Source: Patescibacteria group bacterium (lineage in GTDB: Bacteria > Patescibacteriota > Minisyncoccia > RBG-13-40-8-A). From it: 64,000 bases of DNA. The DNA lies in assembly GCA_043807255.1 (NCBI GenBank), contig JAZDGD010000007.1, positions 17,069-81,068 of the forward strand, read 5' to 3'. Position 1 is the first letter of the stretch, and every line of letters starts with the position of its first letter. Shown here one piece after another: positions 1 through 64,000 of the stretch. The notes under the pieces were generated by a model that saw nothing but the letters and a program-made list of their open reading frames with translations, ran no database searches and was not told where the DNA came from. The position numbers were made by a program, and so were the translations under genes.

Positions 1-95
1 TTTTTAGCAATTGATTGACGTGCAACATAACCCAAAAACGACCCCACGGCCAAAGCAACCATTGCCACTATAAGTGGAATTAATCCTATTGTCAT
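1..95 (-). CDS. 5' end of a membrane-anchored protein; the N-terminus resembles RNase Y (TM helix, then GY..R.SIAKK). Partial: the gene continues beyond the window start
   Basis: The reverse complement of 1-95 translates as MTIGLIPLIVAMVALAVGSFLGYVARQSIAK, starting at ATG 93-95. The pattern matches the RNase Y N-terminal anchor plus the KxIAEAK-like motif. Confidence 0.4.
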   Translation of the reverse strand, partial: MTIGLIPLIVAMVALAVGSFLGYVARQSIAK

Positions 96-237
96 AAATT
101 TTTACTTTGATCGAAAAACCCATATTTAGTTAAATTAAAATAATAGCTTTTAATATCAAAGAATTAATATTCAATAATTTCAGTTTATCAAAATCGAACT
201 GTTTTGTCAAACTTTTTCCCCGTGTTAAAATAAAAAC

Positions 238-1821
238 ATGCGACCAATAATTCTAACGATTTTAGACGGCTGGGGAATCGGCGAACCAGAACAAACCAAC
301 CCAATTTATCGGGCAAAAATTTCTAATCTTAAAAAAATTGAACAATTATATCCTTTTTGTTCCTTGCAAGCGTCTGGAGGAGCAATTGGTTTGCCATGGA
401 AAGAAGCAGGGAATTCAGAAGTTGGCCACCTAACCATTGGTAGCGGAAGAACAATTTATCAATATTTACCTAGAATTTCTATGGATATTGAAAATGAAAC
501 ATTTTTCACTAACCCAGCATTTTTAAAAACAATCGATCATGTCAAAAAATATAATTCTACCCTACATTTAATAGGATTAATTTCCAGCGGGAATGTGCAT
601 TCTTACCTGGAACATGTTTATGCCCTACTAGAACTAGCGAGAAGGAATAATATTGATAATTTACGACTTCATCTTTTTACTGATGGCAAAGATGCTCCAT
701 TAAAAGAAGGAATCAAAATTATTTCTATTCTTGAACAAAAATTAAAAAATCCAAACTGGAAAATTGCTTCCATTGTCGGCAGAAATTATGCTATGGACAG
801 AAACCATAATTGGGACAGGACCGAAACTGCTTACAATTTAATTGTTAATGGCGCTGGAGAAAAAACCTTTAATCCACTCGAAAGAATAAGAGAATATTAT
901 GACCAAGACATTACAGATACCTACATTAAACCGATCGTAATCATAGATGATAATCAAAATCCGATTGGTATTGTAAAAAACAATGATGCGATTATTTCTT
1001 GGGACTTTAGAGAAGATAGTGCCCGACAATTAACTGAAGCATTTGTTAAAAAAGATTTTAATAAATTCGAAAGAAAATTAATTGAAAATTTATTTTTTTG
1101 CACAATGACTGAATACGAAAAAGATTTGCCAATTGCAATTGCCTATCCGCCAATGAAAATTATTAATCATTTAACGGAGATCCTAAATCAATACAATAAA
1201 AAAATACTAAAAGTTGCTGAAACGGAAAAATATGCCCATGTTACATATTTTTTCAATGGCAATCAAGAAAATTTATTTCCCAATGAAACAAGAAAATTAA
1301 TTGCTTCTAATATTGTTACGCATTACGACGAAACACCAGAAATGCAATCAGAAAAAATTACCGAAACCATTATTGAGGGGCTTAAAGAAAATTATGATTT
1401 AATTGTTGCAAATTATTCCAATGCCGATATGATTGGCCATACAGGAAATTTAAAGGCTGGGATTAAGGCAGTGGAAGCAATTGATAAGGCGTTAAAACCA
1501 TTAATCAAATTGGCAGAAAAAGGAGAATGCGTTTTAATAATCACCGCTGACCACGGAAATATTGAACAAATGGTAAATCTTCATACTGGCGAACCGAAAA
1601 CTGAACACACATTAAATCCGGTGCCATTTTATTTGGTGGGCAAAGAATTTAAAAAAGTGCAGGCGCCACGCCCGACTTCGCAAGACGAAGTCGTTGCGGG
1701 CGGGGGCTGGGGGATGCCCCAGGGCATGCTTTCTGATATTGCGCCAACAATTCTCGAATTAATGCAAATCCCTCAACCATCAGAAATGACGGGAAAAAGT
1801 TTATTGAGTGTTTTAAAATAA
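238..1821 (+). CDS. gpmI: 2,3-bisphosphoglycerate-independent phosphoglycerate mutase. Carries an in-frame GC-rich palindromic insertion near the C-terminus (about 1660-1735)
   Basis: ILDGWG and NSEVGH motifs are present and the protein is collinear with iPGM over 527 aa. The C-terminal segment QAPRPTSQDEVVAGGGWGMPQG is encoded by a GC-rich palindromic stretch absent from E. coli GpmI. Confidence 0.9.
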   Translation: MRPIILTILDGWGIGEPEQTNPIYRAKISNLKKIEQLYPFCSLQASGGAIGLPWKEAGNSEVGHLTIGSGRTIYQYLPRISMDIENETFFTNPAFLKTIDHVKKYNSTLHLIGLISSGNVHSYLEHVYALLELARRNNIDNLRLHLFTDGKDAPLKEGIKIISILEQKLKNPNWKIASIVGRNYAMDRNHNWDRTETAYNLIVNGAGEKTFNPLERIREYYDQDITDTYIKPIVIIDDNQNPIGIVKNNDAIISWDFREDSARQLTEAFVKKDFNKFERKLIENLFFCTMTEYEKDLPIAIAYPPMKIINHLTEILNQYNKKILKVAETEKYAHVTYFFNGNQENLFPNETRKLIASNIVTHYDETPEMQSEKITETIIEGLKENYDLIVANYSNADMIGHTGNLKAGIKAVEAIDKALKPLIKLAEKGECVLIITADHGNIEQMVNLHTGEPKTEHTLNPVPFYLVGKEFKKVQAPRPTSQDEVVAGGGWGMPQGMLSDIAPTILELMQIPQPSEMTGKSLLSVLK

Positions 1822-1861
1822 AGTATGTAGGACATCGTATGTCCTACATAATGTCTTAAAC

Positions 1862-1894
1862 AAAAATGCCCTCGACTTCCGTCGGGGCATTTTT
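1862..1894. terminator. Bidirectional rho-independent terminator between the convergent gpmI and 1901..2158
   Basis: AAAAATGCCCTCGACTTCCGTCGGGGCATTTTT forms a GC hairpin flanked by an A-run on one side and a T-run on the other. Confidence 0.7.
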
Positions 1895-1900
1895 ATGATT

Positions 1901-2158
1901 TTATTTATCTCGATATTTTTTTCTTTTATCGAGATCTTTTTTAATAGCCTCGTTCACTTCCTCTTCTGACTTAAAATATCCTTCCGCGATTAATCCCTGT
2001 TTTGCCTCTTCAAATGCTTCCCGGGCCATCATGCCATGGTGACCAACACTTTCATCTGCCGTTTTTTTCCGATCCAATAAACTTTCAAATCTCATCCAAA
2101 ATTCCGGAGTTTCTCTGTCTTTTGATTCGATTCTTGATTCTTTGTTTTCTTTTCCCAT
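1901..2158 (-). CDS. hypothetical small charged protein (85 aa)
   Basis: ORF only. It is convergent with gpmI and shares the terminator above. Confidence 0.4.
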   Translation of the reverse strand: MGKENKESRIESKDRETPEFWMRFESLLDRKKTADESVGHHGMMAREAFEEAKQGLIAEGYFKSEEEVNEAIKKDLDKRKKYRDK

Positions 2159-2583
2159 AAAATTTTGTTACTTAAAATTTATTTTATTAATCCTCCTACT
2201 TTCCATTTTACCCCCCCCCAGCGGAAAGTCAAGCCCCATAACAAATTATGTAGGACGTCGCACGTCCCACATAATAATTGCCCTAAAAACATTTATGTCA
2301 TATTTGTCACGATCGTGAAAAATATTACATACATCGAAATAATAAAAACGACACCTTTCCACGATCGGACAAAAGTGTCACTTCTTAGAAATGTCAGAGG
2401 TAAGACCTCTGACATTTCTATCTTACGAGGCTAAGCCTCGTAAAGTCATATTCGGAGGTTCCACCTCCGAATTTTGTATCCTGCCATTAATGAGAATTTG
2501 TTTGTCACTGAGACAACTTCGCAGGCAAAATGCATGGTTTCGTCCCGACGAACGTGTCGACACATAAAATAAATCTGAGCGTC

Positions 2584-3171
2584 CTATTTCCGTTTATCAA
2601 TTATCGAATCGATTAAACCGTACTCTTTCGCTTCTTCGGATGACATATAATAATCACGGTCGCTGTCTTTTTCGATTTTATCTATTTTCTGACCAGTGTG
2701 TTTGGCAATGATTTTATTTAAGCGTTGCTTGGTTTTCATAATTTGTTTTGCAGAAATCTCAATATCTGATGCACGCCCCTCAACACCACTAACTGCGACC
2801 TGATGAATCATTACTTCTGAATTTGGCAAAGCAAATCTTTTTCCTTTTTTGCCGGCAGTTAAAACCACTGCTGCACCCGAGGCTGCTAAACCAATACAAA
2901 CTGTTGAAATATCACATTTCACAAATTGCATTGTGTCATAAATTGCCATAGTTGCCGTAACGCTTCCTCCAGGACTATTAATGTAAATCAAAATATCTCT
3001 CTTTGGGTCTTGGTTTTCCAAAAACAATAATTGTGCAATAACTGCATTTGCCGTATCGTCATCAATTGGACCGCCCAAAAAAATAATTCTGTCTTTTAAT
3101 AATCTTGAATATATGTCGTAGGCTCTCTCACCGTTTTGTGATTTTTCTATGACCGTTGGTATTAAATTCAT
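2584..3171 (-). CDS. clpP: ATP-dependent Clp protease proteolytic subunit
   Basis: Full-length match to the ClpP family ([15 protein letters not shown]). Confidence 0.92.
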
Positions 3172-4124
3172 AAAATTTCTGCTTCGCGCTCAATGAGCTC
3201 AAAGACTTTTTCATTAATAATTACACCTTCAGTATATTCTTTTAAAGCTGCCAAATCAATAGTTTTTTTAACTTTTTCCGCGTCTGGATAGCGCATTAAT
3301 TCTTGATTCATTTTTTCTTCAATCTCTTCAGTTGTAGGAATTATTTCTTCTTTGTCGGCGATTGCTTTAATGCATAATCCGATTTTTGCCCTTTTTTCTG
3401 CTTGCACCCTCCAACTGCTTTTTAACTCATCTAACGTTGATTTAATTTGCATTAAATAAGTTTCAAACTCTAATCCGAATTGAGTAATACTTAATTTAAA
3501 TTCATTAATCATATTTTCTAATTCCGTATCAACTAATTCTTTTGGTACTTCGATTTTAGAATCATTTGCAACTTGTTCAATTAATTCAATCCTTACCCTT
3601 TGCTTATTCATTAATTCCTTTTCTTGTTTTAAACCATCAATAACGCTTTTTTTAAATTCTTCTAAAGATTTAAACTTGCCCATAGATATTGCAAATTCAT
3701 CGTTCAATTCTGGAACTTGTCTTTCTTGAACAAGAATCATCTTTGCTTTAAAATCCAAGCCCTTGCCAGCAACCCTTTTGTCTGTCCAATCATCAGGAAC
3801 TTTTAAGGAAAATTCTTTTTCGTCTCCGGCTTTCATCCCTTCTAATTCTTTTTCAAATCCCGGTAAAAATTGTCCCTCACCTAAAATCAAAGGATGGTTT
3901 TTACTTTCACCGTTTTCAACCTTAACTCCACCGCACCTCACTTCGAAATCAATTTCAATGCGATTTCCTTTTTCTGCCGGCTTATTTATGGTTACGGTTT
4001 TTGCCCGAGAATTTTGAATATACTTTAAAGCACTTTCAATTTCTTTTTCTTCAACTTTCGAATCTTTTTTAGTTGCTTTAAGTTTTCTATAATTTGCCAA
4101 TTCGATTTTTATTTCATTAGTCAT
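3168..4124 (-). CDS. tig: trigger factor lacking the N-terminal ribosome-binding domain (FKBP-type PPIase plus C-terminal domain only)
   Basis: Collinear with E. coli Tig from about residue 115 onward (IDFEVR, [13 protein letters not shown], [16 protein letters not shown]). The start overlaps the nusA stop (ATGA), so there is no room for an N-terminal domain. Confidence 0.75.
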
Positions 4125-5800
4125 TTTATTTCTATTTCCTGAATTAATTTTTTAGTTGCCGGAAAAGTTAATTTTTCCATCGCTTCTTCTTTGGTCGCCC
4201 ATTCATATTTATCATGTTCAATAATTTCCTGTTTTAAAGAAATTATTTGCTCCATGTCGGCTTTAACCAAAAACGTATCCGCAATAACATAATTAATTCC
4301 ATCCGCTTGCCATTCTTCTTTCTTCCCTAGTTTTTTAATTACTTTAAATTTTTTAATTTGAGTTTCTTCTGCAATGCCTCTCTTTATCGTTTTTAATGGC
4401 GTTTCTCCCGGCTCAACGGTTTCTTTTAAAAATTCCCAACCATTCCATCTTAAAATTCTGTGAAGAATCAAAAAATACGGTTTATCATCTTTAACGTCGT
4501 ATATAATAGCTCTATACTTTTTTATTCCATCCCCGCCCCCGCCAACATCTGATGAAGTTGTGGCGGGTGGCGGGCCCGCCTGAATGCCCTCTGGGCTTTC
4601 GGCGAGCTTGTCGGCTTCTATCATTTTTTCACTCTTAACATCTATTTTCCAGCCCGTTAGTTTTGCGGCCAATCTTACGTTCTGTCCACGTTGTCCAATT
4701 GCTAAAGAAATTTGATCTTCGGGGACAATTACTGTTGCGCTTCTGTCTTTTTCTTCAGTTTTCACGCTAATAATTTTAGCAGGCGACAATGCATTGGCGA
4801 TATATTTCTCCATATTTTCATTCCACTCAATGATGTCAATTTTCTCTCCACCCAATTCAGCAATCACTGTTTGTACCCTGCTTCCTTTTTGTCCAACACA
4901 AGAACCAACTGGATCAACCCCTTGCTCTTCTGTAAAAACTGCAATCTTTGTTCTTGAGCCAGGCTCTCGAGCGATGGATTTTATTTGCACCGTTCCCGTT
5001 GAAATTTCTGGAACCTCAATAGAAAATAATCTGCTCACTAATTTTGGATAAGCGCGAGACAAAACAATATCAGCACCTTTTGAAGATTTTTCAACTTTCA
5101 AAATATAAACTCTCAAACGTTGACCGATAAAAAATCTTTCCCCGGGGATTTGCTCTTCGGCGTATAAAATTCCTGATGCCTTACCGATGTCCATAAAAAT
5201 ATTTCTGCCTTCAATCCTTTGTACTATCGCGCTCACGACTTCACCTTCTTTGTCTTTATACTCCGCAAACACAACCTCTCTTTCGGCTTCTCTTAATCTT
5301 TGAATAATAACTTGTTTTGCGGTTTGGGCAGCGATTCTTCCGAAATCGGTATGAGCCTCGAGTTTAGTTTGGATTTCATCTCCTGGCTTTGACCCTTTTT
5401 TAATTTTTTGTGCGTCATCAACCATCACATGTTTGAAGGGATTGAAACGAACTTTCTTGTTGCCTTCTGCATCAATTTCTTCGTCGTCCTCAAACTCTTC
5501 CCCGCCCCCACCAACATCTGATGAAGTTGTGGCGGGTGGCGGGCCCGCCTGAATGCCCTCTGGGCTTTCGGCGGGTTCTTCCTTTAACATACTTTCATCC
5601 ACAACCAAAAATACCTGGAAAACTTTTATTTCTCCAGTATTTAAATCGAACTTGACCTTAATATTCTGACCTTTCTTGCCATAGTCCTTCTTGTATGCAG
5701 CGGCAATCGCCATCTCAAGGGTTTCAATAATTTGTTCTTGAGAAATGCCTTTTTCTTCGGCAATTTGACTCATTGCTGATATAAATTGTTTTTGATCCAT
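4121..5800 (-). CDS. nusA: transcription factor NusA (NTD-S1-KH1-KH2) fused to a C-terminal NUDIX (MutT-like) domain. Contains two in-frame copies of a 76-bp GC-rich repeat
   Basis: Recognised parts are the NusA NTD (ISQIAEEKGIS, FGRIAAQTAKQVIIQRLREAERE), the S1 and two KH domains (IGQRGQNVRLAAKLTGWKIDV). The C-terminal 130 aa carry a Nudix box (WEFLKETVEPGETPLKTIKRGIAEETQI) that aligns position by position with the MutT box [30 protein letters not shown]. The peptide AESPEGIQAGPPPATTSSDVGGGG occurs twice. Confidence 0.85.
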   Translation of the reverse strand: MDQKQFISAMSQIAEEKGISQEQIIETLEMAIAAAYKKDYGKKGQNIKVKFDLNTGEIKVFQVFLVVDESMLKEEPAESPEGIQAGPPPATTSSDVGGGGEEFEDDEEIDAEGNKKVRFNPFKHVMVDDAQKIKKGSKPGDEIQTKLEAHTDFGRIAAQTAKQVIIQRLREAEREVVFAEYKDKEGEVVSAIVQRIEGRNIFMDIGKASGILYAEEQIPGERFFIGQRLRVYILKVEKSSKGADIVLSRAYPKLVSRLFSIEVPEISTGTVQIKSIAREPGSRTKIAVFTEEQGVDPVGSCVGQKGSRVQTVIAELGGEKIDIIEWNENMEKYIANALSPAKIISVKTEEKDRSATVIVPEDQISLAIGQRGQNVRLAAKLTGWKIDVKSEKMIEADKLAESPEGIQAGPPPATTSSDVGGGGDGIKKYRAIIYDVKDDKPYFLILHRILRWNGWEFLKETVEPGETPLKTIKRGIAEETQIKKFKVIKKLGKKEEWQADGINYVIADTFLVKADMEQIISLKQEIIEHDKYEWATKEEAMEKLTFPATKKLIQEIEIK

Positions 5801-5855
5801 AAATTTATTTAATGAAAGGCCCGACGAATGTCGGACCGTAAATGATTAAGAATTA

Positions 5856-5884
5856 ATTTTATGATATTAAAATTCGGATGTCAA
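5856..5884 (-). promoter_or_regulatory. sigma70-like promoter for nusA (TTGACA-17-TAAAAT on the minus strand), followed by a 5'-UTR hairpin (5821-5845)
   Basis: The minus strand reads GGTTGACATCCGAATTTTAATATCATAAAAT. No SD is found before the ATG at 5800. Confidence 0.5.
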
Positions 5885-5904
5885 CCCTTCGACTTCGCTC
5901 AGGG

Positions 5905-6282
5905 CTAGTACATATCTCCAACTGCATTTTCTAGATGGCGAATATCGAAAGTTTCATCGCGGTAAATTTCAATTGCCAAAACATCTATTTGCCAATCACT
6001 ATCTAATAATTTTTTCTTGCTTAAGTAAATTTGCGATAATTTAATTAATTTTTTCTGCTTGGTATAAGTAATGTTGTCTTCCGGCCAAAATCCGCCTGGC
6101 CCAGTTTTCATACGTGTTTTAACTTCAAAAAAAACGATATTATCGCCTTTCTTTGCAATAATATCTAACTCTCCTAATTTACTATACCTAAAATTCTTAT
6201 CTAAAATTTTATATCCCTTATTCTCCAAATATTCTCTTGCAATTTTCTCCCCCTTATCGCCCAAATCTTTTTTCTCTCGCAT
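5905..6282 (-). CDS. yraN: YraN/UPF0102 family endonuclease
   Basis: GELDIIA...VFFEVKTR pattern and a size of about 120 aa. Confidence 0.7.
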   Translation of the reverse strand: MREKKDLGDKGEKIAREYLENKGYKILDKNFRYSKLGELDIIAKKGDNIVFFEVKTRMKTGPGGFWPEDNITYTKQKKLIKLSQIYLSKKKLLDSDWQIDVLAIEIYRDETFDIRHLENAVGDMY

Positions 6283-6407
6283 AATTTTTATAAATTTATT
6301 TTATACTGAGACAATCTCGGAAGCTGACCGCAGTCGGCTGAGAGTTAGTGCGATTTTGTAGTGGCAAAATCGACACGTGTCGACATATAAAATAAATTTA
6401 TAAAAAA

Positions 6408-7256
6408 TTAATTATTTTCGTTTAATCTTTCAGCGATTTCTTCTGCCTCATTAAAACCGTCCTCTGTGCCAATGTCGGTCCAAAGACCGGTATGCACATA
6501 GGCCAATAATTGGTTCTTTTTCGCCAATTCTGGGAAAACCTCGTCTTCTATTCTAAATGCTTCTGTTTTTTTCTTTGATTTCAAATGTTTAATTTTAAAA
6601 ACTTCTGGCGATAAAATATAAAATCCGGCATTTACATAACCAGCATATTGATAATCGGGGTCTTGTGAGAAGTCCACCACCTTCTCATTTTTTGTTTTAA
6701 CTAATCCTAAACCATTAACATTTTGGTCATAATATACTGCCATCGCGCCTAAATTTTCTTGATAAGAAACCCTTTTCCTGAAAGGCGAAACTTTTAATGG
6801 TAAAATCCTGGGAGTAATGTTTTTAATAAATTGCGATGACGCAAAAAACCTGGGTTGGGAAATATTTTTTTTATAAAAATCAACATAATCATTTAAATTA
6901 ATATTGGTTAGGGTGTCGCCATTAATAACCATAAAGTCCTTTTTAAGATTTTTGGCTACCAATTTAATTGCTCCACCAGTTCCTAATGCTTTCGAATCAA
7001 TAACATATTCAATGCCAGCAACTTTACCTTGTTTTTTAGAAATGTCTGCTTTGGGATCTTTTGTTTTTAAATATTCCAAAATTTTATCTGCGCCAAAATA
7101 TAAACTTAAACAAATATCATTAAATTTGTATTTTTTTAATAAGTCTAACTGATATTCAATCAAAGGCTTCCCTTTTATTTGAATCAACGATTTAGGCGTA
7201 TTTTTCAATTTTCCTGGCAGATTGGTTTTCCCGCCCGCCAAAATTATCACTTTCAT
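6408..7256 (-). CDS. sugar-phosphate nucleotidyltransferase (NTP_transferase family)
   Basis: N-terminal ILAGGK..L...PK.L G-loop-like motif and GTGGAI. Confidence 0.65.
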   Translation of the reverse strand: MKVIILAGGKTNLPGKLKNTPKSLIQIKGKPLIEYQLDLLKKYKFNDICLSLYFGADKILEYLKTKDPKADISKKQGKVAGIEYVIDSKALGTGGAIKLVAKNLKKDFMVINGDTLTNINLNDYVDFYKKNISQPRFFASSQFIKNITPRILPLKVSPFRKRVSYQENLGAMAVYYDQNVNGLGLVKTKNEKVVDFSQDPDYQYAGYVNAGFYILSPEVFKIKHLKSKKKTEAFRIEDEVFPELAKKNQLLAYVHTGLWTDIGTEDGFNEAEEIAERLNENN

Positions 7257-7318
7257 ATTTTTTGTTTAATCCTTAATCAATATAATAGTTTAGCGCGTTG
7301 AAATCAAATGTCAAGAGT

Positions 7319-7343
7319 TAAAAAAATCCCCAAAGGGGAAAAT
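7319..7343 (-). terminator. intrinsic terminator-like hairpin (minus-oriented) inside the divergent 7257-7545 intergenic region
   Basis: The minus strand reads TTTTCCCCTTTGGGGATTTTTTT. Confidence 0.4.
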
Positions 7344-7545
7344 GTTATACGAGAACAAACCCGTTTTTGAAAGGTTTATTCCTGTTGGACTTCGTTCGCA
7401 CATATTCAATTTTTATTTACTTCCGCCCATAACGGAACCTCCTTAATTCTTACAATAATTATTACGTGGGGGGTAAATATTTATTTCATTTAATTTTTCG
7501 TCTTTACTCTGTCAGAAAATTCTGATATTATTGTAATAAACTAAT

Positions 7546-8700
7546 ATGAAAATCATTATCGCTACTCCGTTATATCCACCAGAAATTGAAACCCTTGCTT
7601 CTTATGTAAAAGAATTGGCAACGAGATTAAAGAAATATCACGAAATCACAATCGTTGCTTATGCAAGTACTGCGGAGCAAATACCGGGAGTAAAATTAAT
7701 TACCGTAAGCAAACATTTGCCGCTTTTAATACGGCTTTTTATGTATACGTTTGTCTTATTGAAAGCATCAAAGCATGCCGATATTATTTATGCCCAAAAT
7801 TCAGCAACTTCTGGATTCGCATCTATAATTGTTCAAAAATTGAGAAAAATCCCCGTTGTTATCAATTTTGCAGAACACGAGGCATGGAAACGTGCGATTC
7901 AATTGCAGGCAACAACCGAACCATTGGAAAGTTTCGTGCGAACAAAATGCAATAATAGAAGAATAAGTTCTATTATGCGATTACAGAAATGGACAATAAA
8001 TCGCGCGAATAACATAATTTTTTCTTCTACAGAATTAGCACAAACAATCTCTAAAAATTACAATATTCCCGATTCTAAGATTATAATAAATTTTAACGCA
8101 CCCAAAAAACCACAAATATTGCCATTTGAAATACATCATATGCCATATCAGATTTTTACCAACGGACATCTCTTTAGGTGGAACAATATTGCGGACATTT
8201 TAGATGCTATATCCACATTAAAACAAAAATTTCCTGACATCAAACTTTTAATTTCCGGAGAAGGACCGGAAAAAGAAAACTTAAAAATGTTAACAGAGAG
8301 ATTAAGTATATCAAATAACATTATTTTTTTGGGCAGAATTTCCGAGGCCGAAGAGTGGTATCTGCTTAAAGCCTCTCAAATTTATATTCATAATTACAAT
8401 TTCATCCACGAGAATTTCCCCAGCATAATCACCTCTTGTTTCTCTGCCGAAACGCCGATAATTAGTTCGAATATTAACAACATACAAGAAATTATCTTTA
8501 ACAACAACGGAGTGTTGGTTAAATCTAATAGCGCACAAGAACTATCAGGCAGTATTACAAAAATATTTAACGATGATAATTTCAAACACGAACTAATCAA
8601 CAATGCCAAGAAATCTTTAATTGAAAAATTTTCTTGGGATATTCACATCGAAACGTTAAACAATCTTTTCGAAAAAATTTATGTCGACAGAACAAAATAA
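7546..8700 (+). CDS. glycosyltransferase family 1 (GT4-like)
   Basis: The C-terminal GT-B domain carries an EGP/EG..E-type motif region (ISGEGPEKENL ... FSAETP). Confidence 0.7.
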   Translation: MKIIIATPLYPPEIETLASYVKELATRLKKYHEITIVAYASTAEQIPGVKLITVSKHLPLLIRLFMYTFVLLKASKHADIIYAQNSATSGFASIIVQKLRKIPVVINFAEHEAWKRAIQLQATTEPLESFVRTKCNNRRISSIMRLQKWTINRANNIIFSSTELAQTISKNYNIPDSKIIINFNAPKKPQILPFEIHHMPYQIFTNGHLFRWNNIADILDAISTLKQKFPDIKLLISGEGPEKENLKMLTERLSISNNIIFLGRISEAEEWYLLKASQIYIHNYNFIHENFPSIITSCFSAETPIISSNINNIQEIIFNNNGVLVKSNSAQELSGSITKIFNDDNFKHELINNAKKSLIEKFSWDIHIETLNNLFEKIYVDRTK

Positions 8701-9772
8701 TCAGTCTTGGCAACAAAATTATAAATCAGAGCTCGAAAAAATCGCGCCAATTTTAGATAATTTAAATATTGTTCTGGATAGATCACAGGTACATGTGAGC
8801 GGAGAACGTTATTACACTAATAATAAAAAATTAGTACTCATTGGCGAAGATGTTAAAAACAAAAAGCGCGTTGCAATTAAGATGGGATTAGATCTCGATT
8901 CCATTAATGAGATACTCGTTGAAAAAAAATGTCGCGAAGTTTTAAAAAAGATAAATTTTGCTTCACACGTTTTTCTCTCTCCGGAAGAAGTATTCTTCGT
9001 CAACAAATCGGATTTTGTAGTTTTTATAACTGCATACGTCGAACAGGAATGTACGTTTTTAGAAAGACCAATGCAAGAACAATTTTTTCTTGCTCTTAAA
9101 ACATTCGAAGCACAAGAGGGGCTACATGCAACAACCTATGAACATGCAAATGTTATTAGTAAAATATTTGGAATTTGGGACGCCAAAAATTACTTAAAAA
9201 CCTTCGATGTTTATAGAAACGAAATCGTTTCGAAATTACCAGGAAACAATAAATTAAAAACACTTCTCACCGAAACGTTTGGTTTTTTAAACAAAAATTC
9301 CGAAATCATTAATCTCTATTCTGGATTTCTAGTACATTGGGACTTTGTTCCACACAATATTCGCGTAGTAGGTCGTGATGTTTATTTTTTGGACCATTCA
9401 TCGATGCGTTTCGGAAACAAACATGAAAGTTGGGCAAGATTCATAAATTTTATGACTCTTTATAATCCGGAACTAGAAAGAGCCCTTATCGAATATATAA
9501 AAAATAATCGTAGCCAAGAAGAAACATTGTCGCTACAATTGATGCGTATTTTTCGTTTAACGGAACTGATAAAGTATTATGTTTCTACCCTTGGAAATTT
9601 ATCTGGAAATATTCTCACTTTAAACAAAAAACGCATTGATTTTTGGGGCAATGCGCTTGAAGCGGTATTACATAATCAATTAATGCGTAAAGAAATAATT
9701 GACGAATATAAAACTACGCGCGATTCACTTCGTAGCGATGACGAAAAGCAAAGACAAAAAAATCTACATTAA
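8681..9772 (+). CDS. protein-kinase-like (APH/choline-kinase fold) phosphotransferase
   Basis: RVAIKMG (beta3 Lys), an HWDFVPHN catalytic loop (HxDxxxxN) and a downstream FLDHS (DFG-like) motif. Confidence 0.5.
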   Translation: MSTEQNNQSWQQNYKSELEKIAPILDNLNIVLDRSQVHVSGERYYTNNKKLVLIGEDVKNKKRVAIKMGLDLDSINEILVEKKCREVLKKINFASHVFLSPEEVFFVNKSDFVVFITAYVEQECTFLERPMQEQFFLALKTFEAQEGLHATTYEHANVISKIFGIWDAKNYLKTFDVYRNEIVSKLPGNNKLKTLLTETFGFLNKNSEIINLYSGFLVHWDFVPHNIRVVGRDVYFLDHSSMRFGNKHESWARFINFMTLYNPELERALIEYIKNNRSQEETLSLQLMRIFRLTELIKYYVSTLGNLSGNILTLNKKRIDFWGNALEAVLHNQLMRKEIIDEYKTTRDSLRSDDEKQRQKNLH

Positions 9773-9775
9773 ATT

Positions 9776-10327
9776 TTATTGAGTTTTTCGCATTTGCTCC
9801 ATAAGTCTTTCGTATTCGTCTATCAAGGGATGTGACCAAGTTTCTTTAAACATTTTCAACATCTCTTCTTCAAACCAAAGCTTTTCTTCTCTTTTGTTAC
9901 TAAATTTTTTCCAAACTTCTGGCCCAATCTGGCTGTAGGTAAAAAGCAAATCTTCCATATTATGAATTTTGTCCGCAATTGAAATCGCTTTCGCCTCATC
10001 AGAACCATTTCGAACCGTTTCCACATATTTAATCTTTTTATCTCTCCATGACAAAGTATCATCGTTCGTAACCATTTTGACCATATCCACAACCTCGTTG
10101 CCCAGCTTATCTCTTAATTCTTGCTCGGTGACGTCCGTGTCTTCTAGGACATCGTGGACTAGAGCAGCAGCAATTACGGCGTCAGAAAAATTATATTTCA
10201 CAAGCTTCATCGCGACTATAAATGGATGAACAACGTAAGGCGAACCATCGTTCTTACGTTTTTGATTTACGTGAGCAATCACCGCGATTCTCGTTGCTTT
10301 TTCAATTAAACCAAGTTCTTGATTCAT
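9776..10327 (-). CDS. HD-domain (p)ppGpp hydrolase-like protein (small alarmone hydrolase, RelA/SpoT-HD family)
   Basis: HPFIVA ... ALVHDVLEDT HD signature. Confidence 0.7.
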   Translation of the reverse strand: MNQELGLIEKATRIAVIAHVNQKRKNDGSPYVVHPFIVAMKLVKYNFSDAVIAAALVHDVLEDTDVTEQELRDKLGNEVVDMVKMVTNDDTLSWRDKKIKYVETVRNGSDEAKAISIADKIHNMEDLLFTYSQIGPEVWKKFSNKREEKLWFEEEMLKMFKETWSHPLIDEYERLMEQMRKTQ

Positions 10328-10344
10328 ATTTTTATAAAATTAAT

Positions 10345-11118
10345 TTAGACGTGAACATCGGGAAAAATATTTTCCACAATTGCTGATCCGTCGGGAGTTA
10401 TTGCTGCTGGATTTCCGGATTCTGTTGCCTCGTGAATTGCTTTAATGTCTTCTTTGGAAAGGATGCGTATTGTTTCTGATTTACTCATTTTATCAAAAAT
10501 TTCCTGTGGAACTTCCAAGGTGAATAATCGGAACAATCTAGCAGTTGGCATTCCCTTTCCACGTTCTGAGGTCTGTACTTTCCATTGGATTGGACTCACC
10601 GTAGATTCATATTCTGTAGAAATCTTGTCTTTTTCTTCTTCAGATACAATGCTCTTTAAATCTCCGATGACTTCTCTCATTGCATCTTCCTCAAATAATG
10701 GATTTTCTTTTTTAAAGAAGAAAGAAAGTACTTTTTCCATATATTGATTACGTTTTTCTGCTGCTTCTTTTTTTTGTTCTTCGGTGTCCCCAGAAAATTC
10801 TTGCATTTCTCTGGGAAGTTCAAGATTAAAACGAGCGTCGTCATTTTCTTCTGCCGGTCTTCCTTGTTTACCGAATTGAGCATTAAATTCTTTTATAAGC
10901 TCTTCTTTCCCTTCTGGCGTAACTTTAACTGCCCCACCCAATGCTTGAAATCTTGGATACTCTTTTCCGTCTTTTTTTAATGATTTATTACGCATTGCAA
11001 TAAAATGAGTCTCTCCAGTTTCTTTAATCCGACATTCGCGCACTAAATTATGAACCGATACATATATTTCTTTATACAGTCCTTCTGGAATTTTAATTGT
11101 TTCTTTTGATTCTTCCAT
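10345..11118 (-). CDS. hypothetical protein
   Basis: ORF only. Confidence 0.4.
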   Translation of the reverse strand: MEESKETIKIPEGLYKEIYVSVHNLVRECRIKETGETHFIAMRNKSLKKDGKEYPRFQALGGAVKVTPEGKEELIKEFNAQFGKQGRPAEENDDARFNLELPREMQEFSGDTEEQKKEAAEKRNQYMEKVLSFFFKKENPLFEEDAMREVIGDLKSIVSEEEKDKISTEYESTVSPIQWKVQTSERGKGMPTARLFRLFTLEVPQEIFDKMSKSETIRILSKEDIKAIHEATESGNPAAITPDGSAIVENIFPDVHV

Positions 11119-11129
11119 GTTTTTTGTTT

Positions 11130-12347
11130 TTAATTAATTTTTAAAATTCTATTAAATATTTTTTGTTGCATATCCTTGGCAACCATATCCCAGTTGTATT
11201 TATTAAATACCATTTCTCGGGCACGATCTGTAATCGCTTTAACTTTTTCTGGATGATCTAAAATGTCTTTTACTGCTTCGGCAATCTGTTCTGGCGAATC
11301 TTTGTCTACGGCCCAAGCGGTTGTCGGTTGATCTGGATTTCGTTTGGCATCAAAGATAAAGTCCGCGAGTCCGCCTTCTTGAGTTGCAACAACTGGTAAG
11401 CGCGATGCCATTGCCGAAAGAAATGCATTGCCAAGACCTTCTGATCTACTTGGGGCAACAAAAATATCAGATATCCTGCGATATTTGGTTACCTCGCTAC
11501 GATCGACGCGACCAGTAAATATAACTCTATTTTCTAATTTTAATTCTTTGGTGATGTCTTTTAATAATTTTTCGTCTTCTCCATCTCCGACAACTAAAAA
11601 TTTAACATTTTCTGGAAGCATTGGCAACGCACGAATCGTATCATCATTTGCTTTTTGATGCACAACACGTGCAGTATTAACAAGAAAGATTTCTCCTGAT
11701 TTTTTACCTACTTTCTTCTTGGTCTCTTCGAGTTCTGCCTCGGTAACATTGTCTGATAAATCACGTGGATTAGCACCATTGTGAATTAATTCTATTCTGT
11801 CTTCTTTGACACCCCTACGCTGCGCCCATTCCATAAGAAACACAGAAATTGGTTGAACAACATCGGCCTTTGTAAATGATCTCTTAAAGAAAAACCATAA
11901 AGGTTTTAGTTTCTTTTCAATGTGTTCTGGTGTTTTTCCCTCTTGCAGGGTTAGAGCATATCCTTTTCGAGGATAAAGCATTTTAAAAATTACCGCTGCG
12001 ATTCCTGCCGTATGCGCCATCATTGCCCAAATTCCATCATAATGATATTTTGCATTGAGAGAAATTGCCTTAAATGGAGCAAGAAACTGATATAACAATT
12101 TATTTAAATCAAGTGGCCACTTACCATAATCTTCGGCTGTCGGTTTTTTCTTGGTTATACCAATACGATGAACCAATACGTTTCCGAATTTCTCAATTTT
12201 AGGTAGGTCAGAATTAAACCTCGCTACAATCATGTGAAATTCAACATCGCTAGGGTTGATTCGGTCGGTGATTTCTTTTAATGCTCCATCGGAACCACCT
12301 ACGTATTCCGGATAATAGGTTAAAGAAAAAATAAGTATTTTTTTCAT
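11130..12347 (-). CDS. glycosyltransferase family 1
   Basis: EGLGNAFLSAMASRLPVVAT..GG motif typical of GT4. Confidence 0.75.
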   Translation of the reverse strand: MKKILIFSLTYYPEYVGGSDGALKEITDRINPSDVEFHMIVARFNSDLPKIEKFGNVLVHRIGITKKKPTAEDYGKWPLDLNKLLYQFLAPFKAISLNAKYHYDGIWAMMAHTAGIAAVIFKMLYPRKGYALTLQEGKTPEHIEKKLKPLWFFFKRSFTKADVVQPISVFLMEWAQRRGVKEDRIELIHNGANPRDLSDNVTEAELEETKKKVGKKSGEIFLVNTARVVHQKANDDTIRALPMLPENVKFLVVGDGEDEKLLKDITKELKLENRVIFTGRVDRSEVTKYRRISDIFVAPSRSEGLGNAFLSAMASRLPVVATQEGGLADFIFDAKRNPDQPTTAWAVDKDSPEQIAEAVKDILDHPEKVKAITDRAREMVFNKYNWDMVAKDMQQKIFNRILKIN

Positions 12348-12359
12348 ATTGCTTTAAAA

Positions 12360-13247
12360 TTATTTTTTATTAATTTTTATTAATTCAATGTATTGTTTAA
12401 GAGTTTTTGTTTGTCTCCATCCCAGTTTTTTGATCTTGTCCACATTAAATGCTCCAGTAGATCTGCTAGTTTTTGTGGCTGGCAACATTTTTAATCCGCA
12501 ATCAAACATTTTTGCTAAATCTAATAAAGAATAAACATCTTTACTACAAATACCATATTCATCACCTTGGCCCCTTTCTCCTATAAACATAATTCCATTG
12601 ACAGTGTCATCTACATGAGTAAACGCACGAGTTTGTGTGCCGGGTTTTCGCACTTCACACGGTTGATTATTTAAATAGCGCTGTTTAAATGTCTCCACAA
12701 TCGTGCCATAACCACCATTAAACTGTCCTGCTCGTTCACGTGGACCATAAACATTAAAGAAATAAGTTATTGCATAATTTAACCCGTACCATTGAGCATA
12801 ATTACGCACGAGTTCAGTATTTATTGCTTTCGCCCAAGTGTAGGGAGCGATGTCCTTGCCATCAACCCCACTTCTCCCTTTGAAAAACTTTGTTGAAGAA
12901 CCGGCATATACAAGTTTACATTTCTTTTTACGCCAAAATTCTAACACTCCCAATGTACCATTAATATTTAAATCCCAAACTAATTCTGGTTCATTTAAAC
13001 TTGGAGCAACACGAGAATATTCTCCTAAATGATAAATAATATCAGGAGTTTCTGGTATATATTTTTCAATGTCTTTGGTGTGTCCTTCGCGATATTCTGC
13101 GCCTAAAACATGGTTTTCTTTTAGGCCAGTGAAATAATTATCGAGTGAAATAACCTTATTGTTTTTATCTCGTACGAGTTTCGCGATTAAATTGGAGCCG
13201 ATAAATCCCGCTCCGCCTGTGACTAAAATTGTTTTTTGTTTTTTCAT
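12360..13247 (-). CDS. NAD-dependent epimerase/dehydratase (UDP-glucuronate decarboxylase-like SDR)
   Basis: LVTGGAGFIGSNL Rossmann motif and LDNYFTG. Confidence 0.75.
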   Translation of the reverse strand: MKKQKTILVTGGAGFIGSNLIAKLVRDKNNKVISLDNYFTGLKENHVLGAEYREGHTKDIEKYIPETPDIIYHLGEYSRVAPSLNEPELVWDLNINGTLGVLEFWRKKKCKLVYAGSSTKFFKGRSGVDGKDIAPYTWAKAINTELVRNYAQWYGLNYAITYFFNVYGPRERAGQFNGGYGTIVETFKQRYLNNQPCEVRKPGTQTRAFTHVDDTVNGIMFIGERGQGDEYGICSKDVYSLLDLAKMFDCGLKMLPATKTSRSTGAFNVDKIKKLGWRQTKTLKQYIELIKINKK

Positions 13248-13287
13248 AAAATTAATTTATATTTTTGTTACAAATAGATATTTTCAT

Positions 13288-14118
13288 TTAGAGTTTTTTA
13301 CAAATAAACATTGACCATCCAATATCGCCTTTTTTCATAAACCCCCACGTTTTACGATATGCAAAAATTAATTTTTTATACGCCCCATGAAATTGCTTAT
13401 TTTTTCCTTTTTTAATTTTTTCTTCCAAAATATCAGCGAGTTTCCAATAACTCATTGCATAATGCCACGACATATCTTCGGCATAGATAATCCTAAAACC
13501 AAGTTTCTGAAGTTCTTGTTGGTATGAAACAAAATTAAAATTTGTGTTGAAAAGAAGTCGTTCATAAACTAGTTTTTCTGCTTCCTTGCTTACTACCTTA
13601 TTCGGTTTTATCAAATCATCAAAAATAAATACCCCATCCCTTTTTAAAACTCGAGCAATCTCCTTTAATACTTTTTTCTTGTTGTGCATATGATAAATTG
13701 CTGCCTGGCTCCATATATTGGAAAAAGTATTTTTCCCAAAAGGCAATTTCGTCGCCGATCCTTGAAAAAACCTAATTTTATCTTTTACTTTCTTGCTTTT
13801 TGTTAAAAGCACTTTCTTTGCATTTTCAATTCTGGTGTCGCTTAAATCAAGACCTACAACCTTCGCATCAGTTTTTTCGTTAATAAAGAAAGAATTATTG
13901 CCATTTCCGCAACCCAGGTCCAGCACACTGGATTTATTATCAATCTGTGAGAGTTTAAGCATCTTTTTATTGAGCTCCATCATCGATTCTAAAAACGAAA
14001 TGTTTTTATTGGAAAAATAACCCCAGTGACAATTGCCCTGTTTGTCCCAAAAAGAACGATAAATTATATCATCGCTATTATAAAAATCTCTTGTTTGTCT
14101 CTCAGTGAATTTCTGCAT
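13288..14118 (-). CDS. class I SAM-dependent methyltransferase
   Basis: VLDLGCGNG motif I. Confidence 0.7.
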   Translation of the reverse strand: MQKFTERQTRDFYNSDDIIYRSFWDKQGNCHWGYFSNKNISFLESMMELNKKMLKLSQIDNKSSVLDLGCGNGNNSFFINEKTDAKVVGLDLSDTRIENAKKVLLTKSKKVKDKIRFFQGSATKLPFGKNTFSNIWSQAAIYHMHNKKKVLKEIARVLKRDGVFIFDDLIKPNKVVSKEAEKLVYERLLFNTNFNFVSYQQELQKLGFRIIYAEDMSWHYAMSYWKLADILEEKIKKGKNKQFHGAYKKLIFAYRKTWGFMKKGDIGWSMFICKKL

Positions 14119-14298
14119 ATTTTTTTATTAATTTAATAAAATCTGGTGCTTGCACCGCGAAGCTCTGAGGTTTTCCGAAGAGCGAAGTGGTGGACTTAGG
14201 CAGAATCCCCGCCTGCAACGCCTTGCGTAGCAATGGCGGGCAGGGAACTCGCCGTCTCAGCAACCTGCCTACCGGCAGGCAGGCTGCCGTCTTGTTAT

Positions 14299-14369
14299 TG
14301 GACTTAGCGGGAATCGAACCCACGTTTCGTCAATGCGAATGACGCGTATTACCACTATACTATAAGCCC
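14299..14369 (-). tRNA. tRNA-Ala (anticodon CGC), no encoded CCA
   Basis: A cloverleaf was derived by hand. The acceptor stem is GGGCTTA/TAAGTCC with the G3:U70 Ala identity pair, the anticodon loop is TTCGCAT and the T-loop is TTCGATT. Confidence 0.85.
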
Positions 14370-14372
14370 GAA

Positions 14373-15620
14373 TTATTCGTGACGCAAGGCCTCGATTGGA
14401 TTTAATTTTGATGCTTTCTTTGCTGGATAGATGCCGAATACCAGGCCAATCACAGTTGCCACTCCAAGCGAAAGAATAACAGCTCCAATTGGAATTGTAA
14501 ATCCCCAATTTGTTTTCAAAGCACTCGTTAAAACAATTGATGCGCCAAATGAGAACAATGTCCCACCTAAAAATCCAATAATGCCACCAAGCAAAGTTAA
14601 GGTTACTGCCTCAAACAAAAATTGATTCATAATATCTTTATTTCTTGCACCAACTGCCTTTCTTAAACCAATTTCTCTGGTTCTTTCTGTTACCGAAACC
14701 AACATAATATTCATAATTCCAATTCCGCCCACAACCAAAGCAATCGCCGCAATTGAAGACAAAAACGCAGTTAAAATTCCCGTAATCTGCGTTAACATTC
14801 CCGCTGTTTCGACTTGACTCATCGCCTTAAAATCGTCTTTTGCCAAATCTCCTTCAGGATTATAAATATTATGATTTTCTCTCAAAATGATTCTAATACT
14901 ATCTACGACTTGATTAATTAATTTCTCGCTTTTTGCTTTAACCATAATTGCATTCAAATAATCTGTCCCCAGCAAAAGTTTTTGCACGGTCGTATAAGGG
15001 AGATAAGCATAATCATCAAAAGTTTGAAAAACTTGCCCACCCTTTTCCTCTAAAACACCAACCACTTTTAGATTAAGCTTGCCCAATCCAACTGATTGTC
15101 CAATTGGATCATCTTCGCCAAATAAATCGCTTGCTAACTTGTGTCCCAAAACTATAACCCGTGCCATTCCCTTTATGTCGTCTTCATTAATACCGCGACC
15201 ACTAAAAATAGATAAATTACTAATATCAAACGAATCCGCACTTCCTCCCATATAAGTAATTTTTTTATCTTCATTCAAAGAGGAAATTCTTCCTGTTCCA
15301 TAAACCATCATTGCAACTTTTTCCACATTCGGGTCTTTAGCAATGGCGATGGCATCCTTTTCTTTTAAACTTTTTTGACTTAATTGATCTATCGCTTGTT
15401 GAGAAAAAGAACCCTGCGGAGAACCAGGTTCTATAAAAATATTATTTGAACCCATTGAAGAAATTTGCCCAACAATTAAATTTTGTGCACCACCGCCCAA
15501 AGACATCATCAAAATTACCGAACCAACACCAATGATAATGCCCAGCATAGTTAATGTTGACCGCATTTTGTTGGTTTTAAGCGTATTAAATGATATTTTG
15601 ATAGATTCTAATAATTTCAT
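14373..15620 (-). CDS. macB: ABC transporter permease, MacB/FtsX family
   Basis: One N-terminal TM, a large periplasmic domain, three C-terminal TMs and an FtsX-like C-terminus. Confidence 0.8.
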   Translation of the reverse strand: MKLLESIKISFNTLKTNKMRSTLTMLGIIIGVGSVILMMSLGGGAQNLIVGQISSMGSNNIFIEPGSPQGSFSQQAIDQLSQKSLKEKDAIAIAKDPNVEKVAMMVYGTGRISSLNEDKKITYMGGSADSFDISNLSIFSGRGINEDDIKGMARVIVLGHKLASDLFGEDDPIGQSVGLGKLNLKVVGVLEEKGGQVFQTFDDYAYLPYTTVQKLLLGTDYLNAIMVKAKSEKLINQVVDSIRIILRENHNIYNPEGDLAKDDFKAMSQVETAGMLTQITGILTAFLSSIAAIALVVGGIGIMNIMLVSVTERTREIGLRKAVGARNKDIMNQFLFEAVTLTLLGGIIGFLGGTLFSFGASIVLTSALKTNWGFTIPIGAVILSLGVATVIGLVFGIYPAKKASKLNPIEALRHE

Positions 15621-15626
15621 AACAAT

Positions 15627-16337
15627 TTATTTTAAAAATCCTTCTCTCGCAATCTTCCTATTTATTACTTGACTATCTTCAATTATTTTACCATCCTTGA
15701 GACGAATTATTCTTTTTGCCATCTCCGCCGTATAAAGTTCGTGTGTAACCAAAATAATTGTATGGCCTTTTTCGTTTAAGTCTTGCAAAATCTCCATAAT
15801 TTGTTGACCGGACTTACTATCTAAATTTCCCGTTGGCTCGTCAGCAAAAATAACCGAAGGATTATTTACAATTGCACGTGCAATTGCCACTCTTTGTTGT
15901 TCTCCGCCCGATAATTGATTTGATAAATGTTTTATTCTGTGTGAAAGTCCAACTGCATTGATTGCATCGATTGCGCGTTGCTTTTTTTCTTCTTCGTGAA
16001 TTTTCGTATAAATTAAAGGAAGTTTTACATTATCAAAGACCGACGTACGCGGAAGTAAATTAAAAAATTGGAAAATAAATCCCAATTTATTATTGCGCAC
16101 AAATGCTAGTTGGTCATCATTTAATTCTTCAATGCCTTGACCTTCAAATTTAAAGATTCCTGAACTTGGTCTGTCTAAAAAACCCATAATATGCATTAAA
16201 GTTGATTTCCCTGAGCCAGATGGGCCCATAATTGCTACAAACTCTCCTTTCTGAATATTAAAAGAAACTCCGTCTAGAGCAATTGTTTTCATCTCTCCGT
16301 CACAATATTCTTTTCGCAAATCTTTTACCTCAATCAT
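15627..16337 (-). CDS. ABC transporter ATP-binding protein (MacB/LolD-like)
   Basis: Walker [13 protein letters not shown] signature [14 protein letters not shown] and Walker B FADEPT. Confidence 0.9.
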
Positions 16338-17965
16338 TTCCCATTTTTCATATACGTAATTATTTCCTCTCCTTCAATTAAACCACTTATGATTTCAACT
16401 TCTCCCTGACTACCGCGCAATCCAGTAACAACTTCTTTTTCAACAACATTCTTCCCATCTAAAATTCTTACATATTTCTTTCCATTTTTAGAAATTACTG
16501 CTCGTTGTGGAACATTCAAAACGTTATCTTTTTCTTCGGTCTGAATTGTCGCGTCTCCGGACATTCCTGATTTTATCTTCGTGTTATCTCCTTCGAATAA
16601 AATTTTAATCTTATAATAAACAACTCCATCAATTATAGTTTTGCCAGAATCCATTTCTATAATTTGCCCTGAATATGTTTCTTCAGAAATAGCGTCCAGA
16701 GTTATCTCCACTAAATCATCCGGACTTACTTTAGAAATATCGGTTTCTGGTACATCGATTTTAATTTGTAAACCCTTAGGATTAATTAACGTAACAATAA
16801 TTTTTTCCGTATTAATTGTTTCGCCAATTTTTGCGTCTATTTTCGCTACCACGCCATCAAATGGAGCAATAATTGAAGCATCTCTTAGTTTGGTCGTGTA
16901 TTCCGTTAAATTTGCTTTATATCTATCAACATCTGTTTGATAAACAGCAATATCAACTTCACGTGGTTTAGCGATTAATTTATCCAAATCAACTTTTGCC
17001 TTATTGTATGTATTTTCTGCGGAGTTAACATTGATCTGGTTAGTAATTTTTTGATTGGCAATTTCGGTTTGAGAATTGGAAACGTTCAAAAACACGGAAT
17101 TAATTTCTCCTGAATCGGTAGTTATTGTGGTTTTATCAGTCACAGAAACCGTTTGCCCAAACGAAGAATCACTAAAAGATGTTTTAACATAATCCAAGAC
17201 GTCTGACGTCTTTTGTAGCGCAATCCACATCTTAGACAACGCTAAATCAATATTTTCTTGAGTTGGATTATCGGTAGCGATTTCAATTAGTTCTTGTGCT
17301 CCCTTGGTGCTCATGACCCCTAAAAATGCATCTTCTGCTTGGCCCTGTTTCTCAATAAACGTTCGAGAAAAACTATTAACGCCATTAAAATATAATTTTT
17401 CTATATCTTGTAAATCAGTGATTGATTTATTGCATTTGCTAGAAGCACCAATTAAATAAACCAAGCCAGAACCATAGTCTTGATTTAAGTCATTTTCTGC
17501 CTTGTCCCGAGCATCGTCGAGAGATTTTGCTGCATTTTCCAAAACTTGCTCACCAACCTTAATTTCTTCGTTGCTTACACCCGCCAACAACTGATCTAAC
17601 TTTGCCTTTGCTTGATTATAGCTTGCTTGTACTTGTAAGTATTGACTATAAATGGTTCCCGAATCCAAGCTTACTAAATATGCTCCCTTTTTAACATTTT
17701 CGCCAACTTTTGTAAAAATTTTTTCTACTGTGCCTGTTGTTTTAAATTTTAAATCAATTTCATTTGTTGATTCCACTGTTCCGTTGGCAGAAATTTCTTG
17801 AATTACGTTTGATCTGACAACTTTTCCCAATTCATAAACCGGTTTTTTGGGTTTTAAAATTGGAATTAAAATTAAAATAATTATAATTAAAATAACGCCA
17901 AGGATTATCTTGGTTTTTTTGCTCATTGCCTTTATTTTTTGTAGTATTTTTTTAATTGTATTCAT
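16334..17965 (-). CDS. HlyD/MacA-family periplasmic adaptor (membrane fusion protein)
   Basis: An N-terminal TM, a long coiled-coil and beta-barrel/lipoyl-like segments. It is operon-linked to the ABC pair. Confidence 0.7.
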   Translation of the reverse strand: MNTIKKILQKIKAMSKKTKIILGVILIIIILILIPILKPKKPVYELGKVVRSNVIQEISANGTVESTNEIDLKFKTTGTVEKIFTKVGENVKKGAYLVSLDSGTIYSQYLQVQASYNQAKAKLDQLLAGVSNEEIKVGEQVLENAAKSLDDARDKAENDLNQDYGSGLVYLIGASSKCNKSITDLQDIEKLYFNGVNSFSRTFIEKQGQAEDAFLGVMSTKGAQELIEIATDNPTQENIDLALSKMWIALQKTSDVLDYVKTSFSDSSFGQTVSVTDKTTITTDSGEINSVFLNVSNSQTEIANQKITNQINVNSAENTYNKAKVDLDKLIAKPREVDIAVYQTDVDRYKANLTEYTTKLRDASIIAPFDGVVAKIDAKIGETINTEKIIVTLINPKGLQIKIDVPETDISKVSPDDLVEITLDAISEETYSGQIIEMDSGKTIIDGVVYYKIKILFEGDNTKIKSGMSGDATIQTEEKDNVLNVPQRAVISKNGKKYVRILDGKNVVEKEVVTGLRGSQGEVEIISGLIEGEEIITYMKNGK

Positions 17966-18101
17966 AGTACAGGTATTATAAACTATTTTTTAAAAAAAGA
18001 AAAGAGCGAAAATTTGACACAACAATTTATTATGCTAAAATTAAATTAAGAGCGAGATTTAAAAATGAATACGATTTGACTGAAAATTAATTCCAATTCC
18101 C

Positions 18102-19094
18102 ATGCTACTAAAAAGCAGGCGGAATTTTTATTTATCCAAAATTGAAATGCTTACGAACAAATTAACCCCATATTTACAAAAATTAACCAAAACTTGCCCA
18201 GCAATCAAGCGCCAATTTGTTTACTCAAAACAAGAAAATTTATCTAAAAATAAAGATAAAAAATCAACATTTATTGACCCATTAATGGAGGAGAAATATA
18301 CTGTTGTGCGTGGGTTGATTCACAAATATGATAATCGTGCCCTGATCTTATTAACCCTAAATTGTGCTGCCTATTGTAGATTTTGTACTAGACGCAGAAA
18401 GGTTTCTGATATAAAAAATGGCCTATTATCAGACGAGGACATAAACAATATTGTCGCTTACATTAAAAAACATTCTGAGATTAAAGAAATTATCCTTTCC
18501 GGCGGAGATCCGTTAACCGTGCCCGTTCTATTACAAAAATTATTATTAAAACTTTCTAAACTTTCGCAAATCAAAATTATTAGAATTGGTACTCGTTTGC
18601 CTGTCGCTGACCCTCAAAAAATAAATTCAAAACTAATTAATATTTTAAAAGTCATAAAAAATAAAACTGTATACATTTTAATTCATTTTGAGCATCCCAA
18701 AGAAATTACCAAACAAACAATTATTGCTGTAAACAAATTAAAACAAGTTTCAACAATGCTTTTATCTCAATCGGTATTTTTAAAAAATGTTAATGATTCA
18801 TTTGATACGCTCTATGAACTTTTTTCTCAGTTAATTGAAATTGAGGTTAAGCCATACTATTTATATCATTGTGATCCAGTTAAGGGCGCTGAGCATTTTA
18901 TTGTTGATTTCAAAAAAGAAATAAAAATTGTTACCGAATTACGAAAAGAATTAAGTGGATTAGCATTTCCAACATATATTATTGATGCACCCAACGGTGC
19001 AGGCAAAATTCCTGTACCCCTGGAATTCTGGAAATTCGATTCAGACAAATACAAAGATTTTAACGGCAAAATCTTACGAGGTTTAACCTCGTAA
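18102..19094 (+). CDS. KamA-family radical SAM protein (lysine 2,3-aminomutase / EpmB-like)
   Basis: CAAYCRFC (CxxxCxxC) and SGGDPL. The size matches EpmB. Confidence 0.75.
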   Translation: MLLKSRRNFYLSKIEMLTNKLTPYLQKLTKTCPAIKRQFVYSKQENLSKNKDKKSTFIDPLMEEKYTVVRGLIHKYDNRALILLTLNCAAYCRFCTRRRKVSDIKNGLLSDEDINNIVAYIKKHSEIKEIILSGGDPLTVPVLLQKLLLKLSKLSQIKIIRIGTRLPVADPQKINSKLINILKVIKNKTVYILIHFEHPKEITKQTIIAVNKLKQVSTMLLSQSVFLKNVNDSFDTLYELFSQLIEIEVKPYYLYHCDPVKGAEHFIVDFKKEIKIVTELRKELSGLAFPTYIIDAPNGAGKIPVPLEFWKFDSDKYKDFNGKILRGLTS

Positions 19095-19121
19095 GATTTT
19101 GCATTTAAGTTCGAATTCATA

Positions 19122-20870
19122 CTACACTTCTATTATGACCGGCAAGACCATTGGTCTTCTTTTAGTTTTGCTATACAAAAATTGACCGATTTTATCGCGT
19201 AGATTATCTTTAACAAACACCCAATTAATTGGCGCCCCGGGAACAGCGCTGTGTTCAACAATATCTTTAACCTTTTTACGCACTTCGTTTAAGAGCTCTT
19301 TTGATTCTTTCATGTAGATAAACCCGCGAGAAATTATATCTGGACTATTTTTAATTTTACCAGTTTGTCGATCAATTGTAGCAATAATTACAAACATTCC
19401 GTCTTCGGCCATTGTTTGACGATCACGCAATACAACGTGACCGATATCACCAATTCCTAATCCGTCGACAAAAACATAGCTCGTGTCAATTTTTTTACTT
19501 AAAATCTTTGCTGATCCACCATGAAATTCAAGCACCGAGCCATTGTCTAAAACAAAAATTCTGTCTCTCGAAATTCCGATCTGTATTGCCAATTTTGCTG
19601 ATTCCTTCAAAAAATAATGATAAGCATAAACTGGCAAAAAATAATCTGGCCTGATTTGTCTAATAATTTCCTTAATGTTTTCGGCATTAGAATGTCCACT
19701 CATGTGTACGTCCATAATTTCGTTATGCACAACATTGTCACACTGACGATACAAGCCGTCTTTCATTTGTTGAATTGTTCTTTCGTTGCCAGGAATGATT
19801 GATGAAGAAAAGATTATGGTATCATTTTTTTTAATTCTAACAAATCGATGATCACCAGTAATAATTCTCGATAAAACTGCATTGCCCTCTCCTTGCGCGC
19901 CAGTACAAATAATTATAATTTTGTTTTCAGGATGTTTGTTGATTTCATTAATTGGAATAAGCGTTTCTTTGTCTGCTTTAATGTATCCCAGCCCTTGGGC
20001 AATTTCTACGTTCATTTTCATGCTATAACCGTCAAGCGCCACTTTTTTGCCAATTGTTTTGGCATATTCAATAATGTCGCCAATTCTTTTTATTTGAGAA
20101 GAAAAAGTGCCGATAATTACTTTGCCTTGTGCGCCACTAATAAGTTTCTCTAGATTAGCATACATGTCTTTTTCTAAAACCATTTCTTTGTTTGTATCTA
20201 ATGAGCCCAAGCTTTCGAGCATTAAAATTTTCGGTCCTGGCAAAGATGCCAAATGGTTATAGGTGACAGCTTGATGTGTATCAGAATTTTTTTCCATCGT
20301 CCAATCGCCTGGATGAATAATCGTTCCGTCGGGAGTATTAATCACAACGCCGACCGCATCCATAATTGAATGTTCAACATTAAAAAATCCAACCCTAAAC
20401 TTCCCCAACGTTAATCGTTCATCAATTGATTTAATTTTGATAATCTTTAATTGTTTCATTGAATCTTTATCATATTCTTGCATTCTTTTTTCAATTAAAG
20501 CAATTGTTAAATCTCTACCGATAATTGTCGGAAGGCCAAGTTTTTTCAAAAGTAACGGAGCAGCTCCGATATGATCCAAGTGACCATGGCTAAAAATTAC
20601 TCCCTTAATATTTTTTTCCTTGCCTTTCAGATAACTAATATTAGGAATAATGAAATCAATTCCCGGCATATCTTCTTCGGGAAACTGAATTCCCATATCT
20701 AAAATCACAATATCTTCGCCATATTCAAAAACAGTCATATTCCTACCAACTTCTTCCATTCCACCTAAAGGAATAATCCTTAAGGTTGGTTGTTTTGGTT
20801 TCTTTTGCATCTGCGGTCTTTGTATTTGTGGTTTTTGTTTCATTTGTTTGTGTTTAAATTGTTGTTCCAT
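19122..20870 (-). CDS. rnj: ribonuclease J (metallo-beta-lactamase/beta-CASP)
   Basis: IIPLGGMEEVGRNM and HGHLDHIGA. It has a Q/K-rich N-terminal extension. Confidence 0.88.
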   Translation of the reverse strand: MEQQFKHKQMKQKPQIQRPQMQKKPKQPTLRIIPLGGMEEVGRNMTVFEYGEDIVILDMGIQFPEEDMPGIDFIIPNISYLKGKEKNIKGVIFSHGHLDHIGAAPLLLKKLGLPTIIGRDLTIALIEKRMQEYDKDSMKQLKIIKIKSIDERLTLGKFRVGFFNVEHSIMDAVGVVINTPDGTIIHPGDWTMEKNSDTHQAVTYNHLASLPGPKILMLESLGSLDTNKEMVLEKDMYANLEKLISGAQGKVIIGTFSSQIKRIGDIIEYAKTIGKKVALDGYSMKMNVEIAQGLGYIKADKETLIPINEINKHPENKIIIICTGAQGEGNAVLSRIITGDHRFVRIKKNDTIIFSSSIIPGNERTIQQMKDGLYRQCDNVVHNEIMDVHMSGHSNAENIKEIIRQIRPDYFLPVYAYHYFLKESAKLAIQIGISRDRIFVLDNGSVLEFHGGSAKILSKKIDTSYVFVDGLGIGDIGHVVLRDRQTMAEDGMFVIIATIDRQTGKIKNSPDIISRGFIYMKESKELLNEVRKKVKDIVEHSAVPGAPINWVFVKDNLRDKIGQFLYSKTKRRPMVLPVIIEV

Positions 20871-20956
20871 TATATTTTTATACTTTTAAGTTGCTTTTAT
20901 TATATCAATATAATACAATAAAAGAAAGGCTGGAGTAATAAATAATTTAAAAAAAT

Positions 20957-21334
20957 ATGAATATTAGAAAAATATTATCAATAATCATTATTGTGGGTTT
21001 TGCGCTTGTGTTATTATTGGCCGTCATTTCAAAAGAAAGCCCGCAAGAACAAGAACTGATTTCGGGTTTGTTTTTTTATGTTTGTCTGGGGGTTGCGATT
21101 TCGACAGCTTTTTTGGTACTCTCGTTATTGTTCCCTTTTCGCACTGACATTGAAAATCAAAAACCCAAGAGCGTTTTTAGGAAAATTATAATTTTTGTTC
21201 TTGGATTAATATTTACAGTAATAACTGCCATAGCCTCATTTTTTATACTGCTTTTTCTCGGGGCCATTAGTGGCATTTTTAGTATTGGATCAGGCACCTA
21301 TGGCACCCCGATATATAGACCAAAAATAAATTAA
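20957..21334 (+). CDS. small four-TM membrane protein with a Gly/Ser-rich C-terminal tail. It ends 3 nt before the radical SAM gene
   Basis: Hydrophobicity profile; tail GAISGIFSIGSGTYGTPIYRPKIN. Confidence 0.5.
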   Translation: MNIRKILSIIIIVGFALVLLLAVISKESPQEQELISGLFFYVCLGVAISTAFLVLSLLFPFRTDIENQKPKSVFRKIIIFVLGLIFTVITAIASFFILLFLGAISGIFSIGSGTYGTPIYRPKIN

Positions 21335-21337
21335 ACT

Positions 21338-22696
21338 ATGGAAATTATTGATTCCATCGCAGATAAAATTTTGGGTGATTTTAAAAAAGAGATACCTATC
21401 GTGGGGCGATATTCTACGAGAAAAGAAAAGAGAGGGTATGCTCTTTTTTTTAATGACAGCCTAAGAATCGTTTTCCTTAGTGATATGGGTTACTATTTTA
21501 TAAAAGAAATAGATGGAATGAAAAACTGTGATCAAGTAGCAAGAGCTGTTGCAAGTTCATTAAAATTTCCTTATTTGGTTTCTTGTAGGCTGTTGATCAA
21601 ATGTTTAAATCATTTTTCTTCGCTTGAAATTGTTTCGTTGAAAACCACAAAAACCACAAAAGTTAAATTAAAAAATTTAGGAAATTTTATTCCATCAGCG
21701 CCAAACCAAATAGCTATTCTTTTAACAAACGAGTGTAATTTGCGCTGTTCTCATTGTGGCAACGAAAATAGAGATCGAAAAGAAAATGAATTGTCGAAAG
21801 AAGAGTGGTTCAAGATTATAGACGAATGTTCGAAAATTGGCGTGTTTATTTTCAATGTTTCTGGTGGCGAACCATTTATTAGAAAAGATTGGTATGAAGT
21901 ACTGTCCTATGCCCGTTCAAAGAAAATAGAAGTTGCAATTACCAGCAACTCAACGCTTATTAATGAAGATGTAGCAGAAAAATTAAAAGAACTAAAGATT
22001 TTTAATATACATTTGAGTGTAGACGGGGTTGGCGAAATTCATGATCATTTTAGAAATCAAAAAGGTGTCTTTGAGAAAGTAGTTAATGCAATAGATTTAT
22101 TAAAAAAATACAAAATCCCATTCGGCATTACAACGGCGGTTTCAAAGAGAAACTTTAGCGATTTGGACAAATTGGTTGAATTTGTTAGAAGTAATAATAT
22201 CTCCTCTTGGGAAATTTACTCCGCAATACCTCTGGGGTGTATGAATAAATTAGAAGCGTTAAGCCAGTCAGAAACGTTAGAATTTGCAAGAAAGATATCC
22301 GATTTTAGAAAAAATCTAAAGGATACAAAAATTTTTGTTGGCGACAATTTGGGATATTTCGACCAATACAATATGCAAGAAGATTGGAGGGGTTGCAGGG
22401 CGGGAATTAGTATTTGCGCGATTGATTCCGAAGGCAATGTCAAGGGTTGTCCCATACATCCCAATTCTTTAATACAGGGGAATCTTAGAAGCAGAACGTT
22501 AAGCGATATATGGAACGACAAGAAATCATTTGGATATAATCGTAATGCTAAATCGAAACTAAAAGAACACTGTAAAAATTGTCGATTTTCAAAAGTTTGC
22601 CGAGGCGGATGCAAGGCTTCAATGTATTCTCAACACAAGAATTTCGAACACAATGACTACTGTTTAAAGTTCATTGAGGAAAGCAGAACTATTTAA
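21338..22696 (+). CDS. radical SAM/SPASM-domain peptide-modifying enzyme with an N-terminal PqqD-like (RRE-like) extension
   Basis: CNLRCSHC cluster, GGEPF, and a C-terminal Cys-rich SPASM region (CRAGISIC ... CKNCRFSKVCRGGCKA). The N-terminal ~110 aa include YFIKEIDGMKNCDQVARAV, which resembles PqqD. Confidence 0.75.
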   Translation: MEIIDSIADKILGDFKKEIPIVGRYSTRKEKRGYALFFNDSLRIVFLSDMGYYFIKEIDGMKNCDQVARAVASSLKFPYLVSCRLLIKCLNHFSSLEIVSLKTTKTTKVKLKNLGNFIPSAPNQIAILLTNECNLRCSHCGNENRDRKENELSKEEWFKIIDECSKIGVFIFNVSGGEPFIRKDWYEVLSYARSKKIEVAITSNSTLINEDVAEKLKELKIFNIHLSVDGVGEIHDHFRNQKGVFEKVVNAIDLLKKYKIPFGITTAVSKRNFSDLDKLVEFVRSNNISSWEIYSAIPLGCMNKLEALSQSETLEFARKISDFRKNLKDTKIFVGDNLGYFDQYNMQEDWRGCRAGISICAIDSEGNVKGCPIHPNSLIQGNLRSRTLSDIWNDKKSFGYNRNAKSKLKEHCKNCRFSKVCRGGCKASMYSQHKNFEHNDYCLKFIEESRTI

Positions 22697-23474
22697 TCAA
22701 AAAATTTTCTATAATTCTAACAATTTTGGGTGCTTCTGTTTTTAAAAATTTGTGTTTTTTGTTCTCAATAATCTTTATTTCGGCGGTTTTTAATCTTGCA
22801 AAAAGATTTTTTGTTTTTTCTGAAAGCGTTTTGTCGTTTTTTCCATAAATTATCAACAGCGGAATTTTTAAATTCTCTAGTCCCAACGCTCCTTCGTAAT
22901 TTTTTAAAGAATAGACAGACCCCAAAAGATCCTTTGTGTTGATACATTTCAAGACATATCTCGTATCGTGGAAATTTGGATTCTCGTAATTTTTTAATTT
23001 AGAATAATTTAGTTTGAATTTCTTATTGGGAACTAAACATCGCCATACAATCCCAACAAAATCAAAGATGAGTTTTTCAAAAAAATTATTTTCTCCTTTA
23101 AAGTAGGGACTAACAAAGATCATAGACTTTATCTTCTCTTGCATTTTTTCTTTTATTAATAGACTGATATGACACGAAAAAGAATACGAAATTATAGAAA
23201 CGGACCCTATTTCTAATTGATTTAAGATTTTTACAATTTTCTCTGCCTGATTTGAAAATGAATATTCGTCTATGGTTTTTGGAGAACCGGAATTACCGTG
23301 CCCAACCAAATCAATGAGAATAATGTTAAATTTATCTTTAAGCGTTTCAACGTAATCGTCCCATACTGACGAGGTCCCTGTGAATCCATGCAAAAACAGC
23401 AAAGTATGATTTTCTTTGCTGTTTTTTAAATATCTATAAAAGATATTTTCAGATTTCTGTTCTATAATTTCCAT
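22689..23474 (-). CDS. alpha/beta hydrolase fold protein
   Basis: LFLHGFTGTS ... HGNSG. Confidence 0.6.
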   Translation of the reverse strand: MEIIEQKSENIFYRYLKNSKENHTLLFLHGFTGTSSVWDDYVETLKDKFNIILIDLVGHGNSGSPKTIDEYSFSNQAEKIVKILNQLEIGSVSIISYSFSCHISLLIKEKMQEKIKSMIFVSPYFKGENNFFEKLIFDFVGIVWRCLVPNKKFKLNYSKLKNYENPNFHDTRYVLKCINTKDLLGSVYSLKNYEGALGLENLKIPLLIIYGKNDKTLSEKTKNLFARLKTAEIKIIENKKHKFLKTEAPKIVRIIENFLIK

Positions 23475-23580
23475 TTCAGTTTCCTAATTATTCGGGCTAC
23501 CGAGACCTGAATATTGATTTAATTACCCCAATCGTGATATAATTAATAGAGAGTAGGCTTCTGTTAAAACAAAAAGTTTT

Positions 23581-24474
23581 GTGACTAATCTTAAAAAGGT
23601 TTATTGTAAAAATTGTAAAAAGCCAATTTATCGAAGCATCGGTCGATTCCATGAAAATTTAAAATTCGGATGGAATTTTTATTGTTCTCCAAAATGTTTA
23701 AGCCAAGACAAAACAAAGAAACAAGAATTAGTATGTGAAAATTGTGGCAAAACTATCAGGCGAACACCTTGTGCAATCTCTCCGCACAATTATTGTTCTC
23801 GATCTTGCGCTATGATAGAAAACAATAAGACAAGACCCAGTAAACCAACCCAATTCAAGATTTGCATAAATTGTAAGAAAAAATTCAAAAAAAGTAGTGG
23901 AAATTCAAAATATTGTTCTATGAAATGCCGAACAGAAGCAGAAAGTCATACTCCCGAACAGCTTATAAGTATTATAACTCAATTGGCACAAAAATTGAAA
24001 AGAACCCCTGCGCGACGCGAAATAGAAAGAATAATTAAGCCGTGCATAAGAATTTTTGGCTCATGGAATAAGGCTGTTCAATCCGCTGGATTAATTCCAA
24101 ATCGTTCGCACAATAATCGAATGTATAAACGCGTTAATGCAAAAGCCATAGATGGTCATTTATGCGATTCTGTCTCGGAACTTTTAATTGATAACTGGTT
24201 TTACAGGAATAATATTTTACACGAAAGAGATGCACATTATCCCGACACACATCACAAGGCAGACTGGAAAATATTCACAAAAAACAAATATGTTTTCGTA
24301 GAATATTTTGGTTTGGCCAATGATGGCCCAAGATATGATCGCTCAATAAAGGAGAAAAAGGTGCTTTGCAAAAAACATAAGATTTCTTTAATTGGAATTT
24401 ATCCGAAAGATATTTATCCTAAAATTCATTTAGAAAATAATCTTAAAAATAAATTCAAGCGTTTTTTAAATTAA
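23581..24474 (+). CDS. triple zinc-ribbon protein with a C-terminal endonuclease-like (DUF559/Vsr-like) domain
   Basis: Three repeats of C.NC.K...CS..C, followed by HERDAHYP...DWKI...VFVEYFG. Confidence 0.4.
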   Translation: MTNLKKVYCKNCKKPIYRSIGRFHENLKFGWNFYCSPKCLSQDKTKKQELVCENCGKTIRRTPCAISPHNYCSRSCAMIENNKTRPSKPTQFKICINCKKKFKKSSGNSKYCSMKCRTEAESHTPEQLISIITQLAQKLKRTPARREIERIIKPCIRIFGSWNKAVQSAGLIPNRSHNNRMYKRVNAKAIDGHLCDSVSELLIDNWFYRNNILHERDAHYPDTHHKADWKIFTKNKYVFVEYFGLANDGPRYDRSIKEKKVLCKKHKISLIGIYPKDIYPKIHLENNLKNKFKRFLN

Positions 24475-24479
24475 TATTG

Positions 24480-24552
24480 TCAGAGCGGAGAGACTTGCAC
24501 TCTCAGTTTCCGACTCCCGAAGCCGGCGTCTTAGCTGTTAGACCACGCCCTG
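24480..24552 (-). tRNA. tRNA-Pro (anticodon CGG), no encoded CCA
   Basis: Hand-folded cloverleaf. Acceptor CAGGGCG/CGCTCTG, anticodon loop TTCGGGA (G37), T-arm GAGAG-TGCAAGT-CTCTC. Confidence 0.75.
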
Positions 24553-24556
24553 GTGG

Positions 24557-26935
24557 TTATTTTTTCTTTTTTAATATTTTTTCTAATTCTTGTTTATCTA
24601 AAACCCAAAAATTATCTTGTTCTTTTGAATTTATATCATAAAAAACTTTTCCTCTAATTTTGAATCCGGAATTTTTCAATACACCCTCTGAAAGTAGATT
24701 CTTGGGATTTGTGAAAGCCACAATTGTGGTTTCTTCTGATTTTTCCAAAAGAGAAAATCCAATTTGTCTAATAGCGCTTGGAATATGTCCTCTTCCTTTG
24801 TTTTCTTCTGGCAAATTCTCATCAAGAAGTCGTGCAAAACTTATTTCTAAAATCTTTGAGTTTCCAGACAAATCAATCAACCTGCTTTCTTTCAAATTAG
24901 TAATTGTGTCTTCTTCTAATTCATAGAGCCAAACAAATCCCTCCATTAGCCCTTTTTCTTTTTCTCCACAAACGCCATAAAATTGTTTTTTAAACATTTT
25001 CTTAATTTCTTCTGTGGTGGATAATTCTTCTGCGTCGTCCATCCATTTTTTTATTATTGGTTGATCCTCGATGCGTTTATATGCATCAATATCGTTTGGA
25101 TTATTCGAGTCTGGTTTTTTTATCCATGCCGATTCTTGCTCAAAAATTTTCACCGGCCCTTCCTTCGGGCTCTTAGGCAATTTACAATCTGCAACCAGGT
25201 CTTCTTCCGTCTCGTCGATTCCTTTTATAAAATTTGATACCCTCTTAACTATCTTGTTCGGTTTACAATTATTTTTTACCCATTTATCGGCTTTTTGGGG
25301 ATTCATTGTTTCGTCCCGATAGAGTTTTAAGACTTCTTTTGATAATTCTTCGTTTATTTTATAAAAAGCATCAACATCGGTTATTGTTGCAGCCCCAGTT
25401 TTAAAATCAAAAACAACAATTCCTTGTTCAAATAATTTATTTAAAGTATAGACAGCAGCATAATAATATTCATCTCCTTCTGGTTTGTCAAAAAGTTCTT
25501 CTAACGAATTTTCTAAAGCCGCAGAAGCCCACTCCTCTTCTGTGCCCTCTATTGCGCCCGCCTTAATCAATTCGGGCAAAAATTGTCGGTAGAATTGTTC
25601 TGCCTTTACTTCATTAATAATCAATCCAGGATCCGCTCCCAATCTTTTTGCTCCCGGGTCACCATCTTTATGAAAGTGACAAAATTCGTGAAACGATGTA
25701 ACAAAAAAGGACATTCTTAAACTGTAAGGTTTTTCGGTATTTCCGATTTTAAAATTCTTTTTTCCCGCCAATGAATTCTGCAACTTTCTCTGTTCTGCAA
25801 GAAAAACCATACCAACCGATTCTCCCATTTGAGCAGTTGTTTTCATCGCTAAACCAGCACCATAGTCCCCAATAGAGTTAACAACTGTAAATTTTTTCTC
25901 TATAACATTTTTCGCCAATTCGGCGTGACCCATTTCTTTAAGTTGCCGAGAAATCACTTCCTGACACATAGAAAGATTTTTTTCCTCCTCCGGAGATCTC
26001 AACGTAATCTTTATCTCTGGATCGAAATACGGTGGTTTAAAATACCCCCCCGTGTATTCCGTTGGAACTATTAAAATTGGGAAGTCAGAAAAAGTTGATT
26101 GTTTATACAATTCGCTTACTGCTCGATAACATTCATCGGTCTTATTTACATCTTTTTCGCGATAGGATTCACTCAGAGCTATTAGATATTTTTGAAAAAT
26201 TTCTCCGCCAGGAAATTTTTTCCATTCAACCGACATTTCGCTAATTTCTTTGAATTTTCTAAAGAGATATTGGGCGTCTTTATCAAATAATTCATTGATT
26301 GTATGTGCTGTTTCGTCTCCAGGCAGATAGAATTTGGTTGACAACGATCCTTCTTTCGGTTTCGGCGATAGTCTTGAAAAGGCGAGAAAACGGATAAAGA
26401 GATTGTCCGCGCGCATCGAAGCGTCGAGAAGTTTTGTGGTGACGTCGCGTAGCTCTGAATTCAGTCCTAATTTTTCAAGATCTTTTTCTTCGGCACAATT
26501 AATAACTTCTTGATAAGCCCTTGTCTCCATATGTTTTATGACATGCCCGGCGACAGCTAATAAAACCTCTCTTCTTTGTCCTTGTATCTCCGGAATTCCT
26601 TCTGGCCAATTATTGACGATCGTATCGATAATTTCTTCTCGAGGAAGATCCTGTATAGATGAAACCTTCCCTTGGAATGCATCGACTTTAGTTTGTATTT
26701 GTTCTAAAACGACTCTTTGAACGTTTTCAAAAAGTTCTAGGGAATTTTCCCAAGGACCAACTTTTTCTGGTAAATCTTTTTTCCATTCAGTATAGCCGTC
26801 CAACAGTCCCAATGTTTTATAAATATCCTTCAATCCGGGTTCAGAATCGATTAATTTTTCTTGTTTAATTTTTGGTTTTGGCTCTCCGCTTTCTCTCATA
26901 ATTATTTTACTCCGCCGTTGGCGGGGTGAATCCAA
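24557..26935 (-). CDS. large hypothetical protein with an HExxH motif (HEFCHFH); possible M3-like zinc metallopeptidase
   Basis: HEFCH, with a Glu about 27 residues downstream. Confidence 0.4.
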   Translation of the reverse strand: MDSPRQRRSKIIMRESGEPKPKIKQEKLIDSEPGLKDIYKTLGLLDGYTEWKKDLPEKVGPWENSLELFENVQRVVLEQIQTKVDAFQGKVSSIQDLPREEIIDTIVNNWPEGIPEIQGQRREVLLAVAGHVIKHMETRAYQEVINCAEEKDLEKLGLNSELRDVTTKLLDASMRADNLFIRFLAFSRLSPKPKEGSLSTKFYLPGDETAHTINELFDKDAQYLFRKFKEISEMSVEWKKFPGGEIFQKYLIALSESYREKDVNKTDECYRAVSELYKQSTFSDFPILIVPTEYTGGYFKPPYFDPEIKITLRSPEEEKNLSMCQEVISRQLKEMGHAELAKNVIEKKFTVVNSIGDYGAGLAMKTTAQMGESVGMVFLAEQRKLQNSLAGKKNFKIGNTEKPYSLRMSFFVTSFHEFCHFHKDGDPGAKRLGADPGLIINEVKAEQFYRQFLPELIKAGAIEGTEEEWASAALENSLEELFDKPEGDEYYYAAVYTLNKLFEQGIVVFDFKTGAATITDVDAFYKINEELSKEVLKLYRDETMNPQKADKWVKNNCKPNKIVKRVSNFIKGIDETEEDLVADCKLPKSPKEGPVKIFEQESAWIKKPDSNNPNDIDAYKRIEDQPIIKKWMDDAEELSTTEEIKKMFKKQFYGVCGEKEKGLMEGFVWLYELEEDTITNLKESRLIDLSGNSKILEISFARLLDENLPEENKGRGHIPSAIRQIGFSLLEKSEETTIVAFTNPKNLLSEGVLKNSGFKIRGKVFYDINSKEQDNFWVLDKQELEKILKKKK

Positions 26936-28793
26936 TATTTTTCCATTCTTTGTCCATTTCCTCGAATCTTTCTCTTTTTTCGAAAATAAATTTTTGTATC
27001 TTCTTTTTTAATTCTTCTAAATGATATTCGAATTGGGGATTGCCATGCGACCCCGCCTTGTGTGCTGCTTCATGAAAATATAAATCTATGACATCTAAAA
27101 AATCTTTGCCAAAATCTTCTTGGGCGATCCAATAAAATAAATCATTGTATTGTCCGGAGAAAATGCTGTTTTCGTCTTTTATATTAAAAAGCCAAATATC
27201 TTTAATGTCGCTTTCGTCGAGACCAATCTCTTTTGCTACTCCTTTTAAATACTCTATTTTTTCGTTTTCTTTTTCGGAGGCTTCTATTTTTGTGTGATTT
27301 TGCAGTTCTTTAAATTTTTCTATAACTCCTTTCATTCCAATTTTCGCCATAAAATCAGGACAAATTTTATATCCTTGAGATTTTAATAAATCAATAATCC
27401 AATTTGGCATTCTGTCTCTTGCTAAAAATTCTTTTTCGAAATTAAATTTTATTTTTTCTTTCGATGCTTTTTCGGCCATCATTTCAAGTAGACTACAACC
27501 TTCTTGTGCCCCGGACATTTCCGGCCAAAGTGATTTAAAGTCATAAATTGATTTTTCTAGGTCTTTTTTGTCCATTGCATCAACGATAAGGGGAAGAACC
27601 TCTTCTTTTAGTTCCCAATAAGTTACCATGCCACGATCGCGATCGGCGCTAGCATCTTTTAGAATCTTTTTCCACGTCCAAATATTTACATCATAAACGG
27701 TGTTCCATTTTTCTCTTTCTCTGCAACTTATTCTTTGACCGGCGTGATAAAAATTTCCCTTAAATCTGCGTTCCCAACTATAATTTCCTTTTTCATTAAT
27801 CGGCAATATTTTAAATCCACCAACATCTGGATCGTTAAAGCTTGGCTCTTGGAAATCCTCGTTTTCTTTGGAATAAAAAAGTTCTCTGGCATCTGTTATC
27901 GCTTGTGCCTCTTCTTTGCTTTTTTCTCCATGGAAAACAATTTCCAATTTATTTCCTTTGATTGGTTTTTCTGTCTTATATTTCTTGATAAAAAGTCCTC
28001 TTAATTCTTTGTCGCGTTTGTCTTTTGCTAGTTGATCTTTTGGAATGTTATCTAAATAAAATTCTAATTCCCAATCATCACAAGCAAATTTTATGTCTGC
28101 ATCGAAATCTCTAAGCATTGTAAGCGAAAGCATTTTTGTTCCTTCGCCAAATCCTCCAGCAGCACGTTCTTTATCTGGCTTGTCGCTAATGCCCGTGTGT
28201 CGCAGAGTGCGCCAATCATAATTGGCATCTCCGTTGATTATCACTTTTGACTTCGGATCTTTTTCGTTATCGTCACTTTCAACAAAAAATTCAATTCCAT
28301 CCAAGGTGCCACCATTGGCATCAAAAAAATTCTGCCAAGAATCGCAAGCCGCTTTTTCTAAACTCCATTCAACGCCATAATCTTCAGCGTATCCAGTGTA
28401 AAAACCTTTTTCTATTTGTTTCTCAAAACTCGTTTTTTCAAAATCTTTTGTCAATATTTTTAATACATTTTTTTCGATATCTGATTTTACATCTAAAAAC
28501 GTTATTTTTCTTAACGTTTCTTCGCCAAGAGATTTTTCAATCAACTTAGAAATTTCTAATGGGTAATTTTCTCCGCTGGCATCCTTTAGTGTTTTTTTTA
28601 CTTCCTTCGCGGATTCAAATCTTTCTGGATTACGATTAAAAAGTTCTTTTGCTATCAAGTCTAGTGTTTTGGGAGATCTTTGTAATGCCTTAAAAACGCC
28701 CATTAATTGTTTTGGCTTTTCTTCTATGTTTTCCTTTTCCTCTTTTTTTTTGTTACCAGATAGCCCTTCGAAAATCTTTGAAAATTTTGACAT
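26907..28793 (-). CDS. large hypothetical protein with a C-terminal HExxH (HEAAH)
   Basis: ORF plus motif only. Confidence 0.4.
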   Translation of the reverse strand: MSKFSKIFEGLSGNKKKEEKENIEEKPKQLMGVFKALQRSPKTLDLIAKELFNRNPERFESAKEVKKTLKDASGENYPLEISKLIEKSLGEETLRKITFLDVKSDIEKNVLKILTKDFEKTSFEKQIEKGFYTGYAEDYGVEWSLEKAACDSWQNFFDANGGTLDGIEFFVESDDNEKDPKSKVIINGDANYDWRTLRHTGISDKPDKERAAGGFGEGTKMLSLTMLRDFDADIKFACDDWELEFYLDNIPKDQLAKDKRDKELRGLFIKKYKTEKPIKGNKLEIVFHGEKSKEEAQAITDARELFYSKENEDFQEPSFNDPDVGGFKILPINEKGNYSWERRFKGNFYHAGQRISCREREKWNTVYDVNIWTWKKILKDASADRDRGMVTYWELKEEVLPLIVDAMDKKDLEKSIYDFKSLWPEMSGAQEGCSLLEMMAEKASKEKIKFNFEKEFLARDRMPNWIIDLLKSQGYKICPDFMAKIGMKGVIEKFKELQNHTKIEASEKENEKIEYLKGVAKEIGLDESDIKDIWLFNIKDENSIFSGQYNDLFYWIAQEDFGKDFLDVIDLYFHEAAHKAGSHGNPQFEYHLEELKKKIQKFIFEKRERFEEMDKEWKNIGFTPPTAE

Positions 28794-28812
28794 AATTAAA
28801 ATTTACTTATAT

Positions 28813-30312
28813 TTATTTTATCCAATATTTTTCACGGATTTTTAGATCTTCTTCTTCCTTTTTTTCTTCGATTTTACCTTTGGCTAATTTGCGAAGAACT
28901 TCTAGGTTTTCTTCGTTTAATTCTAAAACTCTTTTTTCTAAATATTTCTTATTATTGTTCTTCGGCTCTTCAATTACTTCCGCCAACAAAACATCCAAAA
29001 TCGCACCTACTTTTGGACTGGGTTCGATTTTTAACAATTTCATTATATCCGTGCCATTAATTTTCAACATCTTTGCAGAAATCGGATCCTTGGAAATTTT
29101 TTCAATCATATACTCAATTGTTCTTAAACGATAGGGTTTTTCTTTCGGCCTTCCCATTCCCAATCTATCGGCAACTCTTAAATTAATCAAATCAACAATA
29201 TTTTCTTTGCCCACTCTTTTTAATAATCTTCTTGCGCCAGCATCAGTTAATTTTTCTGGGTCGGAAACAAACATATGATTTCTAACCAGCAAAACAACTT
29301 TATCAATAAATTTATTGGAGAATTTTAATCGTTTTAAAATTTTATCGACAAATTTCGCACCAACATAATCGTGATTATAAAAAGTAGAGTCGGGGCCTTC
29401 GCCTTGTTTGGTTTCTGGCTTACCAATATCATGGAATAAGGCCGCAACCTTTACTTCTAAATTAAAATCTTTCTTTGCTGCTTCATCCAACGCCCTTAAA
29501 GAGTGCTCATAAATATCATAAATATGGTGCTTGTTTTGGCTTACGCCAACACCCTTGTCGAGTTCTGGCAAAATGAATTTAAGTAAATTTGTTTGTCGCA
29601 ATAAATCAATTCCATTTGCTGCTTTTTTGGTTTGAAAAATTTTAATTAATTCGTCGTGAATTCTTTCATTGGAAATCATTTGAATTAATTCTGCATTTTT
29701 TTGAATCGCCTTAAAGGTTTTTTCCTCGATCGTAAAATCAAGGGTGCAGGCGAATCTTACCGCTCTTAGCATTCTTAGTGCGTCTTCATCGAATCTTTTA
29801 TTCGCATCGCCAACCGCACGAATTATTTTATTTTTTAAATCTTTCTGTCCATCGAAAAAATCTAATATTCGGACGTCCGATGTCCTACCATTCTTAATGT
29901 CGGGACATCGGACGTCCCCCATTTTTAACGCGAGTGCATTTACCGTAAAATCCCGCCTGGCAAGATCTTCTTCTAACTTTTTAGCAAAAGTTATTTCGTC
30001 AGGATGACGCTTGTCAGAATATTTTCCCTCTAAGCGAAAAGGCGTGATCTCGACAATTTTTAATGTTTCGTCTTTAGAATCAGTAATTACGCTTACTGTG
30101 CCAAATTGATTTTCATAAAAATTTTTAGGGAATAACTTTCTAATTTGTTCCGGTTTAGCATTAGTAGTAATGTCCCAATCGTTGGGCTTAATGTCTCTTC
30201 CTTCGACTTCGCTCAGGACGAGGTCGCGAACACAACCACCAACAGCATAAGCTTCGTAGTCATTCTTAATCAATTTTTCTAATATTAAATTAACTTCCTT
30301 GGGAATTGTCAT
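28813..30312 (-). CDS. cca: CCA-adding tRNA nucleotidyltransferase with an HD domain. Carries two in-frame palindromic-element insertions
   Basis: GGCVRD, RRDFTVNALA and HDIGKP. The inserted peptides are SEVEGRD and KMGDVRCPDIKNGRTSDVR. Confidence 0.88.
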   Translation of the reverse strand: MTIPKEVNLILEKLIKNDYEAYAVGGCVRDLVLSEVEGRDIKPNDWDITTNAKPEQIRKLFPKNFYENQFGTVSVITDSKDETLKIVEITPFRLEGKYSDKRHPDEITFAKKLEEDLARRDFTVNALALKMGDVRCPDIKNGRTSDVRILDFFDGQKDLKNKIIRAVGDANKRFDEDALRMLRAVRFACTLDFTIEEKTFKAIQKNAELIQMISNERIHDELIKIFQTKKAANGIDLLRQTNLLKFILPELDKGVGVSQNKHHIYDIYEHSLRALDEAAKKDFNLEVKVAALFHDIGKPETKQGEGPDSTFYNHDYVGAKFVDKILKRLKFSNKFIDKVVLLVRNHMFVSDPEKLTDAGARRLLKRVGKENIVDLINLRVADRLGMGRPKEKPYRLRTIEYMIEKISKDPISAKMLKINGTDIMKLLKIEPSPKVGAILDVLLAEVIEEPKNNNKKYLEKRVLELNEENLEVLRKLAKGKIEEKKEEEDLKIREKYWIK

Positions 30313-30373
30313 AGCAATTTTTTAAATTTTAAATGGTATTGAAATATTTTAAAGTTATCCACAGGCGAAAATC

Positions 30374-30401
30374 TTGACATCGGTCTTCTTAATGGTATAC
30401 T
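30374..30401 (+). promoter_or_regulatory. sigma70 promoter TTGACA-16-TATACT, preceded 9 nt upstream by AGTTATCCACAG (30353-30364)
   Basis: Read directly from the sequence. Confidence 0.6.
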
Positions 30402-30407
30402 GATAGT

Positions 30408-30486
30408 GCGGTCGCAAGATTGCCCTGCTCGCGGATGCGAGTCCGAGATTTAAACTTCGCCTTTTAAAGGCGAGGTTTTGTTTTTA
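30408..30486 (+). ncRNA. candidate small RNA of about 75 nt: promoter, internal hairpins, then an intrinsic terminator (30455-30485)
   Basis: The terminator CTTCGCCTTTTAAAGGCGAGGTTTTGTTTTT is plus-oriented. No ORF lies between the promoter and the terminator. Confidence 0.4.
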
Positions 30487-31114
30487 TAAAAGTAATTCCC
30501 TTTTTTATTCTTTGAGCATTGATATTCAAATCTGCTCTTTCTTTAAGATAATGCGTAATATATCCCGCACTAAATAAAATTACTTTTTTCTTTCTTCTTC
30601 TTAAAAAATTTAACAAATAGGCAAAATCTGCGTCGCTGGAAAATAAACAAAAAGTGTCATATTTGTCTAAGAATCTTATTGCATCAATACAAATTTCGGC
30701 ATCAAAATTACATTTCGGGATGTAAACGTATCTACCTTGATCGTCTTGATCTATGTTTCTTGTTGTGCTTTTTTCTTCGGAGGAATCTAAATAATGTCTA
30801 ATTTTTTGTATCGGTTTGGTAATTGTTTTGTCAAAATATTGTCTTGCTTTACTGATAATTTTGATAGATTTTTGCTTTGTTGTGTCCAGGCCAAAATAAA
30901 ATCTTTTATGCTCTGAAAATAAATTTATGAAACCTGCTAATTTTTCTATATCAACCACCAACTTTTTGTCTTGTGATAAAACATTATCATCGCCATCTCT
31001 TTCGTCTCTTTCGTACCAATAGTTTACATTCCCAAAATCAACAAAACTATAAATTTTACCAAATTTATTTTTATCTATTTCTAAGTTTTCTAATTTAAAC
31101 TCACACAAATCCAT
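30464..31114 (-). CDS. NYN/LabA-like (PIN-like) domain protein
   Basis: FSSDADFAYLL. A paralogous architecture occurs at 36881..37396. Confidence 0.55.
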   Translation of the reverse strand: MDLCEFKLENLEIDKNKFGKIYSFVDFGNVNYWYERDERDGDDNVLSQDKKLVVDIEKLAGFINLFSEHKRFYFGLDTTKQKSIKIISKARQYFDKTITKPIQKIRHYLDSSEEKSTTRNIDQDDQGRYVYIPKCNFDAEICIDAIRFLDKYDTFCLFSSDADFAYLLNFLRRRKKKVILFSAGYITHYLKERADLNINAQRIKKGITFIKTKPRL

Positions 31115-31178
31115 TATATCTTAACCATACCTTAAAAATGCGTTTATGACAAATAAAAAAATCGCATTGAACACGACT

Positions 31179-31252
31179 TGGTGCCCCCACAAGGAATCGG
31201 ACCTTGGTCAGCTGCTTAAAAGGCAGTTGCTTTACCATTAAGCTATGGGGGC
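31179..31252 (-). tRNA. tRNA-Lys (anticodon UUU) with encoded 3' CCA
   Basis: GCCCCCA...TGGGGGCACCA. Anticodon loop CTTTTAA. Confidence 0.8.
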
Positions 31253-31270
31253 GTATTTATATTATTTAGA

Positions 31271-31921
31271 TTAATTAATATGATTGCATATTTCTTCAAT
31301 CCATGCAAGAATTCTATGCCTTAAATTCTCATTATTGACCTGAATTCTAAGCGTTCCATTGTATAACTTGTTCTTTCTGTGACCAGTGCCTTCTTTTTTG
31401 AAGAAAGTGCTTCCAAATCTATTTGTCGAAATATGAACTATTTTTGACCAATATCTTTTTGCTTTTTTTTCATTAAGACCAGTGTGAAGGTGTAAATATG
31501 GCTTAATCTTGTTTTCTGGCACCATACAAACATCTCGATACCATTTCATCATAAATTTGATCAATAATGGATCAGAATTTGTGAAAGACGAACTTTTAAC
31601 CTTAGATCCTTCGGCCCAATACAATGCCGCACCGATCATTTTAATCTCGTAATTGTTTAAGTGCTTAATTTCTTTCTTCGCATTTTTTTTAATAACTTCA
31701 ATCTCTTTTTGTCTTTTTAGTTGGTTGGCTTTGGCACCACGGAATTGGGTATCATACAAAGAACCCAGACGAGTGATCTGTTTTTTGGTCAATTTAACGT
31801 TTTTACACCATGCGCTAATAGTGCTTTTGCTCACAGGAACCCGTTTCACTATTTCCGAATAGCTGAATCCCTTTTTTCTTAACTCCATAGCACGCTCTTT
31901 CAATTGCCATTTTCTAGTCAT
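31271..31921 (-). CDS. HTH-domain protein with a LAGLIDADG-like motif (putative homing-endonuclease-like), embedded between two tRNA-Lys genes
   Basis: N-terminal HTH (GFSYSEIVKRVPVSKSTIS) and IGAALYWAEGSK. Confidence 0.35.
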   Translation of the reverse strand: MTRKWQLKERAMELRKKGFSYSEIVKRVPVSKSTISAWCKNVKLTKKQITRLGSLYDTQFRGAKANQLKRQKEIEVIKKNAKKEIKHLNNYEIKMIGAALYWAEGSKVKSSSFTNSDPLLIKFMMKWYRDVCMVPENKIKPYLHLHTGLNEKKAKRYWSKIVHISTNRFGSTFFKKEGTGHRKNKLYNGTLRIQVNNENLRHRILAWIEEICNHIN

Positions 31922-31991
31922 AATCGTATATGTTAATTAATACTACATGATTACATATTAAGTATACGATCATAAAATTGTATTGTCAATT

Positions 31992-32062
31992 TGCCCCCAC
32001 AAGGAATCGGACCTTGGTCAGCTGCTTAAGAGGCAGTTGCTTTACCATTAAGCTATGGAGGC
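31992..32062 (-). tRNA. tRNA-Lys (anticodon CUU), no encoded CCA
   Basis: Identical to the UUU copy except at position 4 (C to T) and position 34 (T to C). Confidence 0.8.
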
Positions 32063-32069
32063 AGAAGAA

Positions 32070-32141
32070 TGCCCTCGGCAGGAATCGAACCCGCAATTGC
32101 GCGTCCGAAGCGCGCCGTGTTATCCATTATACCACGAGGGC
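32070..32141 (-). tRNA. tRNA-Arg (anticodon UCG), no encoded CCA
   Basis: Acceptor GCCCTCG/CGAGGGC, anticodon stem GCGCG/CGCGC with loop CTTCGGA, T-loop TTCGATT. Confidence 0.75.
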
Positions 32142-32199
32142 AACAATAAAATCATACCCTATAATTAATTTATGGTCAATTTAATCCGCCCCAATATTA

Positions 32200-32228
32200 T
32201 TGACACGTGTCTTAATCTGTGGTAATAT
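32200..32228 (+). promoter_or_regulatory. sigma70 promoter TTGACA-17-TAATAT overlapping the palindrome GACACGTGTC. A strong SD (AAGGAGG) follows
   Basis: Read directly from the sequence. Confidence 0.55.
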
Positions 32229-32252
32229 TTTAATACCAAAAAGGAGGGCAAA

Positions 32253-32495
32253 ATGCACCCTATTAGACGCATAAAGTACTTATATGTAAGGCGCTTGAGA
32301 AGACCGTGGCGAAAAGTTAAGGCGCGCTTCAAAAATCGGAATGAAGCCAAAAAAGACGTTAAACTAAAACACGAAGCGGCTGAAAGACACCGCAAAGAAG
32401 CATTAGCAAAAAATCACTATTATAAGCGACGACACGAAGAGAGGCTAATGAATTCCGAGCACTCTGAACGCCGCAAATCCCCTCACATCAAATGA
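32253..32495 (+). CDS. small, highly basic (Arg/Lys/His-rich) hypothetical protein of 80 aa
   Basis: A strong promoter and SD precede it. It ends with a TGA stop. Confidence 0.5.
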   Translation: MHPIRRIKYLYVRRLRRPWRKVKARFKNRNEAKKDVKLKHEAAERHRKEALAKNHYYKRRHEERLMNSEHSERRKSPHIK

Positions 32496-32531
32496 ATGGT
32501 GGGAGGGGATATTTTCATACAAAAATTAATT

Positions 32532-33704
32532 CTAAAATATTCCTGACAAATAATAAAGTCCCATTGCCAATAAAACAATCGCTTCAACTAAACTCAACCA
32601 TTTCATTGCTTTGCCCGACACAATTTTTATATTCATCGTGAAAACGGCAATTAGGAAAACGATAATCTCGTCTAACATGTAAAACAAAACATACACTATA
32701 AGATGAAAAATATAACTCGATAAGGAAACTCCCGCATGGGTCATGACTCCCGCAAATAGAACCGGTATCACTGCCGAACAGGGGAATTCTACGATCGTAA
32801 TTACGGCAGCGAAAATTATTACACCCACGATCAATCCCCATATTCCACCTGATTTTTTAAACGCTTCTTGAATTTTTACAGATTGCTTGTTAACGATTTT
32901 ATTTCCTTGACTATCGCAAACTAAATTTTGTTTTTTAGATTTTAAAAATTGTCTTAAAAAATATATTGAACCCAAAATCCCTAAGATTCCTACAAACAAA
33001 TTCATTACTTTTAAAACGGGACTTAAATAATAAAATAATTGATACCACAAAAAAATCAAGGCACCATAAATTATGGCTGTAACTAAAATGTATAATCCAC
33101 CAAAAAGAATAATTTTTGATCGTGATTTCAGGATTAAGACTAATCCCAAAATCATTATTAATGCACCCAAAGAACAAACACTAAATCCATCAAAAAACCC
33201 CAAAATTATTGCTTGCATTAATAACGAATATTTGCTCAAATCTACTTCTCCTAGAATTGGAACATTTATCTTGTTTTTGTCTTTTTCTTCTGGCTTTTCA
33301 GCGTTTAATTGTTTTTCAATTGAATTAATTATTTCTTGACCAGTACTTGATTCGTCGTTAAAGCCCAAAATAAAATCTTCGCCAACAAATGTCATTGGTA
33401 CAGCTCCCAAATATTTATCAGCATTATGTTTTTTGACGGAGTCAATTAATAATTGTCTGTGCGTAATATCGGTGACTAAGTAACGATTAATTTGCACATC
33501 TGGATAATCTGGTGCTATTCTATCCAAAAATGCGCTTTCTGCCTTACAATGAATACACGTTTCAGAATAGAAAAAATTAATCTCTAATTTTATTTCTGCG
33601 GACTTGTCCGCCGAAGCTTTAGCGAAGGCGGGCGCAAAAAAAGGAGCTACGATTGTAAGCCCAATTAAAGCGAACGCAATAAAACCGGATAATCTTTTTG
33701 CCAT
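32532..33704 (-). CDS. secreted thioredoxin-fold domain (CIHC) fused to a CcdA/DsbD-like polytopic membrane domain
   Basis: Signal peptide, CxxC, and two membrane-embedded Cys (FSVCSLG, EFPCSAV). Confidence 0.55.
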   Translation of the reverse strand: MAKRLSGFIAFALIGLTIVAPFFAPAFAKASADKSAEIKLEINFFYSETCIHCKAESAFLDRIAPDYPDVQINRYLVTDITHRQLLIDSVKKHNADKYLGAVPMTFVGEDFILGFNDESSTGQEIINSIEKQLNAEKPEEKDKNKINVPILGEVDLSKYSLLMQAIILGFFDGFSVCSLGALIMILGLVLILKSRSKIILFGGLYILVTAIIYGALIFLWYQLFYYLSPVLKVMNLFVGILGILGSIYFLRQFLKSKKQNLVCDSQGNKIVNKQSVKIQEAFKKSGGIWGLIVGVIIFAAVITIVEFPCSAVIPVLFAGVMTHAGVSLSSYIFHLIVYVLFYMLDEIIVFLIAVFTMNIKIVSGKAMKWLSLVEAIVLLAMGLYYLSGIF

Positions 33705-33814
33705 TGTATTTTAATACTACAATATTTTAATTTTTATTTCCACTGCCTCTTGCTTTTTTCGACGAGACTTGATAGTATGAATACGGATACGCACATTTCA
33801 GAAGGAGGAGATTA

Positions 33815-34132
33815 ATGAAAGATGTAAGCATCGAAAGATTGATTAAAGATGCGCGTCGTGTTCTCGACTATCCTTTTTGGATTCCAGACGTAGAGACGAT
33901 GAGACGATACACGAGAATTCACGATGATCACGATGGAACCTTCCAGGGTGCAATCACTGTGATATTTAGCAAAGATGGCGATGCCTGGGTCGAATTCGAT
34001 CCAACCCACAACGCATCTCCATTGAGATTTCGTGGTGATTTGGGTGGAGGCATGAGTTTACGAACTAAAAATGCTCTTATGATTTTGGCTCTTGCTATTA
34101 AACTGGACAACGAAGAAGCACCCCAGCGCTAG
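33815..34132 (+). CDS. hypothetical protein (105 aa)
   Basis: Strong SD GAAGGAGGAG. A terminator hairpin plus T-run follows at 34166-34196. Confidence 0.5.
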   Translation: MKDVSIERLIKDARRVLDYPFWIPDVETMRRYTRIHDDHDGTFQGAITVIFSKDGDAWVEFDPTHNASPLRFRGDLGGGMSLRTKNALMILALAIKLDNEEAPQR

Positions 34133-34231
34133 CAATCCCAGCAAATTAATCGTTAATCGGTTACGGCCGCATGGTTCGCCCAGCGGCTTTTTTATTTATA
34201 ATTTTGAAAAAGTTATCCACAGACGCCACTA

Positions 34232-34260
34232 TTGATTTTCGGTTTTCTTTCGGTATATAA
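34232..34260 (+). promoter_or_regulatory. promoter TTGATT-17-ATATAA with AGTTATCCACAG 9 nt upstream (34211-34222)
   Basis: Same architecture as the promoters at 30353 and 42506. Confidence 0.5.
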
Positions 34261-34281
34261 TTGTAATATAGTAATGAAATT

Positions 34282-35841
34282 ATGTTAACAGAAAAACAGC
34301 AAAAAATATTCGATTATATCAAGAAATATATAAAGAAAAATAACTACTCGCCTTCTCTCCAAGAGATCGCGAAACGTTTCAAGTTATCATCGATATCTGG
34401 CGTGCACCAACACGTCGAAGCGCTCAAATCAAAAGGCTATTTAAATAAATTTGAAAATCATCCAAGGACAATCCAAATATCAAATAAATTCAAAAGATTA
34501 AATTTTGTAAAAATACCAATTCTCGGAACCATCACCGCCGGACAACCAATAGAAGTTATTGAAACGCTAGGCGAAACAATTAATGTTTCGAAAAACGAAA
34601 TAAGTCCCTATTTTGATTATTATGCCCTTAAAGTCAAAGGCGACAGTATGATCGATGAGGGAATTTTTGACGGAGATACTGTTGTAATTAAAAAACAATC
34701 TACGGCAGAAAATGGCCAAACAGTGGTCGCCATAATAAATCAGAACGAGGCCACCTTAAAGAAAATCTACAAATTAAAAAATATTTTTAAATTGCAACCG
34801 GCAAATCAGAATATGTTACCAATTTATACAAACGAAATTGAGATTAGAGGTGTTCTCGTTAAAACTATTCCTGGTTTTCCAAGCACAAAAAACCAAACAA
34901 CGATCAGAACCCTGGATTTGTTCGCAGGGATTGGTGGCATACGTCTCGGATTCGAAAAGAATGGATTTGAAACAGTATTCTCTAATGATTTTGACGAAAA
35001 TTGCAAGACAACTTACGATTTAAATTTTAAAACCTCAAAACTTGTTACCGAAGACGTAACTAAAATTGGAATCGATGATTTGCCAGAATTTGATTTCTTG
35101 CTAGCAGGATTTCCGTGTCAAGCATTTTCAATTGCTGGATATCGACAAGGATTCAAGGACGAGAAAGGAAGGGGGAATCTATTTTTCGATATTGCGAGAA
35201 TTATTGACGCCCGGAAACCGAAAGGTTTCTTATTGGAAAATGTTAAGAATCTAATTAGCCACGACAATGGAAAAACGTTTAAAATAATAACGGAAACATT
35301 GAAAAATCTTGGCTATCACATTAAACCCGAAGTTTTAAATAGCATGAATTACGGTAACGTTCCACAAAATCGAGAGAGAATCTATATCGTGGGATTTAAA
35401 GACAAAAATAACATAGAGAAATTTAATTTTCCCGAACCCATAAAACTAGAAACAAAAATCAACGATTTTCTGGAAGAAAACGTTGATAATAAATACTATT
35501 ATAACGACAAGCCTCTCTATAAAAAACTCAAAGATTTTGTAAAAGAAGAAAATAAGATTTATCAATGGCGTAGACAATATGTGCGAGAAAATAAAAAAGG
35601 AGTTTGCCCAACGCTAACAGCAAATATGGGAACCGGCGGACACAATGTGCCAATTATAAAAGACAAAAAAGGAATCAGAAAACTGACTCCTCTTGAATGT
35701 TTTAGGTTGCAGGGTTTTTCGAAAGATTTTATATTGCCCAAATTGGCGGATTCTGTTTTATATAAACAGGCCGGAAATTCCGTAACCGTTTCGGTAGTTG
35801 AAAGAATTGCAAAAAAAATAAAAAGCGTAATGGATAATTAA
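34282..35841 (+). CDS. LexA-like repressor (wHTH plus S24 peptidase with Ala-Gly site, Ser and Lys) fused to a DNA (cytosine-5) methyltransferase
   Basis: N-terminal 200 aa are collinear with LexA (ITAGQP, GDSM, TLKK). The C-terminal part carries FAGIGG (motif I), FPCQAFS (IV), ENVKNL (VI), QNRERIY (VIII) and GNSV (X). Confidence 0.85.
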   Translation: MLTEKQQKIFDYIKKYIKKNNYSPSLQEIAKRFKLSSISGVHQHVEALKSKGYLNKFENHPRTIQISNKFKRLNFVKIPILGTITAGQPIEVIETLGETINVSKNEISPYFDYYALKVKGDSMIDEGIFDGDTVVIKKQSTAENGQTVVAIINQNEATLKKIYKLKNIFKLQPANQNMLPIYTNEIEIRGVLVKTIPGFPSTKNQTTIRTLDLFAGIGGIRLGFEKNGFETVFSNDFDENCKTTYDLNFKTSKLVTEDVTKIGIDDLPEFDFLLAGFPCQAFSIAGYRQGFKDEKGRGNLFFDIARIIDARKPKGFLLENVKNLISHDNGKTFKIITETLKNLGYHIKPEVLNSMNYGNVPQNRERIYIVGFKDKNNIEKFNFPEPIKLETKINDFLEENVDNKYYYNDKPLYKKLKDFVKEENKIYQWRRQYVRENKKGVCPTLTANMGTGGHNVPIIKDKKGIRKLTPLECFRLQGFSKDFILPKLADSVLYKQAGNSVTVSVVERIAKKIKSVMDN

Positions 35842-35844
35842 TAA

Positions 35845-36408
35845 TTACCAAACTTTTACATTACACGCAATTGGTTTTAATTTGCATCTTTCAATGATTT
35901 CTTTAGTTATACTAAATCTTGGTCTTCGTTTTTGTTTTTGTTGTTGCCTTAATGTTTGTTTCTTGTTTACTTTGGCATTAAGTATAAATCTAGATGGAAT
36001 TTTATAGACGTTAAAAGTCCCGTCTAGTTTTTTCTCATTATAAAAATCTAAAAAATACAAATCGTCCCATTGAGATTTTGGGCCAAATGTTGTTAAGTCG
36101 TGCTTTATACTAGATGCCTTTATTTGTTCAGCTCTTTTGGTTTTTAAATTAAATGTATCAAAAGATGTTGATGCTTCTCCCCTTAGGGATATAAATCTTT
36201 TCGAACCCGAAAACAAACAAAACGCCACCTCAGACAGACCCTCTGGCAAATTAGGTTCTCGTGATTTATATTCGCGCATACCTAATTTTAATTTTTTCCA
36301 TATATCAAAAAGTGCTTTCCATTTTTTACTGTCTTCTTTGTCAAAGCTCATGAGTTCCACTAAGCATTCCTTACCAAAGATAACGGTTTTGTATTGATCA
36401 ATATGCAT
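35845..36408 (-). CDS. hypothetical protein; candidate cognate type II restriction endonuclease, inferred only from its convergent position next to the methyltransferase
   Basis: Context only. No recognisable motif. Confidence 0.3.
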   Translation of the reverse strand: MHIDQYKTVIFGKECLVELMSFDKEDSKKWKALFDIWKKLKLGMREYKSREPNLPEGLSEVAFCLFSGSKRFISLRGEASTSFDTFNLKTKRAEQIKASSIKHDLTTFGPKSQWDDLYFLDFYNEKKLDGTFNVYKIPSRFILNAKVNKKQTLRQQQKQKRRPRFSITKEIIERCKLKPIACNVKVW

Positions 36409-36541
36409 ATTGTAATTTACAATTATTGTATTATGTTTTTATGATACACCACAGCATCTCCTCTTGGCAAGAGAATTATTATGATGTATAATGTTTTTAT
36501 AATAAAATAAGTAAAATATAGTAAAAGTAATTATTTAATTT

Positions 36542-36808
36542 ATGTTAGGAAAAATTAAGAAGAAGAAAGTTATTACCGAACACAAAATACACGACACCGA
36601 CACTGGATCGGCGGATGTTCAGATTGGGATTTTATCTCAAGAAATCACTGAATTGGCTGAACATTTAAAAAAACACCCCAAAGATAATCATTCCAGGCGT
36701 GGTCTTTTGGGCATGGTTTCGAAACGCAAAAAATTACTTGAATGGCTAAGTTCAGACAATGAATCTCGCTATAAAAAAGTAATCAAAGCCCTCGGCCTTA
36801 AGAAATAA
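36542..36808 (+). CDS. rpsO: 30S ribosomal protein S15
   Basis: HSRRGLLGMVSKRKKLLEWL. Confidence 0.92.
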   Translation: MLGKIKKKKVITEHKIHDTDTGSADVQIGILSQEITELAEHLKKHPKDNHSRRGLLGMVSKRKKLLEWLSSDNESRYKKVIKALGLKK

Positions 36809-36880
36809 ATTTCACGAAGTTAATTTCGCGAACGCAGTGAGCTTATCTCACTTGCGAAGCAAGTAAATTTCAATAAGTAT

Positions 36881-37396
36881 ATGTCTATTATCAAAAACAA
36901 GGATCAAAGAGTGGGAATTTTTATTGACGTACAAAATATGTACCACTCCGCAAAAAATATTTACGGAGCAAGGGTTAATTTTAGAGAAATTTTAAAAACC
37001 GCAGTTGCTGGCAGAAAACTTATTCGCGCAATTGCTTATGTTGTTACTACCGAATCCGGAGATGAAAAAGCATTTTTGGAAGCTTTAACCAAATCGGGAA
37101 TCGAGGTTAAAAGTAAGGATTTACAAATCTTTCCTGGCGGAATGAAAAAAGCAGATTGGGATGTGGGCATGGCAGTGGATGCAATTAGTTTGAATACAAA
37201 ATTAGATAGCGTGGTTTTGGTTACTGGCGATGGTGACTTTGTGCCGTTAGTAGAATTTTTACAATCACAAGGACAGCAAGTGGAAGTAATTTCATTTGGC
37301 AAAAGCGCATCCGCAAAATTGAGAGAAGCAGTTGATGATTTTGTCGATCTTAGCGCTTCCCCACAAAAGTACTTAATAGGAATAAGAAATAAGTAA
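36881..37396 (+). CDS. NYN/LabA-like domain protein inserted between rpsO and pnp
   Basis: VGIFIDVQNMY ... GDGDFVPLVEFL. Confidence 0.7.
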   Translation: MSIIKNKDQRVGIFIDVQNMYHSAKNIYGARVNFREILKTAVAGRKLIRAIAYVVTTESGDEKAFLEALTKSGIEVKSKDLQIFPGGMKKADWDVGMAVDAISLNTKLDSVVLVTGDGDFVPLVEFLQSQGQQVEVISFGKSASAKLREAVDDFVDLSASPQKYLIGIRNK

Positions 37397-37432
37397 CGTT
37401 TTGGTCTGTGAACACATAGATTATGGATTCGT

Positions 37433-39607
37433 ATGAATCGTAGTCTGAAGTTTGCAGATCAAGGCGAAAAATATATGGATGTGAAAACATTTAAAACAGA
37501 GATCGAAGGAAAAGAACTCTCTGTCGAGTTGGGTAGATTGGCTCAACAAACCAATGGCTCGGCCTTGGTAACGTATGGACAAACCACAGTTTTAGCAACT
37601 GCGGTTCTTTCCAATAAAAAAAGCGAAAAAACCTATTTTCCCCTAACCGTTGATTACGAAGAAAAATTTTACGCAGCGGGAAAAATCAAGGGCAGTCGTT
37701 TCATTAAAAGGGAAGGAAGGCCATCAGATGAAGCGATTTTAACTGGCCGAGTTATTGATAGATCAATCCGACCTCTTTTTAATCAAAAACTAAGAAACGA
37801 TTTACAGGTCGTTTTAACCGTCTTATCATTCGACGGTGAAAATGATCCAGTACTACCAGCGCTAATTGGCGCTTCGGTTGCCCTGTCTATTTCTGACATA
37901 CCATTTAATGGACCAATTGCAGGAATTTCTGCTGGTCAAGATGAAAAAGGAGAATGGATTGTTACTTCAACCTTAAGCGCAAAAGCAAAAACTGGTTCAG
38001 AAATTTTTGCAGCCGGAATCGAAAAAGACAACGATATTCTTTTAAATATGCTTGAAGGACAAGGAATACAGGTTCCAGAAGAGCAAATGCTTGAAGGAAT
38101 CGATGTTGTGAGAAAATATATTAAAAAATTAATTGATTTTCAAAAGGATATCATTAAAGAGGTTAAACCAGTCAAATTAGAATTAACAATCCCAGAAATT
38201 GATGCTGATCTTAAAAAATTAATCGATAAATTTCTTGAAGATAAAATAGAAACAGCAATTTATCATAAAGAAAAACAAGCCAGAGTAAAGCAATTAGAAG
38301 ATATTAATTTGGGAATTGAGGTCTTGATCGAAGAAAAATATCCCGAAGAAACAAAGGGAAAAACCGCAATGGTTATGGATTATCTTGAAGAAAAAATTGA
38401 TGAAATCACTCACATCAACATTCTTAAAAACGACAAGAGACCGGATGGTAGAAAAATGGACGAATTAAGAAAATTAAGCGCCGAAGTAGCAATTCTTCCT
38501 AGATTACACGGTTCGGGATTGTTCCAAAGAGGAGAAACACAAGTATTCTCTGCTGTTACTCTTGGCTCTCCTGGCTCGGAACAAATTTTTGACCAAATGG
38601 AGATTCAAGGCAAAAAAGGATTTATGCATGACTACAACTTTCCCCCATTCTCTGTGGGAGAGGTCGGACGAGTCGGAAATCCTGGCAGACGGGACATTGG
38701 CCATGGTGCATTAGCGGAAAAAGCGTTAATGGCGATTGTCCCTTCAAGAGAAGAATTTCCTTATACGATTAGAGTTGTATCTGAAGTCCTGTCTTCAAAT
38801 GGATCGTCTTCAATGGCATCTGTTTGCGGTTCGACATTAGCATTAATGGATGCCGGTGTTCCAATTAAAGAAAAGGCAGCTGGTATTGCCATGGGGTTAA
38901 TGATGGACCCTTCGACGGGCTCAGGGCAAGCTTTAAAATATAAAGTTTTAACCGATATTCAGGGACCAGAAGATCATTATGGCGACATGGACCTGAAGAT
39001 TGCTGGAACAAAAAATGGAATTAACGCACTTCAAATGGATATTAAAATTGACGGGATACCAATGAATATCTTGAAGGATGCATTTCAACAATCAAAAAGG
39101 GCACGTCTAGAAATTCTTGATGTAATCACAAAAACGATCGACGTACCTCGTGCAGAATTATCAACTTTTGCTCCTCGCGTTTATTCGATAAAAATCAATC
39201 CTGCCAAAATAGGATTAGTGATTGGTTCTGGCGGAAAAACAATTAATGAACTTTCCACAGAAACCGGAGCGACCATTGAAATCGAAGAAGATGGAACAAT
39301 CTTTGTTACCTGCAATGATGCTGATGGCGCAAAGCGAGCAATCAACAGGATTGAATCAATGACCAGGGAAGCAAAAGTAGATGAAGAATTTGAAGGAACG
39401 GTTGTTAAGGTTATGGAGTTCGGCGCATTTGTAGAATTGTTTCCCGGACAAGATGGATTGCTCCACATTTCCGAACTTTCGAACAAAAGAGTTGATAGGG
39501 TTGAAGACATAGTTAGACAAGGCGATATTGTTCATGTTAAAGTTAAGAAAGTGGACGATAGTGGTAAAATTAGTCTTGGTTTAATAAAAATTATTTCAAA
39601 AAAATAA
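37433..39607 (+). CDS. pnp: polynucleotide phosphorylase. The start may be the downstream Met at 37476. Carries an in-frame insertion DPSTGSGQALK encoded by a repeat element (38908-38926)
   Basis: Two RNase PH domains, KH and S1. VLTDIQGPEDHYGDMD. Confidence 0.9.
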   Translation: MNRSLKFADQGEKYMDVKTFKTEIEGKELSVELGRLAQQTNGSALVTYGQTTVLATAVLSNKKSEKTYFPLTVDYEEKFYAAGKIKGSRFIKREGRPSDEAILTGRVIDRSIRPLFNQKLRNDLQVVLTVLSFDGENDPVLPALIGASVALSISDIPFNGPIAGISAGQDEKGEWIVTSTLSAKAKTGSEIFAAGIEKDNDILLNMLEGQGIQVPEEQMLEGIDVVRKYIKKLIDFQKDIIKEVKPVKLELTIPEIDADLKKLIDKFLEDKIETAIYHKEKQARVKQLEDINLGIEVLIEEKYPEETKGKTAMVMDYLEEKIDEITHINILKNDKRPDGRKMDELRKLSAEVAILPRLHGSGLFQRGETQVFSAVTLGSPGSEQIFDQMEIQGKKGFMHDYNFPPFSVGEVGRVGNPGRRDIGHGALAEKALMAIVPSREEFPYTIRVVSEVLSSNGSSSMASVCGSTLALMDAGVPIKEKAAGIAMGLMMDPSTGSGQALKYKVLTDIQGPEDHYGDMDLKIAGTKNGINALQMDIKIDGIPMNILKDAFQQSKRARLEILDVITKTIDVPRAELSTFAPRVYSIKINPAKIGLVIGSGGKTINELSTETGATIEIEEDGTIFVTCNDADGAKRAINRIESMTREAKVDEEFEGTVVKVMEFGAFVELFPGQDGLLHISELSNKRVDRVEDIVRQGDIVHVKVKKVDDSGKISLGLIKIISKK

Positions 39608-39611
39608 TAAT

Positions 39612-40775
39612 ATGGCACAACAAAATAACGATCCAATTAATTCCTTGCCCGAATACGAAGTAAGGACGATGCAAGACGACTTAAATAAGATAGAAGGAAA
39701 AACGGTAGAACCAAAATTGGTGAACCTAAAAGTACCCGAAATACAGGTTCCAAAACCAATTATCAAAAAAGAAGAAAAGATACCTGAACCGCCAAAAGAA
39801 TTACCAATAATTGAAGAAGCCAAAGAAACACTGAAAACACCCCTATCGGAAGAAATCGACAATATTCTTAATGCATCGAAACTCAAATCCGAGACCAAGC
39901 CAGAAATTAAAATACCAGAGACCAAAAAATCCTCATTGCCAGATATCGAGGATTTTATTGTACCCGTACCCCCGCCTGCGCCCACGCCAACAGCCACCCC
40001 CATTCCTCCACCAATAAAGCCAATCACAAAAAAAACAATTAAACCAATCACACAAGAAAGCAATGAAATAGAAACAACGATTAAGGCACACAAGACAAAA
40101 AAAATATTAATCATTTTAGGGATAATTGTTATCATTGTCATCGTCATCAATCTGATAGGATACTTGATAATTTCAAAAATAAAAAAACAAGAACCAAATC
40201 CTTTGCCAATTGATAATCAGCCAGAAATTTCTATGTCATTAATTAGGGTTGATGAAACAAAAATTTTTAAAATAGAAAACAACTCTTCTTTGATTGATAT
40301 GTTAATTAATGAAGAAAATTCTGGCCAACCAGAAAAAACTCTAAAAAGAATTGTGCCTACAAAAATTAGTGGCAACGCTCTTTCATTAAATGAATTGACC
40401 CAAGAATTACGGATTTATATTCCCCCATACACGCTTGCGGAACTAAAAAATAATTATACACTTGTTACATATAAACAAGGCGAACAGCAAAGGATTGGAT
40501 TGATCGTAGAAATAAACAATTTAGAAGGATTTATTGAGAAATCGAAATCGTGGGAAAAAACAATGCCCTGGAATTTCCAAGGCATATTCTTAAACCATCA
40601 ACCAAACAATTTAACTACAAATGGCTTTTCTGATAATAAATATAACGAAACAAACATCCGCATTGTCGATCTCTCTGTCCCAGAATTGTCCCTTGACTAC
40701 GCGATCAAAAATAATCTATTTTTAATGTCTACGAGCAGAGAATCAATATACAACATTATCGATAGATTAAAATAA
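39612..40775 (+). CDS. hypothetical single-pass membrane protein with a Pro-rich N-terminal region
   Basis: ORF plus TM. Confidence 0.45.
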   Translation: MAQQNNDPINSLPEYEVRTMQDDLNKIEGKTVEPKLVNLKVPEIQVPKPIIKKEEKIPEPPKELPIIEEAKETLKTPLSEEIDNILNASKLKSETKPEIKIPETKKSSLPDIEDFIVPVPPPAPTPTATPIPPPIKPITKKTIKPITQESNEIETTIKAHKTKKILIILGIIVIIVIVINLIGYLIISKIKKQEPNPLPIDNQPEISMSLIRVDETKIFKIENNSSLIDMLINEENSGQPEKTLKRIVPTKISGNALSLNELTQELRIYIPPYTLAELKNNYTLVTYKQGEQQRIGLIVEINNLEGFIEKSKSWEKTMPWNFQGIFLNHQPNNLTTNGFSDNKYNETNIRIVDLSVPELSLDYAIKNNLFLMSTSRESIYNIIDRLK

Positions 40776-40971
40776 GGAAGTGGTTTACCGCGAGCGAAGC
40801 ACCTTTGGTGCTGAGTCGAGTGGGGATAACTTGTTTAAAACATAATTTTAGGAAAACAAAACTCATCGATGTCAAGGGCGAAAATACTATATTTTAGCTC
40901 TAAAAACACAAGATTGTCTCAAAACCTTGATATTGACGAAATCATTAAAACTTATCCACAACCAGAATAAC

Positions 40972-42507
40972 ATGAATAAAGTTTATTCAGCTGCAACAAC
41001 GGGATTAGACGCCGAACTCATTGAGGTGGAGGCAGATTTATCTTCTGGCCTCCGCTTTTTTAGTATCGTTGGCCTTCCCGACAAATCAGTTGAAGAGTCC
41101 AAGGAAAGAATTGCTGCGGCCATAAAAAATAGTGGAGCCGAACCTCCGCATAAACAAAATAAACGCGTAATTATCAACTTGGCACCTGCCGATTTAAGAA
41201 AAGAGGGTTCGGGATATGACCTACCAATTGCTTTAAGTTTTTTATTGTCATCCCAACAAATAGAATTTGATGCTGAAGACAAAATTTTTGTTGGCGAGCT
41301 TGCCTTAAATGGCGAAGTAAGGAGAGTTAATGGGGTTTTACCAATTTGTTTGGCAGCAAAAGAAAAAGGAATTAAAAATGTTTTTGTCCCAAAGTCAAAC
41401 AGCAATGAAGCACGATTAGTGAAAGATATTAACGTCTATCCTGTTGAATCTTTGGCGGAATTAATCGGATTTTTAGAAAATAGAATTGAAATCAAAGCGT
41501 TAGAACCATTTGATGAAAATTTCTTGGAAGGATTTGAAACTGCATTTCCATCAACAGTAGATATGGCATACATTAAGGGCCAGGAAAACGCTAAACGAGC
41601 ATTAGAAATTGCAGCTAGCGGAAATCATAATATCATTATGACCGGCCCACCTGGGTCTGGAAAAACTTTATTGGCCAAAGCAATTCCCACTATTCTACCG
41701 AGAATGGCATGGAGTGAGGTTTTAGAGGTGACTAAAATTTATAGTGTTTCGGGAAAATTATCCCATAAAAAACCATTCATCCACCAAAGACCATTTCGCT
41801 CTCCCCACCATAGCGCGTCAGAAGCAAGTATGATTGGAGGCGGGGGATTTGCAAGACCAGGAGAAATAACTTTAGCACATCGGGGAGTTCTATTTATTGA
41901 TGAATTTCCAGAAATACATCGTGATGTCTTGGAAAGTTTAAGGCAACCGCTTGAAGATGGAGTTGTGCATATTTCTAGGGCAAAGGCGAGTTATAGTTTT
42001 CCTTCAAGATTTATTTTGGTCGCGGCGATGAACCCCTGTCCTTGCGGATATTATGGCGACCCAGAGAAACAATGCACCTGCAATCAACAACAAATCGGCA
42101 AATATCAGCGCAGAATTTCTGGACCAATTATGGATAGAATTGATTTATATGTTGAAGTGCCACACGTTAAATATGGAAAATTAACCGATGAATCGGTTGA
42201 GGGTTCGAGCGAAGAAATTCGAGAAAAGGTGGAAAAGGCAAGGAAAATTCAATTGGAAAGATTTAAAGATGATAATATTGTTACTAATTCAGAAATGAAC
42301 ATCCCTTTAGTTAAAAAGCATTGCCAGACCGATGAGCAAGGCGAAATGTTATTAAAAAATGCAGTAAATAATCTGCATATGTCTGCGCGTGGATATCATC
42401 GCATTCTTAAGCTCGCCCGCACAATCGCCGATCTCGCCGACATGCCCAATATCACCCACATCCACATCGCCGAAGCATTGCAATATAGACCAAAGATGGA
42501 AATATAG
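40972..42507 (+). CDS. comM: Mg-chelatase-like AAA ATPase YifB/ComM. The track's TTG at 40927 is probably not the start
   Basis: GPPGSGKT and a C-terminal YRPK motif; collinear over about 510 aa. Confidence 0.85.
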   Translation: MNKVYSAATTGLDAELIEVEADLSSGLRFFSIVGLPDKSVEESKERIAAAIKNSGAEPPHKQNKRVIINLAPADLRKEGSGYDLPIALSFLLSSQQIEFDAEDKIFVGELALNGEVRRVNGVLPICLAAKEKGIKNVFVPKSNSNEARLVKDINVYPVESLAELIGFLENRIEIKALEPFDENFLEGFETAFPSTVDMAYIKGQENAKRALEIAASGNHNIIMTGPPGSGKTLLAKAIPTILPRMAWSEVLEVTKIYSVSGKLSHKKPFIHQRPFRSPHHSASEASMIGGGGFARPGEITLAHRGVLFIDEFPEIHRDVLESLRQPLEDGVVHISRAKASYSFPSRFILVAAMNPCPCGYYGDPEKQCTCNQQQIGKYQRRISGPIMDRIDLYVEVPHVKYGKLTDESVEGSSEEIREKVEKARKIQLERFKDDNIVTNSEMNIPLVKKHCQTDEQGEMLLKNAVNNLHMSARGYHRILKLARTIADLADMPNITHIHIAEALQYRPKMEI

Positions 42508-42544
42508 TTATCCACAGTATTAACTATTGACAAACATATCTTAT

Positions 42545-42922
42545 ATGATATATACTGATTCTAATGAATATAAAGTAAAATTTTTCGTTGATCCCAAAAC
42601 AGGAAAAGATCCAGTTATGAAATACATTAATGATTTAGACGAAAAACAGAAAGCAAAAGTTTCTAGATTTATCGAATTTTTAAGACAACACGAAGGCGTA
42701 TTAGATGAGCCATACTCAAAACACATTAAAGGCAAAATTCGCGAATTAAGGATTGATTTTGGCAAAAATAGACACAGAATCTTCTATTTTACGTTCATCA
42801 ACAAGAACATCATATTGCTCCACGCATTTTTAAAGCATACGCAAAAAACTCCTGAAACTGAGATAAAAATCGCTGAAAATAATTATAATATTGTAATTAA
42901 TAATCCAAAATTTTATGAATAA
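42545..42922 (+). CDS. higB: HigB/Gp49-like (RelE/ParE superfamily) toxin. Start uncertain: alternatives are 42617 or the TTG at 42527, which is more likely a -35 hexamer
   Basis: IRELRIDFGKNRHRIFYF ... LLHAFLK, similar to Gp49/HigB-2. Confidence 0.6.
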   Translation: MIYTDSNEYKVKFFVDPKTGKDPVMKYINDLDEKQKAKVSRFIEFLRQHEGVLDEPYSKHIKGKIRELRIDFGKNRHRIFYFTFINKNIILLHAFLKHTQKTPETEIKIAENNYNIVINNPKFYE

Positions 42923-43205
42923 AAAAATAAAAGCAAGAGATTTTCAAAAATACCTTGCTCAACAATTAAAAAATCCCGAATTCAAGAGACACTACGATGA
43001 TTACGGCAAACAATTAGAAATTGCTTACCAGATTTTGAAGTTGCGAAAACAGAGAAATATGTCCCAGTTACAATTAGCCAGAAAGATTAAAACCAAGCAA
43101 AGCAATATCGCCCGAATCGAAGCTGGCAAACAAAATCTTAGCATTCAAACCCTCGACAGCATCGCCCGCGCATTAAACAGCAATTTTACAGTCAACTTTT
43201 CGTAA
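42915..43205 (+). CDS. higA: HTH XRE-family antitoxin (HigA-like)
   Basis: HTH (LRKQRNMSQLQLARKIKTKQSNIARIE). Overlaps the toxin stop. Confidence 0.65.
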   Translation: MNKKIKARDFQKYLAQQLKNPEFKRHYDDYGKQLEIAYQILKLRKQRNMSQLQLARKIKTKQSNIARIEAGKQNLSIQTLDSIARALNSNFTVNFS

Positions 43206-43317
43206 AATCCACATCGCCGAAGCGTTGCAATATAGACCGAAGATGGAGGTATGATAAAATTTTCAATTTTCAATTTCTAATTTACAATGAATTTTTAATG
43301 ATTAAATTTTCAAACCC

Positions 43318-43455
43318 ATGACCAAGAAAATAAAAGCAAGAGATTTCCAAAAATATCTTGCCGAACAATTAAAAAATCCTGAATTTAAGAAACATTACGA
43401 TAAATTCGGCAAAAAATTAAGGCAGAATTATAAAAAAAGCGAAATACATGATTAA
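43318..43455 (+). pseudogene. truncated second copy of the HigA-like antitoxin (N-terminal 45 codons only)
   Basis: MTKKIKARDFQKYLAEQLKNPEFKKHYD, against MNKKIKARDFQKYLAQQLKNPEFKRHYD in the intact copy. Confidence 0.55.
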
Positions 43456-43900
43456 AACATGGCCATTGGGATACAAAGAAGCTAGGCGTAGGGCTAAAAA
43501 GATTTATTCTAAGATAGGAAGGATACAATGCCCTTGTTTAGATAACGAATACATATCATTTAATAGAGACGGATTTGATCATTTAGTATACAAGGGTCGT
43601 ATTTCTAGAACAAAAAATGAACAGAAAAAACGATTTGTCCTAATAGAATATGCTGAGCAAATAATTAAACAATCTACATCTTATAGTTACGAGGAAAGGG
43701 AGATGGAACGTAAAATATTAAATAAATATCGACAGAGGATTCTTGTTAAGTCTAAAGCACGATTCTGGACTTTTTCTCTGTCAATAAAGGGTTGCGAAGT
43801 AAAGCTCGTTGTAATACAAATCGGCGAAGGATTCAAAAGATTTTGTAGCATCATGGGAGATAAAGTAAAAATAAGTCGCGGAAAAACAAAAACCCCCTAA
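43448..43900 (+). CDS. hypothetical protein (150 aa)
   Basis: ORF. A terminator hairpin at 43888-43915 follows. Confidence 0.4.
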   Translation: MIKTWPLGYKEARRRAKKIYSKIGRIQCPCLDNEYISFNRDGFDHLVYKGRISRTKNEQKKRFVLIEYAEQIIKQSTSYSYEEREMERKILNKYRQRILVKSKARFWTFSLSIKGCEVKLVVIQIGEGFKRFCSIMGDKVKISRGKTKTP

Positions 43901-44133
43901 AATAAGAGGGGTTTTGGTGTGCCTGCCATCAGCTTTGATGCCGATTGGAGTCTAAACGACTCCGCAAGCACACTATAATCATAGTTTATGAAAAATATCG
44001 TGTCAAGCCCTTGTACTGGATCTGAAATTTCAGTCTTTAAATTAAATCTTAACCATTTGACTCTTAGGGCAAAACACTTGCTGATTCTAATTTTTAGGAT
44101 TATGATCTGGGCATAAGAATTAAATATAAATTT

Positions 44134-44508
44134 ATGTGGAACATTATTCGCTACATCTTGGAAGTTGCTCTGGGATTTTCAGCTATTTATTTCTATATAG
44201 AAAACAGAAGGCTCAAAGGATTTGAAATTGAAAGAGATATTGATCTTAAAGAAATAGAACTTGATGAATTAAATCGTCAATATTTAAAGGAAACAGGAGA
44301 CGAAATAAATCGTCTCGAAAAAGGACTCGGGGGACATTGGGGAATATCAATGGATGGTGCTGTAGATATCGGGTTAAAGAATAAATACGATATAAAAATT
44401 AAAAAAGTGAATGCCGAAAAAGAATACTTATATAAACTCCGGGATTACAGATGGATTTTTAGTAGACCCAAAAAACAACAAATAAATCTATGGAAAGTAA
44501 AAAAATAA
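44134..44508 (+). CDS. hypothetical protein with an N-terminal TM and a coiled-coil
   Basis: ORF only. Confidence 0.4.
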   Translation: MWNIIRYILEVALGFSAIYFYIENRRLKGFEIERDIDLKEIELDELNRQYLKETGDEINRLEKGLGGHWGISMDGAVDIGLKNKYDIKIKKVNAEKEYLYKLRDYRWIFSRPKKQQINLWKVKK

Positions 44509-44512
44509 ATTT

Positions 44513-44905
44513 ATGACACTTGAAGAAGCGGATAAAATTTTTAAAGTTTGGAAAGAATATGTTTACCCAATAGATTGGTTCTTGAGTTCCGCTTTTTTCT
44601 GTAGTTCTATCCCAGAATCGTTCTTGCCATACCCAATAGATGTTCTCTGGGAAGCATTAGATATTGTTGCTAAACATTATTGGGACATGGGAGATCGTAA
44701 ATATAGCAAAATCGTACAGGAGGCAACGGGTTTATTGGGAGGTTATCAAAAAGATGATGAAGCAATCGATGATATGATAGAAAAATACAAAAGCCGTCTT
44801 ACTAAGCCCGAATGGAGAGAAATTTATATCAAAAGCATCAAAGCAAGTGTAAAGAATTGGATGGATTGGATAGAAAGAGGCAAACAACCACTAGGAGAAA
44901 AATAA
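44513..44905 (+). CDS. hypothetical protein (130 aa)
   Basis: ORF only. Confidence 0.4.
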   Translation: MTLEEADKIFKVWKEYVYPIDWFLSSAFFCSSIPESFLPYPIDVLWEALDIVAKHYWDMGDRKYSKIVQEATGLLGGYQKDDEAIDDMIEKYKSRLTKPEWREIYIKSIKASVKNWMDWIERGKQPLGEK

Positions 44906-44913
44906 ATAAATCC

Positions 44914-45486
44914 ATGGAGCCAGAAAAAAAATTTAAAGAAGAACTGATTAAAGATCTGAATCTTCTTAATTCGAATTGGATTGATGGAGACGAAGAGAGT
45001 GGCTCGAAGAAGAAAGCCGATATAGTAAATCACTCGTTAAAAATAGCCATAGAGATTAAAGATGATACAAATTACAGGATAGCATTTGCGACGGAACCAG
45101 GAGTAATGACTGGACAAGGCATCGACATGGAAAAAATGAATCAAAGATTTAGCGACCACATAAAGTCGGCAGATAATAAGTTCAAAGAATATTCCGACTA
45201 CAAAACAATTCTTATTTTAAGAACGGAGTTTCTCTTAGAAAAAATCATTGGATATGCCATAGAGGGCTGCCACTCATATTTGCTACAAGATAGAAAATTA
45301 ATATATGCGGGCAGAAGAAAAAAATACTCCAAATATTGTGGACGTGAAATAGGTTGCTTTCTCATATTTATCAATAGAGAAAAATATTATCTTTCAAATA
45401 ACCTGGCAAAAGACAATAGAATTGTTCTGAAAAATGACGCGGAGAGTATTTTGGGACTTGCCCTCAATGACGTGCCAGCGATCTAG
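44914..45486 (+). CDS. hypothetical protein with a PD-(D/E)xK-like motif (ADIV...IAIEIKDD). The start is taken at MEPEKKF rather than the track's 44812
   Basis: D-x12-E-I-K arrangement. Sits in a putative island context. Confidence 0.35.
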   Translation: MEPEKKFKEELIKDLNLLNSNWIDGDEESGSKKKADIVNHSLKIAIEIKDDTNYRIAFATEPGVMTGQGIDMEKMNQRFSDHIKSADNKFKEYSDYKTILILRTEFLLEKIIGYAIEGCHSYLLQDRKLIYAGRRKKYSKYCGREIGCFLIFINREKYYLSNNLAKDNRIVLKNDAESILGLALNDVPAI

Positions 45487-45517
45487 ATAGAAATTTAATG
45501 GAAATATAAAGGACCAC

Positions 45518-45784
45518 TTATCGAGTGGCCCTTTTGAGTTTAACGCAGGGGAAGTAGAATTCGTATCCGGACAACATACGTTCTCCGGTTTTTTCGTTGG
45601 TACAAATGTCTTCCAATAAGCACAAGGCGCAGGCAATAAATCCTTCTCCGACGAATTTACTGTCTCCGTATTTTACAAATATAACCTCCTTACCCACAAA
45701 ACATTCTCTTGCTTCGAAATGAAATGCTCCCCCTCCCAGTTCGACAATTTCGCATTTGTCCCCAGGATTAAAAATTTTTTGCAT
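45518..45784 (-). CDS. small Cys-rich hypothetical protein (88 aa). The start is reassigned to the Met that has a GGAGG SD
   Basis: SD GGAGG lies 6 nt upstream. The track's upstream 25 codons are encoded by the palindromic operator. Confidence 0.45.
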   Translation of the reverse strand: MQKIFNPGDKCEIVELGGGAFHFEARECFVGKEVIFVKYGDSKFVGEGFIACALCLLEDICTNEKTGERMLSGYEFYFPCVKLKRATR

Positions 45785-45828
45785 GTGCGCCTCCTTCATT
45801 TCAATATAGCATACGATAATAGACACGC

Positions 45829-45863
45829 ATAGATGTACGGAGAACTGTTCTCCGTACATCTAT
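45829..45863. promoter_or_regulatory. perfect 16-bp inverted repeat with a 3-nt spacer (ATAGATGTACGGAGAA ctg TTCTCCGTACATCTAT) upstream of the small Cys-rich gene; putative operator
   Basis: Read directly from the sequence. Confidence 0.55.
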
Positions 45864-45873
45864 AATTAAATTA

Positions 45874-45902
45874 AAAATGTGGCGGGACAGGGTCCCGCCA
45901 CG
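45874..45902 (-). terminator. intrinsic terminator for 45918..46334 (GTGGCGGGACCCTGTCCCGCCAC plus a T-run on the minus strand)
   Basis: GC hairpin plus TTTTT. Confidence 0.6.
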
Positions 45903-45917
45903 ATCACTTTCTGCCCT

Positions 45918-46334
45918 TTATTGGGGCATTTTCTCGAAATGGTATGCGCAATAACCGTTACCGCGATCTATCTCGCAGAACCTCCAGCCATAATCGAAAA
46001 TGATATCGAGTTCTTTTGCTCCCAGCACACGATGGTCGTAGATGGCGTAATGTCTTCCAATTTCCATCTTTTTCTGGGTCTCGTTCCACCAAGCTTCGTC
46101 ACTGATTTCCTCGACTTCTTCCAGATTCGTTTCTGCTTGCAATTCTTCTTCTGAAGTCGCGCCGGAAACAGCAGGCACGGATGTCTTTAAATGCCTTCTG
46201 ATTCGGCGCATTGCCGTCATGACAACCAACAAAACAAAAAAACCAAAAACAAGGACCATCCACCCAAATGTGCTCATCTTCATCCTCCTAGTGTACATAT
46301 TTGCAGATTGATTCCGCAAATAACAATATATCAT
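45918..46334 (-). CDS. hypothetical membrane-anchored protein. The start is uncertain; MSTFGW at 46277 is more plausible
   Basis: ORF plus TM. Confidence 0.4.
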   Translation of the reverse strand: MIYCYLRNQSANMYTRRMKMSTFGWMVLVFGFFVLLVVMTAMRRIRRHLKTSVPAVSGATSEEELQAETNLEEVEEISDEAWWNETQKKMEIGRHYAIYDHRVLGAKELDIIFDYGWRFCEIDRGNGYCAYHFEKMPQ

Positions 46335-46355
46335 ATGGCTAGTTTTTTGTCAATT

Positions 46356-46386
46356 AAAAAATCCCCTGCAGTTGCGGGGGATTTTT
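46356..46386. terminator. bidirectional terminator (AAAAAATCCCCTGCAGTTGCGGGGGATTTTT)
   Basis: Perfect hairpin with A and T runs. Confidence 0.7.
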
Positions 46387-47419
46387 AGTAGATGTAGCCA
46401 CGTATTCGCCAGTCATCTTGATTTAAAATTCTCACACGCTTAATGCCACGGCCCAAACTCATTTCTGAAATTGTAATCGTGTTCTCTCCTACGGCCTCAA
46501 CATAGGCAACGTGACCATAAATACTTTCTTTTGTAGAAACAATCGCCCCGACAACTGGTTCTGTGCCAGTCGCAAACCCAAATTGTGGTGCTTTTGTAAG
46601 CCAAGTTTTAGCATCTCCGTTCCAAGGAATATACCTTTTTTGAGCAACATACCATGTGCATTGACCCCAAGGGAATCCATGACTTGCATCTCCATATGGC
46701 CCGAGTTCTTCTTGGGTATAAGAGGCATAAGTTCTTGCTTTTGCAGGAATAAATTGAATTGGTTTCTGACCATCGGGAATTATAATTTCCTGTCCAATAG
46801 CCAAAACACCGTTTGCTGGCAAACCATTTAAATTAATGGTCTCGTCGGTATCCCCCTTGTATGTTTTAACAATACCATCTAATGTGTCTCCCTTCTTAAT
46901 CGTGTGTTTAACGCCTGAAACCGGCAATATTGATAATTTCTGACCAATCTTAATCTTGCTTGTTGGGGTTAAATTGTTCGCCCAAAGCAGGGTGTTGGTC
47001 GTAATTCCAAACATTGAAGCGATTTCTGATGGAACGTCTCCTTGCTGAACCTCATAAGCGATAACGCTCCCTCTGCCAGAAGATGAAAACGGCGAAACCG
47101 TTGCTGGAGAATTGTGGGCAACAAAGGCATTGTCTTGAACCATAATTCCTAATTCTTTAAATGATTCATCTATAAAATATGACTCCTCGACTATCTCCTC
47201 GTGTAGATTTAAATAATCAGAAGCATAGACGCAAGAACCACTTATGGCTGAATTTATATCCTCCTGATTTGTGCTGAAATTGCCAGTAAAACTACCAGCA
47301 ATTGTCGTAGTTATGAATAAAACCATTAAAACAATAAAAATAACTGCTGCTACCCCTATATTGGCCGAGCCCACCGGGCTATAGTGCCTAAAATATAGGG
47401 TTTTGAGCAGTTTGCCCAT
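46385..47419 (-). CDS. secreted peptidoglycan hydrolase: two LysM domains plus a CHAP (Cys/His amidohydrolase-peptidase) domain
   Basis: LysM-like HTIKKGDTLDGIV. CHAP motifs GQCTWYV and GHVAYV. Confidence 0.7.
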   Translation of the reverse strand: MGKLLKTLYFRHYSPVGSANIGVAAVIFIVLMVLFITTTIAGSFTGNFSTNQEDINSAISGSCVYASDYLNLHEEIVEESYFIDESFKELGIMVQDNAFVAHNSPATVSPFSSSGRGSVIAYEVQQGDVPSEIASMFGITTNTLLWANNLTPTSKIKIGQKLSILPVSGVKHTIKKGDTLDGIVKTYKGDTDETINLNGLPANGVLAIGQEIIIPDGQKPIQFIPAKARTYASYTQEELGPYGDASHGFPWGQCTWYVAQKRYIPWNGDAKTWLTKAPQFGFATGTEPVVGAIVSTKESIYGHVAYVEAVGENTITISEMSLGRGIKRVRILNQDDWRIRGYIY

Positions 47420-47581
47420 AAAACTACTAGTTGTTTGAATCTTATAAATAGGTTTTTGGTTAAACTGATTACCTAAAATAAAAAATACCTAACTGAGTTT
47501 TGGTACTTTTAATACTATCACAGGAATAAGCCCTTGTCAAGTTTTTTTCGTTAAAATTTTGGCTCGTGTTATACTTGGGTT

Positions 47582-49507
47582 ATGAGCGATATTTTAACTG
47601 ATTTGAATCCAAAACAGCAAGAAGCGGTAACCACGATTGATGGGCCGGTTTTGATATTGGCTGGGCCGGGTTCTGGCAAGACAAAAGTGCTTACTCACCG
47701 CTTAGCATACATGGTAAAATCAGGAATTTTGCCCCAAAACATCTTGGCGGTCACATTTACAAATAAGGCGGCAGGCGAGATGAAATCGCGAACAGCAAAG
47801 CTGCTCGACCATACCAGCTATCTACCTTTTATGGGAACCTTCCACGCATTTTGCTTAAAAACCTTGCGCAAAGAAATCCCCAAATTGGGCTACAGATCAA
47901 GTTTTGTAATTTATGACGAAGACGACCAATTGAGCTTGGTAAAAGACGTTATTAAGCGATTAGAAATTAACCAAGACCAGTTCTCTGCTAAAAGGGCCCT
48001 ACACACAATTTCTTCCCTAAAAAACGAAATTATTGATTACAAAGAATACGAAGATAATGCACAAGAATTTTTTGAGAAAATAATTGCTAAAATTTATAGA
48101 GGGTATCAAGAAGAACTAAAAAAGAACAATGCCCTGGACTTTGATGACTTAATTATGTTTATGGTTAAAATTTTTGAAGAATGGCCAGATGTCTTAGAAA
48201 GATATCAAGAACAATACAAATATATTATGGTTGATGAATATCAGGACACTGACCCATCGCAATACAAATTAATTAAATTATTATCGTCTAAATACAAAAA
48301 TATTTGCGTAGTGGGAGACGACGCACAATCGATTTATTCATTTAGAAATGCGGATTTCAGAAATATTTTGAATTTTGAAAAAGATTATCCGCAAGCAAAA
48401 GTTGTGACCCTAGACCAAAATTATCGATCAACACAAAATATTTTAGACGCTGCTTCAAAATTAATTTCCAAAAATGTTTATCAAAAACCGAAAAATCTTT
48501 GGACAGAGAATCCTTCTGGCCCCTTGATTGCAGTTGTGGGAACCTGGAACGAAAAAAGCGAAGCGGAATTCATTGTTAAAAAGATTGCCGAACTCTCACA
48601 ACAGGGATACAAATTAAGCGATTTTGCAATTTTCTACCGAACCAATGCCCAATCACGTGCAGTTGAAGAGGCGTTTATTAAAAACAACATCCCCTACAAA
48701 TTGGTGGGAGCGATTAGATTTTATCAAAGAAGGGAAATTAAAGATTTGATTGGATATTTAAAATATATTTCCAACGGCGATGAATTGAGTTTAAAAAGAA
48801 TTATTAACACTCCCACTCGAGGGGTTGGCAAAATTACAATTGATAAAATCTTACAAAATGGCATTGAAAAAATCGCTGAAGAAAAAAATGAAGTAGGGTT
48901 ATTCTATAAAATTATTCAAAAAGCAAAAGAACTCGCTCTAAAATCGCCATTATCAAAGCTTTTAAAATTTATTCTCAAAGAAACTGAATATCAGAATTAT
49001 CTTAAAAAAACTTATGGCGATAACGAACTGCAGGCCGGACTTTCTGAAGATGAGGCGCGATGGCAAAACGTTGAAGAGCTCGTCAGTGTTGCTGCCGAAT
49101 ATGATAAACTCCCTTCACCACAAGGATTAAATGATTTTTTGGAAAAAACTGCATTACTTTCTGATGCTGACGAAATTCAAAACAATCAAAATGTTGTACA
49201 TCTAATGACACTTCATACCGCCAAGGGGCTGGAATTTCCAGCAATTTTCATTATTGGTTGCGAAGAGGGAATTTTACCTCATTCGCGAAGCTTACTAAAT
49301 CCTTTAGACATTGAAGAAGAACGCAGACTATTTTATGTCGGCATAACCAGAAGTAAGGTTCATTTACATTTAATCGTTTCTCAACGCAGAACAAGCTGGG
49401 GATCGCAAGAAGCGAATCCGCCATCGAGATTTTTGTCAGAAATACCTGAACATCTAATTCAATACGAAGAATTCGAACCAGACATTAAAGGACTAATTGA
49501 TTTTTAA
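47582..49507 (+). CDS. pcrA: ATP-dependent DNA helicase PcrA/UvrD
   Basis: GPGSGKT, TFTNKAA, DEYQDT and the VTLDQNYRS motifs. Confidence 0.9.
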   Translation: MSDILTDLNPKQQEAVTTIDGPVLILAGPGSGKTKVLTHRLAYMVKSGILPQNILAVTFTNKAAGEMKSRTAKLLDHTSYLPFMGTFHAFCLKTLRKEIPKLGYRSSFVIYDEDDQLSLVKDVIKRLEINQDQFSAKRALHTISSLKNEIIDYKEYEDNAQEFFEKIIAKIYRGYQEELKKNNALDFDDLIMFMVKIFEEWPDVLERYQEQYKYIMVDEYQDTDPSQYKLIKLLSSKYKNICVVGDDAQSIYSFRNADFRNILNFEKDYPQAKVVTLDQNYRSTQNILDAASKLISKNVYQKPKNLWTENPSGPLIAVVGTWNEKSEAEFIVKKIAELSQQGYKLSDFAIFYRTNAQSRAVEEAFIKNNIPYKLVGAIRFYQRREIKDLIGYLKYISNGDELSLKRIINTPTRGVGKITIDKILQNGIEKIAEEKNEVGLFYKIIQKAKELALKSPLSKLLKFILKETEYQNYLKKTYGDNELQAGLSEDEARWQNVEELVSVAAEYDKLPSPQGLNDFLEKTALLSDADEIQNNQNVVHLMTLHTAKGLEFPAIFIIGCEEGILPHSRSLLNPLDIEEERRLFYVGITRSKVHLHLIVSQRRTSWGSQEANPPSRFLSEIPEHLIQYEEFEPDIKGLIDF

Positions 49508-50373
49508 TGATTAAAATTCAAGATATTTTAAACAGATACAATATCAAACCCAATAAATTTATGGGGCAGAATTTTTTGATTGACGAGAATGTTTTGAATA
49601 AAATTATTGAAACTGCAAACATTAAACCAAACGATATTATTTTGGAGGTTGGGCCCGGATTAGGAAATTTAACATTGGAACTAGCAAAAAGGGCAGAGCG
49701 AGTGATTGCGATTGAAAAAGATAGAGAATTGTGTGAAATATTAGAAAAAATTCTAAAAGATAACAACATAAAAAATGTCCAAATTATCAATGACGATATT
49801 TTAAAAATGGGAGACATCGCACGTCCCCATGTAGGACGTGCGATGTCCTACATGGTTGTGGCAAATATTCCGTACTATCTTACTTCGCCATTGATTAGAA
49901 TGTTTTTGGAAACAGAAAATAAACCAAGCGAAATAATTTTAATGATTCAAAAAGAGGTGGCTCAGCGCATCTGCGCTTCGCCACCCACTAAATCGCCAAA
50001 GGCGATCGGGCCCGAACTACGAAGTAGTTCTAGGGCAAAAATGTCCTTACTCGCCGTATCTGTGCAATTTTATGCTAAACCAGAGATAATTTCTTTTGTT
50101 TCTAAAAATAGTTTTTACCCTGTGCCAAAAGTGGATTCTTCAATCATCAAAATAGTGCCCTACAACACAAAGAATGTTGGACGTCCGACGTCCAACATTG
50201 ATACGGAAAAGTTTTTTAAATTGGTGAAAATGGGGTTTTCTGCGAAAAGAAAGATGCTAAAAAACAACATCCCTGAAATTAATTTTGAAAAATTAAATTT
50301 AAATCCAGGTATTCGTGCAGAGAGTTTAACGATCAATGATTGGATTAAAATTTATGAACAATTTAATCCCTAA
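49507..50373 (+). CDS. rsmA: 16S rRNA (adenine1518/1519-N6)-dimethyltransferase with three in-frame palindromic-element segments
   Basis: GQNFL, EVGPGLGNLT and NIPYY. The extra segments are KMGDIARPHVGRAMSYM, TKSPKAIGPELRSSS and NVGRPTSNID. Confidence 0.88.
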   Translation: MIKIQDILNRYNIKPNKFMGQNFLIDENVLNKIIETANIKPNDIILEVGPGLGNLTLELAKRAERVIAIEKDRELCEILEKILKDNNIKNVQIINDDILKMGDIARPHVGRAMSYMVVANIPYYLTSPLIRMFLETENKPSEIILMIQKEVAQRICASPPTKSPKAIGPELRSSSRAKMSLLAVSVQFYAKPEIISFVSKNSFYPVPKVDSSIIKIVPYNTKNVGRPTSNIDTEKFFKLVKMGFSAKRKMLKNNIPEINFEKLNLNPGIRAESLTINDWIKIYEQFNP

Positions 50374-51976
50374 CATTAAAAAAAATTTAAACTTCATATT
50401 ACCCATTACGAGCGGACTGTTGTTGATTTTGTTCCCTTTGTTCGATTTTAATCATCTGATTTGGTTTTCATTGATTCCATTATTTTTATTTATATTTTCA
50501 AAATCAACAACAACAAAGAGGGCATTTTTTGGTGGGTTAGTCACTGGCACAATTTTCGGTGGCGGATTGCTTTTGTGGTTATTTGACACTGTGCCATTTG
50601 AATTCTTGGATGTTAACACTGAGAAAGAAGTTGTTGTGGTATTTTTCGTCTTTCTCCTTCTGTGGCTCATTCACATTCTATTCGTTGGATTATTTATTGG
50701 TGCGTTCTCATGGACAATTAAAAAATTATTGTCTCTGAAAATCAATACAATTTGGCCAATATTCTTAATCCCAGGAATTTGGATAATTTTTGAATATTTA
50801 CGAACTTGGGGATTTAATATCTTGTGGCTGGGGAAAGAAACCCTATGGAGTCCCTATTGGACGTGGGGGAATTTAGCGTATTTTTTGCACAACAATTCTC
50901 CTCTCTCGCAAATAGCGGACATCGGCGGAATTTATTTAATTAGCTTCTTAATTGTTTTAATTAATACTTTATTGTTTTTAATGATCTATAAAATTAAACA
51001 AAAAACCATATCTCTTAAATATTTCGCATCTATAATAATTTTTATCATTTCAATTTTTTCGATTTGGAAATGTTATGGATTTTATAAATTGAACATTCCC
51101 GAGAACGGCAAAATAATTAAATTAGCAATCCTACAAACCAATTTTGCTTCTGGAAACGAACTGAACGCCTATAATCGGCTTGATATTTTTAATATCGTAA
51201 AAAAAATATTTCAAGAACCAGAAAACATTAACCAAAATCCAGACATCATTATTGAGCCCGAAGGATTTAGCATTACAGCAATGGCTGGAAGCAATGAAAT
51301 TGCTAAATATATTCTCAAAGATTTTTGGCGACCAGGACAAATTTTTATTGAGAATCAAAAATTTACGGACAAAAACGGAAAAACAACATCTCGATTGTTC
51401 TATTTTGATTTAGACAAAAAAGAACCAATCGCTGTTTATGACAAGACATTTTTAATGCCCAATGGAGATTATTTGCCATATATTACAAAACTTTTTCTTA
51501 ATTTATATTCTTTCAAAACCGACTTGAAAGAAAAATTCTTTTCTCGTGGAAATTTTTCTTACCCAGCCAAAACATTAAAGGGCAATGTCGGCGGAACAAT
51601 ATGCACTGGATTTATGTCTCCAAACGAAAATAGACGAATGACTAATAACGGAGCCGAGATATTAATGTCGTCTTCTAGCGATGCACCATTTCATGGCTCT
51701 GCAACCCTCCTAAATCAAATTATGGCGATGACAAAATTCCGAGCCATAGAAAATAATCGTTATTTTGCGCAAGCAACCAATGTGGGGTATTCTTTTCTGC
51801 TCAATTCCAAAGGAGAAGTTATTGACAAGTCCCCAACCATAGATAATCGCATAATATTTGTAGATGCCAAACTTTTAACAGACAAATCCTTATATACAAA
51901 ATATGGTGATTGGATAATTTATTTAACAATTTTGATATTAACAATCTTTTTGTTTTTAAAATTTTATAAAAAATGA
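50336..51976 (+). CDS. lnt: apolipoprotein N-acyltransferase-like (N-terminal polytopic membrane domain plus C-N hydrolase domain)
   Basis: TM topology plus nitrilase-superfamily region. Confidence 0.55.
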   Translation: MIGLKFMNNLIPNIKKNLNFILPITSGLLLILFPLFDFNHLIWFSLIPLFLFIFSKSTTTKRAFFGGLVTGTIFGGGLLLWLFDTVPFEFLDVNTEKEVVVVFFVFLLLWLIHILFVGLFIGAFSWTIKKLLSLKINTIWPIFLIPGIWIIFEYLRTWGFNILWLGKETLWSPYWTWGNLAYFLHNNSPLSQIADIGGIYLISFLIVLINTLLFLMIYKIKQKTISLKYFASIIIFIISIFSIWKCYGFYKLNIPENGKIIKLAILQTNFASGNELNAYNRLDIFNIVKKIFQEPENINQNPDIIIEPEGFSITAMAGSNEIAKYILKDFWRPGQIFIENQKFTDKNGKTTSRLFYFDLDKKEPIAVYDKTFLMPNGDYLPYITKLFLNLYSFKTDLKEKFFSRGNFSYPAKTLKGNVGGTICTGFMSPNENRRMTNNGAEILMSSSSDAPFHGSATLLNQIMAMTKFRAIENNRYFAQATNVGYSFLLNSKGEVIDKSPTIDNRIIFVDAKLLTDKSLYTKYGDWIIYLTILILTIFLFLKFYKK

Positions 51977-52027
51977 TATAATTAATTTAACATAGCTTGA
52001 CATTTAAATTTTTGGTATAATAAGAGT

Positions 52028-53038
52028 ATGAAAATCAAAAAATCACACTTAACTATAATCCCGTTAGCATTAATTTTTGCTATTGGGTTAATTTTATTTA
52101 TCGGTGCTTATTCGAAAAGAGATGCTTTCTCCAGCTATAATTTATGGGGAGCAAGACAAACAATTGTTGAATCCCAAAATCTTGATACTGACAACGACGG
52201 ACTTAAGGACTGGGAAGAAGATTTATACAAAACCGACAGGTTGAATCCCGACACAGACAATGATGGATACTTAGACGGCGAAGAAATTAATTCTGGGCAC
52301 AATCCATTAATCAAAGCACCGGGAGACGAAGAAATGTTTTATCCGCTTCCCTTAGGAGATAAATACAATATTACAAATAAAATTTTGAATAGCGAATTTA
52401 TTGACTCGATATTAGAATCGTATGTTGCTCAAAAAAACGAATATATTAATGATCACCAAATCACATCACCGGACGAATATGGTCAGACAATAGACAAAAC
52501 AACGGTTCAAACAATGTTCACAAGAGCAATCGCCGAAGGATATCCATTACTAATTGAAAGCGCTGACCAAATATTACAAAAAATGCCAGAAATCTTTAAC
52601 ATACAGATTTCAGACGACAATATTTTTGTATCCGATGACAATAGTACAGAAAACGTTAAATCCTATATTGAAAAAACCTCGTCTATCTTAAAATCAAAAA
52701 CATTTTTATTGCAACAACAAAGTTTTTCTGCTGTCACTTCCGCATTTAAAGAGGGTGATTTTTCAAAAATAGACACGGTAATCAAAGACAACGCAGGCAA
52801 AATTGACACTTTAAAAGAAATTGTTGTGCCATCTTCCTGGAAAGAAATTCATAAAGAGGGGTTGGGGTTAATTTTAACCATCCGAAACATCTTTATATCG
52901 TTCAGAGACCTTCCCAATGATCCCCTAAAAGCATATGCCGCCTTAAATGAATTTGAAAAATTTTCCGACAGATGGAATGGCTTTATAGAAAAAGCGATTA
53001 ATTTAGCGAAACAACAAAACATAGAAATTAATTTATAA
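52028..53038 (+). CDS. secreted or anchored protein with thrombospondin-type-3-like Ca-binding repeats (DTDNDG)
   Basis: DTDNDGLKDWEED and DTDNDGYLDGEE. Confidence 0.5.
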   Translation: MKIKKSHLTIIPLALIFAIGLILFIGAYSKRDAFSSYNLWGARQTIVESQNLDTDNDGLKDWEEDLYKTDRLNPDTDNDGYLDGEEINSGHNPLIKAPGDEEMFYPLPLGDKYNITNKILNSEFIDSILESYVAQKNEYINDHQITSPDEYGQTIDKTTVQTMFTRAIAEGYPLLIESADQILQKMPEIFNIQISDDNIFVSDDNSTENVKSYIEKTSSILKSKTFLLQQQSFSAVTSAFKEGDFSKIDTVIKDNAGKIDTLKEIVVPSSWKEIHKEGLGLILTIRNIFISFRDLPNDPLKAYAALNEFEKFSDRWNGFIEKAINLAKQQNIEINL

Positions 53039-53043
53039 AAATT

Positions 53044-55980
53044 ATGCTCAACAAATTTCAAAAAATAATAATTTCTTCCATTATATTTTGTTTAATTTTT
53101 GGTTTTGTTTTTAATATATTTCTTACCAGACCAAAAATAGTACAAGCAACTGACGGAGGTGCTGGTTTTTTAAATTTAATGAAAGAGACAGTACTTGACG
53201 CTGTCGGTTGGGGAGTTACGGATATGGTATTGAAACCATTAAAACAAAAAATACAGGATTGGGGGATGGGCAAAACAAGCGATAGCAACACACCATTCTT
53301 TGTTATGGATTGGAAAAAGTTTTGGGACGACGCATTAGATATTGCTTCAGCAAAATTTATAGAAGAACTGGGAGCGACAAAGCTTTGCGGACCATTACAA
53401 ATAAGCATTGGTCAAAATCCAACATTTACTACATATTATAGTGACAAACCACAATACAAAAACTATTCTGCTTGCACGCTTGATAATGTTGTGGATAATG
53501 TTGAGTCGTTTTTTAAAAATCCATCAATTTCTGTTTATGGCTGGGACGCATGGACAGCATTAACTCAACCGAATAATAATTTTTTGGGTGCGTATCTGAT
53601 GGCAGCGCAAAGACAAGATGAATTGGCACAGGAAGAACTTGATGCCAAAAACAAAGAAACCGCAGTAAGCGAGGGGACTAAAAATGAAACAACAACTAAG
53701 GCAACGGACACTGATACTTGTAATAAAAAATGTGATACTGATTTCCCAACCACAACTCCTGGCAACGACATAAAATGGAATGATTGTCTCGACAAGTGCG
53801 AGACAACAACAAAAGGCGTTCCAACACAAAGCGGGGTTAAGAATCTCGGAGCAACAATCAAAGAGAATATGGACAAGGCCCTGGGAGCAGATATGAGCAG
53901 AATCATTAGTGCAGACGAAATCAGTGAACTTGTGGGAGTGTTTTTTAGCGCTGTTTTAAACAAAGCTATTGATGGATTAGGACTAGTCCCATCTTCTGCT
54001 AACCAAACAACCCAAGAACAGAATCGAAACGAAAATAAAGATCTTTACGGATACGGAACATCGGTAGGGCAAACAATTACCCCTGAAATGCAAAAAGACA
54101 TCCGCACTACTATTTTAAATGGCACACTTAAGGGAGTACAAATGATATCGAGAGCAACAGCAAAATGTAAAGATGAAAAAACGATGCTTACTGAATTAGA
54201 TTTCAATAAAAACATTACTGACATGTATTCGGCACAATTAGAAGCATTGTATGTCGGAACAACCGGAATTGCCTTAAAGCCCGACTTTACAGTATTAGAC
54301 TCTCCATTCGCTCCGTTTTCTCTATACGGTTATCGTTGGGGAGAAATTCCTGTAAACAAGATACCAGCTAAGTGCAAAAAGATGATCACTCAGTCAAGCG
54401 GAGGATTAACCGCTTCCTGCAAAGATATTGTTAGCGGTCTTGAGCCAAATTACAGTAAACAATGCACTCAATGTATTTATGATGATAGCGAATTAAATTG
54501 TCCACCTGCACCATATCCGCCATTTTCAAAACCATCCGTATTAACAAAAGCAGTGGTTACTGCCAAACAAGAATTTTATAGTGGTTGTATGAACTGGTAT
54601 GAAGTAACAACCAATAGATGTAAAGAATGTGTGAAAAAGACAGATGAAAAATGCGATCAGGAAGATGGCGCTCAAAAACAAGCATGCATTGAAAGCGTCT
54701 GCAGTAATTACGAAGACCTGAAACCACATGTTGTCTCTACAATAAGCAGTGGCATTGATTTCCATAGTAAGTGTTTGCTTGAAGAAACAAAAACATCTTG
54801 TTTCACCTGCCTTAAAGAATATTTTATGCCTGCGTCATACTGCGATGATATGAGTGCATTTACTGCGCGCGCATTAATAAAATATCCTGGCGTGGTATTG
54901 ATGGGTGACGCCAGAACCAGTGCATATTTTATAGGGAGATACGATTCAACGTTTGCCGATGCATTTGAGGGTGGCACAAAATGTAATAACGATCGAGACG
55001 CAAAGAAAGCAATAGACGTAAGTTTGATTTGTCAAATTATGCCCGACTTTGAAGACAACGGCATAAAGGTCTGTAAACAATATTGTATGGGGCACGGTAT
55101 GACTGAAGCAGAATTAAACGATATTGTGGACAATCGACCAACAAATGAAGATTGTAACAATCAAAAATTAAACATCGGCGGAAGTATAAATGTTTGGAAT
55201 ACTGTTAGCAATGGGAATTTTCAACAATTAAGTAAATGTTGCGCAGCAACAAATACAACAGATCTAAAGAGATACCAAACTTGTATTGGGGGATCAAAAC
55301 CATTGGTAGATGTTCCCCCTGTGTCCCCTTGCACGTTTGCTAAGCCAGTCAATCAAGAACCAGAATGTTATTGTAATGACGGCGAAAGACCGTTGGGATG
55401 GGCTAAGGCAAAAGTTTTTCCAGAATATACCAATGAATCGGATATAAGTTTTTGTACAGATTTCGAATTTCAATCACCTGGCACAAAACGATTAAGAATA
55501 TATACTGACAGCACTCCTGGCGGAGCGGTCGTTTATATCGGCAAAGACAGCTGTACGTATAATGGTACATACAAATTACAAGAACCAACTTCTACTGCTT
55601 GCCCGCCAAGCAACCCATTATTTATGGCCGAGACTTCTTTTGGAACGAATTCACAAGAATTTTATTATAACTTATCAGACACAGGCACGTTGCATGGCGG
55701 AGTATTTAATAATGACTTAACCGACACAAAAGCGACCACAATGCACGTATGCGCTCCCTGTGACCCATCAGATACAGGATATCCCAACTATGGAACAAGC
55801 TTGAATCAATGTTCGGGCAAATTAAGTAGCACTTCTGGAAGCGAAGGGTCTTATGTCCCACCAATCATGCCTGGGGACTGTTCATATACTCCACCAGGAG
55901 GAATGCCATCGTGCCCGAAAGATAAATACAATAGATGCATCCCGCCCCAAGATGATGATCCGATGTGTGAATGCAGATAA
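53044..55980 (+). CDS. large (978 aa) Cys-rich secreted or surface protein, hypothetical
   Basis: N-terminal TM or signal; many Cys. Confidence 0.45.
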   Translation: MLNKFQKIIISSIIFCLIFGFVFNIFLTRPKIVQATDGGAGFLNLMKETVLDAVGWGVTDMVLKPLKQKIQDWGMGKTSDSNTPFFVMDWKKFWDDALDIASAKFIEELGATKLCGPLQISIGQNPTFTTYYSDKPQYKNYSACTLDNVVDNVESFFKNPSISVYGWDAWTALTQPNNNFLGAYLMAAQRQDELAQEELDAKNKETAVSEGTKNETTTKATDTDTCNKKCDTDFPTTTPGNDIKWNDCLDKCETTTKGVPTQSGVKNLGATIKENMDKALGADMSRIISADEISELVGVFFSAVLNKAIDGLGLVPSSANQTTQEQNRNENKDLYGYGTSVGQTITPEMQKDIRTTILNGTLKGVQMISRATAKCKDEKTMLTELDFNKNITDMYSAQLEALYVGTTGIALKPDFTVLDSPFAPFSLYGYRWGEIPVNKIPAKCKKMITQSSGGLTASCKDIVSGLEPNYSKQCTQCIYDDSELNCPPAPYPPFSKPSVLTKAVVTAKQEFYSGCMNWYEVTTNRCKECVKKTDEKCDQEDGAQKQACIESVCSNYEDLKPHVVSTISSGIDFHSKCLLEETKTSCFTCLKEYFMPASYCDDMSAFTARALIKYPGVVLMGDARTSAYFIGRYDSTFADAFEGGTKCNNDRDAKKAIDVSLICQIMPDFEDNGIKVCKQYCMGHGMTEAELNDIVDNRPTNEDCNNQKLNIGGSINVWNTVSNGNFQQLSKCCAATNTTDLKRYQTCIGGSKPLVDVPPVSPCTFAKPVNQEPECYCNDGERPLGWAKAKVFPEYTNESDISFCTDFEFQSPGTKRLRIYTDSTPGGAVVYIGKDSCTYNGTYKLQEPTSTACPPSNPLFMAETSFGTNSQEFYYNLSDTGTLHGGVFNNDLTDTKATTMHVCAPCDPSDTGYPNYGTSLNQCSGKLSSTSGSEGSYVPPIMPGDCSYTPPGGMPSCPKDKYNRCIPPQDDDPMCECR

Positions 55981-56007
55981 AATACAAATATTGAAAAATA
56001 AAAAAAC

Positions 56008-58164
56008 ATGAGAATAAAAATGAAATCAAAATTAAACATAAAAACAATATCCGTTATATCTTGCGTGGCTTTAATCTGCCTGATTGTGCCAATAGCCACC
56101 CACGCTGGTGTTGGCGAGACTATAGCAAGATGGCTTTTTAATGGATTGGCAAGCGTCGTGATGGAAATAGCTAAATTGTTTGTGAATTTGGGAATAAAAA
56201 TAATTGATACAATACTGAAGATTGGCTTTTCTGGCGCCTACAGAAGCATAGCGGAAAGTGGTTGGAAAACCTCTCAAGGCATTGCCAATATGTTTTTCAT
56301 TTTAATAATGGTTTTTATTGCGTTCGCAACAATATTGAGGATTGAAAAGTATGGAGTTAAAAAATTATTGCCCAGACTACTTGGTGTGGCCTTATTGATA
56401 AATTTCAGTTTACCTTTAACATATCTGATGATAGATATTAGCAATATAACAGCAAGAACATTTGTAAATCAACTGACCGGATTAGAGAACAACCTTGGTG
56501 GTAGATTAGTAGACGGACTGAGGGCGAATCTTATGTTGATAGATGATACTTGTGATTTGCCAGATAATGAGGTTTGCCCCGGATCAATGCAACGAGAAGA
56601 ACGAGAGGCGTGCTGGACAAAAGTTTACGATGACGAACATGAGTGCGAAAGAAAGCAGAAAATAGCAAAGGCAGCCCAAGCCACTGCGCCCCCTGTTCAA
56701 GATTTTTGGGAAATAGTAGCAACGTCGCTCGTTTCAGCTGGATTTATGATGTTGGCCGCATTAGTCTTAATTGCCGCAGGGTTAATGCTTATAGTTAGAT
56801 TGATATCCTTGGCAATTCTGGTGATACTTGCTCCTCTGGCTTTTATTTGTTATGCAACCCCATCCTTAGATAAATATGCGAAGGAATGGTGGTCTAATTT
56901 ATTGAAATGGTGTTTCTTTGCTCCTGTCTTTACCTTCTTCTTTTGGTTGGCAGTAAAAAATATTGAGAATTTAAAGTCATTAGGACAATACAACTCAAAA
57001 GTTGACGGAGGGTTGACAAGATTTATAGCAAATACTTCGGATTCTGCTGCTTACTTTATATTTCTTGGTTTAATTTTGGGAGGAATGATAGTCGCTCAAA
57101 AATTAGGAGTAACCGGAGCAGCTGCAACGATGGGCATCGCCAAAAAATGGCAAAAAGGTGCAACCGATTGGGCGAAAAGAAAAACAGTCGATAAAGGAGT
57201 TCGCTTGGGTCAAATGGCTGGTGGTGCAGCACAAAGAGCAGGAGGTGGTCTGATTAAAAAAATTCCTGGGTTCAGAACTTATGGAGCAAAAATGGAGGTT
57301 AAAGGAAAAGAAATGCAACAGAAAATGCTTAAAGCCAAAGACGTTGAAAAAGCAAAGAGAATGTATGAGCAATTTTCGCCCGAAGATCTATCTAATGCAA
57401 TGAATAGCAAAGTCATGAATCTAAGTCCTGCTGAAAAACTAGCATTAGCGCAAGTTGCATCTAGCGATAAATTTAAAAATAAAATTGATGCGAAAGCAGC
57501 CGACAGAGCTGCGGGCACTCTTAAGACTTTTGGCTATGGAAAAGAAGCTAATGATCTAAGGGATGCTAGAATAGACAGCGAACAAACTCAGACAGGACTA
57601 GAAAGCAGAATTGATGAGATGCGAGACAAAGGAGAACTTACAAATATGTCAGCAAAAGCACTTGAAGACCCAAGAGTCATTCAGTATTTAGCAAAAATTT
57701 GTAAGGCAGAAGAATTGGAAGCAATACGTAATAAATCAGGAAAACACGGACTTGCCCTTGTCGGCACAGCACCAACCACCGCGAACCCGATGGGTAGTGG
57801 CCTTACAGGAATGGCAAGCACCATCAGCACCACCAATCCAAATTATCAGGCAGTACAACATGCCTATGCATCACAGTCTGGAGACGCACAGTCACTGATG
57901 GCAAGAGGTCAGTTAAATTCATACGCTGCGACAGCTGGAATTAATGCGTTCAGGAGAGATAGATTTAAATTTAGTACTCCTCCAAGTCCTCAAATTGCAG
58001 GATCGCTTGCTGCCAACATCCCGCTTGCCGATCTAAAAGAAACCCTCCAAAAGGCAGATCCAAAATTAGCTGTAGCGGTCGTCGCCGCAATCAGGAGATT
58101 ATTCCCGACGGGACATCCAAAAAGAGCAATGGTGGACAATGATCAATGGCTAAAATCACTGTAA
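56008..58164 (+). CDS. VirB6/TrbL-like polytopic membrane protein with a long hydrophilic C-terminal extension
   Basis: Signal plus at least five TM segments, in a T4SS-like context. Confidence 0.5.
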   Translation: MRIKMKSKLNIKTISVISCVALICLIVPIATHAGVGETIARWLFNGLASVVMEIAKLFVNLGIKIIDTILKIGFSGAYRSIAESGWKTSQGIANMFFILIMVFIAFATILRIEKYGVKKLLPRLLGVALLINFSLPLTYLMIDISNITARTFVNQLTGLENNLGGRLVDGLRANLMLIDDTCDLPDNEVCPGSMQREEREACWTKVYDDEHECERKQKIAKAAQATAPPVQDFWEIVATSLVSAGFMMLAALVLIAAGLMLIVRLISLAILVILAPLAFICYATPSLDKYAKEWWSNLLKWCFFAPVFTFFFWLAVKNIENLKSLGQYNSKVDGGLTRFIANTSDSAAYFIFLGLILGGMIVAQKLGVTGAAATMGIAKKWQKGATDWAKRKTVDKGVRLGQMAGGAAQRAGGGLIKKIPGFRTYGAKMEVKGKEMQQKMLKAKDVEKAKRMYEQFSPEDLSNAMNSKVMNLSPAEKLALAQVASSDKFKNKIDAKAADRAAGTLKTFGYGKEANDLRDARIDSEQTQTGLESRIDEMRDKGELTNMSAKALEDPRVIQYLAKICKAEELEAIRNKSGKHGLALVGTAPTTANPMGSGLTGMASTISTTNPNYQAVQHAYASQSGDAQSLMARGQLNSYAATAGINAFRRDRFKFSTPPSPQIAGSLAANIPLADLKETLQKADPKLAVAVVAAIRRLFPTGHPKRAMVDNDQWLKSL

Positions 58165-58186
58165 TTTGTATTTAAAAATAATCTAG

Positions 58187-58600
58187 ATGCAATTTCAAGT
58201 ACCACAATTTATTGATATTGAGGACAAGGTTATTGGTCCCATGACAATCAAACAATTCCTGTATTTATTAACATCAGGAGTAACAATATTTATTATTTAT
58301 AAGATATTAAATATTGTTGCCACGATAATTTTAGCGATACCAATTGCCGGAATCGGAATTGCTCTCGCCTTCGTAAGGGTTAGCAACCAGCCATTTGTTA
58401 ATTTTATTAAAAACTTTATGGGCTTTATCAAAAAACCCGATTTCTACGTTTGGAAAAAACCGATTGGCAAAAACAATCTTCCCGAACAAACAGAAGAACG
58501 CGTCGAAATCATAAAGAAAATGCCAGCAAAGACCAAATTAAACCAAGAAACAAAAGATAATTTGCAGGATATGAGTTGGAAAGTAGAAATTGAAAAATAA
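58187..58600 (+). CDS. PrgI-family (VirB3-like) small membrane protein
   Basis: MQFQVPQFIDIEDKVIGPMTIKQF followed by two TM segments. Confidence 0.6.
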   Translation: MQFQVPQFIDIEDKVIGPMTIKQFLYLLTSGVTIFIIYKILNIVATIILAIPIAGIGIALAFVRVSNQPFVNFIKNFMGFIKKPDFYVWKKPIGKNNLPEQTEERVEIIKKMPAKTKLNQETKDNLQDMSWKVEIEK

Positions 58601-59243
58601 TAATTCTATGCCCACAAACACAAAACTTCCGAAGAACGCCAGCGCGGTGCAAAAATTTGTTGAAATCCAGGAAATCAAAAATGGATTAGCAATAATGAAA
58701 GACAACAGCATCAGATCTGTCTGTGCTTGTTCATCTATAAATTTTGATTTATTAAGCCAAACCGAACAAGAAGCTGTTATTAATCGTTTTCAAGAATTTT
58801 TGAATTCCATTGACTTCCCCCTGCAAATCATCGTTGCCTCCCGTCATTTTCAAGTTGAAGGGTATTTAAATCAAATTCGCGAATTAGAAAAAGTCCAAAC
58901 CAATGAATTGTTAAAAATCCAGACCAATGAATATATCAATTTCGTCGATAGCTTTGTGGAATTTGCAAACATAATGAATAAATCATTCTATGTAATCGTA
59001 CCGTTTAATATTGTTGAAACAAAAGATGAAGGATTTATGACAAGAATAAAGAATATTGTTAGTTCCAGTAAGCCAAAAAAAACTAGATTCGAACCAGAAA
59101 AACTAAGTCAGTATAAAGCACAATTAGATCAAAGAATTAATTTGGTCGCTCAAGGACTTCAGGCGTTAGGAATAAAAACCATTCCCTTAAATGATGAACA
59201 GCTAACGCAGTTATATTTCGAGTTTTATAATATCGAAAAGTAA
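58590..59243 (+). CDS. VirB4/TrbE-like N-terminal domain, encoded separately from the ATPase domain
   Basis: Same reading frame as 59289..61067; separated from it by TAA and TGA stops. Confidence 0.45.
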   Translation: MKNNNSMPTNTKLPKNASAVQKFVEIQEIKNGLAIMKDNSIRSVCACSSINFDLLSQTEQEAVINRFQEFLNSIDFPLQIIVASRHFQVEGYLNQIRELEKVQTNELLKIQTNEYINFVDSFVEFANIMNKSFYVIVPFNIVETKDEGFMTRIKNIVSSSKPKKTRFEPEKLSQYKAQLDQRINLVAQGLQALGIKTIPLNDEQLTQLYFEFYNIEK

Positions 59244-59288
59244 TCATCCGCAATCCGCTGATTAGCATTAAATTCGCATATTCGCATT

Positions 59289-61067
59289 ATGTTCAGAAAA
59301 AAACAAACAATAGATAAAATTGCTGAAATTGAGGAAACAAAAGAAATTGAAAGCACGTTGGCAGATACAATTTCTCCTTCGGCTCTTCAAATTACTTCAA
59401 ATTATATTCAAATCGGTGAAAAATTCGCCCGAACGTTTTTTATAATTACCTATCCCCGATTCTTAACTGTAAATTGGTTATCGCCGATTATCAATTTGGA
59501 CAGAATATTTAATTTGGCAATGTTTGTGCATCCTACTGACACGGGAATAATTTTAAAAAAATTAAGACGCAAGGTAACTCAAATTCAATCACAAATCAAC
59601 TCCGAACAAGAGGCGGGAAAAGTTAGAAATCCGATTTTGGAAACTGCCAGCAGTGATGTTGAAGACCTGCGAGACAAATTAATTCAGGGAACGGAAAAAT
59701 TTTTTAAATACTCACTTTATATCACCATCTTTGAAGATTCTCTTGAAAAACTCAATGAAGCAGAAGAACAAATTATGGGAATCTTTGAGGCAAAGATGAT
59801 TTATGCCAAACCAGCGATATTCCAACAACAAATTGGATTAAATTCTACATTCCCGTTCGGCAAAGACCAATTATTTATTACTAATTCTCTAAACACCGCC
59901 CCACTTTCAACTATCTTTCCATTTGTCTCTTCTAATCTGTCGTCAAATAAAGGAATCCTCTATGGAATCAATCGCCACAATAACAGCTTGATAATTTTCG
60001 ATAGATTTTCGATGGAAAATGGCAATATGGTGATTTTTGGAAAATCAGGAGGAGGAAAGTCGTATGCAGTAAAAGTAGAAATTTTAAGATCTTTGATGTT
60101 TGGAACTGACGTAATAGTTGTTGACCCAGAAAACGAATATCAACATTTGGCCGAAACAGTTGATGGCGCATACTTTAAAATATCACTAACCTCCGATAGT
60201 CATATTAATCCTTTTGACCTTTCAATTCCCGATGGAGACGAAACAACCGAAGATGTTGTGCGTTCAAAAATAATGGATTTAATTGGCCTTTTAAGAGTTG
60301 CCCTGGGAGAATTAACCCCCGAAGAGAATTCCATTTTAGACAGGGCATTAACCGAAACATACGCCTCAAAAGATATTACTTTCCAATCAGACCTTAAAAA
60401 TATCACGCCACCACTAATGCAAGACCTGGAAACAGTTTTAAATAATATGGAAGGAGGTGACAGAATTGCTAAGCGACTCGAAAGATACACCAAGGGCAGT
60501 TTCGCGGGATTTTTGAACCAGCCCACAAATATTGATATTAACAAAGGCCTTATTGTTTTCAGCACTCGAGATATGGAAGACGAATTAAAACCAGTAGCGA
60601 TGTATTTAATCTTACAATATATATGGAATTTAATCCGCTCTCAATTAAAAAAACGCATTATGATTGTCGACGAGGCCTGGTGGATGTTAAAGAGTGAGGC
60701 GGGGGGATCATTTTTGCACGGCATAGCCAAAAGATGCAGAAAATATTGGCTTGGGTTGACCACAATTACTCAAGACATCCCCGATTTTATGAATTCTGCC
60801 TACGGCAAACCAATTGTCTCTAATTCTTCGATTCAAATACTTTTCAAACAATCCCCTTCAACGATTGAGGTTGTGCAACAAACATTTAATTTGACTGATG
60901 AAGAAAAATATTTATTATTGCAAGCAGACGTTGGTGAAGGAATTTTCTTCGCTGGATTAAAACATGCCGCAATAAAGGTGGTTGCATCCTATACTGAAGA
61001 TCAAATTGTTACGACCAATCCAGAACAAATCGCAAAAATTAATCAAGCAAAAGAGGATTTAAAATAA
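59289..61067 (+). CDS. VirB4/TraC/TrbE-family conjugation or T4SS ATPase (C-terminal ATPase part)
   Basis: Walker A FGKSGGGKS and Walker B VVDEAW. Confidence 0.75.
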   Translation: MFRKKQTIDKIAEIEETKEIESTLADTISPSALQITSNYIQIGEKFARTFFIITYPRFLTVNWLSPIINLDRIFNLAMFVHPTDTGIILKKLRRKVTQIQSQINSEQEAGKVRNPILETASSDVEDLRDKLIQGTEKFFKYSLYITIFEDSLEKLNEAEEQIMGIFEAKMIYAKPAIFQQQIGLNSTFPFGKDQLFITNSLNTAPLSTIFPFVSSNLSSNKGILYGINRHNNSLIIFDRFSMENGNMVIFGKSGGGKSYAVKVEILRSLMFGTDVIVVDPENEYQHLAETVDGAYFKISLTSDSHINPFDLSIPDGDETTEDVVRSKIMDLIGLLRVALGELTPEENSILDRALTETYASKDITFQSDLKNITPPLMQDLETVLNNMEGGDRIAKRLERYTKGSFAGFLNQPTNIDINKGLIVFSTRDMEDELKPVAMYLILQYIWNLIRSQLKKRIMIVDEAWWMLKSEAGGSFLHGIAKRCRKYWLGLTTITQDIPDFMNSAYGKPIVSNSSIQILFKQSPSTIEVVQQTFNLTDEEKYLLLQADVGEGIFFAGLKHAAIKVVASYTEDQIVTTNPEQIAKINQAKEDLK

Positions 61068-61068
61068 T

Positions 61069-61359
61069 ATGAACGAGAGAGCAATAACCGAAAAACTAAA
61101 TCAAGAGAGAGCTAAAACTCAGAGACAAGACGGAGTAGGAGCAAAAACCTCTTCCGATAAAACACCGAACACCGGTCTCGGGATTATTATGTTAATGTTT
61201 GCAATTATTGGATTGATACCTGGCATAGGCATGATCGTGAGAGGAACACTAAAATTACAGCAAAAAATGGGGCATCCAAAAAATAAAAATAGTTTAATTT
61301 CGAAATTGCCTGGCAATATTCCCAATGTATTATCTATGTTTTTTACAAAATCAAAATAA
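61069..61359 (+). CDS. small membrane protein, hypothetical
   Basis: ORF plus TM. Confidence 0.4.
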   Translation: MNERAITEKLNQERAKTQRQDGVGAKTSSDKTPNTGLGIIMLMFAIIGLIPGIGMIVRGTLKLQQKMGHPKNKNSLISKLPGNIPNVLSMFFTKSK

Positions 61360-61386
61360 AAATAATTTTAAAAATTTAAAAATTTT

Positions 61387-62124
61387 ATGAAAGAGAAAAT
61401 TTATCTTGTAATGGCAATCATATTAATCTTCATGCCATCAATGAATGTTTTGGCGGAAGATTCTATTCCTTTGATACAGAACTTATTGCCATCAAGGACA
61501 ACCACGAACGCAGATCAGCCAGCGATTAGTTTGAATATGCTCGAACTGGTATGGAACGCTGAGACATACACTCCTTTAGAATACCAAGGCAGAGCACTGC
61601 CAACCAAAGGATCAATGGTTGATGTTGACGCCGTAATATCTGTCTCTGGGGGGAGTACGAGCAATTTAAAATTTAGTTGGTTCTTAGATGACACGTTTCA
61701 AGAATCTAAGTCCGGATATGGAAAGACCTCATTTAGGTTCGGCGTAAGAAAGTTCAGTGGTTCATCGCACAATGTATTGGTTAAAATTTTCAACGACGAC
61801 AGGTCATTTTACACGGAAAAATCAATCGACATACCAATCTGCGAACCAGAAGTTGTCCTAACGCAATCCAACACCAACTTGCTTTCCATCGTTGCCAAAC
61901 CATACTTCTTCTATATTAAAAAATTAACTGATTTAATTTTTGAATGGACGCTTGCGGGACAAGAACCAATTATTTCTTCTAATTATAATGCTAGCATCCT
62001 AGATATCAGTATTTCAAACAGAGATACCACCGAAACAGCAGAGCAGACAATTAATCTCAGCGTCAAAAGGAATTCAACACAAATTATACAGAATGCGTAT
62101 AATTCAATTAAAATTAACCTCTAA
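61387..62124 (+). CDS. secreted hypothetical protein (signal peptide)
   Basis: ORF plus signal peptide. Confidence 0.4.
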   Translation: MKEKIYLVMAIILIFMPSMNVLAEDSIPLIQNLLPSRTTTNADQPAISLNMLELVWNAETYTPLEYQGRALPTKGSMVDVDAVISVSGGSTSNLKFSWFLDDTFQESKSGYGKTSFRFGVRKFSGSSHNVLVKIFNDDRSFYTEKSIDIPICEPEVVLTQSNTNLLSIVAKPYFFYIKKLTDLIFEWTLAGQEPIISSNYNASILDISISNRDTTETAEQTINLSVKRNSTQIIQNAYNSIKINL

Positions 62125-62492
62125 TGAAGATGAAAAAAACTATACTTTTTACAATTATAATCTTTACATTTTTAATAATTGCTCAGAATTGCTTGGCGGT
62201 TGAATTACTATTGAAATGGCCAGAAATCGGAGGAGCAAAACTTGGAGAACAAAGCAGTGTGCCTGAACTTATAAAATATATTTACACATTCGCCTTAGCG
62301 ATTTGTGGAATAACCGCATTGATATCTATCGTTTATGGTGCCGCACAATACACTTTCTCTGCCGGTAACGCTTCTAAGGCAGAGGACGCCAAAAAAAGAA
62401 TAACCGACGCATTGTTAGGAATTTTAATACTTTTATTCGCAGTCTTAATTTTAAATACAATTAACCCGGATTTAATTAATCTGACACTATAA
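62124..62492 (+). CDS. VirB2/TrbC-like pilin candidate (signal peptide plus two TM hairpin)
   Basis: Topology and size. Confidence 0.45.
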   Translation: MKMKKTILFTIIIFTFLIIAQNCLAVELLLKWPEIGGAKLGEQSSVPELIKYIYTFALAICGITALISIVYGAAQYTFSAGNASKAEDAKKRITDALLGILILLFAVLILNTINPDLINLTL

Positions 62493-62509
62493 TAAATTTA
62501 TAAAACCAT

Positions 62510-63685
62510 ATGAATACAAAACTTAAAAAAATCTTAATCATTATCGTAATAATCCTAATTATCGCCTTAGCTGGACTATTAATTTATAATTTTTTAATCA
62601 AAAAAGATGCCCAGCTAGACGACAACAATGGCAATCTCCCTGGCGAACAACCAAACTCAAATAACGACCAGAATCAAAATCAAGGAAATATTGAGCAACC
62701 AATATCAGAACGAAAAATTATAGCAATTAGTATGGACCCCGTGCTTTCTCCAACAACAACTAACAACAAAACCAGTGTAATCTATTATTCTAAAATCAAT
62801 GGCAATATTATTCAGTCAGATTTCGATGGATTAAACAAAATTACAGTTTCTGATACAAATTTAGATAATCTAATCAAGGTTATTTGGTCGCCAGATAAAA
62901 ATAAGACCCTGACCACATTTCAAGACAACTTAGAAAATGTTAGCAAGTACCATTATAATCTTTCTGACAAAAAGAGTTCTCCTCTAAATCAAAACATTGA
63001 TTATATTTCTTGGTCTTCAGATAGCTCAAAGATTGCCTATCAATATCAGAACGCGACCACAGACGAAAACACAATTAACACGTCGAACCCTGACGGATCA
63101 AGGTATTCTGCAATTTTTAAAACCAGAATGAAGGACTTAATCGTTGAATGGCCAAAGGGCTCAACTATTTATTTGCGCGAAAAACCCTCTGGGCTAGCCA
63201 AAAGTAACCTGTATTCGTTAAATTCTCTGTCTAAAGCGTTTAATAAGGTAATTTCCGATATCTATGGCTTTAGTTTAAAATGGTCGGTTGCCGGGGACAA
63301 AATACTTTATTCAAAGACAGGTTCTAAGGGAGAAAATATTGCTTTATTTATTGCTAGTGCTAATGGATCCGGAGAAAAAGCAATGAATGTTCAAACATTG
63401 GTTGAAAAATGTACGTGGTCTCAAGACACCAGATACATATTCTGTGCGATACCAAACAATATTAAAGATGCAAAAGTTTTACCTGATGATTTTTACAAAG
63501 GAACATTTGTTGGGGATGACGGATTCTATAAGATTAATACGGAAACCGGCGAGAAAATCAATTTGCTTGAAAGTGAGGGCCTAAACGAATTTTATGACGC
63601 AAACGAACTATTTCTTTCATCAAATGAAGATTATCTATTCTTTGTAAATAAAAATAACGGCTTATTATACCGCATAAAGATTTAA
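62510..63685 (+). CDS. secreted protein with an Asn/Gln-rich linker and TolB/PD40-like beta-propeller repeats
   Basis: WSPDKNK and WSSDSSKIAY repeats. Confidence 0.45.
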   Translation: MNTKLKKILIIIVIILIIALAGLLIYNFLIKKDAQLDDNNGNLPGEQPNSNNDQNQNQGNIEQPISERKIIAISMDPVLSPTTTNNKTSVIYYSKINGNIIQSDFDGLNKITVSDTNLDNLIKVIWSPDKNKTLTTFQDNLENVSKYHYNLSDKKSSPLNQNIDYISWSSDSSKIAYQYQNATTDENTINTSNPDGSRYSAIFKTRMKDLIVEWPKGSTIYLREKPSGLAKSNLYSLNSLSKAFNKVISDIYGFSLKWSVAGDKILYSKTGSKGENIALFIASANGSGEKAMNVQTLVEKCTWSQDTRYIFCAIPNNIKDAKVLPDDFYKGTFVGDDGFYKINTETGEKINLLESEGLNEFYDANELFLSSNEDYLFFVNKNNGLLYRIKI

Positions 63686-63717
63686 CAAATTATATCTTAA
63701 AAGAGTCCTCGATTTTA

Positions 63718-64000
63718 TCAGGACTCTTTTTTATTTACTAACATTAATCCGATAATAACCCAAAAGACAATAGATAAATCGTTTTTCCAATAAGTTGTAT
63801 CAACTAATCCGTGAGCAAAAATATAAACCATTAGACACAGGACTACCAAATGGCGCCAGCCTACGGCTGGTCGTCCGCAGGACGAAAAGAACCATATCAA
63901 TATTAATAAAAATCCAATAAATCCAATTAATCCTGTTTGAATCAAAAATGCTAAAAATATATTATGTGGTTGTGGCACCCCCCATTTGGGATAGGGCGGA
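63718..64000 (-). CDS. C-terminal part of an O-antigen-ligase (Wzy_C) family membrane protein. Partial: it continues past the window end
   Basis: HNIFLAFLIQTGLIG matches HNxxL..L.E.G..G. The frame stays open to position 64000. Confidence 0.5.
   Translation of the reverse strand, partial: PPYPKWGVPQPHNIFLAFLIQTGLIGFIGFLLILIWFFSSCGRPAVGWRHLVVLCLMVYIFAHGLVDTTYWKNDLSIVFWVIIGLMLVNKKES

Follow-up and report, generated by a model that had tools for sequence, protein, structure and literature searches.

The window analysed here is a stretch of 64,000 nucleotides, and the features of interest within it are a membrane protein gene and the radical SAM enzyme gene that directly follows it (Table 1). The stop codon TAA of the membrane protein ORF (21332-21334) is followed by ACT and then by the ATG of the enzyme at 21338, leaving an intergenic gap of 3 nt, as the first-pass annotation of this DNA had stated. 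The same annotation had seen no small leader-peptide gene in the vicinity, and a scan of ORFs of at least 30 aa between 17 and 27 kb agrees, since no alternative small precursor gene was found. Promoter and terminator scans gave fewer matches than shuffled sequence and so carried no information, and Rfam models searched across the window matched tRNAs only. A KamA-like radical SAM gene (18102..19094) was weighed as a possible component and set aside, as RNase J on the opposite strand intervenes and the gene calls at those related loci that were examined do not include it.

Table 1. Positions in the window of the gene pair, its internal features and the convergent neighbouring gene
Feature	Position	Strand	Basis
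Membrane protein ORF, 125 aa (proposed precursor/substrate)	20957..21334	+	ORF listing and hydropathy
Core motif T-Y-G-T-P-I-Y-R-P-K-I-N, residues 114-125 (proposed modification site)	21296..21331	+	Tail alignment and position counts
rSAM enzyme gene (RRE, radical SAM core and SPASM domain), 452 aa	21338..22696	+	
PqqD-type RiPP recognition element (RRE), enzyme residues 1-100	21338..21637	+	AF2, Foldseek and profile search
Radical SAM cluster motif C133-x3-C137-x2-C140	21734..21757	+	Pfam and homologue alignment
SPASM domain, seven invariant Cys	22394..22663	+	Pfam, alignment and model
Alpha/beta hydrolase, convergent, 261 aa	22689..23474	-	Pfam Abhydrolase_1

The downstream gene encodes a radical SAM/SPASM enzyme. 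Both cysteine signatures that had been read from the sequence at first pass, a CxxxCxxC cluster and a SPASM domain with seven cysteines, were located. The former coincides with a match to Pfam Radical_SAM (PF04055, residues 128-283, E 3e-29, 102.7 bits vs. a cut-off of 29.5), and the latter, comprising C353-x12-G-x4-C371, C412-x2-C415-x5-C421-x3-C425 and C442, with a match to PF13186 (residues 353-415, E 5e-8, 33.5 bits vs. a cut-off of 21.5). All of these cysteines are invariant in 44 homologues, while C301 is kept in at least 90% of homologues. The SPASM set should hold two auxiliary 4Fe-4S clusters. In structure, the whole-enzyme model matched SuiB best (E 1e-21, 461 aligned columns, TM 0.71), followed by SkfB, CteB, anSME and PqqE.

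Judging from its modelled fold and from profile searches, the first ~100 residues of the enzyme are a PqqD-type RRE. The AF2 model of residues 1-118 (pLDDT 87.7) has a beta3-alpha3 topology, with helices at 2-15, 49-57, 64-75 and 79-95 and strands at 25-30, 33-38 and 43-47. A low-confidence linker follows up to about residue 120, and the N-terminal extension of ~120 residues is conserved among homologues. When the extension alone was submitted to Foldseek, the top match was the lasso-peptide RRE TbiB1 with its leader bound (E 5e-3, prob 1.0, TMt 0.68), next came PqqD (5sxy) and a lasso B1 protein (6jx3), and weaker matches (E 0.1-0.6) included ThcOx, TigE, SuiB, CteB, McbB and PbtF. The family profile found PqqD 5sxy at E 0.07 and aligned SuiB over residues 23-433, through its RRE, and the RRE of CteB was aligned too. 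The Pfam PqqD model PF05402 gave no match to the window enzyme and was matched weakly by 5 of 30 family members (best E 0.0065). However, a profile of the extension searched against 1.84e9 proteins retrieved stand-alone proteins of ~90 aa at E 1e-7 to 1e-6, and 8 of the 10 tested match PF05402, 6 of them above its cut-off. The first-pass annotation had described a ~110-aa extension resembling RREs, had proposed an RRE or PqqD profile search and had named a match to some non-RRE domain as the contrary outcome; what the extension matches is an RRE.

The upstream protein is a membrane protein, as had been claimed, although the four transmembrane segments assigned to it are doubtful. By Kyte-Doolittle hydropathy there are three hydrophobic spans, of which the third is unusually long, and possibly a fourth, and an orthologue at a related locus (L001) has three clear spans. 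Pfam and NCBIfam scans of the protein returned sub-threshold noise only and no family. The "Gly/Ser/Tyr tail" of the first-pass annotation stands in part: the Gly/Ser-rich stretch is a lineage-specific spacer, and the conserved part of the protein is its last 12 residues only, TYGTPIYRPKIN. Across partner proteins the consensus of the last ~12 residues is X-Y-G-(T/V/A)-P-x-(Y/H/F)-R-P-(K/R)-hydrophobic-x-COOH. The Y, G, P(+3) and R(+6) occur in 31/31 distinct precursors and P(+7) in 30/31, and the first four are likewise kept in three further tails read later, from divergent loci. In 25 of the 31 the Tyr is 10 residues away from the C-terminus, and tails, including those of the further loci, end 9-13 residues past it. 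The X before Y-G is variable (K/T/H/M/L/A), the 31 precursors are free of Cys over the 17 positions counted (Tyr -4 to Tyr +12), no Ser or Cys stands in register with P-x-R, and there is no conserved Glu. Apart from these residues the partners are mutually unrelated. They have from 1 to 5 or more hydrophobic spans, and their membrane parts range from ~40 aa with one span up to 320 aa; one of them (L012) is a multi-span protein with an ectodomain.

The family of N-terminally extended enzymes comprises about 47 clusters. In every readable locus, i.e., ~20 distinct contigs, bacterial and archaeal, one or two tail-bearing membrane proteins adjoin the enzyme (the window, L001/L002, L003, L004/L005, L007, L009, L010, L011, L012, L016, L017, L018, L095, L096, L097, L098, L103, L104 and L105), with two copies each in L011, L018 and L098. 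The same result was obtained from the precursor side. A reverse search from the tails yielded 16 small proteins, all with the motif at the end, and the two that were traced to contigs have the enzyme 2 nt downstream. Matches to the expression [YFW]G.P.[HYFW]RP, searched in six frames over the window and 94 loci, are confined to the C-termini of membrane proteins adjoining full-length family enzymes, and the motif was not found elsewhere in the ~700 kb of DNA examined. Meanwhile, the surroundings of the pair differ from locus to locus. The co-occurrence analysis that the first-pass annotation had called for has thus come out in favour of the pair, and this strict pairing, like the domain identities and the conservation of the motif, is a matter of observation and goes far beyond chance. 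Most of the loci carry a CPR or DPANN label. A CPR bacterium and a Nanoarchaeota-labelled locus with archaeal-type genes have enzymes of 68% identity, which documents a recent exchange across domains. No description of this enzyme/membrane-tail family was found in the literature searched.

The alpha/beta hydrolase gene overlaps the enzyme gene by 8 nt at its 3' end. Its product contains a candidate nucleophile elbow, S-Y-S-F-S, and is generic esterase/lipase-like in a PDB sequence search. By tblastn it is convergent and overlapping in the window, L095, L006, L002, L001/L015 and L003 and in no other locus, so that its association with the pair is limited to the closest subgroup (group 1). Beyond this hydrolase no conserved protease or transporter was found across the loci.

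Since the motif is confined to the tails of partners that are otherwise unrelated, the tail is best regarded as a core peptide and the membrane part as an anchor only. We infer from these sequence patterns that the tail is very probably the substrate of the enzyme and becomes modified. The first-pass annotation had wavered between modification of a membrane-protein tail and a precursor encoded in trans; the former is favoured, because the tail itself is the conserved element, and for this reason a separate small precursor is also unnecessary.

The class of the enzyme is less easily stated, as it reaches no curated family cut-off. This includes the housekeeping families, anSME and the cofactor maturases, that had been raised at first pass as a contrary possibility. 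The anSME model TIGR03942 gave 96.9 bits vs. a cut-off of 349, the tail has no C/S-x-P/A-x-R, and an RRE is present. AhbD (182 vs. 500), NirJ2 (171 vs. 500) and NirJ (153 vs. 515) were also below their cut-offs, which places the enzyme outside the AhbD, AhbC and NirJ class, and the fused RRE together with the conserved partner tail points to a peptide rather than a tetrapyrrole substrate. For MftC (TIGR03962) the score was 153 bits vs. 265, and the tails do not end in ...G-V-Y but run on for 9-13 residues after the Tyr; for PqqE (TIGR02109) it was 116 bits vs. 381, and the Glu of E-x3-Y is not conserved. Sactipeptide and ranthipeptide maturases (AlbA, 91 vs. 850; SkfB, 96 vs. 300; PapB, 103 vs. 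340) were rejected likewise, the tails being free of Cys. The aromatic-X-X motif of triceptides is fitted by Y-G-(T/V/A), and WgkB (133 vs. 650) is the only related curated model listed; no XyeB-type model was among the best 25 of 92 matching families.

The closest parallel may be found in the spliceases, rSAM/SPASM enzymes that excise tyramine at X-Y-G with the help of a PqqD-like partner (PMC11414181, PMC10533398, PMC11002830). A conserved YG in a neighbouring gene has been used as the criterion for mining such systems, and 27 enzyme-substrate pairs were confirmed (PMC10849128). This splice-site feature is present here, Y-G occurring in all 31 distinct tails and at the three further divergent loci. 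Moreover, the PlpA-derived splice tag ...PLYGLPI (PMC10533398, Table 1) and the tail T-Y-G-T-P-I have Y-G-x-P-I in common. The best-scoring peptide-maturase model was TIGR04103 (nif11-class maturase 3), the only peptide family among the top three aligning core and SPASM domain in one stretch. Its best family-wide E of 1.4e-56 is level with those of AhbD and NirJ2, and the nearest relatives outside the family rank it first (214-250 bits), followed by TIGR03913; the window enzyme itself scores 167.6 bits vs. a cut-off of 725 and thus falls outside the curated model. TIGR04103 presumably corresponds to IPR026482, the InterPro class of PlpX. The likeness to spliceases is drawn from curated models and published motifs.

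Compared with the spliceotide systems PlpX/PlpY/PlpA of Pleurocapsa and RhaX/RhaA and RasX/RcsX of Rheinheimera, the pair has the same type of rSAM/SPASM enzyme and the same X-Y-G pattern with variable X. However, the PqqD-like element is a separate protein (PlpY) in those systems and is fused to the enzyme here; their precursors are soluble Nif11/NHLP-type or other leader-core peptides, whereas the "leader" here is one or more membrane spans; and their hosts are cyanobacteria and proteobacteria, whereas the pair occurs in CPR bacteria and in DPANN or other archaea. A spliceotide tag of ~10 residues suffices and works at protein C-termini (PMC10533398, PMC11414181), and the core here is at the extreme C-terminus. 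Taken together, a substrate-enzyme cassette with the tail as substrate and splicease-type excision at X-Y-G as its chemistry is the reading we tentatively favour, although the chance that it holds in full is somewhat less than even.

Under this splicease-type reading, the enzyme would act in the cytoplasm as an rSAM/SPASM peptide maturase that carries a PqqD-type recognition domain fused to it, and its substrate would be the ~12 C-terminal residues of the membrane protein encoded upstream, with the transmembrane part as an interchangeable anchor. The tail would be bound by the recognition domain and the catalytic barrel, reductive cleavage of SAM would generate a 5'-deoxyadenosyl radical that attacks the invariant Tyr-Gly site, and the two auxiliary clusters would handle the electron balance. 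Excision of a tyramine unit at X-Y-G, with loss of C8H9NO, would give the tail an alpha-keto-beta-amino amide. The modified tail most likely stays on its anchor, as no conserved protease or exporter accompanies the pair. The tail is probably on the outer face, because a Lys/Arg-rich segment always precedes the last membrane span; the crude hydropathy and charge count behind this orientation (positive-inside rule) gives "outside" for most partners and is ambiguous for some single-span ones. With this orientation, the modification in the cytoplasm would have to precede membrane insertion.

The main rival to splicing keeps the same pair but has an intramolecular cross-link on the invariant Tyr as its chemistry, either a three-residue cyclophane joining the Tyr ring to the C-beta two positions on (Y-G-T/V/A), as in triceptides, or a bond of the streptide, ryptide or PQQ (C-C) type, from the Tyr to either the Arg or the second aromatic. 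We consider this possible but rather unlikely. SuiB, the best whole-enzyme match, is a Lys-Trp cross-linking streptide maturase with an N-terminal RRE, and MftC, WgkB and PqqE are detectable relatives at the scores given above; similarity to SuiB, however, is expected of any RRE-rSAM-SPASM enzyme, and no cross-linking family cut-off is approached. The residue two after the Tyr can be Ala, a poor radical site, the second aromatic varies among Y, H and F and is unlikely to be a fixed partner, and the known cyclophane motifs do not require an absolutely invariant Gly. On the other hand, the closest sequence relatives are a sister family of 343-aa archaeal SPASM enzymes (35-38% identity), whose membrane proteins end in ...Y-(G/N/H/S)-V-(F/Y/W)-(S/D)-R, so that Y-x-(V/T) is common to both families, which suits aromatic-X-X better than strict Y-G; if both share one chemistry, G/N/H/S after the Tyr would fit a strict Y-G requirement poorly.

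It was also considered that the tail is the sacrificial precursor of a small redox cofactor or signal, like PqqA for PQQ or MftA for mycofactocin, which is cut out after modification, with the alpha/beta hydrolase performing the release in the closest subgroup. MftC and PqqE are indeed SPASM relatives that act with PqqD-type recognition on Tyr-containing peptides, the Tyr-to-C-terminus distance recalls C-terminal cofactor precursors, and the hydrolase is strictly linked in the six group-1 loci of bacteria and archaea. However, the loci outside group 1 have no peptidase, oxidase or further tailoring gene in common, the hydrolase resembles a generic esterase/lipase and not a peptidase, and a sacrificial peptide would be wasteful on multi-span proteins of up to 320 aa, one with an ectodomain. 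As the tail also has neither the conserved Glu of PQQ precursors nor the terminal Tyr of mycofactocin, and the MftC and PqqE cut-offs are unreached, this origin is improbable. Less probable still is a divergent AhbD/NirJ-like or other small-molecule rSAM enzyme with the membrane protein as a linked but unmodified partner, e.g., a docking site or transporter subunit: AhbD and NirJ2 are the top NCBIfam scores, and a homologue is named "AdoMet-dependent heme synthase" in one database and "7,8-dihydro-6-hydroxymethylpterin dimethyltransferase" in another, but those scores are far under the 500-bit cut-offs, the AhbD match covers the rSAM core only (residues 125-332), a PqqD-type RRE fused to an enzyme is characteristic of peptide recognition, what is conserved in the partner is solely a tail of 12 residues and not a fold or channel, and most loci belong by label to CPR and DPANN, lineages that to our knowledge generally lack heme pathways.

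Among other systems, SuiB/SuiA (streptide) and CteB (ranthipeptide) have the same arrangement of N-terminal RRE, rSAM barrel and SPASM domain with two auxiliary clusters, at ~18% sequence identity to the enzyme here. The tail has no Trp for the Lys-Trp link of SuiB and no Cys for the thioether of CteB, which excludes both bonds; dedicated transporters export their precursors, which are small and soluble, whereas the proposed substrate here is a membrane protein. The GDL-motif/DUF1843 "radical SAM trio" (TIGR03913) has a related SPASM enzyme, its model giving 150 bits to the window enzyme. In L035-L041, TIGR03913-like enzymes follow DUF1843 peptides beginning ...(P/M)-Y-G-V-A-I-R, which resembles the Y-G-T-P-x-Y-R of the tail. 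The Y-G of DUF1843, however, is near the N-terminus of a soluble helical peptide and not C-terminal, and that system has neither the membrane anchor nor the fused RRE. In anSME/sulfatase and QhpD/QhpC, a cytoplasmic SPASM enzyme alters a short motif of a protein that is later exported, and the same logic, modification followed by export, is proposed here for an outward tail; anSME differs in having no RRE, and its C/S-x-P-x-R motif and the Cys are absent from the tail. In the sister archaeal family, too, a membrane anchor ends in a short tail with a Tyr, and several copies are often present. Its enzyme has no N-terminal RRE, its tail motif is different and shorter, its partners have a charged N-terminal cytoplasmic segment, and its loci often include an adjoining class-I methyltransferase-like gene of ~430 aa.

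Based on the results of this study, the two-gene unit conserved among ultra-small bacteria and archaea represents a variant of peptide-modifying systems that had not been described. Radical SAM peptide maturases normally accompany small soluble leader-core peptides and a set of protease and exporter genes. Here an arbitrary membrane anchor replaces the "leader", a constant C-terminal tag of 12 residues serves as the core, and no further component is required, which would widen the scope of RiPP-like chemistry to integral membrane proteins. If the splicease-type reading is true, this would be the first case in which an integral membrane protein is modified in such a way, and also the first archaeal one. 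The tail would then be a natural, compact C-terminal splice tag, and the single-polypeptide enzyme with its built-in recognition domain may be of use in engineering. For CPR and DPANN organisms, in which the cell surface and the interaction with hosts are poorly understood, the pair is also a concrete and testable candidate case of post-translational modification. It is conceivable, though unlikely in this full form, that CPR and DPANN share by cross-domain transfer a minimal two-gene system that places an electrophilic alpha-ketoamide or other unusual residue on the tail of a membrane anchor, as a surface-displayed warhead inhibiting host or environmental proteases or attaching covalently to the host cell. 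The sister archaeal family with its different Tyr tail suggests that a broader, unrecognized class of such systems may exist.

The results support and sharpen the earlier interpretation of a peptide-modifying pair. The two genes very probably encode an enzyme and its substrate, the substrate being the C-terminal tail, and an RRE-fused radical SAM/SPASM maturase acting on a fixed C-terminal tag carried by interchangeable membrane anchors is supported. Both open reading frames of the first-pass annotation were present, separated by a TAA stop codon and ACT. The enzyme carries the radical SAM motif C133-x3-C137-x2-C140 (Pfam Radical_SAM spans residues 128-283) and a full SPASM motif (C353-x12-G-x4-C371, C412-x2-C415-x5-C421-x3-C425, C442); these ten cysteines were unchanged in the alignment of 44 homologues, and C301, kept in at least 90% of them, is likely the eighth auxiliary-cluster ligand. 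A protein identical to the enzyme has been recorded from a Patescibacteria MAG. The four transmembrane spans first given to the partner are uncertain, as a Kyte-Doolittle scan yielded three hydrophobic spans, of which the last is unusually long.

The proposed resemblance of the N-terminal extension to RREs was borne out by structure and profile searches. AlphaFold2 with the 44-sequence alignment (pLDDT 89.4) placed a helix, three strands and three helices in residues 1-95, followed by a flexible linker. SuiB was the closest structure to the whole model (E 1e-21 over 461 columns), ahead of SkfB, CteB, anSME and PqqE, and the family profile alignment entered SuiB at residue 23 and CteB at residue 39, running through both RREs. 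Modelled alone (pLDDT 87.7), the extension had as top Foldseek matches TbiB1 (a lasso RRE, leader bound), PqqD and lasso B1, with ThcOx, TigE, SuiB, CteB, McbB and PbtF among those ranking lower. The Pfam scan gave no PqqD match in the window enzyme; the extension profile reached PqqD 5sxy in the PDB at E 0.07 and, among 1.84 billion representatives, retrieved beyond its own family stand-alone proteins of ~90 aa and radical SAM fusions (E 1e-7 to 1e-6). PF05402 was found in eight of ten retrieved proteins tested, above its cut-off in six. The extension is thus predicted to be a PqqD-type RRE. Two retrieved radical SAM/SPASM proteins, P0158 and P0162, have the PqqD domain C-terminal, not N-terminal, showing one recognition module fused at either end in differing SPASM lineages.

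The pairing of enzyme and membrane protein was upheld from both the enzyme and the tail sides. The full architecture was common to ~47 clusters, and in all of the ~20 distinct contigs whose flanks were read a motif-ending gene adjoined the enzyme gene, mostly on its 5' side, where the two genes overlap or lie 0-25 nt apart; it lies downstream in locus L011, and one partner lies on either side in L018. The reverse search from the tail alignment recovered 16 more small proteins, all ending in ...KYGTPHYRPKVE or alike, and in the two with long contigs the enzyme lies 2 nt downstream. Gene surroundings were unlike from locus to locus. Apart from the tail the partners were unrelated to each other, with one span and ~40-56 aa (L009, L010, L016, L017, L096, L097, L098, L103-L105), three spans (window, L001, L018), five spans and ~170-190 aa (L004, L007) or, in L012, 320 aa with a signal peptide and ectodomain. 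Several loci have a pair of tail-bearing precursors, whose genes lie in tandem or flank the enzyme (see table; also P0124/P0136 and P0127/P0132); their membrane parts are unlike and their tails near-identical. A LemA-family gene lies directly 5' in both L010 and L098.

The conserved element of the partner is its tail. Among 31 distinct tails numbered from the tyrosine, Y (0), G (+1), P (+3) and R (+6) were invariant and P at +7 was found in 30; position -1 was K (16), T (7), H (3), M (3) or L (2), +2 was T (25), V (4) or A (2), +5 was Y (27) or H (4), with F in L105, and +8 was K (21), R (4) or other (6). Position +4 is variable, +9 hydrophobic and +10 any residue, with the C-terminus next; the tyrosine lies precisely 10 residues before the C-terminus in 25 tails. 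A regular-expression search in six frames of the window and 94 collected loci gave no match outside these tails. Of the Gly/Ser-rich tail originally noted, the conserved C-terminal part stands, and the Gly/Ser stretch is a mere lineage-specific spacer.

Family membership was tested with NCBIfam equivalog cut-offs, none of which the enzyme approached: AhbD (182 bits, cut-off 500), NirJ2 (171, 500), TIGR04103 (168, 725), MftC (153, 265), TIGR03913 (150, 592), PqqE (116, 381), anSME (97, 349) and AlbA (91, 850). The pattern was alike across all 44 members. A sactionine/ranthionine thioether was ruled out because the tail has no Cys, PQQ-like chemistry because it has no conserved Glu, mycofactocin-like chemistry because its end is not Tyr, and sulfatase-type modification by the absence of the sulfatase motif.

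Splicing, in which tyramine would be excised at X-Y-G of the tail, is tentatively favoured. Spliceases belong to the radical SAM/SPASM enzymes and cut out a tyramine unit at X-Y-G, so that an alpha-keto-beta-amino amide remains; the prototype PlpX depends on the PqqD-like PlpY, and a tag of ~10 residues is enough, protein termini included (PMC11414181, PMC10533398, PMC11002830). In published mining, genes next to PlpX-like enzymes were screened for a conserved YG, and 27 pairs were confirmed (PMC10849128). Likeness was judged by profile scores and published motif descriptions: here too X varies and Y-G is constant, and Y-G-x-P-I is common to the PlpA-derived tag ...PLYGLPI and T-Y-G-T-P-I of the window. 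Also counted for splicing were the PqqD-like element, here fused to the enzyme; the top peptide-maturase model for the family, TIGR04103, which we take to be the PlpX class and equate with IPR026482; the nearest outside relatives, 343-aa archaeal proteins scoring TIGR04103 clearly first (214-250 bits) and TIGR03913 second; and the TIGR03913-like enzymes of L035-L041, which come after DUF1843 peptides starting ...(P/M)-Y-G-V-A-I-R. Against splicing, the family scores lie far under the cut-offs and level with AhbD and NirJ, and N, H or S may follow Tyr in the sister family. The main rival, a tyrosine cross-link such as a three-residue Y-x-(T/V) cyclophane, is compatible with that sister-family motif and with SuiB as the best structural match of the enzyme; we regard it as somewhat less likely than splicing. 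That the tail is a cofactor precursor seems improbable, and that the enzyme is not a peptide enzyme still more so.

The 343-aa archaeal SPASM enzymes form a sister system without RRE. Their genes lie beside those of one to four membrane proteins (120-165 aa) that each end in another Tyr tail (...KYNVYKR, AYHVYSR, RYGVFSR, YYGVWSRKG, YYGVYDRKA), and often adjoin a class-I methyltransferase-like gene of ~430 aa (see table; also L024, L027, L029, L031, L069). The literature searched gave no description of this system or of the present enzyme/tail family. Elsewhere (L037; also L035, L036, L039, L041), a 476-aa SPASM enzyme (TIGR03913 541 bits, cut-off 592; TIGR04103 423 bits) comes after a tandem array of two or three DUF1843 peptides, which start MG..(P/M)YGVAIR(E/D)AI and have QGDL inside; in one copy LYAAG replaces the Y-G site.

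All multi-span partners have a Lys/Arg-rich loop ahead of the last span and many one-span partners a Lys/Arg-rich N-terminus, the charge balance being ambiguous in some one-span partners. This suggests an inside-to-outside course of the last span, with the tail on the outer side, so that modification would come before membrane insertion; in the analogous cases of anSME with sulfatases and QhpD with QhpC, modification precedes translocation. Since no protease or exporter was conserved with the pair in the loci compared, the modified tail probably stays on its anchor.

Features of the window and of related loci
Locus	Position	Strand	Feature
Window	18102-19094	+	Second radical SAM gene, KamA (lysine 2,3-aminomutase-like) family; TIGR00238 225 bits (cut-off 199)
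Window	20957-21334	+	Hydrophobic membrane protein, 125 aa
Window	21338-22696	+	Radical SAM/SPASM enzyme, 452 aa
Window	22689-23474	-	Alpha/beta hydrolase
Window	23581-24474	+	297 aa, many CxxC pairs, homing-endonuclease-associated HNH_repeat domain
Window	24479-24552	-	tRNA-Pro(CGG)
Window	24557-26935	-	792 aa; no Pfam match at E 0.001
Window	26907-28793	-	628 aa; no Pfam match at E 0.001
Window	53044-55980	+	978 aa; no Pfam match at E 0.001
Window	56008-58164		718 aa, weak TrbL/VirB6 match
L001	7334-8127		Hydrolase, called as fragments of 150, 35 and 43 aa
L002	1863-2657		Hydrolase, intact, 264 aa
L011	~6400-7350		Double precursor
L018	3673-3981, ~5450-5700		Double precursor
L098	4681-4999		Double precursor
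L019	2322-2675		Sister system
L022	3413-3961		Sister system
L030	1550-1930, 1988-2359		Sister system
L032	3113-3529, 3513-3914		Sister system
L040	2741-3954, 4975-5379		Sister system
L037	3324-3972, 4049-5479		DUF1843 peptides and SPASM enzyme

Opposite-strand RNase J keeps the KamA-like gene and the cassette apart, and the former was absent from the gene calls of related loci examined. Downstream of the cassette, the HNH_repeat gene directly adjoins the tRNA, which was called by ARAGORN and is absent from the Rfam list at gathering score; a boundary of mobile DNA may lie here. The 978-aa frame lies directly 5' of the TrbL/VirB6-like gene.

The window DNA is bacterial, with PNPase, a bacterial-type CCA/poly(A) polymerase, MacB/FtsX with ABC ATPase and HlyD, UvrD and the TrbL/VirB6-like protein; L095 and L006 (labelled Peregrinibacteria) are also bacterial contexts. 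Archaeal contexts were found in L003 (NCBI label Nanoarchaeota; diphthamide synthase, deoxyhypusine synthase), L004 (PolB, FEN1, CDC48), L099 (TFIIB, S8e) and L101 (RadA with intein, ORC/Cdc6). In the closest subgroup, with enzyme identity of 65% or more, a convergent alpha/beta hydrolase overlaps the enzyme 3' end in six of six loci, with 50-66% identity in tblastn. Enzyme protein P0010 is present on two contigs, L001 and L002, and the fragmented hydrolase of L001, in which the tblastn alignment is unbroken, could reflect either gene decay or misassembly. The precursor tail of window positions 20957-23474 recurs in L003 positions 1-2260, together with the enzyme at 68% identity and the convergent hydrolase at 50%. 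This sharing points to a recent cross-domain transfer of a three-gene unit, the simplest reading being that CPR bacteria and DPANN archaea have exchanged the three genes as a block.

Follow-up and report, generated by a model that had tools for sequence, protein, structure and literature searches.

A predicted small RNA family of Patescibacteria, nearly always tail-to-tail with a NYN gene, and the putative DnaA box at its promoter

Promoters regulated by DnaA are known from Escherichia coli (dnaA, mioC, and nrdAB), from the regulon of Bacillus subtilis, and from the targets in Caulobacter. In type I toxin-antitoxin (TA) systems, such as RatA/txpA, SR4/bsrG, and SymR/SymE, a small RNA is convergent with the gene of a potentially harmful protein, and in type III systems, such as ToxIN and CptIN, an endoribonuclease gene is linked to a structured RNA. 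The locus described here resembles each of these in part. A box of the DnaA type abuts a near-consensus promoter, and this promoter precedes a predicted structured RNA that is convergent with a gene for a NYN nuclease.

Patescibacteria, or the candidate phyla radiation, make up a large share of bacterial diversity and have tiny genomes. To our knowledge, almost nothing is known about gene regulation in these bacteria, and we know of no DnaA regulon described in the phylum. A search of the freely accessible literature on Patescibacteria together with DnaA box, NYN, or sRNA returned no prior description of such a locus.

The RNA gene and its conservation

The stretch of DNA that was analyzed, 64 kb in length and called the window here, is AT-rich, with a GC content of 35%. 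By the orthologues of its cca gene, it belongs to Patescibacteria, near Candidatus Portnoybacteria. The coordinates of the locus and of the related sites are collected in Table 1. The sequence-only reading of this DNA had proposed a 12-mer, a 9-nt gap, a TTGACA/TATACT promoter, hairpins, and a terminator on the + strand, and the coordinates in the window confirm this layout. The promoter matches the consensus at 11 of 12 positions and has the TG of an extended −10. The predicted fold of the 87-nt + strand is −33.3 kcal/mol (z = −4.15 against shuffles), and that of the − strand of the same 87 nt is −22.9 kcal/mol (z = −2.45).

Table 1. Features of the sRNA locus and of the other box sites in the window
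Feature	Position	Strand	Details
cca (CCA-adding enzyme)	28813-30312	−	
Intergenic interval	30313-30463		flanked by two − strand genes, cca and NYN
12-mer AGTTATCCACAG	30353-30364	+	perfect DnaA box TTATCCACA at 30355-30363; candidate operator of the sRNA promoter
Gap between 12-mer and −35	30365-30373	+	9 nt
Sigma-70-type promoter	30374-30401	+	−35 TTGACA at 30374-30379; 16-nt spacer
Extended −10 TGgTATACT	30393-30401	+	TATACT hexamer at 30396-30401
Predicted sRNA, ~80 nt	30406-30485	+	start site placed at ~30406-30408 by inference; 3′ end within the T run
GC-rich hairpin region	30408-30442	+	
Helix 1	30408-30423	+	GCGGUC-GCAA-GAUUGC
Helix 2	30427-30442	+	GCUCGC-GGAU-GCGAGU; invariant closing G·U
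Intrinsic terminator	30452-30485	+	12-bp stem 30452-30478, then T run TTTTGTTTTT to 30485
NYN gene, 216 aa	30464-31114	−	PF01936, PIN-like; Pfam NYN 1e-14
Second 12-mer copy	34211-34259	+	12-mer, 9 nt, TTGATT-16-TATATA; upstream of lexA-dcm (ATG 34282)
Isolated perfect box	40952-40960	+	precedes the likely comM start (ATG 40972) by 12 nt
Third 12-mer copy	42506-42554	+	12-mer, 9 nt, TTGACA-16-TATATA; where comM ends and higB begins

Homologues of the element were found at 24 distinct loci in Patescibacteria metagenomes; these are phylogenetically related, and the locus counts given below are not independent events. Eight contigs were fetched by way of NYN homologues with 52-88% protein identity, and all eight carry the element directly downstream of the NYN gene on the opposite strand. 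A degenerate core pattern, run against metagenomes, gave 34 loci. About 15 are new, distinct, true copies, and the remainder are duplicates or chance matches in GC-rich coding DNA. Eleven copies were used to build a covariance model (R1), under which the homologues reach 48-109 bits and the window copy 105.5 bits. When R1 was run over the window and 80 cca loci (1.1 Mb), the window copy was the sole match.

The model alignment has 99.4% of its cells paired, compared with 30-47% for slid controls, and in 8 of its 22 pairs both partners have changed in a compensatory way. This holds for 5 of the 6 pairs of helix 1, in which 100% of cells are paired; its stem ranges from 5 to 8 bp among the homologues, with a GNRA or UUCG loop. 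The terminator stem has 10-12 bp. The GGAU loop of helix 2 and the flanking single-stranded CCCUG and CCGAGAU are near-invariant among the homologues, and the apparent invariance is inflated there because some of helix 2 and of the flanking sequence was prescribed by the pattern used for the scan. Three loci found without the pattern (L127-L129) do vary in the helix 2 region, with further compensatory changes. Pairing also discriminates between the strands, as 99.3% of cells pair on the + strand and 89.0% on the opposite one. Forty-eight G·U cells, including the invariant G·U that closes helix 2, turn into A·C on the other strand. Thus, the selected structure sits on the + strand.

The promoter and the Rho-independent terminator lie on this same strand in the window and are kept in the homologues, where the promoter equivalents have the same distance to helix 1 as in the window. 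In a comparison of the window with locus L081, the 12-mer and the two hexamers are kept upstream of the RNA, and nothing else is. We regard it as well supported that 30353-30485 constitutes a gene of its own, with a conserved structured RNA of about 80 nt as its predicted transcript. The candidate sRNA of the sequence-only reading has therefore gained in standing, since there are now 24 loci with their own promoter and terminator, strong covariation, and G·U pairs that fit the + strand only.

Other identities for the RNA were considered. No ORF in the sRNA is conserved among the homologues (L084 reads ATG TAA), and a 15-codon GTG frame in the window, which could have encoded a small peptide, is broken in them. 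Rfam 15 gave no family match at the sRNA with either gathering or permissive thresholds; the best match below threshold is the rnk_pseudo leader, with 25 bits against a cutoff of 55 bits, and tRNAs are the only families in the window that reach the gathering score. ARAGORN reports neither a tRNA nor a tmRNA at the site. A phage origin was rejected, with 0 matches in viral contigs. So was an alternative hairpin, formed by CGAGAU with AUCUCG as a rival to the terminator, which is 92.9% pairable, shows no covariation, and breaks where the terminator stem varies. The predicted sRNA thus represents a previously uncatalogued family, conserved in ultra-small Patescibacteria and nearly always tail-to-tail with a NYN gene.

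The convergent NYN gene

More than 300 Patescibacterial homologues of the NYN protein were found. Its conserved aspartates are D26, D138, D161, and D163, and the acidic active-site residues are kept. The structure model has a pLDDT of 88.9 and matches the LabA-like structure 2qip and the NYN endonuclease domain of MARF1.

A homologue of the 216-aa NYN gene is adjacent to the sRNA and convergent with it at 22 of the 24 loci. At one of the two exceptions (L102, 690-1139, + strand), the convergent gene in this position encodes a NYN protein of 149 aa, which was assigned as YacP/Rae1-like by eye from the translation. At this locus, a different NYN-superfamily nuclease holds the place of the 216-aa LabA-type NYN. 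At the other exception, on a contig of 2 kb, the sRNA is flanked by toxin-antitoxin pairs. On the side away from NYN, the neighboring gene varies and may be cca, an M20 peptidase gene, ruvB, a DUF1653 gene, or the gene for RNase HII. The sequence-only reading had drawn no connection to NYN; the sRNA is linked to this gene, and not to cca. Indeed, linkage to cca was rejected, as 80 cca loci (1.05 Mb) have neither the sRNA nor the 216-aa NYN gene. In the closest complete genome (L002), cca is directly beside the tRNAs, and the block of about 830 bp with the sRNA and NYN is absent between cca and tRNA-Lys. This block is an indel in the window relative to L002. We conclude that the predicted sRNA and the convergent NYN gene are a two-gene module.

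The two genes also share sequence at their 3′ ends. The NYN stop codon (30464-30466) falls in the loop of the sRNA terminator, and the terminator overlaps the last 8 NYN codons, so that about 22 nt are antisense to the 3′ coding end. The codons for the conserved C-terminus KPRL of NYN lie on the strand complementary to the terminator stem.

Two other genes in the window deserve mention. A 216-aa ORF at 31271-31921 (− strand), between two tRNA-Lys genes, has an N-terminal transposase-like HTH with weak matches to IS630 and IS3 N-termini. It is absent from L002 and may be a mobile insertion; the idea that it is a paralogue of the equally long NYN ORF was dropped, as there is no similarity between them. 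A second, different NYN-domain gene, of 171 aa, is located at 36881-37396 (+ strand) between rpsO and pnp, and its product has 32% identity over 63 residues to the sRNA-linked NYN.

The box at the promoter and its probable ligand

The 12-mer in the window is the same as E. coli oriC box R4 with its flanks, with a 12/12 match (AGTTATCCACAG(T)), and oriC R1 has GTTATCCACAG in common with it. The accepted consensus for the high-affinity DnaA box is TTWTNCACA (PMC12371093). The variants seen at the sRNA promoters (TTGTCCACA, TTATCAACA, and others) are close to this consensus. The gene dnaA is absent from the window. In a genome that carries one of the sRNA loci (L086), DnaA (L126) has a conserved domain IV (Bac_DnaA_C), with VAPRQ and GGKDHTTV. 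From these similarities, we infer that DnaA binds the box and serves there as a transcription factor.

The box accompanies the sRNA promoter in most lineages. It is perfect at 10 of the 24 sRNA promoters and has at most 1 mismatch at 18; the remaining 6 have no recognizable box, and for one of these the upstream sequence is incomplete. Ten boxes are forward, at distances of 4-10 nt to the −35 except for one at 20 nt, and eight are inverted, mostly 3-6 nt from the −35, with one within the spacer between −35 and −10 (L106). In either orientation, the distance to the −35 is usually 3-12 nt. Among the first 21 loci, 10 had a perfect box and 15 a box with at most 1 mismatch, compared with at most 2.8% of random 80-nt windows drawn from these loci (binomial p ~1e-19).

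A broader survey covered 1.11 Mb, comprising the window and 80 species of related genomes. It contains 27 perfect boxes, compared with a mean of about 10 for permuted 9-mers, and 15 of the 27 are intergenic, compared with 14% for the permuted controls. Eight of these 15 lie 0-12 nt from a promoter that scores at least 10/12, whereas 1.1% of intergenic controls do so (p ~1e-12), an enrichment of about 50-fold.

The window itself holds five perfect copies of TTATCCACA, at 30355, 34213, 40952, and 42508 on the + strand and at 53490 on the − strand, the last of which falls inside a coding sequence. Dinucleotide shuffles contain a mean of 0.70, and 0 of 100 reach five. The sequences between the conserved blocks of the three 12-mer copies are unrelated, so these copies are not recent duplications. 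The L002 site that is orthologous to the copy at 42506 reads AGTTATCCACAA, with unchanged geometry. The most plausible higB start, ATG 42545, which is conserved in L002 and gives a family-typical N-terminus, falls between the −35 and the −10 of this copy. In the single orthologue of lexA-dcm that was compared (70% identical), a site with 1 mismatch is the closest approach to a box, about 85 nt upstream of the −35. The comM box was rejected as a conserved feature, being present in the window and its closest relative L002 only.

These results bear unevenly on what the sequence-only reading had said about the motif. Its count of four perfect 9-mers falls short by one, and the statement that they exceed chance stands. 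The recurrence of the 12-mer at 34211 and 42506, at the identical 9-nt distance from the −35, is found in the sequence as described; the box at comM, which had been put at 40954, is at 40952. The proposed check for enrichment of the motif near promoters, run here on the 1.11 Mb, came out positive, and a shared, possibly DnaA-responsive regulon gains support from this enrichment by strong sigma-70-like promoters and from the box at 18 of 24 sRNA promoters. The fixed 9-nt spacing does not hold as a general rule, as it is confined to the species of the window, with orientation and distance varying elsewhere. Nor do the comparisons support conservation of the comM and lexA sites beyond the genus, with a counterpart of the first in L002 only and, for the second, no promoter-abutting box in the single orthologue compared.

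Several observations were made beside these sites. In the higB region (42527-42620), ATG 42564 opens just a 4-codon ORF, and higBA is closely followed by a truncated second higA N-terminus (43318-43434, + strand), with 74% identity over 39 aa. On L120 (710-860, + strand), a perfect DnaA box, 4 nt, and TTGACA-16-TATACT are followed by another element of about 100 nt, a long hairpin with a terminator (MFE −38.8, z −2.9, no Rfam match), 1.4 kb from the NYN-linked sRNA of that genome. In four other species, box-abutted strong promoters precede 75-350-nt leaders and genes for cell-wall proteins at L013 ~3823 (− strand), L040 ~1527, L047 ~2924, and L052 ~652; the protein types, with a peptidoglycan-binding domain, LysM/M23-like, or with a 3D-domain, were read by eye from the translations. 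Multiple copies of an 18-20-nt palindrome (ATGTTCCACGTGGAACAAT or TTGTTTCACGTGAAACAAT) occur in and around a long ORF at L076 ~9000-9500 and L048 ~7400-7900.

Could the ligand be a protein other than DnaA? The element would then be a real promoter-proximal operator bound by a different Patescibacterial protein, with a coincidental likeness to the DnaA box. The dnaA-dnaN spacer of one sRNA-bearing genome, an oriC-like region, has degenerate boxes only, and the conserved flanks, (A)G...G, extend past the canonical 9-mer; both points fit such a protein. However, the same flanks are present at E. coli R4 and R1, the motif is used in both orientations as a single asymmetric 9-mer in the manner of a DnaA box, and domain IV of DnaA is conserved in the lineage. 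Furthermore, the tolerated variants are classic variants of the DnaA box, and Patescibacteria encode few transcription factors. We therefore consider a different ligand somewhat unlikely and prefer DnaA.

It is a good deal less likely that the boxes serve to titrate DnaA or form a reservoir near the origin, in the manner of datA or the chromosomal high-affinity boxes, and are not transcriptional operators, with promoter proximity secondary. At ~31000-36000 in the window, genes change from mostly − strand on the left to mostly + strand on the right, and the cumulative GC skew has its minimum, as one would expect close to a replication origin. Four of the five boxes are next to this region. E. 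coli also accumulates DnaA boxes near oriC (PMC12371093). Yet neither a dense cluster of boxes nor an obvious unwinding element is present in the window, the box stays within a few nucleotides of the sRNA promoter amid unrelated neighbors, and the adjacency of boxes to promoters is far above that of intergenic controls. An oriC in the window was likewise rejected, as there is no cluster of boxes with up to 2 mismatches around 30-35 kb and no AT-rich unwinding element.

We find it highly improbable that there is no sRNA and that the hairpins are a terminator, perhaps bidirectional, with the 3′ UTR of NYN, preceded by chance promoter hexamers. The terminator does overlap the NYN 3′ end and could act on both strands, but it is on the + strand that the stem is followed by a T run, and the − strand has just TTTAAATCT there. 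Moreover, in about 20 lineages the 11/12 extended −10 promoter keeps a constant spacing to helix 1, and helices 1 and 2 covary, with G·U pairs that suit the + strand alone.

Barely credible is a role of the 12-mer as the operator of LexA-Dcm itself, under SOS-type control, for although the motif lies upstream of lexA-dcm and LexA proteins autoregulate, it is there a single asymmetric site at −55 to −44, neither repeat nor palindrome, the box-like site of the orthologue is imperfect and distant, and the lexA-dcm spacer has a conserved direct repeat of its own.

That repeat, TTCGGT-N5-TTCGGT at 34238-34254, is perfect, unique in the window, and kept in the 70%-identical orthologue (L131, 3934-3950). 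We take it as a candidate direct-repeat operator for LexA; motifs of this type are reported for Patescibacteria in work cited in PMC7739468, and this too speaks against the 12-mer in that role. The lexA-dcm gene (34282-35841, + strand) encodes 519 aa, with LexA (HTH and S24 peptidase) fused to a Dcm-type C5 cytosine methyltransferase, and adjoins a gene for a Bsp6I-like restriction enzyme (35845-36408, − strand). The three-domain fusion occurs in more than 120 protein clusters with 65-88% identity and is, by these matches, a conserved Patescibacterial protein. No description of a LexA-Dcm fusion was found in the freely accessible literature.

Proposed mechanism and likeness to known systems

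We consider it moderately likely that DnaA, probably as a repressor, gates the near-consensus promoter of an sRNA that partners with the NYN nuclease; the binding, its sign, and the function of the RNA are all read from sequence features. DnaA would bind the box beside the sRNA promoter, where the position, mostly 3-12 nt upstream of the −35 and within the spacer in L106, suits an effect on RNA polymerase. Bound DnaA would, most likely, repress by occlusion. Repression is favored because near-consensus promoters need no activator, because the box is found in either orientation at very short distances from the −35, and because one lineage has it between −35 and −10, the classic position for occlusion. 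The variable orientation and spacing of the box are consistent with occlusion. The output of the sRNA would then report the occupancy of DnaA, that is, the status of replication initiation.

The sRNA would act on the NYN nuclease through direct RNA-protein recognition. The near-invariant unpaired CCCUG, GGAU, and CCGAGAU point to direct recognition by a protein, most simply NYN. The complementarity of the 5′ part of the sRNA to the translation-initiation region of NYN is no better than in shuffles (z −1.8 to +1.0), so any antisense action would be confined to the 3′ overlap. Convergent transcription and this overlap, with the shared terminator, may add cis-antisense control of NYN.

Boxes before promoters at lexA-dcm and higBA in the species of the window, and before cell-wall genes and another small RNA in other Patescibacteria, suggest a small DnaA-linked regulon. 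A larger proposal is that the sRNA-NYN pair is a phylum-wide replication checkpoint, in which a protein-binding sRNA, its level governed by DnaA occupancy, would restrain or direct NYN. We think this quite unlikely. If it were true, the status of replication initiation would control RNA decay and growth in genome-reduced, regulator-poor bacteria, and the same DnaA boxes would coordinate lexA, toxin-antitoxin, and cell-wall remodeling genes.

The promoter architecture points to DnaA as a transcription factor in Patescibacteria, and the presence of its motif at the sRNA promoter hints at a link between RNA control and DNA replication. Together with the list of box-linked promoters (lexA-dcm, higBA, cell-wall enzymes, and the second small RNA), the predicted sRNA, its NYN partner, and the box offer a testable entry point into cell-cycle-linked regulation in Patescibacteria. 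The covariance model R1 can be used for annotating Patescibacteria genomes.

How does the locus compare with known systems? As at DnaA-regulated promoters elsewhere, a high-affinity TTATCCACA is beside or inside a sigma-70 promoter, as a single asymmetric site in either orientation, and the targets touch replication stress and the cell cycle (lexA and cell-wall enzymes). The differences are that the conserved target here is an sRNA paired with a NYN nuclease, that there is usually one box and not a cluster, and that DnaA is the putative ligand. Unlike E. coli R4 and R1 in oriC, the element is outside any origin, with neither a box cluster nor an unwinding element. The type I TA systems share with this locus a small, strongly promoted, terminator-ended RNA that is convergent with its partner and overlaps it at the 3′ end, and a partner gene for a potentially harmful protein; with SymE there are the further parallels of a nuclease-like protein and of a locus tied to DNA-status signaling. 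However, the antisense overlap here is about 22 nt, essentially a shared terminator, the conserved part of the RNA is outside it, and the partner is a soluble, conserved NYN enzyme of 216 aa and not a small (<~60 aa) hydrophobic toxin. As in type III TA systems, the locus couples a structured RNA to an endoribonuclease, which the RNA could bind or inhibit directly. In this case, the RNA is single-copy, with no tandem repeats, and lies downstream of the gene on the opposite strand, and the nuclease has a NYN/PIN-like fold, in contrast to the ToxN/Kid-like fold of type III.

Follow-up and report, generated by a model that had tools for sequence, protein, structure and literature searches.

The stretch of Patescibacteria DNA analysed here (64 kb in full, hereafter the window) encodes a type II restriction-modification methyltransferase that forms one continuous polypeptide with a complete, Patescibacteria-type LexA. 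This LexA–methyltransferase architecture is a widespread feature of the Patescibacteria and is not confined to this genome (Table 1).

Patescibacteria account for a very large and mostly uncultured share of bacterial diversity, and they are largely without CRISPR, depending on restriction-modification for defence. A fusion of LexA to a methyltransferase would link the DNA-damage response directly to the marking of self and non-self DNA. Such a link points to a counterpart of restriction alleviation in type II systems, and it could explain how rapid swapping of restriction enzymes is tolerated beside one constant methyltransferase. The direct repeat in the promoter of the fusion, TTCGG-N6-TTCGG, is put forward as a candidate SOS box for the phylum. 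The literature searched, outside which lies the one directly relevant study (Sanchez-Osuna, Barbe and Erill 2017, Environ Microbiol 19:3465), contained no description of a LexA–methyltransferase fusion in Patescibacteria/CPR.

Table 1. Features of the fusion gene, its promoter and the convergent endonuclease gene, in window coordinates.
Feature	Positions	Strand	Basis or remark
AGTTATCCACAG 12-mer, 9 nt upstream of the -35 element	34211..34222	+	perfect DnaA-box consensus TTATCCACA at 34213-34221
-35 element TTGATT of the fusion promoter	34232..34237	+	consensus scan; TTGnnn at the same position in relatives
Operator, direct repeat TTCGG-N6-TTCGG (TTCGGTTTTCTTTCGG, 11-bp period), presumed LexA (SOS) box	34238..34253	+	fills the promoter spacer
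-10 element TATAAT of the fusion promoter	34256..34261	+	consensus scan; relatives
LexA-methyltransferase fusion ORF, 519 aa	34282-35841	+	single continuous frame; stop codon 35839-35841
LexA winged-helix DNA-binding domain, aa 1-65	34282..34476	+	PF01726; aligns to 3k2z and 1jhh
S24 peptidase / LexA dimerisation domain, aa 79-193	34516..34860	+	PF00717; S122 (34645-34647), K160 (34759-34761)
A86-G87 codons, predicted self-cleavage bond	34537..34542	+	aligned to E. coli Ala84-Gly85
Short variable linker, aa 194-207, between S24 domain and methyltransferase	34861..34902	+	conservation and pLDDT
C5 cytosine DNA methyltransferase domain, aa 208-519	34903..35841	+	PF00145; catalytic C279 = 35116-35118
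Bsp6I-family type II restriction endonuclease, 187 aa	35845..36408	-	PF09504; convergent with the methyltransferase gene, 3 bp between the two stop codons
Candidate promoter of the restriction gene, TTGCCA-18-TATCAT	36441..36470	-	consensus match only, 10/12 positions

Domain composition of the fusion protein

Pfam searches returned full-length matches to LexA_DNA_bind (66.5 bits, residues 2-63) and Peptidase_S24 (92.3 bits, residues 79-193), followed by a match to DNA_methylase (321 bits, residues 208-514) that covers profile positions 1-323 of 324. Against NCBIfam, the protein scored 185 bits for the lexA equivalog TIGR00498 (cut-off 111) and 346 bits for dcm (TIGR00675 family). Within the N-terminal 200 residues no other HTH family exceeded its curated cut-off in Pfam or NCBIfam, the only other match being YlxM with 21 bits against a cut-off of 80.

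The best solved relative of the LexA part is T. maritima LexA (3K2Z; E=1.4e-38). When the fusion was aligned to the E. coli and T. maritima LexA structures, A86-G87 corresponded to the scissile Ala84-Gly85 of the E. coli protein, S122 (in GDSM) to its Ser119 and K160 (in TLKK) to its Lys156. For the methyltransferase part, the best solved relative is M.HhaI (E=6e-62), with an alignment that spans the whole enzyme and takes in motifs I (DLFAGIGG), IV (GFPCQ, containing C279), VI (ENV, 319-321), VIII (QNRER, 362-366) and X (GNS, 498-500). A preliminary description of this DNA had proposed a full LexA—with winged HTH, Ala-Gly site and Ser/Lys dyad—and a complete C5 methyltransferase with motifs I, IV, VI, VIII and X; the former is borne out by Pfam, NCBIfam and the LexA structure alignments, the latter by the M.HhaI alignment and the PF00145 match.

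Structure prediction of the fusion with AlphaFold2, which the same description had suggested as a check, placed the helices of the DNA-binding domain at residues 4-20, 26-33 and 38-50 and gave low confidence to the linker (pLDDT <50 at residues 199-205). The linker is also the least conserved stretch in the alignment of fusion homologues, with a mean top-residue frequency of 0.46. As a minor point, the proteins of the fusion system are small and soluble-looking.

Distribution and conservation

Database searches with the fusion protein drew on independent sources (NCBI, JGI, ENA and Logan), and the best 120 proteins all carried the same three Pfam domains—LexA DNA-binding, S24 and methylase—at 65–88% identity. 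Relatives were encoded in 519 candidate stretches, and there were 80 full-length fusion loci, each from the genome of a different Patescibacteria species. That separate lexA and dcm genes have been joined by a frameshift or assembly error, a way in which the fusion could have proved spurious, is extremely improbable, because the best 120 proteins and the 80 species genomes share the architecture as the same continuous ORF; an exact copy of the fusion has moreover been deposited as MFH1129427.1. We found no support for such an artefact, beyond which it may be said that unfused relatives of each half exist on viral contigs.

Alignment also disposed of the second concern raised at the outset, that the N-terminal domain might lack catalytic residues: A86, G87, S122 and K160 are found without exception in all 121 sequences compared, and the methyltransferase motifs likewise are all invariant. 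From these invariant residues we infer that the fusion would undergo RecA-stimulated self-cleavage at A86-G87. Between distant Patescibacteria classes the fusions are 62–70% identical, which suggests horizontal spread rather than descent as a vertically inherited core regulator, and the flanking genes vary between fusion loci.

Promoter and operator

A consensus scan located the fusion promoter, in which TTGATT and TATAAT are separated by an 18-nt spacer and match the consensus at 10 of 12 positions. Of 81 fusion promoters, 66 contain the TTCGG repeat, placed precisely in the gap that separates -35 from -10, and in nearly all relatives TATAAT stands immediately 3′ of the second TTCGG(T). Scored with a position-weight matrix, the operator in the window reached 28.3 bits and the next best site in the window 17.3 bits. 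When the matrix scan was extended to ~0.92 Mb (the window and 80 related loci with flanks), the operator was found essentially only at the fusion's own promoter, and none was found at a uvrD/pcrA-like gene in the window. In six loci the recognition helix reads STAHHH(V/I)K instead of ST(I/V)H(E/Q)H, and at these loci the half-sites TTCTA/TTCGA replace TTCGG; this covariation of helix and operator may stem from a single evolutionary event.

A metagenome scan recovered the same box and -10 layout upstream of stand-alone lexA genes encoding 197–208 aa (L088, L092, L099, L124, L127 and L143), together with a single recA promoter bearing the box in the same layout (L126), all on Patescibacteria-like metagenome contigs. 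Most of the non-LexA matches to the scanned pattern were noise and were discarded, being either an 11-mer (TTCGGTTATAA) repeated in tandem or random occurrences in GC-rich contigs. TTCGG-N6-TTCGG is thus very probably the SOS box of this lineage, a prediction made from sequence. We had considered the fusion to be a private autoregulator with no SOS link, given the absence of a second site in ~0.92 Mb, and revised this view on finding the same promoter at stand-alone lexA and recA genes. The idea that the fusion would couple methylation or restriction control to DNA damage is strengthened, because its promoter carries the predicted SOS box that stand-alone lexA and recA share.

Findings at the promoter also bear on another reading, in which the fusion is the cell's only LexA and master SOS repressor, a mobile cassette having captured or replaced the host lexA, with the methyltransferase mostly a passenger. 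The main consequence would be regulatory addiction, in that loss of the cassette would derepress SOS. A complete canonical Patescibacteria lexA promoter (DnaA-box-like element, -35, SOS box, -10) does precede the fusion, which lies above the NCBIfam lexA equivalog cut-off; the box also occurs upstream of recA, and neither the 64-kb window nor the sequence flanking the 80 related loci contains a second lexA. However, the phylum also has lexA genes that stand alone behind the same box, there is no other SOS box in the ~0.92 Mb around the fusion loci, and the locus-to-locus variation of flanking genes and the level of identity across distant classes point to horizontal spread. We regard this reading, which overlaps with the explanation that we prefer below, as possible though doubtful.

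The convergent endonuclease and neighbouring genes

The ORF convergent with the fusion had been put forward as a candidate endonuclease but left unassigned; the candidacy holds and the lack of an assignment does not, as the 187-aa product matches RE_Bsp6I at 57.8 bits (cut-off 25) and its NCBI record, MFH1129428.1, was already named a Bsp6I family type II restriction endonuclease. Homologues of equal length and 39–72% identity occupy the same position in 22 related loci besides the window, and RE_Bsp6I also occurs joined directly to a C5 methyltransferase of this family (P0244); both observations suggest indirectly that endonuclease and methyltransferase may share a target sequence. Scanning with the operator matrix gave no LexA box in the promoter region of the restriction gene. 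Judging by the family name of the Bsp6I partner alone, the predicted target of methylation is probably GCNGC or a similar sequence. In the window GCNGC occurs at 0.74 and GCSGC at 0.47 of the expected frequency; the avoidance of GCNGC is modest and lends this prediction weak support.

With a Bsp6I homologue in only 22 of 80 loci, the fusion might be taken for a mostly orphan methyltransferase, an interpretation we rejected when neighbour clustering showed that nearly all the remaining loci have some other convergent gene at that position. The next gene is convergent and within 78 bp in 76 of 78 related loci, and within 30 bp in 75. These convergent neighbours form eight sequence-unrelated clusters, including RE_Bsp6I, a PD-(D/E)XK family and an NgoFVII-C-like family, and they interchange even between fusions that are 92–97% identical. 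Pfam supplied names for three of the eight neighbour families; NCBIfam returned nothing for the eight or for the partners of other LexA fusions. A Vsr mismatch endonuclease gene lies upstream of the fusion in eight loci, and a 73-aa C-protein-like HTH_3 gene lies beyond the endonuclease gene in 14 of 80.

Other links between LexA and methyltransferases

A D12 (Dam-class) methyltransferase likewise occurs as a LexA fusion (L133), with at least 120 homologues at 69–75% identity, as does an N6_N4 methyltransferase (L149); each of these two fusions has a convergent downstream gene. At a further locus (L177), the same TTCGG box precedes an operon that encodes a C5 methyltransferase, an EcoRII-type endonuclease and Vsr as separate proteins. 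Short LexA-like ORFs at three loci (L114, L153 and L189) have the AG of the cleavage site changed to AF/AR and the Ser changed to His/Asn, and therefore decay happens once constraint is lost.

More speculatively, mobile cassettes may have taken over the SOS master regulator in many Patescibacteria, the fusion—with a C5, Dam-class or N4/N6-class methyltransferase—being the only LexA of the cell; we think this rather unlikely. If it were true, one self-cleaving protein would control the damage response, methylation and the tolerance of changing restriction enzymes, a cell that lost the cassette would have its SOS response set free, and DNA damage would switch the methylome.

Proposed regulation

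Our preferred explanation, which we hold to be likely though well short of certain, is SOS-wired control: autorepression, followed by RecA-stimulated self-cleavage that raises methyltransferase expression. The fusion would dimerise through its S24 domain, bind the TTCGG box and repress its own transcription, which would keep the amount of C5 methyltransferase, an enzyme with mutagenic potential, low and homeostatic. DNA damage, perhaps from breaks made by the cassette endonuclease at unmethylated sites or from single-stranded DNA during DNA entry, would give rise to RecA filaments; these would stimulate self-cleavage at A86-G87, detaching the DNA-binding domain and derepressing the promoter. 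Methyltransferase output would then go up, in what would be an SOS-wired form of restriction alleviation, and antisense transcription into the unterminated convergent endonuclease gene may lower endonuclease expression. The fusion protein would probably also join the SOS regulon of its host, because its box is shared with recA and lexA.

The sign of this response would be reversed if the S24-methyltransferase fragment were degraded after cleavage. Heavy or phage-induced DNA damage would then destroy the methyltransferase, methylation would lapse and the endonuclease would cut the chromosome, a suicide resembling abortive infection. The invariant cleavage machinery would serve such a purpose, an endonuclease gene without a LexA box would remain expressed, and in E. 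coli the ClpXP and Lon proteases remove the fragments of cleaved LexA. Yet cleavage derepresses the promoter too, so that new protein is made; existing methyl groups persist, so that loss of the enzyme matters only after replication; and the unfused operon of L177, with methyltransferase and endonuclease both behind the SOS box, fits induction better. We consider this outcome unlikely.

Nor do we give much weight to a LexA part that is a mere C-protein-like autorepressor, with an S24 domain purely for dimerisation and no damage response. There are precedents for C5 methyltransferases that regulate themselves through an N-terminal DNA-binding region, and the operator occurs mainly at the fusion gene's own promoter; but the cleavage site and dyad residues are invariant while the nearby linker varies, and in L114, L153 and L189 site and dyad have decayed where constraint was lost. 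That cleavage should be dispensable is unlikely, because such residue conservation would not be expected, and this reading as a whole strikes us as very improbable.

Relation to known systems

Several autoregulating C5 methyltransferases (M.SsoII, M.Ecl18kI, M.EcoRII, M.MspI and M.ScrFIA) carry an N-terminal DNA-binding region, which is short and without a protease domain. With the M.SsoII type the fusion shares a DNA-binding module placed N-terminally on a type II C5 methyltransferase and a presumed operator in its own promoter. It differs in that the module is a full LexA with the machinery of self-cleavage, predicted to act at the presumed host SOS box, which would add a damage input. Judged by its N-terminal domains, LexA_DNA_bind and Peptidase_S24, its likeness to SsoII/EcoRII-type enzymes is functional and not one of homology. 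With Bsp6I/Fnu4HI-type (GCNGC) systems and M.HhaI it has in common an endonuclease in RE_Bsp6I and a methyltransferase closest in the PDB to M.HhaI; to our knowledge, the described Bsp6I system has no LexA part. Unlike C-protein-controlled systems, the window has no separate small HTH controller gene before the endonuclease gene, there being no such ORF between 36409 and rpsO (36542).

In type I restriction alleviation, ClpXP degrades HsdR in E. coli after DNA damage. Our proposal has the same logic of sparing the cell's own DNA from restriction at the unmodified sites that damage and repair create; the type I route is proteolysis of the restriction subunit, whereas the one proposed here would be transcriptional induction of a type II methyltransferase by a fused sensor. 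Damage-responsive control of defence is also exerted by CapH/CapP of CBASS and by the WYL-domain regulators BrxR/CapW. There too a repressor on a defence promoter is inactivated on DNA-damage signals, in the case of CapH by proteolysis, but CapH, BrxR and CapW are separate proteins unrelated to LexA, while in the fusion LexA itself would act as sensor and repressor, on one polypeptide with the enzyme.

In common with the LexA/SOS systems of E. coli (1JHH) and T. maritima (3K2Z), the fusion has the winged-helix domain, the Ala-Gly bond and the S24 Ser/Lys dyad, as well as a predicted operator in its own promoter that also occurs at recA. It departs from them in the 312-aa C5 methyltransferase at its C-terminus, in the location of its gene in a restriction-modification cassette, and in an operator that is a direct repeat with an 11-bp period and not a palindrome. 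The Alphaproteobacterial LexA box, quoted in PMC8565304 as GTTC-N7-GTTC, is likewise a direct repeat with an 11-bp period, the arrangement predicted here; some Patescibacteria sites read GTTCGG-N5-GTTCGG and so contain GTTC-N7-GTTC (L010). The conserved core in Patescibacteria is, however, TTCGG, the lineages are unrelated, and the Patescibacteria operator is a prediction from sequence.

The upstream element and other features of the window

Near 34 kb, the window has a switch of gene strand and a minimum of cumulative GC skew. A short transcript at ~30.4 kb matched no Rfam family.

The promoter of the fusion had been said to carry a shared motif, AGTTATCCACAG, and this proved correct: the window holds exactly three copies, all on the + strand, against 0.16 expected, each resembling a DnaA box, distinct from the repressor operator and placed 9 nt 5′ of a TTGACA-like -35 element. 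Two of the copies stand at unrelated promoters. We rejected the motif as the LexA operator, as it is neither repeated nor palindromic and also occurs at those two unrelated promoters; a further reason is that covariation with the DNA-binding domain is seen for the TTCGG repeat. Among the window proteins checked there was no dnaA product, and a replication origin near 34 kb is disfavoured, given this, the single DnaA box and the fact that the box travels with lexA promoters elsewhere.

In 51 of 79 related loci an exact copy of the 9-mer TTATCCACA lies no more than 160 nt before the start of the fusion, and 13 more have it with one mismatch; across 852 kb of related loci 50 of the 77 exact boxes are at the fusion promoter. 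AGTTATCCACAG is probably bound by a host factor, perhaps DnaA, and a DnaA-box-like element is present at stand-alone Patescibacteria lexA promoters too.

Architecture and conservation of the fusion protein

The window derives from a Patescibacteria metagenome-assembled genome; identical proteins, accessions MFH1129427.1 and MFH1129428.1, are encoded by a deposited contig of 98.6 kb. As the preliminary description had proposed, a full LexA is joined to a complete C5 methyltransferase: a single 519-aa reading frame matches three Pfam domains across their full profiles and exceeds both NCBIfam cut-offs, for the lexA equivalog and for dcm. The Ala-Gly site and Ser/Lys dyad noted there correspond, in alignment with solved LexA structures, to the scissile bond position A86-G87, the nucleophile S122 and the general base K160, while an end-to-end alignment of the methyltransferase part with M.HhaI (E=6e-62) recovered all the motifs it had listed: I, IV (C279), VI, VIII and X. 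An AlphaFold2 model contains three folded domains (mean pLDDT 81), with low confidence at residues 70-73, 92-96, 199-205 and 281-286.

The best 120 matches in a 5.8-billion-protein collection—from NCBI, JGI, ENA and Logan assemblies—are 509-542 aa long, 65-88% identical and all carry the same three Pfam domains. Clustering at 50% reduced the whole family to one full-length representative, plus fragments. When one genome per species was scanned, 519 relatives emerged; the best 80 show 62-70% identity and are nearly all full-length, two being cut by contig ends. Named records carry labels from Moran-, Nomura-, Giovannoni-, Staskawicz-, Uhr-, Falkow-, Yanofsky- and Shapirobacteria and other Patescibacteria, with part of the records bearing other automated labels. 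Conservation is lowest in the linker (residues 194-207); none of the 121 sequences departs from A86, G87, S122, K160 or the methyltransferase motifs, and we consider it highly improbable that the protein is an autorepressor that works without cleavage.

In public records the fusion sequences are named only ‘transcriptional repressor LexA’ or ‘DNA (cytosine-5)-methyltransferase’, and no description of the architecture was found in the literature searched. None of the fusion's components falls outside known families, and there are precedents both for methyltransferases that regulate themselves and for defence regulators that respond to damage.

Coordinates of features in the window, in the fusion protein and on other retrieved contigs
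Feature	Position	Strand	Remarks
12-mer AGTTATCCACAG, copy 1	30353-30364		window
Candidate small RNA	30374-30490	+	window
12-mer AGTTATCCACAG, copy 2	34211-34222		window, fusion promoter
-35 element	34232-34237		window, fusion promoter
Direct repeat TTCGG-N6-TTCGG	34238-34253		window, fusion promoter
-10 element	34256-34261		window, fusion promoter
LexA-S24-C5 methyltransferase ORF	34282-35841	+	window
LexA_DNA_bind	aa 2-63		fusion protein
Peptidase_S24	aa 79-193		fusion protein
DNA_methylase	aa 208-514		fusion protein
Bsp6I-family endonuclease (by Pfam match)	35845-36408	-	window, 187 aa
12-mer AGTTATCCACAG, copy 3	42506-42517		window
Gp49/HigB-like toxin gene	42527-42922	+	window, PF05973
Secretion or conjugation-type cluster (by similarity)	53044-61067		window
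TrbL/VirB6-like gene	56008-58164		window
TraG/VirB4-like P-loop gene	59289-61067		window
LexA + S24 + D12 (Dam-class) adenine methyltransferase	1374-2909		L133, 511 aa
LexA + S24 + N6_N4 methyltransferase	3429-4895	-	L149, 488 aa
C5 methyltransferase + EcoRII-type endonuclease + Vsr operon	102-2990		L177
LexA + S24 + C-terminal HTH_17 (excisionase-like)	4894-5760		L175, 288 aa, behind box
LexA-like gene, recA immediately after	33-1349		L086, contig classed viral

A probable Patescibacteria LexA box

The window and the 80 related loci share one promoter layout: a -35 element of the form TTGnnn, then a spacer filled by the direct repeat TTCGG-N6-TTCGG (hereafter the box; consensus TTTTCGGTTTATTTTCGGTT, period 11 bp), then TATAAT immediately after it; the pattern TTCG-N7-TTCG occurs in 66 of 81 fusion promoters. 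Six loci with the recognition helix STAHHH(V/I)K instead of ST(I/V)H(E/Q)H have half-sites TTCTA or TTCGA, not TTCGG, a covariation suggesting that it is the LexA domain that binds the repeat; this covariation may come from one evolutionary event.

Scoring the window and the 80 loci (~0.92 Mb) with a position-weight matrix revealed no second strong box site, which at first suggested pure autoregulation. That reading was overturned on scanning metagenome contigs for the box plus a -10 element: the same promoter, frequently including a DnaA-box-like element, precedes stand-alone lexA genes of 197-208 aa (L088, L092, L099, L124, L127, L143; 43-49% identical to the LexA part of the fusion), one recA gene (L126; Pfam RecA, 409 bits) and related small genes of 84-89 aa (L142, L191, L206), which match no family and are candidate new SOS-regulated genes of Patescibacteria. 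Because stand-alone lexA and recA share this promoter, it is very probable that TTCGG-N6-TTCGG serves as the LexA box of Patescibacteria and that the fusion gene has the phylum's canonical lexA promoter. Alphaproteobacterial LexA boxes are likewise direct repeats with an 11-bp period (PMC8565304). On L177, an unfused operon lies directly behind the promoter TTGACA / TTCGG-N6-TTCGG / TATAAT; its C5 methyltransferase has an 80-aa N-terminal extension, and it is apparently a restriction-modification system under LexA control in trans.

Tandem 11-mers and chance matches accounted for many of the remaining pattern hits, which were dropped. Arrays of the 11-mer TTCGGTTATAA, which fitted the operator pattern by chance, occur on unrelated metagenome contigs (L098, L122, L137, L169, L199 and others), some from human-gut assemblies. 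At the cleavage position, the stand-alone LexA of L143 has the usual Ala-Gly and those of the other five loci have Cys-Gly (IACGEP/IACGQP), as does E. coli UmuD. Short LexA-like ORFs (121-128 aa) without a methyltransferase also follow the box promoter in L114, L136, L153 and L189; in all but L136, AF or AR stands in place of Ala-Gly, and His or Asn in place of the catalytic Ser. These short ORFs may be decayed or non-cleavable variants.

A separate DnaA-box-like element

The fusion promoter does carry the shared 12-mer AGTTATCCACAG reported in the preliminary description, but as a separate element lying about 10 nt further upstream. All three window copies lie 9 nt upstream of a -35 element, at three different promoters. 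The 12-mer includes a perfect DnaA-box consensus, TTATCCACA, and 51 of the 79 related fusion promoters contain this exact 9-mer. The element is kept at lexA promoters of Patescibacteria whether the gene is fused or stand-alone, with further occurrences in L092, L099, L124, L127 and L197. It may be a site for DnaA or another host factor that ties these promoters to replication status.

The first copy heads a good promoter (TTGACA-17-TATACT) for a predicted transcript of ~75 nt, which is antisense to a minus-strand NYN gene at that gene's 3′ end and stops at a hairpin and T-run terminator (CTTCGCCTTTTAAAGGCGAGG-TTTTGTTTTT); this candidate small RNA matched no Rfam family. The third copy lies upstream of the toxin gene. 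At ~33700-34300, gene strand flips from almost all minus (2.5-33.7 kb) to almost all plus (34.3-64 kb), and cumulative GC skew is lowest at 34-35 kb, an origin-like signature; near 34 kb there is one DnaA box only, and the window proteins that were checked include no dnaA product.

One methyltransferase, exchanged partners

The convergent ORF, previously left unassigned, is identified by its Pfam match and NCBI name as a Bsp6I-family type II restriction endonuclease. By analogy with Bsp6I, the target of the fusion is probably GCNGC, weakly supported by depletion of GCNGC to 0.74 and GCSGC to 0.47 of expectation in the window.

Downstream sequence was sufficient to judge the neighbour at 78 related loci; at 76 of these a convergent gene comes next, no more than 78 bp from the fusion stop codon (no more than 30 bp at 75). 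These neighbours form eight clusters without sequence relationship, including RE_Bsp6I (23 loci, the window among them), a 150-aa PD-(D/E)XK protein (12 loci) and a 388-aa protein with an NgoFVII C-terminal DNA-binding domain (9 loci); five of the eight match neither Pfam nor NCBIfam. Mean fusion identity is 71.7% across different neighbour families versus 72.2% within the same family—the corresponding values for residues 372-470, the presumed target-recognition region, are 78.3% and 78.4%—and different neighbours even accompany fusion pairs that are 92-97% identical (e.g. L058/L062, L037/L044). Since fusions are as similar across neighbour families as within them, one methyltransferase of apparently constant specificity is paired with rapidly exchanged partners, presumably restriction enzymes.

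A C-protein-like HTH gene lies past the endonuclease gene in 14 loci. The remaining flanking genes differ from locus to locus without relationship, so the cassette looks mobile. Elsewhere in the window, a cluster assigned by similarity to secretion or conjugation-type machinery is adjoined by a 978-aa protein with no Pfam match.

Proposed regulation

The fusion protein most likely represses its own promoter and would thereby keep down a C5 methyltransferase that makes 5-methylcytosine, a mutagenic base; Vsr, often encoded next door (directly upstream of the fusion in 8 loci), is consistent with this cost. Activated RecA would trigger A86-G87 cleavage and derepress the fusion gene, and the additional methyltransferase would protect sites left unmethylated by repair synthesis, under-methylation or DNA entry. 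The stop codons of methyltransferase and endonuclease are only 3 bp apart, leaving no space for a terminator, and read-through into the convergent gene may reduce endonuclease expression. That damage should instead deprive the cell of methyltransferase and lead to self-restriction seems improbable. Because the box is common to recA and lexA, the fusion should act on the host SOS regulon too; that the cassette has captured the SOS master regulator and that the fusion alone fills this role is conceivable though rather unlikely.

Fusions to other methyltransferase classes

LexA and S24 domains are also fused to a D12 adenine methyltransferase (L133) and to an N6_N4 methyltransferase (L149), each behind a box and each followed by a convergent gene. 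The D12 family (database proteins P0271-P0390) comprises at least 120 proteins of 69-75% identity, 119 with all three Pfam domains, and equals the C5 family in size among the matches listed. In a further protein, P0253, LexA comes with two methyltransferase parts, one C5 and one Eco57I-like. The link of LexA to methyltransferases is general, and the fusion is real and widespread, recurs in three methyltransferase classes and is directly testable.

The LexA parts of these fusions are ~43-72% identical to one another versus 43-57% to stand-alone LexA, and by this measure appear mutually somewhat closer. Viral contigs carry unfused relatives of each fusion half. Other single-chain combinations of related C5 methyltransferases are with RE_Bsp6I (P0244) and with RadC (P0168).

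Follow-up and report, generated by a model that had tools for sequence, protein, structure and literature searches.

How Patescibacteria gain genes is poorly understood; integrases are scarce in these bacteria and natural competence is thought to be the dominant route. From the genetics of Streptococcus and Acinetobacter, insertion-duplication (a Campbell-type single crossover) and homology-facilitated illegitimate recombination are known to accompany natural transformation. For e14 and icd/icdC, recombination between the tail copies upon excision yields a functional chimeric gene (PMC13626634). In Acinetobacter baumannii, the Tn7-like elements AbaR and Tn6022 carry tns genes and interrupt comM, with short target-site duplications (PMC11014353). 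Finally, a study of type II toxin-antitoxin hot spots in Photorhabdus described fast gain and erosion, acquisition being linked to transposases and integrases (PMC13617665).

Here, we analysed a comM locus of a Patescibacteria bacterium, located in a 64-kb stretch of DNA hereafter called the window. A working comM is followed by a higBA cassette, joined to it inside the comM stop codon, and then by a 47-nt relic of the comM end (DR2). Beyond DR2 lie a spacer, higA' with an ORF150/small-RNA module and three cargo ORFs, and at the distal end of the islet a tail relic of 12 nt is joined to the native comM terminator, with the native neighbour gene after it. The insert amounts to 0.75 kb for higBA and 3 kb in total. 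The landmarks of comM and of its duplicated ends are the following:

40972–42507, + strand: comM, encoding a YifB/Mg-chelatase-like AAA+ competence helicase; intact, 511 aa, stop TAG
42460–42507, + strand: DR1, the last 15 codons of the working comM and its stop TAG
43207–43254, + strand: DR2, a 47-nt relic of the comM 3' end, 15 codons and stop TGA, beginning 1 nt past the higA stop
43255–43321, + strand: spacer after the DR2-type tail, kept 3' of the intact comM in the related genome L086
45498–45509, + strand: third comM relic, ATGGAAATATAA, the last 3 codons and the native TAA stop
45511–45535, + strand: native comM terminator hairpin, GGACCACT-TATC-GAGTGGCC, then CTTTT
45518–45859, − strand: ORF113, the native downstream neighbour of comM, at which the variable islet ends

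The window ComM carries the Pfam domains Mg_chelatase (E=1.9e-93), ChlI and Mg_chelatase_C and is 92% identical to the ComM proteins of L001 and L002; exact-protein look-ups for ComM, HigA and ORF150 gave no record.

We first describe the repeat, which lies where an initial annotation of this DNA had placed it. Positions 42460–42505 and 43207–43252 are identical at 42 of 46 sites, and a 41-mer of the repeat occurs, with up to 3 mismatches, in two places only in the 64 kb (0 expected from shuffles); no further copy of the 47-mer was found in the window. Both copies are in frame, coding for IHIAEALQYRPKME(I/V), and both end in a stop as had been reported, TAG at 42505–42507 for DR1 and TGA at 43252–43254 for DR2, the latter followed by TAA. 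Within the 15 codons we counted 4 differences, all A>G, and not five as originally described: three synonymous third-position changes (42477, 42492 and 42501) instead of four, and the Ile>Val change already noticed, which at 42502 falls on a first codon position, contrary to the claim that all the differences were at third positions. The stop codons differ as well. A foreign comM tail carried in by the cassette, for which a GC bump at 42400–42470 made a candidate, was rejected, as the GC-rich stretch codes for ARTIADLA, which is conserved in all relatives.

The window comes from a metagenome-assembled genome, in which mis-joins are possible at short repeats, and a collapsed or chimeric join could have duplicated the comM end. 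We give such an assembly or binning artefact a negligible chance: the two copies differ at 4–6 positions, the same junction between higA and the 47-nt comM relic was found again in independent assemblies from other samples (L084 and L089–L092), and a longer version is present in the complete chromosome of L002. The copy differences and the independent assemblies thus rule out an assembly duplication, which the initial annotation had named as fatal to its reading.

Comparing the comM 3' regions of related genomes, as had been proposed, revealed distinct structural states of the site. First, the site is empty in L081, L088 and L008, where comM and its TAA stop lead directly into a hairpin homologous to the native terminator of the window and then into an ORF113-like neighbour; ORF113 is syntenic in these three genomes and in L002 and L086. 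Second, L086 has an intact comM with a DR2-type tail (...MEV-TGA-TAAAATT) and no higBA, followed by the same spacer and then by the distal 12-nt relic with its terminator. This working tail is the best match of the window DR2, including the shared MEV-TGA-TAAAATT, and DR2 has the derived Val and the GCG-TTG alleles seen in the functional tails of the nearest relatives, L085 and L086. L086, whose comM works with that very tail and its downstream spacer, therefore bears out the proposed origin of the second copy as a displaced or alternative comM 3' end. Third, L002 has a 252-nt copy of the comM tail with 11 differences, nearly all synonymous, and the homologous terminator hairpin comes after this copy; its two tail copies are 95% identical, and the species differ by about 16%. 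Fourth, the L001 group retains a 27-nt relic with L001-specific synonymous codons. The third relic of the window can be aligned to the end of comM in L008 and in L002 copy 2, and occurs also in L086, at 1771–1782. ATGGAAATATAA has a single exact copy in the window and such a 12-mer alone is not significant, so that our reading of it as a relic relies on its synteny with the terminator.

Among about 90–96 Patescibacteria comM loci, tail relics above noise were found only in the higBA-carrying genomes of this clade; a general Patescibacteria hot spot was thereby rejected, as the relics are confined to one genus-level clade. A 47-bp repeat acting as a defined att site was rejected too, the length of the relic varying among 252, 47, 27 and 12 nt as expected of eroded duplications. 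In all likelihood, one Patescibacteria genus has a small variable islet, nested in structure, between comM and a LysM/CHAP peptidase gene.

The cassette between DR1 and DR2 comprises the following features:

42506–42517, + strand: AGTTATCCACAG motif, the 5' end of the higBA cassette, overlapping the last two bases of the comM stop
42527–42556, + strand: TTGACA-N18-TATACT promoter-like pair, 11/12 consensus matches, with the higB ATG (42545) inside
42545–42922, + strand: higB, a toxin gene of the RelE/ParE superfamily, Gp49/HigB family, 125 aa
42915–43205, + strand: higA, an antitoxin gene with an XRE-type HTH, 96 aa, overlapping higB by 8 nt

The two genes are those initially named: HigB matches Gp49 (PF05973, E=6.9e-23) and HigA matches HTH_3 (E=5.2e-14). 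In the PDB, HigB hits the HigB of 6af3 (E=4.9e-14) and HigB1 of M. tuberculosis (E about 7e-5), and no sequence match was obtained for HigA. More than 800 homologues of HigB were found, most of them from Patescibacteria, and its 125-aa start is consistent with NCBI protein P0001. With a HigB/Gp49 domain and an XRE-HTH antitoxin encoded downstream and overlapping the toxin gene, higBA is by its sequence an ordinary type II toxin-antitoxin pair. A reversed partial higBA was seen near the comM of L050.

AGTTATCCACAG contains a perfect DnaA-box-like TTATCCACA and has three exact copies in the window (30353, 34211 and 42506, against 0.16 expected), each located 9–10 nt 5' of a TTGAYW-N17/18-TATAMT pair. 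The cassettes of L001, L002, L084 and L089 likewise begin with this motif, as does that of L095, where the higBA homologue stands in a non-comM context; no direct repeats of the upstream gene's tail were found there. The comM stop is TAA in the empty-site genomes and TAG in the window, L001 and L002. Because the cassette 5' end, (A)GTTATCCACA, is also found in L095 away from comM, we place the cassette junction at the comM stop codon.

The TTGACA-N18-TATACT pair encloses a palindrome, ATATC-N6-GATAT (42536–42551), and four genomes with about 80% identity elsewhere have kept this promoter/palindrome stretch; the palindrome is a probable candidate for the HigA operator. The initial annotation had placed a cassette promoter here with the shared motif. 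The cassette does begin with AGTTATCCACAG, but the pair is not the promoter of full-length higB, since the sole conserved higB start (ATG 42545) lies in its spacer. This position suggests that higB is transcribed from comM, and as no terminator was found between comM and higBA, the two are probably co-transcribed.

The segments beyond DR2 carry additional cargo:

43318–43455, + strand: higA', a 45-codon ORF whose first 34 codons are homologous to the higA N-terminus; no HTH domain
43448–43900, + strand: ORF150, a small protein with a weak LPD3 match
43888–43971, − strand: candidate structured small RNA, convergent with ORF150 and sharing a terminator with it
44134–45486, + strand: ORF124, ORF130 and ORF224, cargo of the inner (older) insertion, with no family matches

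The truncated antitoxin copy reported after DR2 is real: higA' and the first 102 nt of higA share 85% identity, and 27 of the first 34 residues match. The 8 synonymous and 7 non-synonymous differences correspond to pS 0.49 and pN 0.08 (pN/pS about 0.17), and the 45-residue product has no Pfam match. higA' is absent from L086; it adjoins the unrelated ORF150 and small-RNA module, and the whole segment 43322–44075 is an indel relative to L086. As no remnant of higB or TTATCCACA was found between DR2 and higA', we rejected higA' as the relic of an earlier higBA in the same place. The serial cassette turnover deduced from this fragment is thus upheld by other evidence, namely the third relic with the native terminator (45498–45535), and not by higA', which shows no visible earlier higBA. 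A side reading, to which we give little credence, is that HigA' is a working mini-antitoxin instead of debris: it keeps the N-terminal segment corresponding to the one that neutralises the toxin in its V. cholerae analogue, HigA2 (PMC5416850), and has the low pN/pS of about 0.17.

Homologues of ORF150 occur singly, between housekeeping genes, in L100–L107. The candidate small RNA is predicted to fold with a dG of −46.2 kcal/mol (z = −8.2), has in our promoter scan its own promoter TTGACA-N17-TATGAT at 44006–43978, and is also conserved behind homologues of ORF150, where both compensatory and G-U pairs are consistent with the minus strand; no Rfam match was found for it. A leader at 44076–44136 is common to L086, and its 3' part also to L002, in each case before different ORFs.

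Taking these states together, the duplicated comM tails are very probably insertion footprints left by recombination via the 3' end of the gene. DNA would have entered at least twice through the comM 3' end, each insertion keeping the comM frame complete and leaving a duplicated tail beyond the insert. DR2 would have been the functional comM end before higBA came between, or again after loss of the cassette, which is the state of L086. The recombination would be the host's own, homologous or homology-facilitated, and would proceed by insertion-duplication or cassette exchange with DNA from related strains. The duplicated tail could then provide a short arm of homology through which double crossovers bring in further DNA, and recombination between DR1 and DR2 could lead to precise loss of the cassette, no dedicated recombinase being required in cis. 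Subsequent erosion of the relics by deletion would account for their lengths of 252, 47, 27 and 12 nt. Host-driven insertion-duplication or cassette exchange is, tentatively, the process we consider most likely, as inferred from its footprints: the 252-, 47-, 27- and 12-nt duplications, L086 as the 'excised' state, and a conflict between gene trees.

This conflict concerns L081, which groups with L002 in comM (99%) and with the window in uvrD and pnp; we therefore conclude that homologous exchange has taken place at the locus between these species. All the genomes compared differ by 12–20% in DNA. At the repeat itself, DR1 has the GCA allele at 42475–42477 that is common to all higBA-linked comM tails, a site that reads GCG or GCC in relatives without higBA, and the window comM resembles that of L088 until the last codons. 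In DR2, the changeover from cassette-linked to native-type alleles must fall within the first 17 nt; for RecA-dependent exchange this is a short distance, unless a longer relic was present when it occurred.

It is also conceivable, albeit rather unlikely, that a single ancient insertion was inherited vertically and was followed by lineage-specific deletions and precise repeat-mediated losses, DR2 being then a fossil with no ongoing traffic. The divergence of higBA between genomes (79–85% identity) equals that of comM (82–85%), the relics of L084 and L089 retain outgroup-like alleles (GCC/GCT CTG) that fit an old frozen copy, and the type I junction spans both phylogenetic groups. Such a history needs at least 3 independent precise losses (in L081, L088 and L085/L086), and the 95% identity of the two L002 copies and the L001-specific codons need gene conversion or recent events. 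It also has to accommodate a window DR2 that bears the derived alleles of the L085/L086 functional tails. The gene trees are explained as parsimoniously by three gains as by three losses. The junction common to the window (group A) and L084/L089 (group B) would be either ancient, with several losses, or the product of horizontal spread.

The main alternative to host recombination for the founding event is an integrase-borne element whose attP carried a surrogate comM 3' end, DR1 and DR2 being attL and attR, and which has since decayed, losing its integrase and most of its cargo. We regard it as improbable on balance, although direct repeats of the target's 3' end, an intact target, empty sites and nested tandem arrays all fit it, and the pattern equals that of e14 in icd/icdC (PMC13626634). 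Islands of such kind often carry toxin-antitoxin modules, and an integrase active at the founding event and deleted since would give an identical footprint. The integrase or recombinase that the initial annotation proposed to look for nearby was found neither in the islet, nor in the 30–62 kb region, nor at the variant loci: the islet ORFs and all ORFs of at least 88 aa in 30–62 kb gave no Pfam match to an integrase or transposase (Phage_integrase, Resolvase, rve, DDE), PHROGs and PADLOC returned no recombinase among the islet ORFs, and none was seen in any of the ten structural variants or within 12 kb on either side. Near the site there is no tRNA, tmRNA or known RNA that could be an integration target, and the viral contigs searched gave 0 matches to the comM tail pattern and no relatives of HigB or ORF150. 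An integron cassette was rejected too, since no integrase was found and the repeat search showed no imperfect inverted repeat resembling attC at either end of the cassette.

The tails themselves also speak against such an element. The working comM tail looks native nearly to the stop in the window, L001 and L002, and the cassette boundary lies inside the stop codon; a long surrogate tail brought by an element is therefore disfavoured. Lineage-specific synonymous variants are present in both copies. Moreover, no segment is common to all relics: the 47-nt pairs have in common CACATCGC(C/T)GAAGC, and this 5' block is absent from the 27-nt and 12-nt relics, an absence that erosion could explain.

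Overall, the initial annotation is partly supported, and the locus is a familiar kind of insertion scar that calls for no new mechanism; by itself, it is an ordinary trace of genome plasticity. What it offers is a clean series of states (empty, single insert, nested inserts) for a small islet in bacteria of the candidate phyla radiation, in which the relic tails indicate the relative order of insertions and constitute a ready-made test of integrase-free cassette exchange. For annotators, short in-frame comM fragments 3' of comM are to be read as scars and not as genes. The toxin-antitoxin module would also have rewired the comM stop codon and downstream transcription. A bolder extrapolation, to which we give little credence, would make the comM tail a portable homology arm: small cassettes, higBA among them, that carry or adjoin a copy of its last 12–250 nt would move between related Patescibacteria, with gain, exchange and precise loss brought about by natural transformation and host recombination alone, at an integrase-free exchange site located at the competence helicase gene itself, where higBA is coupled to comM transcription.

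Compared with known systems, the window HigBA is like the family that includes S. pneumoniae HigBA (6af3) and V. cholerae HigBA2 in its toxin-first order, 8-nt overlap, HigB fold, HTH antitoxin and 5' palindrome; what sets it apart, as known here from sequence, is that the sole conserved higB start lies inside the predicted promoter spacer. As in the Photorhabdus hot spots, a toxin-antitoxin pair occupies a small spot of high turnover with conserved flanks, nearby remnants and a patchy distribution; unlike in those, no transposase or integrase was found, and the duplication of the comM tail is an extra feature. The initial annotation had invoked comM as a known hot spot for genomic islands, but the Acinetobacter case is a Tn7-like transposition that interrupts comM, a different mechanism (PMC11014353). 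The only likeness to AbaR and Tn6022 is the name of the target gene, as the window lacks tns genes, its comM is intact (511 aa) and the repeat consists of 47 nt of the gene's own tail. The resemblance to e14 and icd/icdC is closer: the repeats, the intact target and the empty site were all found, without a recombinase gene, the displaced 3'-end copy lies past the insert with mostly synonymous or conservative differences, and L086 resembles the e14-type outcome of excision, a chimeric functional gene. However, e14 brings an integrase of its own for site-specific excision, whereas the relic at our locus varies from 12 to 252 nt among genomes and the boundary falls at the stop codon and not within the gene. 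Insertion-duplication is known from laboratory constructs and transformation experiments, and at the window locus it is read from footprints only; the likeness lies in a single stretch of homology, the comM tail, doubled around the insert in a reversible manner with no dedicated recombinase.

A working comM gene and a copy of its last codons flank a higBA toxin-antitoxin pair in this low-GC DNA (35% GC), and further inserts follow downstream:

40972-42507, + strand: comM, an intact 511-aa YifB/ComM-type AAA+ protein (Pfam Mg_chelatase, E=1.9e-93; ChlI; Mg_chelatase_C)
42460-42507: DR1, the last 15 codons of comM and its stop, TAG
42545-42922: higB, between DR1 and DR2 (Pfam Gp49/PF05973, E=7e-23; PDB HigB 6af3, E=5e-14)
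42915-43205: higA, between DR1 and DR2 (HTH_3, E=5e-14)
43207-43254: DR2, the comM tail copy, stop TGA; its first base lies 1 nt past the higA stop codon
43318-43455: higA', a fragment keeping 34 N-terminal higA codons, without the HTH domain
43448-44010: ORF150 module; ORF150 on the + strand (weak LPD3 match), RNA candidate at about 43971-43888 on the - strand
45498-45509: ATGGAAATATAA, the putative distal comM relic, directly before the native terminator
45511-45535: native terminator hairpin, between the distal relic and the native neighbour ORF113

The recurrence of the comM tail at 42460 and 43207, reported in the initial annotation, was borne out: DR1 and DR2 match at 42/46 positions, and a search with a 41-mer at a tolerance of 3 mismatches returned them as the sole sites (0 expected). 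The coding part carries four A>G differences. These are not all at third positions, as had been stated; three are third-position synonymous changes and the fourth is a first-position change, ATA>GTA (Ile>Val). The stop codons also differ (TAG vs TGA).

We then compared comM 3' regions across related genomes and loci (L handles), as the annotation had proposed. A ComM scan of a genome collection gave 80 loci, a degenerate comM-tail pattern run against metagenomes gave 8 more, and HigB homologue look-ups added extra loci; the relatives' deposits are labelled Patescibacteria, 'Saccharibacteria' or Paceibacterota metagenome-assembled genomes. Across the islet, our name for the interval that separates comM from the convergent LysM/CHAP peptidase gene, the collected loci form a series of states, including empty, L086-like and nested ones:

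L081, L088 and L008: empty site; comM TAA, then directly a hairpin terminator and an ORF113-like gene
L086: intact comM ending …ATGGAGGTTTGA-TAAAATT… (DR2-type tail), then a spacer matching window 43255-43321; without higBA
Window, L084 and L089-L092: comM, higBA, 47-nt comM tail relic; higA/relic junction identical throughout
L001, L082, L087 and L099: comM, higBA, ORF106, 27-nt relic
L002 (complete 626-kb chromosome): comM, higBA, small ORF, NUDIX-like gene, 252-nt comM tail copy, native terminator

The two L002 tail copies differ at 11 sites, nearly all synonymous, and their central 120 nt are identical. With relics of 252, 47, 27 and 12 nt across loci, the fixed 47-bp repeat of the initial annotation did not hold. 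Since tail relics above background are confined to higBA-bearing genomes of the clade (96 loci tested), they reflect a lineage-specific history and not a general Patescibacteria hot spot. In L050 (Magasanikbacteria; 10093-10561, minus strand), a partial higB and a higA of the same family lie reversed about 560 nt downstream of comM, and no relic of the comM tail accompanies them; the arrangement may be coincidental or may mark a second tie of this toxin-antitoxin family to the comM 3' region.

DR2 is a copy of the comM tail that has eroded, not a fixed-length att site. Its alleles (GCG-TTG, GAG-GTA, TGA) are those of functional tails in the nearest relatives, L085 and L086, and DR1 has the GCA allele common to all higBA-linked tails. 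The second copy had thus been rightly regarded, in kind, as a displaced comM tail, given that L086 has a DR2-type tail as its comM end. Working comM is native-looking in each lineage up to the left junction, and lineage-specific synonymous codons are common to both tail copies in L001 and L002. The native comM stop is TAA; it is TAG in the window, L001 and L002. Because the 5' end of the cassette, (A)GTTATCCACA, also precedes a 68%-identical HigB in the non-comM context of L095, the left cassette junction falls within the stop codon of comM.

The window order is comM; higBA; the 47-nt DR2; a spacer, higA', ORF150 with the small-RNA candidate, ORF124, ORF130 and ORF224; then the 12-nt relic and native terminator. 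The distal 12-mer is not significant by itself; its position, its alignment with the comM ends of L002 copy 2 and L008, and the identical arrangement in L086, where other small ORFs precede ATGGAAATATAA joined to the native terminator, support its reading as a comM relic. Since DR2 is accompanied by this distal relic with the native terminator and ORF113, the window represents nested inserts at the comM end, and the serial turnover proposed earlier was right in kind. A leader at 44076-44136 (3' part …AAGAATTAAATAYAAATTTATG) is conserved in L086 (~925-979) and L002 (~10234-10254) ahead of wholly different small ORFs, which suggests ORF exchange behind a common leader or promoter inside the islet.

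The 45-codon higA' had been taken as a sign of this turnover. The fragment is real, differing from higA by 8 synonymous and 7 non-synonymous changes (pS 0.49, pN 0.08), but an earlier complete higBA in place is unsupported, as neither higB nor a cassette-promoter relic was found upstream. Moreover, the higA' stop overlaps the ORF150 start (ATGATTAA), segment 43322-44075, which has CAAAC/CAAAAC microhomology at both edges, is missing from L086, and ORF150 homologues elsewhere are solitary inserts that housekeeping genes flank and that lack a HigA-like partner. For these reasons, higA' is no direct evidence that a complete higBA once stood here and records another rearrangement, in line with toxin-antitoxin erosion in hot spots (PMC13617665). 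Residual function is possible by analogy, since in V. cholerae HigA2 it is the N-terminal segment that neutralises the toxin (PMC5416850).

The RNA candidate, ~85 nt and convergent with ORF150, is strongly structured (dG -46.2, z -8.2) and carries a consensus promoter of its own, with one terminator serving both it and ORF150; its compensatory and G-U pairs are consistent with the minus strand, and Rfam gave no family match. The pair also occurs as a solitary insertion in other Patescibacteria (L100, L101-L104, L105, L106, L107), and may constitute a protein/small-RNA selfish or toxin-antitoxin-like module. In L105 the ORF150 homologue adjoins PrgI/TraC-like genes. The window itself carries, downstream of the studied region (56008-61067), a type IV secretion-like cluster (TrbL/VirB6-like, PrgI-like and TraG/VirB4-like P-loop ATPase genes).

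The shared motif assigned to the cassette promoter is indeed present. The 12-mer AGTTATCCACAG occurs three times in the window (30353-30364, 34211-34222 and 42506-42517; 0.16 expected), each copy followed 9-10 nt downstream by a strong -35/-10 pair; the perfect DnaA-box-like TTATCCACA inside it occurs five times (0.7 expected). It also lies at L095 ~3975 and L101 ~3590 (minus strand), with gaps to the -35/-10 of ~8 and ~3 nt, respectively; these occurrences include other genera and positions before unrelated genes. AGTTATCCACAG looks like a transcription-factor site, possibly for DnaA, common to a few promoters, several on mobile or defence-like genes. The promoter assignment itself fits higB less well: ATG 42545, the sole in-frame higB start conserved in relatives (in frame in L001 and L002; L084 uses an ATG close by), falls in the spacer of TTGACA-N18-TATACT, within a palindrome ATATC-N6-GATAT. 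The 125-aa start is identical to that of NCBI protein P0001. From this position, and because the comM-higB gap holds no terminator, full-length higB probably depends on read-through transcription coming from comM upstream; the promoter predicted here, we infer, would yield a transcript without the higB start codon. That transcript would start, within 42527-42580, at an out-of-frame mini-ORF of 4 codons (ATGAATATAAAGTAA), which L002 conserves with GTG as its start and L001 less clearly. Another AGTTATCCACAG copy lies upstream of a single ORF (34282-35841, +) joining a LexA DNA-binding domain, S24 peptidase and C-5 cytosine DNA methylase, convergent with a Bsp6I-like restriction endonuclease (35845-36408, -); this unusual fusion may be a restriction-modification controller. 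The strong promoter at 30353-30405 faces a GC-rich ~60-nt stretch (GATAGTGCGGTCGCAAGATTGCCCTGCTCGCGGATGCGAGTCC…; 30390-30460, +) with no same-strand ORF or Rfam match, which may be a further small RNA.

Trees built from the pnp, comM, peptidase and uvrD genes yield two groups. The window, L088, L081, L002, L085 and L086 formed group A, and L001, L089 and L084 group B. Trees of adjacent genes conflict strongly: in comM, L081 joins L002 (99% bootstrap), and in uvrD and pnp its partner is the window, which indicates homologous exchange between species-level lineages at the locus. HigBA is patchy, present in all group B members and, within group A, only in the window and L002; three gains and three losses explain this equally well. 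As higBA divergence (79-85%) equals that of comM, no recent higBA transfer is visible. The integrase or recombinase that the annotation suggested seeking nearby was not detected: Pfam (islet ORFs and all ORFs >=88 aa in 30-62 kb) and PHROGs and PADLOC (islet ORFs) revealed no integrase, transposase or other recombinase, none was called in any variant locus of the relatives, and the comM tail was not found in viral contigs. An integrase-borne founder element that later lost its integrase nevertheless remains a serious rival, as the same footprint would be expected. The reading with the best support has host recombination acting through the comM tail, by insertion-duplication or cassette exchange, after which the distal tail copy would erode; precise insert loss could then occur by recombination between repeats, an outcome that L086 looks like.

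Together, the initial interpretation was largely right in kind, its codon positions, fixed repeat length, Acinetobacter analogy and higA' origin being wrong or unsupported. The comM-tail case is a new example of an already known footprint type; less ordinary are the side observations on the ORF150/small-RNA module, on the DnaA-box-like motif found with promoters and on the LexA-methylase fusion. In Acinetobacter, the hot spot at comM reflects Tn7-like transposition, which disrupts the gene (PMC11014353); it is no parallel to the window, where comM is intact. The nearest documented analogue of the comM-tail repeats is e14 in icd: when e14 excises, icd and the displaced tail icdC recombine into a functional chimera (PMC13626634).
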